Shown: piece by piece, positions 1-25,456 of the stretch
Layout of the letters: every line of letters begins with the position of its first letter
Numbering within the stretch: the stretch's first letter is position 1
From: an uncultured Thiothrix sp.
GTDB taxonomy: Bacteria > Pseudomonadota > Gammaproteobacteria > Thiotrichales > Thiotrichaceae
Reading direction: 5' to 3'
Assembly (NCBI GenBank): GCA_964506085.1
Contig: CAZDMX010000001.1
Location: 1 to 25,456, forward strand
DNA length: 25,456 nucleotides
The notes under the pieces: model-generated
What the model saw: the letters and a program-made list of their open reading frames with translations, nothing else
Databases searched by the model: none
What the model was told of the DNA's origin: nothing
Program-made: the position numbers and the translations under genes

Positions 1-151
1 TAGACTCGATTGGTCTAGTATTTCCAACTGCATGAGAATACAAAATACTTTTGCTCATAATCAACTTTTAGAAACTAGAATTACCAGAATTAATGCTGAT
101 CTATTTATTCTTTCAGCCAGTTTGTCCTTAGAAAGCGTTAGATTGAACAAT

Positions 152-190
152 TTGACAACACATCATTATGTATTACAACTAGTATTACAT
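152..190 (+). promoter_or_regulatory. Candidate promoter/operator of a ribbon-helix-helix gene remnant
   Basis: TTGACA at 152-157. GTATTACA direct repeats at 170-177 and 182-189, just upstream of a GGAG SD (198-201) and the RHH-like ORF. No clean -10 at canonical spacing. Confidence 0.4.
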
Positions 191-207
191 AATGATTGGA
201 GACTCAT

Positions 208-285
208 GTGATTACACTTAGACTCGACCCAGAGTTAGAACAAACTATAAATTCTGTTGCTTATCAATTGGGAGTTACAGGTTAA
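208..285 (+). pseudogene. Truncated CopG/RHH-family (antitoxin-like) gene fragment, 25 aa
   Basis: GGAG SD, then GTG start: MITLRLDPELEQTINSVAYQLGVTG*. This matches the beta-strand and helix A of RHH proteins (xTLRLDxxLExxI...LGxT/S), but stops just before helix B (usually KSELIR-like). Below the ORF-track cutoff; translated by hand. Confidence 0.6.
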
Positions 286-555
286 AAGTGAAAGAGCCAT
301 TTACAACCTATATTAAATAATTTCGAAGAGTTAACGAATCATTACATAAGTGACTATATTATTCTCAATGCGCACTCTAATAGGTGCATCGTCAATGATG
401 TAATTCATCTTAGCTTGGCTATTTTCTTGAATCATTATGCGTACTAATATTTCCTGACCCTTTCTCTCGTGAGCTAGTTGTACATAACACTAAATTCATT
501 TTGTGATAATATCTAAAATCGAATTATAACTTATAAAACCATCAGAGAAGGAAAC

Positions 556-1305
556 ATGGCTGGACATAGTAAATGGGCAAACATAAAGCACAAGAAAGCA
601 GCGAATGACAAGAAACGTGCCAAAGTCTGGACGAAAATCATTCGAGAGATCACCGTAGCTGCGCGTGAAGGTGCGACTTCTGATCCGAATACCCATCCTC
701 GATTACGTCTTGCTGTGGATAAAGCGCTAGGTTCCAATATGCCTAAAGACACCATAGAACGTGCTGCAAAACGTGGAGCAGGTGAACTAGAAGGGGCTAA
801 CTACGATGAGATGCGTTACGAAGGTTATGGCCCAGGTGGAGTAGCTGTGATGGTGGACACCATGACAGACAATAAAAATCGCACGGTAGGAGAAGTACGC
901 CACGCCTTTACCAAAGCCGGTGGTAATTTGGGAACGGACGGCTCTGTATCCTATATGTTTAACGAAGTGGGTGTTTTCCCGTTTCCTGCCGGAACAGACG
1001 AAGATAGCTTGATGGAAGCAGCACTAGATGCGGGAGCAGACGATGTGGTAACGGATGATGATGGAAGCATTGAAGTGTTCTGCGCACCGACAGAATTCGT
1101 AGTTGTCAGCACGGCATTAAAAGAAGCAGGCTTTGAGATCGAAGAAGGCGAAGTCACGATGCGTGCGGACACCTTAAGTCCATTGGATGCAGACTCGGCT
1201 GAAAAACTCATTCGCTTAGTCGATGTGTTGGAAGAATTAGACGACGTTCAGGAAGTCTACTCTAACGCTGATATTCCGGATGAAGTCATGGAGAAGATGT
1301 TATAG
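556..1305 (+). CDS. yebC: YebC/PmpR family protein
   Basis: N-terminus [14 protein letters not shown], motif [10 protein letters not shown], 249 aa, conserved position upstream of ruvC, AAGGA SD. Confidence 0.97.
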
Positions 1306-1334
1306 CGAACGAAAAGACTGGAAGGAAAACCAAA

Positions 1335-1835
1335 ATTAGAATACTGGGAATCGACCCAGGTTCTCGGTTCACTGGTTTTGCCCTGATTGATAGTGACGGG
1401 CAACACAGTCGTCATATACATAGCGGTTGTATCAAGCTGGGTAATAAAAGTTTCCCTGAGCGATTGGGACTCATTTATACAGAACTTGCGGCATTAATTC
1501 GGGATTACTCACCCACCCAAATGGCCATCGAAAATGTCTTTGTTTCTAAAAACCCATCATCGGCTTTGAAGTTGGGACAAGCCAGAGGTGCAGCGATCTG
1601 CGCAGGTGTAGTACAAGAGCTTTCAGTAGCAGAATACAGCCCCAGAGAAGTGAAACAAGCCATAGTAGGCAAGGGCAGTGCGGATAAATCACAAGTACAA
1701 CACATGACTAAGATACTGTTGAATATCCATACCGATTTACAAGAAGATCAGGCAGATGCTTTGGGTATTGCGCTATGTCATGCACACACTTCGGCTTTTT
1801 ATAACAAGATAAAACAATCAGCACAGGGATTTTAA
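1335..1835 (+). CDS. ruvC: Holliday junction resolvase RuvC (probable ATT start)
   Basis: The frame of the listed 1464..1835 ORF extends upstream without stops to (I)RILGIDPGSRFTGF, which contains the first catalytic Asp. Also AIENVF, ALKLGQARG and DQADALGIALCH. No in-frame ATG/GTG/TTG between the TGA at 1281-1283 and 1335. AAGGA at 1322-1326 lies 8 nt before ATT at 1335. Confidence 0.93.
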   Translation: MRILGIDPGSRFTGFALIDSDGQHSRHIHSGCIKLGNKSFPERLGLIYTELAALIRDYSPTQMAIENVFVSKNPSSALKLGQARGAAICAGVVQELSVAEYSPREVKQAIVGKGSADKSQVQHMTKILLNIHTDLQEDQADALGIALCHAHTSAFYNKIKQSAQGF

Positions 1836-2438
1836 ATGATCGGTCGATTGCGCGGTACTATCGTCTACAAACAACCACCCGAACTCATGCTTGATGTGAA
1901 TGGTGTTGGTTACGAGCTACAAGCCTCCATGACGACCTTCGGTGAGTTGCCGGATGTGGACGCTGAAACAACCTTGTTCACGCATTTTATTGTCAGAGAA
2001 GATGCACAAACGCTCTATGCTTTTAGTTCACTCACCGAACGCAGCCTGTTTCGAACACTATTAAAAGTAAACGGGGTAGGGCCAAAAATGGCATTGGCGA
2101 TTGTTTCAGGCATGACCGTGACTGAGTTTTCCCAATATATCCATGCGGGTGATGTGACGGGTCTATGCAAACTCCCTGGTGTAGGTAAGAAAACAGCAGA
2201 AAGACTGATTATAGAAATGCGCGATAAGCTGGCCGAAGTGCCCGTAGAATCCAGTGTGAGTGCTTCCTCTCAACCCATGCAGCCGACTAGAAGGGGCAAA
2301 GAAGAAGAGGCGGTTAATGCATTAGTTGCGCTAGGATACAAGCCAGCACAAGCTAGTCGAATGGTAACAATCGTAGCCGACGAAGGCTTGACCGTAGAGC
2401 AGATAATTCGTGAAGCGCTAAAAGCGAGCTTGATCTAA
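1836..2438 (+). CDS. ruvA: Holliday junction branch migration protein RuvA
   Basis: MIGRLRG start, HhH motifs [10 protein letters not shown] and [13 protein letters not shown]-terminal [10 protein letters not shown]. Abuts the ruvC stop. Confidence 0.98.
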
Positions 2439-3493
2439 TGGACGATGAACGCATCATCAGCGCTGCAACCTCGCCTGAAGAGTTATTCAATGAAGAGCAT
2501 ATCCGGCCAAGAACGTTAGAAGATTACATTGGACAACCTGTTGTCCGCAACCAAATGGAAATATTCATTCAAGCGGCAAAAGGCAGAATGGAAGCACTCG
2601 ATCATGTGCTTATCTTCGGGCCTCCAGGTTTAGGAAAAACCACGCTCTCACATATTATAGCCAACGAAATGGGAGCCAATCTGCGCCAAACTTCGGGCCC
2701 TGTATTAGAAAAAGCGGGTGATCTGGCGGCATTGCTTACCAATCTTGAGCCACATGACGTTTTATTTGTTGACGAAATACATCGTCTAAGCCCCGTAGTA
2801 GAAGAAATTCTTTATCCGGCAATGGAAGACTTCCAATTGGATATTATGATTGGAGAAGGCCCAGCGGCTCGCTCCATCAAACTGGATTTACCCCCCTTCA
2901 CATTGATAGGTGCAACAACCAGAGCAGGCCTACTCACCTCACCCTTAAGAGATCGTTTTGGCATAGTCCAACGATTAGAATTCTACAATGTGGAAGATTT
3001 AACCCATATAGTGAAGCGATCAGCCACTATACTTAATGTACCGATAGACCACGAAGGTGCTACAGAGATAGCCAAACGCTCAAGAGGCACGCCACGAATA
3101 GCCAATAGGCTATTAAGACGAGTTCGAGATTTCGCCCAAGTAAAAGCAGATGGGAGCATCGACGGCAACATCGCAGATAGCGCATTAAACATGCTAAACG
3201 TAGATGAACTAGGTTTTGACCATATGGATCGTCGCTTGTTACTAGCCATTATCGAAAAATTCGATGGCGGCCCCGTAGGTGTTGACAGCTTAGCCGCAGC
3301 CATAGGCGAAGAACGCGGCACAATAGAAGATGTGCTAGAACCCTTTCTCATCCAGCAAGGCTATATGCTACGCACCACCAGAGGCAGAATGGCAGCGCGT
3401 AGAGCATGGGAGCATTTTGGTATGACATATCGCAATGAACGCGGCGAAACACAAGACATAGCAGCAGGTGATTTATTTGACGGATCAAGCTAA
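2438..3493 (+). CDS. ruvB: Holliday junction branch migration ATPase RuvB
   Basis: [11 protein letters not shown], Walker [10 protein letters not shown], Walker [32 protein letters not shown]. 1-nt overlap with ruvA. Confidence 0.99.
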
Positions 3494-3929
3494 CCCATCC
3501 AATAAAGACACAACCTACACACTTCCCATTCGTATCTATTACGAAGACACCGATGCGGGCGGCATAGTTTATTACGCCAACTATCTAAAATTTATGGAGC
3601 GTGCCAGAACCGAATGGCTTAGGGAGTTAGGCTACGAGCAAGATCAGCTACGCGATGAATACGGCATGATCTTCGTAGTGCGAAGCGCCCATGTCGACTA
3701 CTTCAAGCCCGCACTTTTCAATGACCTTCTCAATGTATCCGTCTCCGTAGCTGAATTAGGAAAAACCCATATCACCTGTCAGCAACAAGTCTTCAAATCC
3801 GTCTCCGATACCACCCAAGAGCTTATTACCGAAGCCACCATAGGTTTAGTATGTATAGATGCACAGCGCTTCCGGCCCGTGCGAATACCTGATATGTTAA
3901 GAAGTAGTTTTGAGGTTTCTAGGGCTTAG
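3468..3929 (+). CDS. ybgC: YbgC-family acyl-CoA thioesterase
   Basis: Hotdog-fold motif [31 protein letters not shown] and the canonical position after ruvB. Start uncertain (GTG 3468 or TTG 3477). Confidence 0.9.
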
Positions 3930-4037
3930 GAACGTGCACGAAATAACTTGAGCATTCTGACGTCTCTTAGTATTTTACTCCGCGAACTGCCTCCAGTATC
4001 CAACAAGGTAATGAGGGAGAGCGTATACACAGGGTGC

Positions 4038-4120
4038 TTGTAAGTAACACTCATGTTAGTTAAACTAGAATAACTAACATAAAATATAGAATATATTAGT
4101 TAAGCTGATATAAGTAACGA
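4038..4120 (+). promoter_or_regulatory. Sigma70-like promoter overlapped by two palindromic operator-like sites
   Basis: TTGTAA (4038-4043)-N17-TAAACT (4061-4066). Perfect inverted repeat ATGTTAGTTA-N8-TAACTAACAT at 4053-4080. Degenerate copy ATATTAGTTA-N8-TAAGTAACGA at 4093-4120. Confidence 0.55.
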
Positions 4121-4144
4121 AAATATAGAAAATAGTTATTAAAT

Positions 4145-5311
4145 ATGGAAGCACTCTCAAGAGTAGGTAAAAAAATAAACTGTTCTGTAGGTGGTGAAGA
4201 TTACTTTGCCTATATTCCACAGCATCTACCTCCCAAGCCCAATGTCGATCTGGAGGGGCTTTATCCTTTGCTAGAAAAAGCAACTATTGCACTAGGGCGA
4301 CTTGATGGGATGAGTTTAACTCTTCCTGAACCTGCTTTGTTCTTGTATATGTATATTCGTAAAGAAGCTGTGTTTTCATCACAGATTGAAGGAACTCAAT
4401 CTTCTTTATCAGATTTACTCGCTTATGAAAGTACTATAACTCCAGGGGTTCCGCTGGATGATGTAACGGAAGTCTCTAACTATGTAGCAGCAATGAACTA
4501 TGGGTTAGAACGACTTAAAACCTTCCCTTTATCTTTAAGGCTCATTAGAGAAATTCATGGCATTCTTATGTCCAGTGGCCGAGGAAGTTCAAAGGCACCG
4601 GGTGAGTTCCGCACTAGTCAAAACTGGATTGGTGGCTCGCGTCCAGGCAATGCACGTTTCGTTCCACCACCACCGGAACAACTAATGGAGAGCTTAGGTG
4701 CACTAGAATTATTCTTGCATGATGGAACGGTTAAATTACCCTCTTTGATTAAAGCGGCACTAGCTCATGTCCAGTTTGAAACTATTCACCCTTTTCTGGA
4801 TGGCAATGGTCGCCTAGGTCGATTGTTAATAACCTTTATATTATGTGCGGAAGGTGTCATCCAGCAACCTTTGCTCTACCTTAGTTTATATCTTAAAACC
4901 AACAGGCAAGCCTATTATGACCACTTGCAATCTGTTAGAGATACAGGTGACTGGGAAGCCTGGGTTCAGTTTTTTCTGCAAGGAATTGTAGAAACCGCAA
5001 ATCAGGCGACAGAGACGGTACAACTAGTACTCAAGTTATTCGATGCAGATAAAGCTTATATTCAAGCGTCAGGTAAGTCTGCATCAGCAATTTTAACAGT
5101 GCATCAATATTTACAGCATCATCCCGTCACCACTACGACAAGAATAAAGGAATCCTGTGATATGTCATTGCCAACTGTACTAAGGGCATTGAAAACACTA
5201 GAAAGCTTGGAGATAGTAAAAGAAATAACAGGTAAAGAAAGACACAAAGTTTTTGTTTATCGTGAGTACTTGGATCTTCTTAATCGTGGTACTGAGCCGT
5301 TTAATAGTTGA
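4145..5311 (+). CDS. Fic family protein (class II: N-terminal inhibitory helix, Fic domain, C-terminal HTH)
   Basis: Catalytic motif HPFLDGNGRLGR, inhibitory motif SSQIEG, C-terminal winged-helix-like segment (SLPTVLRALKTLESLEIVKEITGKERHKVF). Confidence 0.93.
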   Translation: MEALSRVGKKINCSVGGEDYFAYIPQHLPPKPNVDLEGLYPLLEKATIALGRLDGMSLTLPEPALFLYMYIRKEAVFSSQIEGTQSSLSDLLAYESTITPGVPLDDVTEVSNYVAAMNYGLERLKTFPLSLRLIREIHGILMSSGRGSSKAPGEFRTSQNWIGGSRPGNARFVPPPPEQLMESLGALELFLHDGTVKLPSLIKAALAHVQFETIHPFLDGNGRLGRLLITFILCAEGVIQQPLLYLSLYLKTNRQAYYDHLQSVRDTGDWEAWVQFFLQGIVETANQATETVQLVLKLFDADKAYIQASGKSASAILTVHQYLQHHPVTTTTRIKESCDMSLPTVLRALKTLESLEIVKEITGKERHKVFVYREYLDLLNRGTEPFNS

Positions 5312-5312
5312 T

Positions 5313-6767
5313 ATGAGCTTTTTTACAGATCCTTATGCAAGATTTTTCCAACCTCTTACAGGAAAATATAGAGAGCAGATTCTTGTCTGTTTAAAAGCAC
5401 TTTATGCTGCAAGTTTTAGTCTGCATTCAACTTATACTCAGTTTCTTGAGAAAGAACAGGTTATTGAAATATTTCAGGAAATCATCACACGAGCACCTGT
5501 ATTGACTGATGATGAAGATGATCATAAAGAACCACCACGAAATGATCGCGAGCAAGCTTTGTGGGTTTTCAATCAATTGATTCAACACGGCTGGCTTGAA
5601 CAACGCATTGATGAAACTATTTTACAAAGCACCTATACCTTTAGTCGCATGGGCAGAATATTTACTGTGGCTATGGTTGAAGTGGCAGGGGCAAGCTTTC
5701 GTACTCGTCATCGTAATACACGCAATACCCGTAATGCCTTATCCTCATTTCTGGAGCACGGTGAGGTCTACGACTTATTGGATGCTTATGAGTATTCAGA
5801 GAGAATAGTGACCGACTTTACGGATGTTATTGATGAACTGGAAGAAAATAAGCGCCTGATTGTTAGTGACGCAGAGACTTCTGAACTGCTTAAACAGAAA
5901 ACAGAGACTTTTGTGGAGTTTATGGAAAAACGTTTTATCCCTGATATTTCCATACGTTTGTCAGCAGATAGTGTAGAGAAATACCGTGATGAAATTCAAC
6001 ATTTAATTGCTACTGCAAAAGCAAAAGGTAATAACTTTAAGACTGAAAAAGAAAGAGAGTTGAGAACTCTGGCAAGTGAATTGCTTAGTAAAGAAGAAAG
6101 AAACAAAAATGTATCTTTATACTTCAAGCTTCTTGATAGTATTGATCAGCGCATCTCAAATGCCAGTAAGTATATGTTGCCTAAGTTGCATCACTCATTA
6201 CGCAGTTTTACTCAGCGTGTTGAAATTATCATTAGCCAGTTAAGCTTTATACATAGTGGTCATCAAAGCCGTCTGCTGGAAATATGTCAGGCTCTGTCAG
6301 TACTGCCAGAAGATGAGCAAACATCTCGACTTGAAAAGGTAGGTGAATTATTAGCACCTGTTAATCTGCGACTTGCCGATTCCAGTGATTTGAAGATTAA
6401 TGAAAAACGGCTAAAACGTAGTGTGAATGCCCAGTTGACTCAAGAAGAATCACTCACTGAAGAGCAACAAAAACAGCTTTATATCCAAAATCTGTTAGAC
6501 GAATCTTTTACCTATCATGGAAAAGAACTGCGTGATTATATTATCAAGGCACTCATGAAAGGGCATCGCATTCGTACGACTCACTTACCAGTAAAAGATG
6601 CCAAAGAGCTGATCATGTTTACTCATGTCATTGAGGTAGGATCAGCCGGAAAACAGGATTCTGGTTATCAATTTCAGGTTGAGGCAACAGGTAATCGTGT
6701 GCCACATGAGTATTTTACTGAAATGGATGAATTTATCATCTCTTTAAAAAAGGAGCCGGACAGATGA
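5313..6767 (+). CDS. jetA: Wadjet JetA (kleisin-like subunit; DUF5716-like)
   Basis: First gene of a four-gene SMC operon. N-terminus FFQPLTGKYREQ, motifs WVFNQLIQHGWL and RTRHRNTRNT. Start placed at ATG 5313, 1 nt after the Fic stop, rather than the listed 5253. Confidence 0.82.
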   Translation: MSFFTDPYARFFQPLTGKYREQILVCLKALYAASFSLHSTYTQFLEKEQVIEIFQEIITRAPVLTDDEDDHKEPPRNDREQALWVFNQLIQHGWLEQRIDETILQSTYTFSRMGRIFTVAMVEVAGASFRTRHRNTRNTRNALSSFLEHGEVYDLLDAYEYSERIVTDFTDVIDELEENKRLIVSDAETSELLKQKTETFVEFMEKRFIPDISIRLSADSVEKYRDEIQHLIATAKAKGNNFKTEKERELRTLASELLSKEERNKNVSLYFKLLDSIDQRISNASKYMLPKLHHSLRSFTQRVEIIISQLSFIHSGHQSRLLEICQALSVLPEDEQTSRLEKVGELLAPVNLRLADSSDLKINEKRLKRSVNAQLTQEESLTEEQQKQLYIQNLLDESFTYHGKELRDYIIKALMKGHRIRTTHLPVKDAKELIMFTHVIEVGSAGKQDSGYQFQVEATGNRVPHEYFTEMDEFIISLKKEPDR

Positions 6768-7420
6768 TCACAGAATATTTGGAACGTGCCTTAAAAGCCT
6801 ATGATCTGAAATTGGAAGACTTTAGCGAGTTAATTAATCGTTTATTGAATTACGGTGTTTTGAGTCGTCAACAAAACCAAAAAGAACAAATGCTTTATGA
6901 CCGCTATCTGCGGATTTCATCACTTATTAATGACTACTTGTCAGTGATGAATGTTATCGTTTTTCATGATGAAAAATTTGAATACTTACGGCTTTATCCA
7001 CCCGGAAGCGCAGTGCCAGGTTTAGAAGTGCAGGACAGTTATACTGGCGGTTTACGAGTTAAGCTAAAACAGTCAGAAATTGTATTAGTGCTAATACTTC
7101 GCATTCAATACGACAAAGGGATTCGTGAAGGACGTGTGAGTATTGATGATCAGGGATATGTGACTGAGAAACTGGAATCCATTTCCATAGCCATGAAAGA
7201 AATACTGAATAGAAAACTACCCGACAACCTCACAGAGCGACGTGAGTTATTTAGTAAGCTACGGCAACTTCGCCTGATTGATTACAACAAGGACACTATT
7301 GATCAGCTACAAGAAGCATGGATAAAGATTTCCCCCATGATTGCCAGTTTTGTCAATGATGATGCATTGGCAGTGTTGGAAAATAGTCAGACAATTCGAG
7401 AGGATGGAGATGCTACTTAA
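6764..7420 (+). CDS. jetB: Wadjet JetB (KITE subunit; DUF4194-like)
   Basis: 218 aa, ATGA overlap with jetA, segments RLLNYGVL, LVLILRIQYD and LRQLRLI typical of tandem winged-helix JetB. Lies between jetA and the SMC ATPase. Confidence 0.83.
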   Translation: MITEYLERALKAYDLKLEDFSELINRLLNYGVLSRQQNQKEQMLYDRYLRISSLINDYLSVMNVIVFHDEKFEYLRLYPPGSAVPGLEVQDSYTGGLRVKLKQSEIVLVLILRIQYDKGIREGRVSIDDQGYVTEKLESISIAMKEILNRKLPDNLTERRELFSKLRQLRLIDYNKDTIDQLQEAWIKISPMIASFVNDDALAVLENSQTIREDGDAT

Positions 7421-10400
7421 GCGCTTGATATTATTGAATTGGGGTAACTTACCCAATCGATCTTATGAATTTGGCTCGGTAAACCTGTTTTCTGGAGGAA
7501 GTGGTTCAGGAAAAACCACAATGGGCGATGCAATACAAACCCTGATGACAGCAGCCTACGATACCTTATACCAATATAACCCAGGGCAAAATGAAAGTAG
7601 GCAACGCAGTAAAAGTGGTAAGCAGTCGCGTTCACTAGCCTCTTATGTGCTGGGCTGTGATGATGGAAGTTATGCGCGACTTGATCCAACGGATGGTTAT
7701 ATTGTAGGAGTATTTTACCCTTCTTCAGAAAATGAAACAGCGCCTCCCTTTACCGCCTTGATGGGCATTCGTGCTTATATTGATCAGACCGTAAATATAA
7801 AAACAGCCCGACAAGATTCTTTGCTGTTTATGATTTTGCCAGCAACAGAGCTAGAAAAAGATGATCTGGTTATTACGCAAGACAGTACTGAATTAATAGT
7901 GACACTGGATCAATTAGAAGCGCACTTTATCAGGAAGTTTGGTAAGCAAAGGTTTGAAGTCTACGACAAAAAAACAGCTTACTTACGTCGTTTGTATGCA
8001 GCTTTTAGGGGGCTGAAAGAGAACGTGGCGGAGCAAGAAGCAATGGCAGCCGCACGCGCTTTTTCCCGTTTTATGGCCTACAAATCGGTAAAAAATATTG
8101 ACCATTTTGTGTCAACAGAAGTGCTGGAGGAAAGAAACCTTGGTGAGGTTATTCAGGATATTTCCCAACAGTTGCGCTCTATACATGGGATGGAGAGTGA
8201 AGCTAAGCAACTAAAGCGTTCGATTACATTGCTAAAACAAGCAGACAATTTTTCCCAAAACTATATCGAATCATGGCTGGAACTGAATACATTGGACTAT
8301 ATGCTGGCGCAATACGATTATTATCAGTTACAACAGCAGTGGCTAACAACTCGAAAAGCTTTTGATAAAAAAAGATCAGATTTAAAGACAGTCGAAAAGA
8401 ATACTAAAACTACTCAGGAGCAACAGCTAGGGCTACATAAGGAACAGGTTAGCCTTGAAGCAAAACGACAAGGTATTCCGGCCTTACAGCAAAAGGATGA
8501 TCTAGAAAAAGAGAAGGATAGTTTAAAAGAGGCGGTTGTTTCAAAGTTTCAGGAATCAGGTGGGCAAAATATACAGCTTGCAACAAACAATGGTAACAGT
8601 GAATTTATCTGTAATCAGTTAGCCAATATTAGTCATGAGGATGATCTTGCAGGCTTTAATAACCTTGAGTTAACGACCTTTTGTCAACAATTTAAGGATG
8701 AAGGACTAGCAGAGAAGATTAATCTTAAGCTATTTATGGATACTGCTATCCTTGAAGATGCTGACAAGCTGGATAAATTGATACAACAAACGAAGTTTAA
8801 ACAGTCTCTTAATAATAACGGGTACGCCTATTGGCATCAGCAAAAAACGGCGAAAAAACAGACCCGTTTTGAGCAATTGGCTGGGATTACACGTAAGCAA
8901 GTTCGGTATTATCAACAGTTAGAAGAGAAGAAAATAGATTTAAACCATAAGATTAGGCGCTTAGAAAGCAATAAAAAGATTTATCCTGCCTATGTTGTCG
9001 AAGCTGTTAATGCTATTCGTAGTCGATATCCTGAAGCTGAGCCAGGCATCCTTTGTGATTATATTGAGGTTGCAAGTATTAAGCTTGATTGGCAATCCGC
9101 TATCGAAGGTTATCTGGGAGGTGCACGGTTTTCAATTATTGTTGATGAGGATTATGAAGCAGATGCTATTCGTCTTGTAAAATCCTTGTATAAAAACAAA
9201 GCTAAAGTTGTTCAGGGAAAACGGGCAAGGCTTGATGTAGAACGTAGCCATCAACAACTGGATCAACGTTCCATTATCCATATTCTGGAGTATGACCATG
9301 AAATTGCGAGATATTACCTGACAGCCAGCTACGGCACAGTCTTACGGGTAAATAATGCCGAAGAACTGAGTCTGGCGCGACGTGCTATTACCAAAGATGG
9401 TATGGGAGCAAGTAGTTATAGTATGTGGGCTCGTTCTCTGCCAGATGAAAAACTGGTGTTTGGAGAGAATGCTCGCTTAAGGGCTTTGGAAGCATTTAAA
9501 AAGGAACTATCCAATCTGGAACAAGAATTGAATCAGGCTAATGACGATATGATAGCCATTCAACACTTTCATGATGCCGTTGAAGCACTATCATCCATTA
9601 AGATTGTTGAGATAATAGAAGAAATGCTACCCCTTCATCAGCAATTAAAAATATTAGAACGAAAAATTGAACAATTGGATTTAGGTGAAGGCAAGAAACT
9701 GGATGAAAAGATAGAAGCACTAGCAAAAGATAAAGAGAATATTGATAGTATGCTTGGCGATTTACAAAAACAAAAAGGGAAGCTGGAAGAGCAAATAGAA
9801 AAACTGACCACAACAAGTAATAAACTCAGTGACCAAAAAGAAAGCTCTCAAAAAATCGTTGAATCCTGTGAGCAGAAGATTGTACAAATTGCTGAGGTGT
9901 GGTCCGATTTTGAGTTTGTAGCACATCTTGAATATGCTGATCAGGAAGCAAAAGCTCTTAATAAAGCTGCAAAGGAAGATGAAAAAAGAGAAGTTAATAA
10001 TTCATTGCAAAAGCATGAGCGTGACCTAGCTAAAAAACTGGATGAATATAATCAGGAATGTAAAGCAGGCGATGGTATCTTTTTCCAAGGTTATGAAGGT
10101 CAGCTTGATAACGCTTTATTCGAGCGTGTTTGTGCCAGACAAACAGATATTAAACGTATTCATAATCAATTGAAGAACAATGTACTGATTAAAATGGATC
10201 AGCAGCTAGGAAGAATTAGGGCTAGTTTTGACAATGCCTTTATTACGAACTTTTGTCATACCATTCATAGTGCCTTAAATACGGGTAAACAACAGATTGA
10301 ACAGCTCAATAAGGAACTTGAAAACCATTATTTTGGTGCTGATAATGAACAATTTCGTTTTGATTCAAAATGGGTTCCAGAATATAAGGGCTATGCTAAA

Positions 10401-11066
10401 TTCTTCCGTGAAGTTGTAAAAAACCCACGATTAGGTGAAAGATCGGGATTGTTCGATGACGAAGCAGACTTTTCAGAAGACGTATTACCTATCCGTGATG
10501 AAATTAAATCCATGCTTTTAGATAACGACAGCGACAAAGCACAACTGGAGTTAAAAAGGATTTCTGATTATCGTAACTACCGACAGTATGAAATATATAA
10601 AGAAGTTGAAGGAAAACAATCGATTCCATTAAGTAAATATGGAACAGGAAGTGGTGGACAACTAGAAACCCCTGCTTATATTATTCGCTCAGCATCTATC
10701 ACGTCATCTTTTCGTTTTGCCACAGGCTCGAATCATTTGAGCATGGTATTAGTTGATGAGGCTTTTTCTTTTATGGATGAACCTCGTTCCAAAGAGATTA
10801 TCAACTACTTGACAGATTCATTAGGCCTACAATTAATCTTTATCATGCCAAGTAATAAAAGTGGCCCCTTTATGGATAAGGTTAATAACCAGTTTGTTTT
10901 TGTGAAATTTCCAAGCCCCAATCTACGTGGAGAATTAAAAACCCAAGTTCAGGTTGATGCCAAGGTTTTGAAAAAAGAAAAAGTAGCGAAGCTTTGGGAG
11001 CTACATAAAGAAATGACCTATCAGCAAGGTGAATTGAGCTTTATGAATAGCTTTCAGGAGTCTTAA
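7410..11066 (+). CDS. jetC: Wadjet JetC (SMC-like ATPase)
   Basis: MLLKRLILLNWG start with GAGGA SD, Walker A GGSGSGKTT, long coiled-coil arms around a central hinge-like region, signature GTGSGGQLE, Walker B LVDEAF. Confidence 0.9.
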   Translation: MLLKRLILLNWGNLPNRSYEFGSVNLFSGGSGSGKTTMGDAIQTLMTAAYDTLYQYNPGQNESRQRSKSGKQSRSLASYVLGCDDGSYARLDPTDGYIVGVFYPSSENETAPPFTALMGIRAYIDQTVNIKTARQDSLLFMILPATELEKDDLVITQDSTELIVTLDQLEAHFIRKFGKQRFEVYDKKTAYLRRLYAAFRGLKENVAEQEAMAAARAFSRFMAYKSVKNIDHFVSTEVLEERNLGEVIQDISQQLRSIHGMESEAKQLKRSITLLKQADNFSQNYIESWLELNTLDYMLAQYDYYQLQQQWLTTRKAFDKKRSDLKTVEKNTKTTQEQQLGLHKEQVSLEAKRQGIPALQQKDDLEKEKDSLKEAVVSKFQESGGQNIQLATNNGNSEFICNQLANISHEDDLAGFNNLELTTFCQQFKDEGLAEKINLKLFMDTAILEDADKLDKLIQQTKFKQSLNNNGYAYWHQQKTAKKQTRFEQLAGITRKQVRYYQQLEEKKIDLNHKIRRLESNKKIYPAYVVEAVNAIRSRYPEAEPGILCDYIEVASIKLDWQSAIEGYLGGARFSIIVDEDYEADAIRLVKSLYKNKAKVVQGKRARLDVERSHQQLDQRSIIHILEYDHEIARYYLTASYGTVLRVNNAEELSLARRAITKDGMGASSYSMWARSLPDEKLVFGENARLRALEAFKKELSNLEQELNQANDDMIAIQHFHDAVEALSSIKIVEIIEEMLPLHQQLKILERKIEQLDLGEGKKLDEKIEALAKDKENIDSMLGDLQKQKGKLEEQIEKLTTTSNKLSDQKESSQKIVESCEQKIVQIAEVWSDFEFVAHLEYADQEAKALNKAAKEDEKREVNNSLQKHERDLAKKLDEYNQECKAGDGIFFQGYEGQLDNALFERVCARQTDIKRIHNQLKNNVLIKMDQQLGRIRASFDNAFITNFCHTIHSALNTGKQQIEQLNKELENHYFGADNEQFRFDSKWVPEYKGYAKFFREVVKNPRLGERSGLFDDEADFSEDVLPIRDEIKSMLLDNDSDKAQLELKRISDYRNYRQYEIYKEVEGKQSIPLSKYGTGSGGQLETPAYIIRSASITSSFRFATGSNHLSMVLVDEAFSFMDEPRSKEIINYLTDSLGLQLIFIMPSNKSGPFMDKVNNQFVFVKFPSPNLRGELKTQVQVDAKVLKKEKVAKLWELHKEMTYQQGELSFMNSFQES

Positions 11067-11068
11067 TT

Positions 11069-12205
11069 ATGACTCTTGTAAAAAAACCAAGATGGCTTGA
11101 GGATTACCCTGAAATTGAGAGCTGTTTACAGGGATTTATCAATAAGCTTGAGATACAGCCTGCAAAAGAAAGAACACGAAAAAAAATACCTTACGCCATT
11201 AACCGTAAAAACTTTCCTTCTTTGTGGCAACAAACAACCGAATCGGATTATCAATGGCAATTAATTCGTGATTTGGAAAGTGATTATGGTATCTGCGAAA
11301 TTAGATTCAATAAAAAAAGAAACCCTTTAGACCCTGAGTTCCATAATGCCAGTATTCAAATATTTTGTGATGCTGAAAAGACAATCAGAAACTGGCTTAA
11401 CCGACCTTACGAAGAACCCTTATTGAAGCAGTGGAAAGAAGTAGTAAAACAACAAGAGTCACTATTTCCAGGAACTATCGAACGGCTTCAATCGCGTATT
11501 TTCAATATTCAAGGAAAGAGTACTAAAGAAGTGGTTAGAGCCTTTATTGTTTTGGGTGAGTACCTAGAAAAGTTCCTTACATTGCGCCAACTAAGTGCCA
11601 GATGTTTTTGGGGTATGTCCAAAATTCTGGATAATCAGGAAGATTTGGTACTCTCGCTTTATCCCGGAATGAATATAAAACCACGACCTTTAATCATTAG
11701 TTTGCATATTCCTGACAATGCAACAGCCTGCTTGTTTATCGAAAATCATGATACCTATGTGAATGCTTTGCAGGGAGATATCCCTATTACCAAACATCAG
11801 GTTTTGGTTTACTGCTCTGGTTTTCTAGGAAGTGCCAACAGGATACGTACTTCGGGTTCGGTTGTTTTTCACTGGTCATCAGGGTCAACTTCCAGTAAGA
11901 AACAATCCTTCGAAAACTGGTGGTTGCATCAATCAGGTTCAAATCTACCTGTGTTCTTTTGGGGTGACTTGGATTACTCAGGCATGGCAATTCTTGCCGC
12001 GTTAAAAAAGGTATTCCCTGAAATAAAAGCCTGGCAACCTGGGTATACAAAAATGTTAGAGGCTCTTGATGAGAAAATGGCTCATGAAGTGGATGTTTCA
12101 GGAAAAAATAACCAAGAGGATCCTGTAACAACAGGGTGTGATTATGCGGATAAAATATTACTGCCAACATTAAGATTGTTATTTGTTGATCAGGAGGTCG
12201 TATAG
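11069..12205 (+). CDS. jetD: Wadjet JetD (TOPRIM nuclease; DUF2220-like C-terminus)
   Basis: TOPRIM motifs FIENHDTY and FWGDLDYSGMAIL, C-terminal FVDQEVV. Starts 2 nt after the jetC stop. Confidence 0.88.
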   Translation: MTLVKKPRWLEDYPEIESCLQGFINKLEIQPAKERTRKKIPYAINRKNFPSLWQQTTESDYQWQLIRDLESDYGICEIRFNKKRNPLDPEFHNASIQIFCDAEKTIRNWLNRPYEEPLLKQWKEVVKQQESLFPGTIERLQSRIFNIQGKSTKEVVRAFIVLGEYLEKFLTLRQLSARCFWGMSKILDNQEDLVLSLYPGMNIKPRPLIISLHIPDNATACLFIENHDTYVNALQGDIPITKHQVLVYCSGFLGSANRIRTSGSVVFHWSSGSTSSKKQSFENWWLHQSGSNLPVFFWGDLDYSGMAILAALKKVFPEIKAWQPGYTKMLEALDEKMAHEVDVSGKNNQEDPVTTGCDYADKILLPTLRLLFVDQEVV

Positions 12206-12224
12206 ATTCTGGTGGATAAATCAG

Positions 12225-12427
12225 CTACTCCAACAATAGCAGCCCATCTTTTTTATATTGCTTAAATGCGCCATCTCCAGAAATTAGCATTGTTTCGCTA
12301 CAAATGGCATGCCAGATTAACAACCTATCGAAGGGGTCTTTATGTTTTGATTGGGAGAAGATGACAGGATATGTTTAATGATGTCTGAGAGTTTAGCTTT
12401 AAACGCTGACATTTGAATGTTTTTCAT
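12225..12427 (-). pseudogene. Collapsed Phd/YefM antitoxin + PIN/VapC toxin remnant
   Basis: Hand translation of the minus strand. After a GGAGAAAGG SD, ATG 12427 gives MKNIQMSAFKAKLSDIIK (Phd-like start). In a different frame, 12344-12225 gives HKDPFDRLLIWHAICSETMLISGDGAFKQYKKDGLLLLE* (VapC-type C-terminus). The middle of the operon is missing. Confidence 0.78.
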
Positions 12428-12466
12428 TGCCTTTCTCCATGCGCTTATTGAAACCTAGCAAGAACT

Positions 12467-12479
12467 TGACCAGTTGTCA
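12467..12479. promoter_or_regulatory. Palindromic operator candidate upstream of the phd remnant
   Basis: TGAC-CAGTT-GTCA about 40 nt upstream of the phd ATG. TA operons are typically autoregulated through such palindromes. Confidence 0.4.
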
Positions 12480-12711
12480 TCTAGTATTAGGGTCTAGTTC
12501 CGTCCTATTCTCTAAAGAGAGCGCTTGATTGAAGTATATTGAAACTGAAGTCCCAATTTTCGATATACACACGACATCCCTTTCGTTATATTAAATTTCT
12601 CATTGTAATTGATAAATATTCCTGACTACCCATATGTTTAAGCCATTGTACGAACAACATTTTTCTTGAAGTGTCGAAAGATTTGCACAGACTAGTCTAT
12701 GCCTCCTGAGC

Positions 12712-12738
12712 ACAAAGGAATCGCAGTTTAAGCTGCGA
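12712..12738 (-). terminator. Possible intrinsic terminator of the RiPP operon
   Basis: On the minus strand, TCGCAG-cttaaa-CTGCGA followed by TTCCTTTG, about 45 nt past the bufC stop. The U-tract is weak. Confidence 0.4.
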
Positions 12739-12781
12739 ATAATGAGGGTGTGCTTAGACATATGCTTGGGTGAGGTTATAT

Positions 12782-13549
12782 TCAAAAGCCACATATCATC
12801 AGTTCATTTAGCCATGTCTGCAAGTAAGAAACAGCTTGTGCCGGCGTTTGTTCTTCATCGAAGTAATCGAGTAGACCTTCACACAATTCACTAAAATTAT
12901 CCCCTTGAATGGCGCGTGTTAATGCATAAGTTTCAGCATCGTCTAGTGCGCGATATCGACTAATAAGATCTTTTCGCCAAATAATCCATGTTGTGTTGTC
13001 TTGTTCTAAGGTGGGTGGGTTGTTTTCTCCCGTTAAGGCTTTCCATATAGCGAAGCTGTTATGTGTGCAGGGCAATACCTGCACAGAATCATGGAACTTT
13101 AATTGTAATGTTGGCCATGACTCTACCGCTATTTTACTTAAATCTTCAGTACTAAGCGTGGTGCAGTCAGCGGCATCAAAGCTATGGTTAAAGGCTTGTT
13201 CAATCTTTGCAATTTCTACTATTTCCGGATAATCAGCAAAGGGCTTTTGCGTTGAGAGTAACTCGACTAGATATTGGCTGTAATAACGCAAGCTAGGATG
13301 TTGCGATGGGTATTGATTGATATAGCTATCCATGAGCTGATCAAACAAATCATCCCCAAGATAACCATGCAGGCAATCAAAATCTGTCGTAATGGCTTCT
13401 TTCAAGCGTAGGCGATAGCCAATCGCGTAGATATCTAGTCGCCGCTGGGCTGTTGCATCGGGTGTTGATTGAATGCGCTTTGCTACTTCAGAAGGCTCAC
13501 CCTGTAAATGCTTCATAAAGGACTGCTGCAATTCACGTAGCTGTGTCAT
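12782..13549 (-). CDS. bufC: HvfC/BufC-family MNIO partner protein (DUF2063-type)
   Basis: LRELQQSFM start, RLDIYAIGYRLRL, PSQHPSLRYY, EIAKIEQAF, YLQTWLNEL. 17-nt overlap with the DUF692 gene. Confidence 0.85.
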   Translation of the reverse strand: MTQLRELQQSFMKHLQGEPSEVAKRIQSTPDATAQRRLDIYAIGYRLRLKEAITTDFDCLHGYLGDDLFDQLMDSYINQYPSQHPSLRYYSQYLVELLSTQKPFADYPEIVEIAKIEQAFNHSFDAADCTTLSTEDLSKIAVESWPTLQLKFHDSVQVLPCTHNSFAIWKALTGENNPPTLEQDNTTWIIWRKDLISRYRALDDAETYALTRAIQGDNFSELCEGLLDYFDEEQTPAQAVSYLQTWLNELMICGF

Positions 13550-14423
13550 TAGGCGACTCCTTCGGTACGCGCATACGTGGCTGGGTAAGTGCTAGCGCTT
13601 CGGCTGGCAACGTGTTGAAGGCGATTGTTTCGGCTGTTTTAAGTTCATTATGTAACTCGGTGAATTCAGGAATATTGTCATCCCTTTCGATCATGGTACT
13701 AACAGCGCCAAAATGTTGCAGTGCTTTGGCGTATAAATCCCAAACAGGATCACAGACATCATGATCGTGGGTATCAATGATCATTGAACCATTGTAACTG
13801 TGTCCCGCGAGATGAAATTGCATAACGCGATCAATGTCTATGCCTTTTATATAGTCGATAGGCTCGAAGTGATGGTTATGTGCACTGACAAAAATGTTAT
13901 TAATATCTAGCAATATCCAGCAATCTGCGCGACGGGCGATCTCATTGAGGAACTCCCATTCAGATATTTCTGATTCGTTATAGGTTACATAACTGGATAG
14001 GTTTTCAATTAAGAGTTGTCTGCCTAGGTAATCTTGTACTTGCCGGATACGTGCAGCAACATGCTCGATGGTAGTTTCGTTGTAGGGTAACGGCAACAGG
14101 TCGTGACTATTGACTTGATCCACGCTCGTCCAGCACAGATGATCGGATATCCAGTGCGGTTCTACACGTGTTGCGAGTTGTTTTAATTGTTTAAGATAGG
14201 TTTTATTGAGTGGATCAGTACTGCCGATGGAGAGTGAAACACCGTGCATAACCATTGGATAGTCGGCACGAATTTTATCTAGATTATCTAAAGGCTTACC
14301 ACCTGGCACCATGTAGTTTTCACTGAGAATTTCAAACCAGTCAATATCCGGTTTATTATCTAACACATATTGATAGTGTTCTGTACGCAGACCCAAGCCA
14401 AATCCGAGAAAAGGACGTGTCAT
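13533..14423 (-). CDS. bufB: DUF692 multinuclear non-heme iron oxidase (MNIO; BufB/HvfB-like)
   Basis: GFGLGLR, WFEILSENY, HGVSLSIGS, WISDHLCW, LIENLSSY, LLDINN, FHLAGH, IDTHD, IERDD. The metal-ligand motifs appear intact. Confidence 0.94.
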   Translation of the reverse strand: MTRPFLGFGLGLRTEHYQYVLDNKPDIDWFEILSENYMVPGGKPLDNLDKIRADYPMVMHGVSLSIGSTDPLNKTYLKQLKQLATRVEPHWISDHLCWTSVDQVNSHDLLPLPYNETTIEHVAARIRQVQDYLGRQLLIENLSSYVTYNESEISEWEFLNEIARRADCWILLDINNIFVSAHNHHFEPIDYIKGIDIDRVMQFHLAGHSYNGSMIIDTHDHDVCDPVWDLYAKALQHFGAVSTMIERDDNIPEFTELHNELKTAETIAFNTLPAEALALTQPRMRVPKESPNDTAT

Positions 14424-14489
14424 ATTGTTTCCTGAAAGTTGTTGTTTTAATAATGTGTTACCGTCCAGAAAAATCTTATAAATTTAACA

Positions 14490-14663
14490 GTAGGTCGGAT
14501 AAGCGATATAGATACATGGATGTAGTAGGGAAAAGCAGGAGCAATTGCCGAGCGCCACCCGACAAAGGTATGTTAATTCAGGCGCTTGCCGGATGGCGTT
14601 CCTCGGCTTTAGCTTCCTGCGTCGCCCTACCTTCTGCATCCATGCAGTCGTTATCCGGCCTAC
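14490..14663. repeat. Inverted GTAG-REP doublet (REPIN-like), each REP interrupted by a ~42-48 bp insert
   Basis: Left arm GTAGGTCGGATAAGCG...CGCCACCCGAC (14490-14563). Right arm, reverse complement, GTAGGCCGGATAACG...CGCCATCCGGC (14663-14588). These resemble the enterobacterial REP (GTAGGCCGGATAAGGCG...ATCCGGC). Confidence 0.75.
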
Positions 14664-14723
14664 AAACACATCCTTTTTGGATGGTAACTAATTTGTTATG
14701 AGATATTAGGTGTTAGTTAGATA

Positions 14724-14755
14724 ATCCTCAACAAGTATATTCACTCGTTGAGGAT
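14724..14755 (-). other. 13-bp RNA stem-loop between precursor and enzyme genes
   Basis: Minus-strand AUCCUCAACGAGU-GAAUAU-ACUUGUUGAGGAU. The single mismatch is a G-U wobble only on the sense (minus) strand. Confidence 0.55.
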
Positions 14756-14839
14756 AAGCGGTATCTTTAGGTTTTAGAGGACAAGGAAACGATAGTCCTT
14801 AGTGAACACTAGGTTCATTAAAGAAACAGCTGATAAAGA

Positions 14840-15106
14840 CTAACCACCTTCCTTCGTTTTTCCACCAATATGATCACATGATGCAGCGGGCATGGATACG
14901 AAACCGTGACCCTTACATTTTGCATGTCCCTTACAAGCATTCTCTGCTGTTTTACAATCATTGTGGCCTTTACACTTGTTGACGTCATAGCAATGTACAA
15001 TGTTTTGAGTGCCTTCTGCAGTTGCTGTCGTTGACAACGCTGTCATGCCCGCAGCGGATATAGCCAATGCCGCGCCGAGGCTCATTGCTTTTTTTGAAAT
15101 AGTCAT
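14840..15106 (-). CDS. bufA: Bufferin BufA2-type precursor peptide, Sec/SPase I signal
   Basis: Signal peptide ending A-T-A|E (residue 30/31). Core [32 protein letters not shown]...C..IGG with 6 Cys. Upstream of DUF692; AGGA SD. Confidence 0.85.
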
Positions 15107-15229
15107 AATTTAAATCCTGTTGTTTTTAATACCTGAATGGGTGTGAATTTAGGGAAAGATATAGTATTAACTCAAATATTGAGTGTCACTAGACCTACCC
15201 ATTAATGTGATAAAAAGGTGTAGAGGAAC

Positions 15230-15496
15230 TTACTTAACGGTTCCACCTACGTCCCCACAGGCTTTTGCAGACATTTTAACAAAACCATGTCCTTTACATT
15301 TAGCATGTCCTTTACAAGCATTCTCTGCTGTTTTGCAATCGTTATGCCCTTTACATTTATTGACACCGTAACAATATGCGGAATGTTTTTCTGCGGTTGC
15401 AGTATTCCCCGATGATGATGTTCCACTACATGCTGCAAGTGTAGTCGCTGCTGCAAGGGCTAAAGCGATACCTGTGGATGTTTTGATTAAACTCAT
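15230..15496 (-). CDS. bufA: Bufferin BufA2-type precursor peptide, lipoprotein signal
   Basis: Lipobox LAAC (Cys23), Ser/Gly/Thr linker, core [32 protein letters not shown]...C..VGG. AGGAG SD. Confidence 0.85.
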
Positions 15497-15687
15497 TTCT
15501 TATCTCCTGATGATTAATAGTTTGCACAACCCACGATGATTAGTGAGTTGTCTGCGGATGACACTGATTTGACGGATAAGAATTGATTTTGGATGTAAAT
15601 GTGAGAAATAAATTTAAAATTTTTTTTAAAATGGAATGATTCTCGGCTTGATGGTTTTCGCAATAGCTCCGACTACAGGCTATTTTT

Positions 15688-16227
15688 TCATTTTTTACAG
15701 AGCCAATCATTGAATGCGTTCATCTCAATTTCATCCGTTATGGTTAGCAGGAGATGGGGTAGTCTTGGAGTATTTTGTTGCTGGGGATGGCTTCCATCGT
15801 AGTCGAAGATCAATTGATTCAACAGGTAACGGAATTCGTTAATATGTTGACTGATTTGATCCAGGTATTTTCCTGTAGCGTGCTCAATTAAGTAACGGCC
15901 TTCCATTAAACCCGCTTGGTGAGCACAGCTTTTAGTGATTTCTGTGTGTAAATGAATCAACTCTTCAATGGTTGTTTCTAGAGTATTGAGTGGGATTTTA
16001 TAGTCTTTGTCTTGATCTACTGTGTCATGCAGGGTTAATGATTCTTGATGGAGAGCAGCGATAATTGTTTTTGCCTGCTCTTGCCAGTGACTAAAAATTT
16101 GTTTGTTTTCAATGAGAATAGTGCAGTCAGACTTTGCGGTTAAGTATCTTGAATAATCAATATCTACTTGAAGACATTTGAAGTGCTCAAGGATGGTTTG
16201 ATAAGTTGATATTTTCCTTGAATCCAT
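15688..16227 (-). CDS. Hypothetical protein (~179 aa, predicted helical)
   Basis: Long open frame. ATG 16227 (MDSRKIS) has an AAGGG SD; the listed start at 16275 is the alternative. No family recognised. Confidence 0.6.
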   Translation of the reverse strand: MDSRKISTYQTILEHFKCLQVDIDYSRYLTAKSDCTILIENKQIFSHWQEQAKTIIAALHQESLTLHDTVDQDKDYKIPLNTLETTIEELIHLHTEITKSCAHQAGLMEGRYLIEHATGKYLDQISQHINEFRYLLNQLIFDYDGSHPQQQNTPRLPHLLLTITDEIEMNAFNDWLCKK

Positions 16228-16284
16228 AGCATAGCCCTTATGTTTGCCTGACTGTTCAACCTTTTTTAAAATCATAATGATTAA

Positions 16285-16461
16285 ACCTAAAAAACGCAGT
16301 TGAAACTACTGTGAATGCCTATAGCACTGAATCTAAAGGTTTTCTTGAAAATGTTGACTTCACCCGTAGAGTGACTACGAATAAAGCCAACATTTTCCAG
16401 AAATTCCTTTATCTTCAGCACTCTAGTCATTCTCGCTACGTTTCAACTGAGTTTTTTAGGT
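16285..16461. mobile_element. ~177-bp palindromic MITE-like element, copy 1
   Basis: Terminal inverted repeats ACCTAAAAAAC(G/T)CAGTTGAAAC. The whole element is an imperfect hairpin (~85-bp arms, AGTGA loop). TAA on both flanks (16282-16284 and 16462-16464). A second copy is present at 25352. Confidence 0.78.
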
Positions 16462-16612
16462 TAAATGAGCTAAAAGTTATAAGTATCAAGTATAAGATAA
16501 TTATAGTCTATGAGTATGGTCATATCCTGACCAGGCTAAGGAATTAATTTGTTATTCCTATACAAACGACCTAGTATCAGTTCATTTTAAATATCAATAA
16601 GCAGACTTAGTT

Positions 16613-19441
16613 GTGGATAAAATTAGCCTACGCGGTGCACGCACGCATAACCTAAAAAATATAGATATAGATTTGCCTCGTGATCAGTTGATTGTTATCA
16701 CGGGTTTATCCGGTTCGGGGAAATCATCATTAGCCTTTGATACCATTTTTGCAGAAGGTCAACGGCGTTATGTTGAGTCTTTGTCTGCTTATGCTCGGCA
16801 GTTTTTGTCGATGATGGAAAAGCCCGACCTTGATCATATTGAAGGTTTGTCTCCTGCTATTTCGATTGAGCAAAAAACTACTTCTCATAATCCACGATCT
16901 ACAGTCGGTACGATCACAGAAATCCATGACTATTTACGTCTGTTGTTTGCCAGAGCAGGTGTGCCGAAATGCCCTGAGCATGGAGGTGTGCTTGAGGCAC
17001 AAACAGTCAGTCAAATGGTCGATGCGGTGTTGGAATTTCCCGAAGGCAGCAAAATCATGTTGCTTGCTCCGGTGGTGAGAAACCGCAAAGGCGAGCATGT
17101 ACAGTTGTTTGAAGAACTACGTAGTGAAGGCTATCTGCGGGTGCGGATAGATGGCACCGTCTATGAGATCGATGATGTTCCCAAGTTAGAGTTACGCAAA
17201 AAGCATACGGTTGAGGTGGTTGTAGACCGGATCAAGGTTCGTGATGATTTGCAGTTACGATTATCAGAGTCTTTTGAAACGACGTTACGCTTGTCGGATG
17301 GCTTGGCTAGAGTTGCCTGGATGGATGAGGAAGGACGAGAAGAGCTGTTGTTCTCGGCCAATTTCGCGTGTTCTGAATGCGGCTATTCATTGTCAGAATT
17401 AGAGCCGCGATTATTCTCGTTTAATAGCCCTAACGGAGCATGTGATACGTGTGATGGTTTGGGAGTGCACCAATATTTCGATACTGATCGAGTGGTCTCT
17501 AAACCCAAGTTAAGCATAGCGGCCGGTGCGATACGTGGATGGGATAAGCGAAATCATTACTATCATCAGTTAATTACATCATTGGCTGATCATTATGGTT
17601 TCGATATAGATACACCCTATGAAAAACTGCCCAAAAAGATACAGAAAATATTGCTTTATGGCAGTGGAAGAACCGCTATAGAGTTTACCTATATCGGCCA
17701 AAAAGGACAGATGTACCAGCGTAAACATGCCTTTGAAGGTGTGGTAAATAACATGCAACGCCGCTATCGGGAAACAGAATCTAGTTCAGTTCGCGAGGAG
17801 CTTAATAAATATATGTCCTCTGAGGTTTGTCCAGATTGTGAGGGTGCGCGTTTAGGTGAGCCAGCACGGCATGTGTTTATTGGTGATACTAATTTGCCGA
17901 CTATCACCGATCTGCCTATTGGTGAGTCGTTTAGCTTTTTTGATAAGCTGGATTTACCTGGAAATCAGGGAAAAATTGCTGAAAAAATTGTTCGTGAAAT
18001 TTGTTTGCGACTGGAGTTTCTGGTCAATGTTGGACTGGATTATCTAACCTTGAGCCGTAGCTCGGAGACTTTGTCTGGGGGCGAGGCGCAACGTATTCGT
18101 CTGGCTTCGCAGATTGGAGCGGGGCTGGTTGGGGTAATGTATGTGCTGGATGAGCCTTCTATAGGTCTGCATCAACGAGATAATGCGCGGTTACTAAAAA
18201 CATTGGTACATTTGCGTGATTTGGGCAATACGGTCATTGTTGTTGAACACGATGAGGAGGCGATTCGACAAGCAGATCATGTTGTTGATATCGGACCAGG
18301 TGCAGGAGCGCATGGTGGGGAGATAGTCGCACAAGGCACGCCTGAAGAGGTTGAAAACACGGCGGCCTCATGCACTGGACAGTTCTTATCAGGCAAACGG
18401 AAAATTGAAATACCTAAAAAACGAACACCCGTTGATAAGAAGCGCATGTTGAAAATTAAAGGGGCGACAGGAAATAACCTGAACAGTATTAATGTCGAAA
18501 TTCCTATTGGGTTATTTACTTGTGTGACGGGTGTTTCCGGTTCTGGGAAATCGACTTTAATTAATAATACGCTGTATCCGAGTATTGCACGCTATCTTAA
18601 TAACAGCTCGTTGGAAGCTGCTCCTGTTAAAAAAATCGAAGGCTTAGAGCATTTCGATAAAATCGTAGATATTAATCAAAGCCCTATAGGTAGAACACCA
18701 CGCTCAAATCCTGCAACTTATACGGGAGTATTTACGCCGATTCGTGAGTTATTTGCAGCTACCCATGAAGCTAGGTCACGCGGTTACACTCCCGGACGTT
18801 TTAGCTTTAACGTCAAAGGTGGTCGCTGTGAAGCTTGCCGAGGTGATGGCTTAATCAAAGTGGCAATGCATTTTTTACCTGATGTTTATGTGCCTTGTGA
18901 TGTTTGTGATAGTAAGCGTTATAACCGCGAGACATTAAACGTCCATTATAAAGGTAAAAATATTAACGAAGTGTTGCAGATGACCGTTGAAGAAGCCCAT
19001 GAATTCTTCAAACCAGTCCCTAGTATTTTCGCTAAATTGGATACTTTAATGGATGTTGGACTTTCATACATAACATTAGGGCAAAATGCGACTACACTTT
19101 CAGGAGGTGAGGCGCAACGGGTCAAGTTAGCCAAGGAGTTGTCTAAGCGCAGCACGGGTAAAACGCTATACATTCTGGATGAGCCCACTACGGGTCTTCA
19201 TTTTCACGATGTTGAACAGCTACTTACCGTGTTACATAGGTTGCGAGATGGTGGTAATACCATTATCGTTATCGAACATAATCTGGATGTGATTAAAACC
19301 GCAGATTGGATTGTTGATCTTGGGCCAGAAGGCGGTAGTCGTGGTGGTAATATCATAGCGACAGGATCACCTGAGACGATTGCGAAAAACAAGGAGTCCT
19401 TTACAGGGCAGTATTTAAAAACTTTATTAGAACAAGGATAG
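16613..19441 (+). CDS. uvrA: Excinuclease ABC subunit UvrA
   Basis: GTG start, [10 protein letters not shown], two ABC ATPase modules ([22 protein letters not shown] and [27 protein letters not shown]), zinc-binding CxxC motifs, 942 aa. Confidence 0.99.
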
Positions 19442-19457
19442 TAAAAGGATAAATATC

Positions 19458-20075
19458 ATGATAGCTACGCAAAGAGAACAAAAATATCAAAAACCATTTT
19501 TAGTAGTAGGTCTAGTCGTTGCATTAGGGGCTTTGAGTGGCTGTACTTTGAACGAAGGTGATCCACAGACGACCTTATGTCAAAAACTCACCGCACATTT
19601 AATGAATGCCCAAGGAGTGCAATGGGGTGAAACCAGTAAAACCCCTGGTGCAGATAAAAGTATGAATGTGACCGTTCGATGGGAAAGCCAAGATGCCAGT
19701 GGCACGATTCCTATGCAAGCGGGTTGTACTTATTTATCGAATGAAGATGATGCAGGTGAAGACTTTGAGATGAATATAGAAGGTGAATACCAGGGTGTTC
19801 CTGATAACATGGTGATTAATGGCCAGGCGGTGCGTCAACAGGATTTATATACAGCTATTCACAAAGTAACAGGGCAAGCGATAAGAGAAACCGCTAGCGA
19901 AGAACATTTACGCAAAAAAGCAGCCGAAGCGGATCAGGCAATTCGTGAAGGTGCGGCAGTTGTAAAAGAGAAAGCGGGTGAGGCGGCACAAGTTATCAAA
20001 GAAGGTTCGGAGCAATTTAAGCAGAAAGCGGGTGAGGTTTTGCAAAAGGCGGGGGAGCATTTACAACAGAAGTAA
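19458..20075 (+). CDS. Hypothetical lipoprotein with amphipathic repeat C-terminus
   Basis: Hydrophobic stretch ending in lipobox LSGC (Cys29). The C-terminus has repeated (E/Q)KAGE units. 16 nt after the uvrA stop with AAGGA SD. Confidence 0.72.
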   Translation: MIATQREQKYQKPFLVVGLVVALGALSGCTLNEGDPQTTLCQKLTAHLMNAQGVQWGETSKTPGADKSMNVTVRWESQDASGTIPMQAGCTYLSNEDDAGEDFEMNIEGEYQGVPDNMVINGQAVRQQDLYTAIHKVTGQAIRETASEEHLRKKAAEADQAIREGAAVVKEKAGEAAQVIKEGSEQFKQKAGEVLQKAGEHLQQK

Positions 20076-20104
20076 GTCAGGGTGTGATTAAAAGTGATGC
20101 TTTT

Positions 20105-20176
20105 GTAGGTTGTGGGTGAGGAACGAACCCCAACATGACTGATTCTATTGGGGTTCCAACGTCACTTACAACCTAC
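20105..20176. repeat. Inverted GTAG-REP doublet (second family)
   Basis: GTAGGTTGTGGGTGAGGAACGAACCCCAAC (20105-20134) and a degenerate inverted copy, reverse complement GTAGGTTGTAAGTGACGTTGGAACCCCAAT (20176-20147). Lies between convergent genes. Confidence 0.7.
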
Positions 20177-20224
20177 AAATTGTGGTATTTTTGCATTAAC
20201 ATCACTTTTAACCGTACCTGCAAG

Positions 20225-21595
20225 TCAGCTTAAATTTGACGTATTATACAAATATCCCTTACGAGGGATATTGGTAACTAGATTTTTAATATTTGCATGG
20301 GTCAATTTGCCGGTTAGCCGTTGTAATGCTGACCGAATAGAGGGGCCAGAGTTAGGTTTTAATATTTCAATTAATTCATTAACAGTCACTATGCTTCCTT
20401 CATTTTTTTCTAAATAGACAATAATTTCCCACTCTGTTGGGGACAGCGTGACGACTTTACTGGATTGATTTGGAATATGGTAAATAATGTCCCCGGCATA
20501 GCTGTCAGGTGTTTTTGGTTGAAGTGTAATCTTGGGGTGGCCATGAGACGTTTCTTTTTTTGATACAAGTGGTAATTGGTCACTTTCATTCAACATGGAT
20601 AATCTATCTACCGTCACCTCTCGAATAATCTTACAGACAAAACCGATTTTCTCATTTTTCTTATTTAGAATTCCAGCCTGACGTAAAACTCTGATGCCAT
20701 TGACGTGATGTGGCGGGTCTCCTTGAATGACTTCTTTCAGTGTGGTTCGGTAAACCTCAATGGGTAAAATTGACTCGGCCCAATCCAGCTCGGTGAATAT
20801 GCGGGGGCTACAATTTTCTATTATCGTTGGAATCAGTGCTGAAAAAACGGTGTCGATATACTTTGCGTATTCATTAGTAGCCACTTCTGTTCCTTCGCTT
20901 AATAGCTTGCGGATGAAGGTATTGATAGTACGATGTAAAAGAATGGGATGGCCACCTGATATCTGTAGGATATGTTGGCCTATAGAGAGTTTCTCCTTGT
21001 TGAGTATTTTCAACGCTTGCACTTTATCAGGTTTTGTTGCTATAGAGCGTGCGTGGTAATCCAGAACAGACTGGATTATTATGGGTATTTTATTCTCCCA
21101 TAACCCATCCCAGGGCGACAACCACAAGCTTGCAAAGGATGATAGCCCCAGTGAACCTATCATGGTTGTATTTAAGCGTGTTGGGTTTTTTGTGTGGAAT
21201 GATTCATTCAGGCCGGGTAATTCACTTCCTAAAAAATGCGCGCGTGTGGGAGTGCATGAAGTGGCAATAACAATCCGTTCGTCAGCACTGTTCAAGTTTC
21301 TAAATTCAATCTCTAGTTTACTATCATAGATATGATCAAGGTTGTCGATTAGTAGTATTCCCTTATTGTCTTCTGCACGACACCATTGAATAATTTCTTT
21401 GATGTCTTCTTGTTTGTTTCTGATGGAGCCTTTAATAAACAAGGTTTTCACACCATCTCTATTAAGTGCTTCTAACAGCTTTTCAATAAAGACAGATTTT
21501 CCCATGCCAGGACCGGCCTGAATGATTGTTTTCTCAGGTAGTGCTATTAAATCATTTAAGCGGTGTTGATATAAAAATGGAAATGAATCATTCAT
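20225..21595 (-). CDS. STAND-like P-loop NTPase with C-terminal OmpR/Trans_reg_C-type winged helix
   Basis: Walker A AGPGMGKS, Walker B LLIDNLD, GxP helical-domain motif SGGHPILL. C-terminal LSPTEWEIIVYLEKNEGSIVTVNEL...SALQRLTGKL...LVTNIPRKGYLY matches the OmpR wHTH pattern (LTxxExxLLxxL...GxVVSREEL...IxRLRxKL...IxTVRGxGY). Confidence 0.75.
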   Translation of the reverse strand: MNDSFPFLYQHRLNDLIALPEKTIIQAGPGMGKSVFIEKLLEALNRDGVKTLFIKGSIRNKQEDIKEIIQWCRAEDNKGILLIDNLDHIYDSKLEIEFRNLNSADERIVIATSCTPTRAHFLGSELPGLNESFHTKNPTRLNTTMIGSLGLSSFASLWLSPWDGLWENKIPIIIQSVLDYHARSIATKPDKVQALKILNKEKLSIGQHILQISGGHPILLHRTINTFIRKLLSEGTEVATNEYAKYIDTVFSALIPTIIENCSPRIFTELDWAESILPIEVYRTTLKEVIQGDPPHHVNGIRVLRQAGILNKKNEKIGFVCKIIREVTVDRLSMLNESDQLPLVSKKETSHGHPKITLQPKTPDSYAGDIIYHIPNQSSKVVTLSPTEWEIIVYLEKNEGSIVTVNELIEILKPNSGPSIRSALQRLTGKLTHANIKNLVTNIPRKGYLYNTSNLS

Positions 21596-21625
21596 GCTAT
21601 AAATATCCTGGTATTTAAGTAGAGT

Positions 21626-24600
21626 CTAGATAATATGATTGTTTTGAATCCAGTCCGCTAATAAAGGAGCGGAAATTCTGATGCTATTATTCTTCTTGTT
21701 AAATCCACCCATTGCATCAAGGTCGTAAAATAAATCTTTCACATCACCAAGGGTGGCTTGTATTTTCAGGGAATCATTACTCGGATGTTTGTTGTTCAGA
21801 TATTTATTATTTATTGACTCAATAACCTCATCTACAGTTACCCAAGTTTTTGACCATTTTTTGCCTTTCATTTTCCTGCGTTCAAACAAGAGTTCCAGAA
21901 CACATTTCACATATTCGTGTAGGCCGCTCTTATCATAATAGCCTTCGGGGAAAATTCGATCAGCGAACAAGGTATCGTTTGATAATATTTCGTCACGAGC
22001 TCTTCGGGCATCAGTTTCGGTAAATTCGACCATCTCACCACTGGCTGCCTTTTGAGAGGCATATTCCCACATTTTCCGTCCTAAATGGTTTAACCAAAAT
22101 GGGTTGCCATTGGTGATTTTCCAGAGGTTATTAGTGATGTGATTGTTGACGCTGATTCGGTATTTCCAGCGTAATTGATTAACGCTCAATAGTTCCCTAG
22201 CATGGAATTGGGAAAAAGGTTTAACTTCCACAGGGTCACTGGCGCGAAGTATGTTTTTCAGGTCGACGTGTAATGAGTTGACGGGGGCTTTGGGGCCAAT
22301 CCAGATTAATAATGTGCCTGGTTTGTTATAAATCATTCCGGAAAACTGTTTAATGTTCTCAAGCTCTCGTGAGTCTCCTGCCGAATCCGCAACATGTGCT
22401 TGGCGAAAAGGGATTAAAGCCTCGTCAACAATAAGTACGGTTACGATGCGTTTCTTGTGGTTTGTAGTTTGACCAGATACTTCCAGGATTTCTTCAAGAC
22501 ACTTGCTGTTAGGATTAGGGCCTTGGAAATAATCCCGACCTTTATAGTGCTCGTTAATCTCTTTTTGTAGTCCTTCTGCTAACTTGTTCTCCACATCACT
22601 CCAATGGTCTTGTGTTTGTGCCTGATAATAAACAACAAGAGGAAGCACATTTTCATTTTGTTGCTTAAGTGTGCGCTGAAACCGATAGGCTAGACTGGTC
22701 TTTCCTGTTTTTAAGGGGCCTGAGATAAACGCTTTACCTCCAGCAAAGGTGGAGATGGCTTGGTAATCAAAAGCATGTTGAAGTTCGGCTAATTGTTCTT
22801 CACGGTTATAAAAATTCTGATCTTGCTTAACGACGCCACCACAAGTATAAGGTGCTGGAATCATTGCATTTTGCATGTTTAAATCATTGCGAGGAGGTAG
22901 TGCATTTTCCAGAATGGGAGTTTTGGGGTCGTTGGGGCCAAGAATGCGCTGAATATTGTCTAGCATTTTTAGTTTTTTATGTACGGCTATTATGCTGTCC
23001 GTAGATACAAGCCCTACTTCAATGCGTATAACACTCCAGTCTTGTCCTAAGTGTTTACCAATAACCTCCGTCACTGTAACTCCTAAATCATGTAGTGTGT
23101 TTAGGATTTGACTAAGAATGCCTTCTGCACCGTTAATTTCACCACTGATTTCAAAGAGGAAATATTGCCCCATCGTTGGACGTAATCGAGTTTCCACTAC
23201 CTCTCCACCTTCTCCGCATGATGCGTTTCTGCGGTGGAAAACAAGCGTGTTATTTTTAATTTTTATGACGCGTTCACAATGCCGATCGGGTGTACATTTT
23301 TTGCAGATAGAGATACTTAGTTTACCTTTTCGGGTTCCTTTGGTAATGAGGTCTTCTTTGGGGAAATGGATTGCAGAATTAACCCAGCCTTTTAATGAGT
23401 GGATAAAGACTCTTTCTTTGTAATCATCGATGTCAGAAGTAAAAGGGTAGCTGGTATCTTTACAATTTTCTTTTTCTTCTTTAATGCCTAGCTCATTGAG
23501 CCATCGACGTACATTAAACAAATCTACCTTGTGTGATGAGGATTGGCTCGTAAATATAATACTATTGGCTTCTGAGACGACGGCCTGTAATACCAAGTCA
23601 CGAACGTCATCAGTCATGTGGGCGTATTGAGGAATGATTTTACATAAACGATCATTTCCATTTGCAATAAAATTTTCCGCTAGGTTGATTTTTAACTTAC
23701 GACGAAGATGTCGTTTTTTTGTAGTGGTAAGGGTATCCCACCCTTGAGGTAGCAACGAATAGCTATCATTGACATGTAGCTCTACTTCATCTCCATCTGC
23801 AAGCTGATCCAAAAGTTTCAATTTCTTACTTTTATTCACAATGGCATATTCAGTTTTACCCACAAAACTGTCGTGCAAATGAGAGGAAAAATCTAAAACG
23901 GTAGAACCCAGCGGAAGATCACAAAAATTTCCTCTGGGGGTATATATTCGAATGTTCTTGTTCTTCTCAGGAGTGCGTTTTTCTTTCATGTGCTTGGCGA
24001 GCGCGCTTTTCCAAGGGTGTTGTGAGGTCTTTTCTTTAACAATAAAACGCACATGTATCCTGCTCTGTATTTTATTCTCTCTGATGTCTATGATGGTGTG
24101 GATGGCTTTGTAACCAGAAGGAGGAGGGTTGCCAATAAAATCTGTGAAATATTCATCAAGACTTAATACCGATCGGTGAGTATGTAAATGCCCCAGTAAC
24201 TGATAGCAATTTTCAATACTTTGGCAGCGTACGGTAACAAACCCGATACGCCACAAATTGACGCTAATATTATGAGGGTGAATATCACCTAGTTTGAGCT
24301 TGTTTCTCATTGAGGCAACGTGCCGCCATTTCCATTCGATACTTTTAATATCATGGTTGTTTAAGCAAGAAAGCTTCGAAGAAAAAATACTAATAATTTG
24401 CTCGAGATGTTTTTTGCTTTGCGCTTTTACCGCAGGGTCTTTACACTTTTTTATTATTTTTTGTGCGAGATCATATTCAGCCCCTATAAATGAAATATCT
24501 TGAAGCGTATTGCGCTCACACCACAAGCCGCAGTATTCGGCACAAGCTGCGACAACAAAGCGTGTGAACTCGAGCTCTTTTTTATATTCACCCGAATAAC

Positions 24601-25039
24601 GTTTACGTGACGTCTCTGGTAATAAGATGGGGCTATATCTATCAAGCTTAGGCAAATCGCAGATCTGTGATTTATAATTCCTTGTCCAGTTTTGTATTCG
24701 ACCTTGAGGATCCCATTTAGACAGATGTTCGAATACTAAAAAGGGAATGGCTCTGGGTTCAATAAGCTGTGTTAGTTGGTTTCTAAAAAAAGAATGTTTA
24801 TTTTTGCCTTCGCATTTGCTCGGTCTTTTTTTCTTTAGATGTTCCCACTCTTCTAGTAATTGACTTGTATCGTCGCTGAGTTTTCTGCGATCTCTTTTCC
24901 TGATTGTGTAATTACCAGATGCCTCAATAAGCACATCATCCCCTTGATAAATAGTAGTAACTAATTCATCTAGACGTTTCGGAAAAGGAGGTAATTTAAA
25001 CCCACTTTTCATTTTTAAATGATGATAGGGATAGCGCAT
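21626..25039 (-). CDS. RelA/SpoT-like scaffold (degenerate HD and SYNTH, TGS, ZFD, ACT) fused to a STAND-like NTPase
   Basis: SYNTH-like NCYQLLGHLH...FTDFIGNPPPSGYKAIHT (~24211-24096). TGS IYTPRG..DLPLGSTVLDFSSHLH...GDEVEL (~23950-23777). ZFD CKKCTP...FHRRNASC (~23305-23217). ACT-like segment (~23165-22940). Then PYTCGG...FYNREEQL, Walker A GPLKTGKT, Walker B VLIVDEA, GNPFWL. TAAGGTG SD. Confidence 0.82.
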   Translation of the reverse strand: MRYPYHHLKMKSGFKLPPFPKRLDELVTTIYQGDDVLIEASGNYTIRKRDRRKLSDDTSQLLEEWEHLKKKRPSKCEGKNKHSFFRNQLTQLIEPRAIPFLVFEHLSKWDPQGRIQNWTRNYKSQICDLPKLDRYSPILLPETSRKRYSGEYKKELEFTRFVVAACAEYCGLWCERNTLQDISFIGAEYDLAQKIIKKCKDPAVKAQSKKHLEQIISIFSSKLSCLNNHDIKSIEWKWRHVASMRNKLKLGDIHPHNISVNLWRIGFVTVRCQSIENCYQLLGHLHTHRSVLSLDEYFTDFIGNPPPSGYKAIHTIIDIRENKIQSRIHVRFIVKEKTSQHPWKSALAKHMKEKRTPEKNKNIRIYTPRGNFCDLPLGSTVLDFSSHLHDSFVGKTEYAIVNKSKKLKLLDQLADGDEVELHVNDSYSLLPQGWDTLTTTKKRHLRRKLKINLAENFIANGNDRLCKIIPQYAHMTDDVRDLVLQAVVSEANSIIFTSQSSSHKVDLFNVRRWLNELGIKEEKENCKDTSYPFTSDIDDYKERVFIHSLKGWVNSAIHFPKEDLITKGTRKGKLSISICKKCTPDRHCERVIKIKNNTLVFHRRNASCGEGGEVVETRLRPTMGQYFLFEISGEINGAEGILSQILNTLHDLGVTVTEVIGKHLGQDWSVIRIEVGLVSTDSIIAVHKKLKMLDNIQRILGPNDPKTPILENALPPRNDLNMQNAMIPAPYTCGGVVKQDQNFYNREEQLAELQHAFDYQAISTFAGGKAFISGPLKTGKTSLAYRFQRTLKQQNENVLPLVVYYQAQTQDHWSDVENKLAEGLQKEINEHYKGRDYFQGPNPNSKCLEEILEVSGQTTNHKKRIVTVLIVDEALIPFRQAHVADSAGDSRELENIKQFSGMIYNKPGTLLIWIGPKAPVNSLHVDLKNILRASDPVEVKPFSQFHARELLSVNQLRWKYRISVNNHITNNLWKITNGNPFWLNHLGRKMWEYASQKAASGEMVEFTETDARRARDEILSNDTLFADRIFPEGYYDKSGLHEYVKCVLELLFERRKMKGKKWSKTWVTVDEVIESINNKYLNNKHPSNDSLKIQATLGDVKDLFYDLDAMGGFNKKNNSIRISAPLLADWIQNNHII

Positions 25040-25052
25040 GGCACACCTTATA

Positions 25053-25154
25053 TTATCGATATGATCGATAATAATAGCTTATTTCTTGACATTTTTGAAA
25101 TAAGGGTTATATTATTTATATCATCGAAGTTATCGGAATAATCGAAGTTATCGG
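25053..25154. promoter_or_regulatory. Divergent promoter region with operator-like repeats
   Basis: TTGACA (25086-25091)-N16-TATATT (25108-25113). Inverted repeat CTTATTTC-N11-GAAATAAG (25078-25104) straddles the -35. Exact direct repeat ATCGAAGTTATCGG at 25123-25136 and 25141-25154. Further ATCGAT motifs at 25055-25069. Confidence 0.55.
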
Positions 25155-25200
25155 TATCTAAGAGATTTAATAAGAATAATAAATAACAGGAGCTAAAAAA

Positions 25201-25347
25201 ATGAAAACTATAAAAGAAAATATTGATTTAATCATTGAAGAAGAGGAGATAGAAATGGAATCACGTGATAGCCTGATAGGCCTAATGAGTGTAGTTATTA
25301 TTTTACTATTGATTGGTTTTTTTGTATTGGCGGGTGTTAGCGGTTAG
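25201..25347 (+). CDS. Small single-pass membrane protein, 48 aa
   Basis: AGGAG SD, then MKTIKENIDLIIEEEEIEMESRDSLIGLMSVVIILLLIGFFVLAGVSG*. Acidic N-terminus and one C-terminal hydrophobic helix. Downstream of a sigma70-like promoter; below the ORF-track cutoff. Confidence 0.6.
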   Translation: MKTIKENIDLIIEEEEIEMESRDSLIGLMSVVIILLLIGFFVLAGVSG

Positions 25348-25351
25348 TACA

Positions 25352-25456
25352 ACCTAAAAAACGCAGTTGAAACGTAGCGAGAATGACTAGAGTGCTGAAG
25401 GTAAAGGAATTTCTGGAAAATGTTGGCTTTATTCGTAGTCACTCTACGGGTGAAGT
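25352..25456. mobile_element. MITE-like element, copy 2 (inverted relative to copy 1; truncated by window end)
   Basis: Matches the reverse complement of 16357-16461 with 2 mismatches over 105 nt (hand alignment). Confidence 0.82.

Follow-up and report, generated by a model that had tools for sequence, protein, structure and literature searches.

Bufferins, which were recognised only recently, are very widespread among bacteria as a defence against copper stress. In Bufferin 2 of Caulobacter vibrioides (BufA2/BufB2/BufC2, CCNA_03001-02999; BUF_6/12Cys), a six-Cys precursor with an N-terminal Sec signal is encoded in a cluster ordered bufA-bufB(MNIO)-bufC(DUF2063), without doxX. The peptide is exported by Sec, its four central Cys carry a −4 Da modification (5-thiooxazoles), and CysI and CysVI are left unmodified and disulfide-linked (PMC11626156). 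Conversion of the central Cys to 5-thiooxazoles, giving a copper-binding product, is known only for Buf1 and Buf2 of C. vibrioides. In published work, a lipoprotein is predicted for ~16% of Buf2 precursors, some clusters have their precursor genes in tandem, a 12-Cys form consists of a duplicated 6-Cys domain, and BufBC probably recognises its substrates in part by the signal peptide (PMC12452194). Among RiPP-lipoproteins, DybA, an MNIO-modified lipobox peptide, was found experimentally to be triacylated in E. coli, and the mined members of this group include SPII bufferins (PMC13056109). We found no statement, in the main texts of the cited papers or in the supplements of PMC12452194, that tandem genes encode a lipoprotein and a soluble form. 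The ingredients of the arrangement described below are thus known; their pairing and fixed order appear to be undescribed.

We analysed a 25,456-nt stretch of DNA (hereafter the window) whose host is a hydrothermal-vent Thiotrichaceae (Cocleimonas-like) bacterium. The closest genomes were Thiotrichaceae/Cocleimonas MAGs, designated L003, L001 and L002, with 95%, 85% and 84% identity to the lipobox peptide, respectively, and the locus was present in hydrothermal-vent metagenomes. A search of RNA runs found no transcript data for it. Judged from its gene content, the locus is a predicted Buf2-type bufferin operon, bufA2-L, bufA2-S, bufB, bufC, reading on the minus strand from 15496 to 12782. Its first two genes, called as 88-aa ORFs on the minus strand at 15496-15230 (bufA2-L) and 15106-14840 (bufA2-S), are separated by a 123-nt spacer (15107..15229). 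Both matched the BufA2 model NF050166 (Cu_RiPP_BufA2, cutoff 60), bufA2-S with 84.8 bits and bufA2-L with 80.5 bits, and an AGGAGA Shine-Dalgarno sequence lies 7 nt upstream of bufA2-L. The six Cys columns were invariant in 16- and 52-sequence alignments, both window peptides included.

The two precursor genes are followed by a single bufB and a single bufC, also on the minus strand, giving the gene order A-B-C. bufB (13533..14423) encodes a 296-aa MNIO (DUF692) bufferin maturase, which scored 376 bits against PF05114 and 393.7 bits against the MNIO_BufB equivalog model NF050167 (cutoff 310). bufC (12782..13549), which overlaps bufB by 17 nt, encodes a 255-aa DUF2063 partner protein (PF09836, 63.3 bits, cutoff 27.2). 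No doxX/bufD gene was found 3' of bufC and no further ORF in 12205-12782; a terminator-like site lies past bufC at 12738-12721. With both peptides above the BufA2 cutoff and one BufB and one DUF2063 BufC downstream, the assignment of both as bufferin-type precursors, made earlier in a sequence-only reading of this DNA, was borne out. The tandem region, comprising both genes and the spacer, was spanned by contigs from two independent vent-metagenome runs with 0-2 differences and is therefore not an assembly artefact.

The locus thus resembles the C. vibrioides cluster in precursor type, gene order and lack of doxX. However, the window has two precursor genes, the first with a lipoprotein signal, whereas C. 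vibrioides has one, with a plain signal. Two-domain 12-Cys Buf2 lipoproteins, as in Cognaticolwellia aestuarii (L053; the species modelled in PMC12452194), likewise have a lipobox, two bufferin domains and one BufBC, with the same tether and core motifs as in the window. In these proteins, however, the two domains are fused and both anchored, whereas in the window the second domain has a gene to itself and carries a cleavable signal of its own. DybA/chryseobasin-like RiPP-lipoproteins (PMC13056109) share with BufA2-L an MNIO-modified type of precursor, a lipoprotein signal and one extra unmodified Cys. They differ in an MNIO of the ChrH-like subfamily, macrocycle/hydantoin chemistry and unrelated precursors, and a soluble twin is undescribed there. 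In the oxazolin (HvfA-HvfBC; Buf_EGKCG) and methanobactin (MbnABC) systems, Cys-derived heterocycles made by an MNIO and a partner likewise serve as copper ligands, but the precursor families and motifs are unlike those of the window; methanobactin, a secreted chalkophore, is made with a leader peptide and leaves the cell by a dedicated export route. The enzymes are also distinguishable: BufB scored 275.8 bits against HvfB, below the cutoff of 360, and matched MbnB weakly, and BufC scored 31 bits against the HvfC NCBIfam model, under the cutoff of 142.

The two precursors differ at their N-termini. Sec signals were called on both by rule, from n/h/c regions together with a lipobox or AXA site. 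We defined a lipoprotein signal by a PROSITE PS51257-type rule: a lipobox [LVI][ASTVI][GAS]C whose Cys falls within residues 15-35, no charged residue in the h-region, and at least one K/R in the n-region. BufA2-L satisfied this rule, with K5, an uncharged h-region (A13-T18) and T-L-A-A-C23 (lipobox L20-A-A-C23; Cys codon 15428-15430, minus strand), and an S/T/G/A-rich tether of 18 residues lies between its lipobox and six-Cys core. BufA2-S, which has no Cys ahead of the core, failed the rule; its predicted cleavage site is A28-T-A30|E31 (ATA|EG; codons 15017-15025). The proposed contrast between a canonical, conserved LAA-C23 lipobox and an SPI-type ATA|EG signal therefore stands as a prediction from these motifs. 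In 139 distinct homologous N-termini, the lipobox Cys was conserved within a box [LMVA][VASIMTL][GAS]C at residues 19-32, followed by an A/S/T-rich tether of 15-24 aa up to CysI. The +2 residue in these N-termini was A, S, T or Q and never Asp; in BufA2-L it is Ser. By the E. coli +2 rule, BufA2-L would probably be sorted to the outer membrane, provided that its host sorts lipoproteins as E. coli does; the rule is not universal and fails in some Gammaproteobacteria. AlphaFold2 modelling of BufA2-L with the 52-sequence alignment gave a mean pLDDT of 52.8 and a pTM of 0.28, too poor to judge the fold or the flexibility of the tether; residues 18-38 had the lowest confidence in this generally poor model.

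Across 52 sequences, G9, A13, A16 and A17 were signal-peptide invariants common to SPI and SPII forms, and G-x-A-L-A-x-x-A-A is an invariant motif common to both precursors. The presence of these invariants in both forms fits the published role of the signal peptide in BufBC recognition (PMC12452194). In the Thiotrichaceae clade, a T/A-A-T-A-[ED] motif also lies just 5' of CysI in both paralogues (window positions 15386-15400 and 15014-15028, and the orthologues in L001-L003); in the soluble copy it is the predicted signal peptidase I site. Its last residue is D in both L002 copies. The window and L003 each have E in the two copies, and the L001 copies differ, with E in the lipobox copy and D in the soluble copy.

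The sequence-only reading had also held that the MNIO must spare the lipobox Cys. Such sparing makes no special demand on the enzyme: the C. vibrioides maturase already leaves CysI and CysVI unmodified (PMC11626156), and modification and triacylation coexist in DybA (PMC13056109). Sparing of the lipobox Cys therefore needs no new enzymology.

We then compared the mature regions. The two peptides share an identical 29-aa stretch that contains CysII-CysV, at residues 45-73 of BufA2-L (15278..15364, minus strand) and residues 42-70 of BufA2-S (14897..14983, minus strand). Thirteen of the 29 codons differ, all synonymously and none non-synonymously, so that the recount agreed exactly with the earlier hand count. 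The exact 29-mer also occurs in three unrelated metagenome proteins, and among 120 homologues the mode and median distance from the window core was 4 residues. Because the core lies this near to the family consensus, its identity in the two copies is, taken alone, weak evidence of anything special. Within a genome, the two 29-mers were at distance 0 in the window, L002 and L003, and at distances of 1-6 in the remaining pairs.

The explanation originally offered for this identity, an old duplication maintained by purifying selection, holds for the whole gene. The dN/dS was 0.11-0.22 for both genes between orthologues (L001-L003), which argues that both copies are maintained, and synonymous sites were saturated between the full-length paralogues. 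For the core, this explanation is incomplete, as four residues changed in parallel: the window/L003 lineage and L002 differ at E/G, A/S, K/S and H/Q, each changed in both paralogues. In L002, both copies carry identical unusual codons (TCC, AGT and CAA) at changed core residues. Informative sites in the window/L002 quartet numbered 21 for orthology and 6 for within-genome identity, and five of the latter six cluster in one 12-residue core tract (runs permutation p = 0.0045). Furthermore, 11 of the 13 synonymous differences in the window core lie in its flanks, with two in the central 13 codons (Fisher p = 0.008). The codon pattern thus indicates that the core is a mosaic, in which saturated flanks surround a young central tract that co-varies between paralogues across genomes. 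Whole-gene gene conversion was rejected, since outside the central tract orthologues are closer than paralogues at synonymous sites. For the central tract itself, the comparison suggests either short-tract gene conversion or co-selection (parallel selection) by the common maturase, atop the old duplication. We infer that the identical core is held by family-wide purifying selection together with homogenisation or co-selection of the central tract between the copies.

The mature domains nevertheless carry class-specific residues. Profiles of lipobox and soluble mature domains classified held-out pairs correctly in 28 of 30 cases, and the relative lipobox/soluble call was correct for 12 of 15 pairs when whole clades were left out. 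The latter success indicates that the two classes predate several clades, although the signal is modest.

We also examined the non-coding parts of the operon. The 123-nt spacer between the precursor genes showed 78% mean column identity in four Thiotrichaceae genomes and contained no convincing terminator. A sigma-70 scan gave no grounds to claim a separate promoter for bufA2-S: sites were no more numerous than in shuffled sequence, and the one minus-strand inter-gene site was unconserved in L003. Beyond bufA2-S, a hairpin/inverted repeat at 14724..14755 (minus strand, 3' of bufA2-S; arms ATCCTCAAC...GTTGAGGAT) has an 11-13-bp stem with no U-tract after it and is conserved in the window, L001, L002 and L003. 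Attenuation, stabilisation of the mRNA and service as an operator are all possible roles, and that it sets the precursor:enzyme ratio is a guess. The gap between bufA2-S and bufB is unusually long, at 416 nt, because of a window-specific palindromic insertion of ~235 bp (14457..14690, assigned to neither strand), which is absent from L001-L003. The gap folds into a long hairpin far better than its shuffles (z = −9.7). The arms of the insertion, GTAGGYCGGATAA, resemble enterobacterial REP sequences, and in four metagenome runs the insertion showed a 10-30x excess of contig depth and many loose ends, with one contig lacking it. The insertion, which is multi-copy and lies outside the conserved operon, is a dispersed REP/MITE-like repeat element. 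It separates the precursors from bufBC in no genome but this one, and it could alter co-transcription here. Against Rfam, the region 12000-16700 yielded two chance-level eukaryotic matches only (E<=1).

On the far side of bufC, the operon abuts a defence island (4145-12205, plus strand). A Fic-domain gene (4145-5311) is followed there by a complete Wadjet system, consisting of JetA (5253-6767), JetB/DUF4194 (6764-7420), the JetC SMC-like ATPase (7341-11066) and JetD (11069-12205). A 123-aa RuvC ORF with a TTG start (1464-1835, plus strand) matched only positions 45-148 of the 148-position Pfam model; this partial match suggests that the true start lies further upstream or that the frame is shifted. 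A 195-aa ORF immediately upstream of the precursors (15688-16275, minus strand) was weighed as a possible member of the cluster and dropped: it had no Pfam/NCBIfam match and, among 81 loci, was present only in the window and L003, which share 73% aa identity in it. Farther away, at 20225-25039 (minus strand), a 1137-aa protein with RelA/SpoT-like, TGS and AAA/STAND-type ATPase regions lies beside a 456-aa AAA protein with a weak C-terminal Trans_reg_C winged-helix match, an unusual pair of no clear family.

To determine how often a lipobox and a soluble precursor occur together, we took a single genome for each GTDB species, searched it with an alignment containing the two forms, and examined the 80 top-ranking loci. 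Ranking was by resemblance to the lipobox query, and the frequencies are therefore not family-wide estimates. A lipobox BufA2 followed by a plain-signal BufA2, bufB and bufC was found at 17 of these 80 loci, always in the order lipobox copy, soluble copy, one bufBC. A single two-domain 12-Cys lipoprotein was found at 36-38 loci, a lone plain-signal 6-Cys gene at 13, a plain-signal 12-Cys gene at four, and a lone lipobox 6-Cys gene at five at most. The pairs came from Thiotrichaceae, Chromatiaceae, Methylophaga, a Cycloclasticus symbiont, Ketobacter, Sedimenticola and several gammaproteobacterial MAGs. A culturable carrier of the pair is Methylophaga sp. OBS4 (L010). Four metagenome look-ups gave the same picture: the lipobox proteins P0102 and P0075 each have a plain-signal second precursor after them, and the plain-signal proteins P0083 (with the identical 29-mer) and P0107 stand alone. 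The metagenome cases checked beyond the 17 loci were L085 and L086-L088. As survey and look-ups agree, the pair is a recurrent sub-architecture and not a peculiarity of the window. SPII signals, which the sequence-only reading had suggested surveying along with paired forms, proved frequent among the 120 best homologues, where 39 of 50 single-domain and 44 of 70 two-domain proteins passed the lipoprotein rule. Little is thereby left of the novelty first attached to the pair, since SPII Buf2 precursors and tandem precursors are published (PMC12452194, PMC13056109) and the pair itself recurs in the survey.

Two variants were seen among the pairs. In some, the plain-signal precursor is 110-112 aa long with 10 Cys (L013:4297-4635, L038:4339-4674, L085:2802-3134), and a C-K-G-x-N-D-C-K unit is repeated extra times, expanding the modified core. 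One MAG (SRR5242447_bin.13) carries two separate lipobox-plus-soluble pair loci, L005 and L007, each with its own bufBC.

Taken together, we consider it probable, by analogy with the described systems, that one BufBC matures both precursors and that an anchored BufA2-L and a free periplasmic BufA2-S buffer copper. In the cytoplasm, BufB-BufC would recognise both precursors through the signal-peptide motif and the core, and would oxidise CysII-V of each to 5-thiooxazoles, as expected from homology to C. vibrioides Buf2, leaving CysI, CysVI and the lipobox Cys untouched. Both precursors would then be exported by Sec. Cys23 of BufA2-L would be diacylglycerylated, followed by signal peptidase II cleavage and N-acylation (Lgt/LspA/Lnt), and the product would hang from the membrane on its 18-residue tether, from the outer membrane if sorting of the +2 Ser is E. 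coli-like. Signal peptidase I would cleave BufA2-S at ATA|EG, leaving it free in the periplasm. After formation of the CysI-CysVI disulfide, the tethered and free products would buffer periplasmic copper; copper as the metal is extrapolated from Caulobacter. The recurrence of the order lipobox, plain, bufB, bufC across marine Gammaproteobacteria was counted in favour of this explanation as a whole.

The survey also bears on how the two products might work together. Two bufferin domains were present at 55 of 60 lipobox-first loci (17 split, 36-38 fused) versus 4 of 17 plain-signal loci (Fisher p = 8e-8, uncorrected for phylogeny). This link between lipobox and two-domain architecture suggests that the two products may cooperate rather than serve separate pools. 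A tentative reading, which we hold possible, is that lipid-anchored Buf2 forms are obligate two-domain units, either fused or completed by a soluble twin that joins in the periplasm. With a single BufBC obliged to mature the two copies, gene conversion over short tracts or co-selection would then preserve the identity of the thiooxazole-bearing central tract. If true, this would account for the saturated flanks around a young, co-varying centre.

The same association could mean that the pair is a split two-domain lipoprotein. By gene-fusion ('Rosetta stone') logic, BufA2-S would dock on the anchored BufA2-L as the unfused equivalent of a 12-Cys form, so that the pair would function as one anchored metallophore of two domains and BufA2-S would be no free chelator. 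The invariable gene order and the within-genome co-variation of the two cores agree with this, as does the finding that plain-signal genes with the same core, such as those of P0083 and P0107, can stand alone, whereas single-domain lipobox genes nearly always have a second precursor after them. However, BufA2-S retains a complete signal peptide and ribosome-binding site of its own, and the sample is biased to relatives of the lipobox query. Orthology of the fused domains to the separate copies, domain 1 to the lipobox copy and domain 2 to the soluble copy, showed as a weak trend only: 28 of 40 agreed with it, and the fused 12-Cys domains were mixed in the V versus I/L signature that precedes the GG motif. 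We regard a split lipoprotein as unlikely.

It is highly improbable that the extra Cys escapes lipidation, with both peptides cut by signal peptidase I (the first at LAA|C) and Cys23 acting as an extra thiol ligand or disulfide partner. Signal peptidase I, too, would accept the small −1 residue (Ala22). However, in all 139 N-termini the Cys sits in a canonical [LVIM][ASTG][GAS]C lipobox at residues 19-32 and is followed by a low-complexity tether of constrained length; the same logic was validated experimentally for DybA (PMC13056109), and published SignalP-based surveys class this subset of precursors as lipoproteins (PMC12452194, PMC13056109). That the genes are redundant duplicates, the second adding only precursor dosage and the difference in signal type being non-adaptive, would suit the identical core, the single maturase and the tandem precursors of other bufferin clusters (PMC12452194), but is scarcely credible given that the SPII/SPI split and the order are retained in at least five clades at saturated synonymous divergence, that the mature domains remain recognisable by class even with whole clades left out, and that both signal types are under purifying selection.

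Maturation of both precursors by one BufBC, yielding an anchored and a free chelator, thus remains our preferred explanation. The locus adds nothing categorically new, as lipoprotein Buf2 precursors and tandem genes have both been published, but the comparative survey yields two regularities. The first is the fixed order of lipobox copy then soluble copy, together with the near-obligate two-domain nature of anchored systems. The second is the co-variation of the modified core between copies that use one maturase. Both bear on substrate recognition by BufBC and on cooperation between anchored and free bufferins.

Follow-up and report, generated by a model that had tools for sequence, protein, structure and literature searches.

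A single gene in the 25,456-nt stretch of uncultured Thiothrix sp. DNA analysed here (hereafter the window) encodes a 1137-aa protein that, judged from its sequence, is a full-length long-RSH (RelA/SpoT) scaffold lacking the canonical catalytic residues at both active sites. The order of its domains is pseudo-HD, pseudo-SYN, TGS, helical, zinc-finger and ACT/RRM, followed by a C-terminal AAA+/STAND-like ATPase with a winged helix, and our search of the literature found no published description of a dead long RSH fused to an ATPase. Pfam matches in the ORF comprise TGS, RelA_SpoT, AAA_22, ATPase_2 and AAA_16, while TIGR00691 (spoT_relA) aligns to aa 349-696, a stretch that includes the helical (AH) and zinc-finger domains. 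The AlphaFold2 (AF2) model (mean pLDDT 87.6) was matched by Foldseek to RelA (5iqr, E 3e-20), SpoT (7qpr), Rel (6yxa) and N-terminal fragments of RelSeq (1vj7/24io), and its ATPase part to 2fna/2qen and ORC/Cdc6.

21626-25039, minus strand: 1137-aa ORF, the RSH-ATPase fusion
24440-24982, minus strand: pseudo-hydrolase (HD-fold) domain, aa ~20-200 (hhalign, MAFFT, AF2, Foldseek)
24905-24910, minus strand: Y44-T45, position of the catalytic His-Asp dyad (SpoT H72-D73; hhalign)
24020-24367, minus strand: pseudo-synthetase domain (RelA_SpoT nucleotidyltransferase fold), aa ~225-340 (Pfam, phmmer, hhalign)
24320-24334, minus strand: W236-K-W-R-H240, in place of the G-R-x-K-H ATP-binding motif (MAFFT, hhalign)
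24248-24253, minus strand: W263-R264, position of the Mg-binding catalytic Asp (RelSeq/Bs Rel D264, RelA D275, SpoT D259; phmmer, MAFFT, hhalign)
24047-24061, minus strand: R327-I-H-V-R331, the catalytic-Glu beta strand (RelSeq E323, SpoT E319, RelA E335)

Positions 23990-25039 (minus strand), on which an earlier note had focused, correspond to aa 1-350 of this ORF. When the N-terminal region of a 96-sequence family alignment was compared with 16 canonical RSH N-termini using hhalign, the two matched with Prob 99.6% and E 1.6e-24 (query 11-336 against E. coli SpoT 42-326), and in Foldseek the RelSeq and Rel N-terminal fragments aligned across 340-371 columns. Profile and model together identify aa 1-350 as a genuine RSH hydrolase plus synthetase region. 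This homology is solid at the domain level, and short motif matches alone do not rise above chance: the HD motif has a BLOSUM62 score of 11, which 42% of shuffles equal or better, the GRxKH..KM match has a score of 20, reached by 5.7% of shuffles, and for YDLxAVRI and EIQIRT the top-scoring segment differs from the site chosen by hand. The strings quoted in the earlier note were all located where it had placed them (LDELVTTIYQGDDVLIE at aa 23-39, WKWRHVASMRNKL at 236-248, LWRIGFVTV at 262-270 and RIHVRF at 327-332), as were the retained motifs CY..LG..H (aa 278-286) and GY..IHT (309-315).

The pseudo-hydrolase had been proposed from a hand alignment in which HD becomes DD. The catalytic dyad is indeed absent by both hhalign and MAFFT, but the hand-alignment register was wrong, the DD match being at chance level and about 10 residues out of place: no alignment (deep or shallow hhalign, or MAFFT) sets the dyad at D34-D35, and hhalign and MAFFT agree in placing the LD of LDxxTI at G33-D34. 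The dyad falls at or beside N43-T45, where deep hhalign aligns it to Y44-T45 and MAFFT and shallow hhalign show a gap. The first metal-binding His corresponds to R22 and SpoT E76-D77 to K48-R49, leaving the last acidic residue, E104, as the sole surviving hydrolase ligand. The domain is helical in the AF2 model (pLDDT 81-94) and carries an insertion of ~24 aa after the helix equivalent to LADRxHN; Pfam HD_4 gave no match among the 44 family members scanned. The three closest homologues have no invariant His ahead of H286. Outside the window's clade most family members retain H..HG..E..DH in this domain, and the dyad His column is His in 76 of the 96 sequences (reading FLHG in family alignment A3); those members may have a residual metal site or other chemistry.

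Pfam RelA_SpoT matches the pseudo-synthetase domain at 26.6 bits against a cut-off of 27, phmmer aligns the domain to RelA (5iqr) aa 272-327, and the AF2 model places beta strands at aa 231-238, 266-272, 312-321 and 324-334. The match to the GRxKH motif made in the earlier note is confirmed by hhalign, with canonical GREKH aligned to WKWRH; across the family the consensus is W-E-W-[R/H]-H (W236 in 94/96 members, W238 in 92/96). The synthetase catalytic pair consists of D264 and E323 (PMC7983052), and B. subtilis Rel bearing D264G is synthesis-dead (PMC7797070). Both residues had been reported missing from this protein, and both are: SpoT D259 aligns to R264 by hhalign or to W263 in the earlier register, which is backed by a subclade reading F-D-R-x-G, and SpoT E319 aligns to H329 (hhalign, MAFFT) or, in the earlier register, to R327. 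Neither aa 258-272 nor aa 322-335 contains a single Asp or Glu, and therefore a small shift in register restores neither catalytic residue; the two catalytic strands carry no carboxylate pair. Also deleted is the helix that follows the IRT strand (AExGxAAHWxYKE), while W236, W238, G266, Y279, H286, D300, Y310 and T315 are near-invariant across the family. The canonical residues are thus gone from hydrolase and synthetase alike in every register tested, and because they are absent neither synthesis nor breakdown of (p)ppGpp by the known mechanism is expected of the protein, in keeping with what had been predicted.

The family has 123 representatives at E <= 1e-30 and about 105 full-length members, and all conservation counts given here out of 96 come from the 96-sequence alignment. 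The roughly 105 full-length relatives share the catalytic loss, with near-invariant W-E-W-[R/H]-H instead, and all retain the TGS, helical, zinc-finger and ACT/RRM domains and the C-terminal ORC/Cdc6- or STAND-like ATPase; across 20-61% identity, length and architecture are unchanged. Since so many full-length relatives exist, their replacement residues are near-invariant and conservation in the N-terminal domains equals that in the ATPase, with no hypervariability, the dead scaffold is best read as kept under selection, not as decaying. A decaying, functionless duplicate of relA/spoT would account for the loss of both active sites, yet the intact 1137-aa ORF, the invariant ATPase motifs and a partner gene kept across GC 0.40-0.72 (see below) also speak against such a relic, a reading that these conservation data already contradict and to which we assign a next to negligible probability.

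23771-23956, minus strand: TGS domain, aa 362-423 (Pfam TGS, E 3.7e-11; aligned to RelA 394-463)
23369-23740, minus strand: helical (AH) domain, aa 434-557 (AF2 helices 442-557; TIGR00691)
23183-23317, minus strand: zinc-finger domain, aa 575-619 (C579, C582, H602, C608; TIGR00691)
22940-23167, minus strand: ACT/RRM domain, aa 625-700 (ACT/ACT_4 matches, AF2)
22220-22813, minus strand: P-loop ATPase core, aa 743-940 (Pfam AAA_22, ATPase_2, AAA_16; Foldseek)
22694-22720, minus strand: Walker A, GPLKTGKTS
22421-22426, minus strand: Walker B, D872-E873
21629-22219, minus strand: lid and winged-helix region, aa 941-1137 (AF2, Foldseek)
22100-22108, minus strand: GxP-type motif, G978-N-P980

The sensor domains of a long RSH are all present. 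Conservation in the family is highest in TGS, whose H389 aligns to RelA H432 (H420), which stacks on the tRNA CCA end (PMC7797070); His occupies this column in 61/96 members, and the closest two homologues, P0001 and P0002, have Q and Y there, respectively. The zinc-finger residues C579, C582, H602 and C608 are kept in 92-93/96 members. The ACT/RRM domain has the pattern beta-alpha-beta-beta-alpha-beta in the AF2 model and was found by Pfam as ACT/ACT_4 in 12-13 of 44 members, with R672 present in 96/96. With a 440-aa extension following this domain, the protein might be unable to dock in the ribosomal A site as RelA does. Within the extension, the Walker residues G779, K780, S782, D872 and E873 are invariant (96/96), from which the fused ATPase is predicted to be competent. 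Its core superimposes on 2fna/2qen with a TM of 0.65 (Foldseek) and also matched ORC/Cdc6; across the lid and winged-helix region, alignments to ORC1/Cdc6 and PF01637-type structures extend through ~420-430 columns, G978 is invariant in the family and P980 occurs in at least 90% of members.

20225-21595, minus strand: partner gene, 456 aa, 30 nt downstream of the 1137-aa ORF
25051-25155, no strand assigned: upstream repeats, a candidate operator (repeat search)

An orthologue of the partner gene lies directly downstream in 9 of 9 loci, which span 40-72% GC and have unrelated flanking genes. Its product has a P-loop NTPase, with the sequences GPGMGKS and LLIDNLD, along with a GGHP motif and a helical region, and it ends in a winged helix of the OmpR/PhoB type. 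The Pfam matches (AAA, Trans_reg_C, nSTAND_NTPase5) are weak and below gathering thresholds, with Trans_reg_C found in 4/6 orthologues; confidence in the structure model is low (pLDDT 62.5), and the C-terminal domain was matched by Foldseek to AdeR, ToxR, SaeR, CadC and PhoB with TM 0.6-0.73 and weak E-values (>= 5e-3). By hhalign, the partner NTPase and the fused ATPase show no clear relationship, and the one line of evidence pointing to an interaction between the two proteins is gene adjacency. The upstream repeats comprise a 10-nt inverted repeat (TATTATCGAT/ATCGATAATA, at 25051-25073) and an 18-nt direct repeat (25120-25155), and a related inverted repeat with an ATCGAT core precedes the P0002 gene in locus L005. 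The earlier interpretation had left out what are the most constraining features of the locus, namely the fused C-terminal ATPase with its intact Walker motifs and the obligatory neighbour of NTPase/OmpR-PhoB type.

The data show the fold, the catalytic loss, conservation throughout the family, ATPase motifs that are intact and a partner gene that is obligatory; the ligand, a coupling of the two proteins and a transcriptional output are proposals. In our preferred explanation, which we give about an even chance of being right as a whole, the gene would be co-transcribed with its partner, and the two proteins would form an NTPase switch in which the dead RSH scaffold is the sensor arm and DNA binding the output. 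The RSH part would sense a cue of the type read by RSH C-terminal domains (uncharged tRNA, the ribosome, a small ligand, or a guanine nucleotide or alarmone in the remnant pocket) and shift its conformation as Rel and RelA do; this shift would gate nucleotide-dependent assembly of the fused ATPase and the partner NTPase, whereupon the partner's winged helix would bind DNA and alter transcription, a direct output bypassing any alarmone. If this is true, an alarm-sensing scaffold may work without making the alarm molecule, because both sites have been lost, an ATP-driven switch is fused and a DNA-binding partner is always adjacent. A dead RSH domain acting as a regulator has a precedent in the pseudo-hydrolase domain of RelA (Atkinson 2011, PMC3153485; bioRxiv 10.1101/2020.12.14.421628).

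A more specific form of this explanation, which we regard as possible but rather unlikely, makes the protein a receptor for (p)ppGpp, GDP or GTP, bound in the dead synthetase or hydrolase pocket or at an interdomain allosteric site, so that alarmone made by the cell's canonical RelA/SpoT is read out and the signal relayed through the ATPase and the DNA-binding partner. Some residues of the acceptor site for guanine nucleotides are retained family-wide (D300 in 87/96, Y310 in 91/96, H314 in 82/96 and T315 in 88/96, with R/K at 299 in 59/96), which is compatible with binding, and Arg in place of the metal-binding acids (R264, R327/R331) would suit a phosphate-rich ligand without Mg. The RelSeq Tyr and His equivalent to Y310 and H314 reportedly contact GDP (in work by Hogg et al. 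in 2004). However, this conservation is no proof of binding because the same residues belong to the core fold, and the window protein has Thr at 299, Pro at the equivalent of K304 and, as noted above, no post-IRT helix. We consider a cryptic enzyme, carrying out another reaction through W-E-W-[R/H]-H, H286, D300 and H314 or through H..HG..E..DH in most members, very improbable: the replacement motifs are near-invariant, most members have two His and an acidic residue at the HD metal positions and one subclade has F-D at the catalytic Asp position, but the window protein itself has K237 in place of E, R22, Y44 and K108 in place of His, and no carboxylate pair on its catalytic strands.

The earlier note had also suggested a decoy for phage anti-RSH factors, and in an integrated version of this idea the dead RSH would mimic host RelA/SpoT, with a bound phage factor triggering the STAND-like ATPase as in NLR immunity. 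The ATPase is STAND/ORC-like with a GxP-type motif, and NRC2 and Sr35, both plant NLRs, appear further down the Foldseek ranking; the two-gene cassette is rare, patchily distributed and set in unrelated neighbourhoods; SoFic and Wadjet lie 9-17 kb away in the window; and fungal NLR N-termini carry RelA_SpoT domains (bioRxiv 10.1101/2022.03.16.484565). Against this, no toxic effector can be recognised in either protein, the DNA-binding winged helix being the sole output domain, the 8 other loci are flanked mostly by housekeeping or metabolic genes and so are not consistently defence islands, PADLOC matched no defence-system model beyond the candidate PDC-S33, and that one weakly (E 3.7e-4), no relatives were found in known phages and plasmids, and the N-terminal domains are no more variable than the rest. 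The decoy proposal thus finds no support at these loci, and we judge it improbable.

Compared to CapRel(SJ46) and other toxic small alarmone synthetases (toxSAS), with which it shares the RelA_SpoT nucleotidyltransferase fold and the status of an accessory gene product, the window protein lacks active-site residues and has the full long-RSH domain set, whereas toxSAS are described in PMC11782079 as small, catalytically active toxins without HD, TGS or ACT domains; the earlier distinction from CapRel-type small alarmone synthetases therefore holds, the PADLOC result included. Fungal NLRs similarly place RelA_SpoT N-terminal to a STAND NTPase (bioRxiv 10.1101/2022.03.16.484565), but theirs is a synthetase domain only, which occupies the place of the effector and is combined with NACHT or NB-ARC and with repeats at the C-terminus, whereas the window protein is bacterial and repeat-free, with a full-length, catalytically dead RSH.

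The C-terminal 400 aa share their fold with the PF01637-type archaeal ATPases SSO1545 (2FNA) and PABY2304 (2QEN) and with ORC/Cdc6, including Walker A/B, the GxP-type motif and the terminal winged helix; we know of no protein of the PF01637-type, ORC/Cdc6 or STAND groups with an RSH scaffold. STAND transcription regulators such as MalT and AfsR also belong among the closest systems of this fold, and SARP/AfsR-type regulators join an NTPase to a winged helix of the OmpR type, the combination seen in the partner protein, but here sensor and DNA-binding output are on two polypeptides, and the partner's order (NTPase, then wHTH) is that of AfsR reversed.

With the long RSH enzymes Rel, RelA and SpoT (E. 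coli RelA 5IQR, B. subtilis Rel 6YXA, RelSeq 1VJ7) the window protein shares the six-domain order HD, SYN, TGS, helical, ZFD and ACT/RRM, significant sequence-profile and structural homology, the zinc ligands and the TGS His; it differs from them in lacking the defining residues of both catalytic centres, with WKWRH for GRxKH, in its deleted post-IRT helix, 24-aa HD insertion and missing N-terminal ~40 residues, and in its added C-terminal ATPase and winged-helix module of ~440 aa. RelA [hS] and Moraxellaceae SpoT [Hs] are precedents in that one dead catalytic domain of a long RSH persists as a fold and serves regulation (PMC3153485), and A. baumannii SpoT (7QPR) is among the top structural matches. 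Those proteins, however, keep the other activity and are stand-alone, at about 700 aa, whereas the window protein is [hs] and fused to an NTPase.

The region at 23990-25039 forms the 5' third of one 1137-aa open reading frame (21626-25039, minus strand), here called the RSH-like gene, and encodes aa 1-350 of its product, the window protein. AAGGTG lies six bases upstream of the start codon at 25039, and the N-terminus is kept in the closest homologue; plus-strand ORFs within 23990-25039 are short and nothing remarkable. An earlier note, made by hand alignment to the RSH consensus, had judged that both catalytic domains of this protein look dead. All of the strings that it quoted were located (aa 23-39, 236-248, 262-270, 327-332, 278-286 and 309-315), and its conclusion holds, although one of its alignments (that of the HD motif) does not and its short motif matches are not significant by themselves.

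That the N-terminal region is a true RSH catalytic region is instead established at the level of domains. Pfam detects TGS in the window protein (E 3.7e-11) and places RelA_SpoT at the borderline (26.6 bits vs a cut-off of 27), and the RelA_SpoT fold is present according to Pfam matches in 36 of 44 family members, a phmmer match to RelA 272-327, hhalign and Foldseek. Against PDB sequences, phmmer retrieved E. coli RelA (E 4.5e-13) and also B. subtilis Rel, and the NCBIfam model TIGR00691 (spoT_relA) aligns aa 349-696 to its positions 349-682 of 687. The curated cut-offs are nevertheless missed by a wide margin (75.7 vs 499 bits for TIGR00691, 49.5 vs 728 for the RelA equivalog and 29.6 vs 947 for the SpoT equivalog). 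When the first 362 positions of an alignment of 96 family members were compared with 16 canonical RSH N-termini, hhalign returned a probability of 99.6% (E 1.6e-24), pairing query 11-336 with E. coli SpoT 42-326 at good per-column confidence through the HD domain; an HD-fold domain is thus present (query 11-200 = SpoT 42-200), and Pfam HD_4 finds no match in the window protein or in any of the 44 members. An AlphaFold2 model built from the family alignment (mean pLDDT 87.6) matched, by Foldseek against the PDB, ribosome-bound RelA (5iqr, E 3e-20), full-length SpoT (7qpr) and Rel (6yxa), as well as two-domain fragments over 340-371 columns: RelSeq (1vj7, 24io), S. aureus Rel (7oiw), B. subtilis Rel (8acu) and T. 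thermophilus Rel (6s2t, 6s2u, 6s2v).

The hydrolase register was compared between hhalign, with shallow and deep alignments, and MAFFT, all of which agree outside the HD dyad:

QxRxSGE of RSH enzymes: LKMKSGF in the window protein
First metal-binding His (SpoT H48): R22
Conserved Asp of 'LDxxTI': D34
HD dyad (SpoT H72-D73): Y44-T45
SpoT E76-D77: K48-R49
Asp of 'LADRxHN' (SpoT D139): E104

Residues are paired at the dyad columns by deep hhalign only, shallow hhalign and MAFFT placing a six-residue gap there. The Mn-binding H...HD...D set and the ED motif of the active hydrolase are absent, and no invariant His precedes H286 among the three closest homologues. With three of the four metal ligands gone, the case for loss of the hydrolase site is stronger than the earlier note stated, although its reading "HD becomes DD" lies about ten residues out of register. 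The underlying alignment (LDELV... to LDEET...) is rejected: its BLOSUM62 score of 11 is matched by 42% of shuffles, and hhalign and MAFFT place the segment in a different register, in which the two Asp are D34-D35 and D34 corresponds to the Asp of 'LD'.

Most family members outside the window's clade carry His (80/96), His-Gly (76/96), Glu/Asp (80/96) and Asp-His (39 and 52 of 96) at the HD metal-ligand columns (query aa 22, 44, 104 and 107-108), where the window's clade reads R, Y, E, S and K. The wider-family consensus at the HD positions is xH...FLHG...E-Q-L-D-H, and since the His columns are kept at 80/96 and 76/96, the family overall is HD-to-HG. The window's clade, unlike most of the family, has lost even the histidines, and members outside it may retain a residual metal site.

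At the synthetase site, SpoT GREKH (RelA GRPKH, G251-H255) aligns to W236-K-W-R-H240. This placement was proposed in the earlier note and is kept by MAFFT and hhalign, even though the GRxKH..KM match alone scores 20, a value that 5.7% of shuffles attain. The Asp that binds Mg (D264 in RelSeq and B. subtilis Rel, D275 in RelA, D259 in SpoT) corresponds to R264 by phmmer, MAFFT and hhalign, or to W263 in the register of the earlier note, which is favoured by a subclade with F-D-R-x-G; for the catalytic Glu (RelSeq E323, SpoT E319, RelA E335), hhalign and MAFFT give H329, and the earlier register gives R327. D264 and E323 form the catalytic, Mg-coordinating pair (PMC7983052), and the D264G substitution in B. 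subtilis Rel abolishes synthesis (PMC7797070). As had been claimed, both residues are missing. A shifted register that restores them was also sought and is rejected, since aa 258-272 and 322-335 are devoid of Asp and Glu, which leaves neither strand with an acidic residue nearby. The helix that follows the IRT strand of active enzymes (AExGxAAHWxYKE) is deleted, and the motifs reported as retained, CY..LG..H and GY..IHT, are indeed present and near-invariant throughout the family. Judged by these alignments, canonical catalysis has very probably been lost at both sites. A subclade of five relatives (P0029, P0033, P0038, P0044 and P0071) keeps F-D-R-x-G at the catalytic Asp site and an acidic residue close to the Glu strand, with GRxKH already W-E-W-H-H, and seems to represent a halfway stage in the loss of the active site.

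A word-indexed protein search yielded just two relatives of full length, P0001, which comes from a Thiotrichaceae MAG (60% identity), and P0002 (43%), so an exhaustive profile search was needed to expose the family: 123 representatives at E <= 1e-30, of which about 105 align end to end (950-1300 aa). These represent roughly a hundred diverged lineages, almost all from metagenome assemblies, and are currently annotated only as 'TGS domain-containing protein' or 'hypothetical protein'. A scan of a genome collection returned the Thiotrichaceae MAG alone, and the plasmid and phage collections searched yielded no family member, their matches being canonical RSH genes only. Four hydrothermal-vent metagenome runs contain 52-56% of the 31-mers of the gene at 21626-25039, which argues that the source organism or a close relative lives at vents.

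Across the 96 aligned members, the catalytic Asp column reads R in 40, L in 11, S in 6 and others (acidic in 7), the catalytic Glu column reads A in 21, S in 15, L in 12 and others (acidic in 4), and the GRxKH columns have become W (94), E (74), W (92), R/H (89) and H (82). Mean conservation is 0.38 for the pseudo-hydrolase and 0.40 for the pseudo-synthetase domain, compared with 0.36 for the fused ATPase and 0.52 for TGS, the highest value. Because the dead domains are conserved at least as well as the ATPase and bear a new conserved motif, they are under purifying selection; active-site loss is, on this comparison, a family trait and not decay, and the reading of the protein as a decaying relic is contradicted by the same family-wide conservation.

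The C-terminal sensor-type region of long RSHs (TGS, helical, zinc-finger and ACT/RRM) is present in full and is followed, after a conserved LPPR...PY linker, by an additional module of about 400 aa:

TGS domain: aa 362-423; H389 aligned to RelA H432
Helical domain: after TGS
Zinc-finger domain: C579, C582, H602 and C608; kept by 92-93 of the 96 members
ACT/RRM domain: R672 invariant; ACT matches in 12-13 of 44 members
ATPase module (~400 aa): Walker A G779, K780 and S782 and Walker B D872 and E873, all invariant

RelA H432 stacks on the tRNA CCA end (PMC7797070); the H389 column is His in 61/96 members, but the closest two homologues have Q and Y there. The ATPase module also carries a GxP-type motif (G978-N-P980; G978 is invariant, and at least 90% of members share P980) and closes with a winged helix. 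Its Foldseek matches are the PF01637-type structures 2fna and 2qen (TM 0.65) and ORC1/Cdc6, NLR resistosomes ranking lower. In the window protein AAA_22 exceeds its Pfam gathering cut-off and ATPase_2 and AAA_16 fall below theirs; over the 44 members Pfam matched TGS in 42, AAA_16 in 39, AAA_22 in 38, RelA_SpoT in 36 and ATPase_2 in 31. The fused ATPase looks competent from its motifs.

The RSH-like gene is adjoined by a second gene:

20225-21595, minus strand (that of the RSH-like gene): partner gene, NTPase with putative wHTH, 456 aa, beginning 30 nt downstream

The partner contains Walker A (GPGMGKS), Walker B-like (LLIDNLD) and GGHP motifs. Its C-terminal domain scores 20.4 bits for Trans_reg_C (cut-off 26.2), with sub-threshold matches in 4 of 6 orthologues, and at aa 355-450 of a weak overall AlphaFold2 model, built from 3 sequences, it shows an OmpR/PhoB-like topology (beta-sheet, three helices, hairpin wing; pLDDT ~80-87). 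Foldseek relates this domain weakly to the DNA-binding domains of AdeR, ToxR, SaeR, CadC and PhoB (TM 0.6-0.73, E >= 5e-3). In each of the 9 loci having downstream sequence, 3 of them added by a metagenome scan with 6 sequences, the RSH-like gene is directly followed by a partner orthologue. The genomes concerned range from 40% to 72% GC, and the flanking genes are unrelated between loci (TamAB and SLT; enolase and DivIC; PAS kinase and serine dehydratase; WD40 and peptidase M14; GT87 and Dabb), no third conserved gene accompanying the pair across the loci compared. In these loci the partner, an NTPase with a putative wHTH, is an obligatory companion of the RSH-like gene. Paralogy of the two NTPase domains was considered and rejected (hhalign probability 30%, over the winged helix alone).

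Upstream of the RSH-like gene (25051-25155), a perfect 10-nt inverted repeat, TATTATCGAT/ATCGATAATA, lies 12-34 nt before the ATG, together with an 18-nt direct repeat (25120-25155). The P0002 gene is likewise preceded by an inverted repeat, TAAAATCGATA/TATCGATTTTA (3686-3719 of its locus, L005), and the shared ATCGAT core could be a candidate operator for the partner's winged helix.

Elsewhere in the window, a defence island directly follows ruvCAB and a ybgC-like thioesterase gene:

4145-12205, plus strand: defence island
Within it, plus strand: SoFic-type Fic protein (PADLOC SoFic, E 5e-123)
After SoFic, plus strand: complete type I Wadjet, JetA, JetB, JetC and JetD (PADLOC, E 1e-180 to 0)

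The RuvC ORF (1293-1835, plus strand) is listed with a TTG start that corresponds to Pfam RuvC position 45. Codons for the N-terminal part that is lacking (KIRILGIDPGSRFTGFALID...) run in frame ahead of this TTG (1293-1463) but include no ATG, GTG or TTG, which points either to a start codon of non-canonical type or to a sequencing error. At 12782-15496 (minus strand), two paralogous ORFs of 88 aa precede, in the same orientation, genes for an MbnB/TglH/ChrH (DUF692) enzyme and a DUF2063 protein; the two small ORFs share a signal-peptide-like N-terminus and a Cys-rich motif and have no Pfam match at E <= 0.001; the arrangement looks like a RiPP precursor-modification cluster. uvrA is flanked by a 195-aa ORF (15688-16275, minus strand) and a 205-aa lipoprotein-like ORF (19458-20075, plus strand), neither with a Pfam or PADLOC match.

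The C-terminal domains of RelA and Rel read deacylated tRNA on the ribosome, and those of SpoT bind regulators. A scaffold lacking either catalytic centre, its conservation, a competent-looking ATPase and an NTPase partner with a putative wHTH are the observations from which we infer a sensor-to-transcription model. Its RSH part would serve as the input module and the pseudo-catalytic N-terminus as a conformational switch; a regulatory conformational role is proposed for the RelA pseudo-HD domain in two reports (PMC3153485; bioRxiv 10.1101/2020.12.14.421628). The N-terminus might add a residual guanine-nucleotide pocket, given the conservation of D300, Y310, H314 and T315. Nucleotide-dependent assembly of the fused ATPase with the partner NTPase would follow, and the output would be DNA binding by the partner's winged helix. 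We put this model forward tentatively, giving it an even chance or slightly less. The protein may also be an alarmone receptor, which would refine the model, not replace it.

In a different reading, the protein would be an NLR-like immune or stress receptor whose integrated decoy or guard is the full-length dead RelA/SpoT. Its STAND-like ATPase pair would signal to DNA with no alarmone, and the cue would be phage or toxin factors directed against the stringent-response machinery, or else starved ribosomes themselves. SoFic and Wadjet do lie 9-17 kb from the RSH-like gene, with UvrA in between, and GmrSD lies 10 kb off in one other locus; defence genes are not, however, consistently nearby across loci, either gene has only marginal matches in PADLOC-DB 2.0 (E >= 3.7e-4), and there is no effector, defence context or hypervariability, which makes this reading improbable. 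A cryptic new enzymatic activity is likewise unlikely for the window protein, since even the family-specific polar residues are missing from it.

Long RSHs are regarded as enzymes whose sensing domains are there to control (p)ppGpp levels. This family has kept the whole sensing scaffold, lost the canonical catalytic residues at both sites and acquired both an ATPase switch and a partner with a putative DNA-binding domain. It is a clear example of a double pseudoenzyme maintained by selection. Should the scaffold still sense tRNA, ribosomes or alarmones, it would pass a stringent-type signal to gene expression with no second messenger and would provide a natural separation-of-function variant for studying RSH regulatory domains. 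As the loss is conserved throughout a previously unnamed two-gene family, the finding is of more interest than the earlier note suggested.

Within the open-access literature subset searched, no account was found of a long RSH dead at both sites, or of an RSH-ATPase fusion accompanied by such a partner, and Atkinson et al. 2011 (PMC3153485) mentions neither 'ATPase' nor 'AAA'. This silence is absence of evidence and no proof of novelty. Fungal NLRs are reported to include RelA_SpoT-STAND fusions, but with the synthetase domain alone and in effector position (bioRxiv 10.1101/2022.03.16.484565). PADLOC offers no defence-system match for the window protein beyond a weak PDC-S33 (E 3.7e-4). The interpretation in the earlier note is supported in part: the loss of the canonical catalytic residues at both sites and the distinction from CapRel-type toxSAS are borne out, its HD alignment apart; a CapRel-type toxSAS is an active synthetase, small and devoid of HD, TGS and ACT domains, and the window protein is the opposite, with catalytic residues absent from a 1137-aa long-RSH architecture. 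It has the same parts as a long RSH (Rel/RelA/SpoT) but lacks the catalytic features that define one and falls below the curated score cut-offs. RelA [hS] and Moraxellaceae SpoT [Hs] provide precedents for death at a single site (PMC3153485), whereas for the window protein, dead at both, the most fitting name is RSH-derived double pseudoenzyme, written [hs] in the manner of Atkinson et al.
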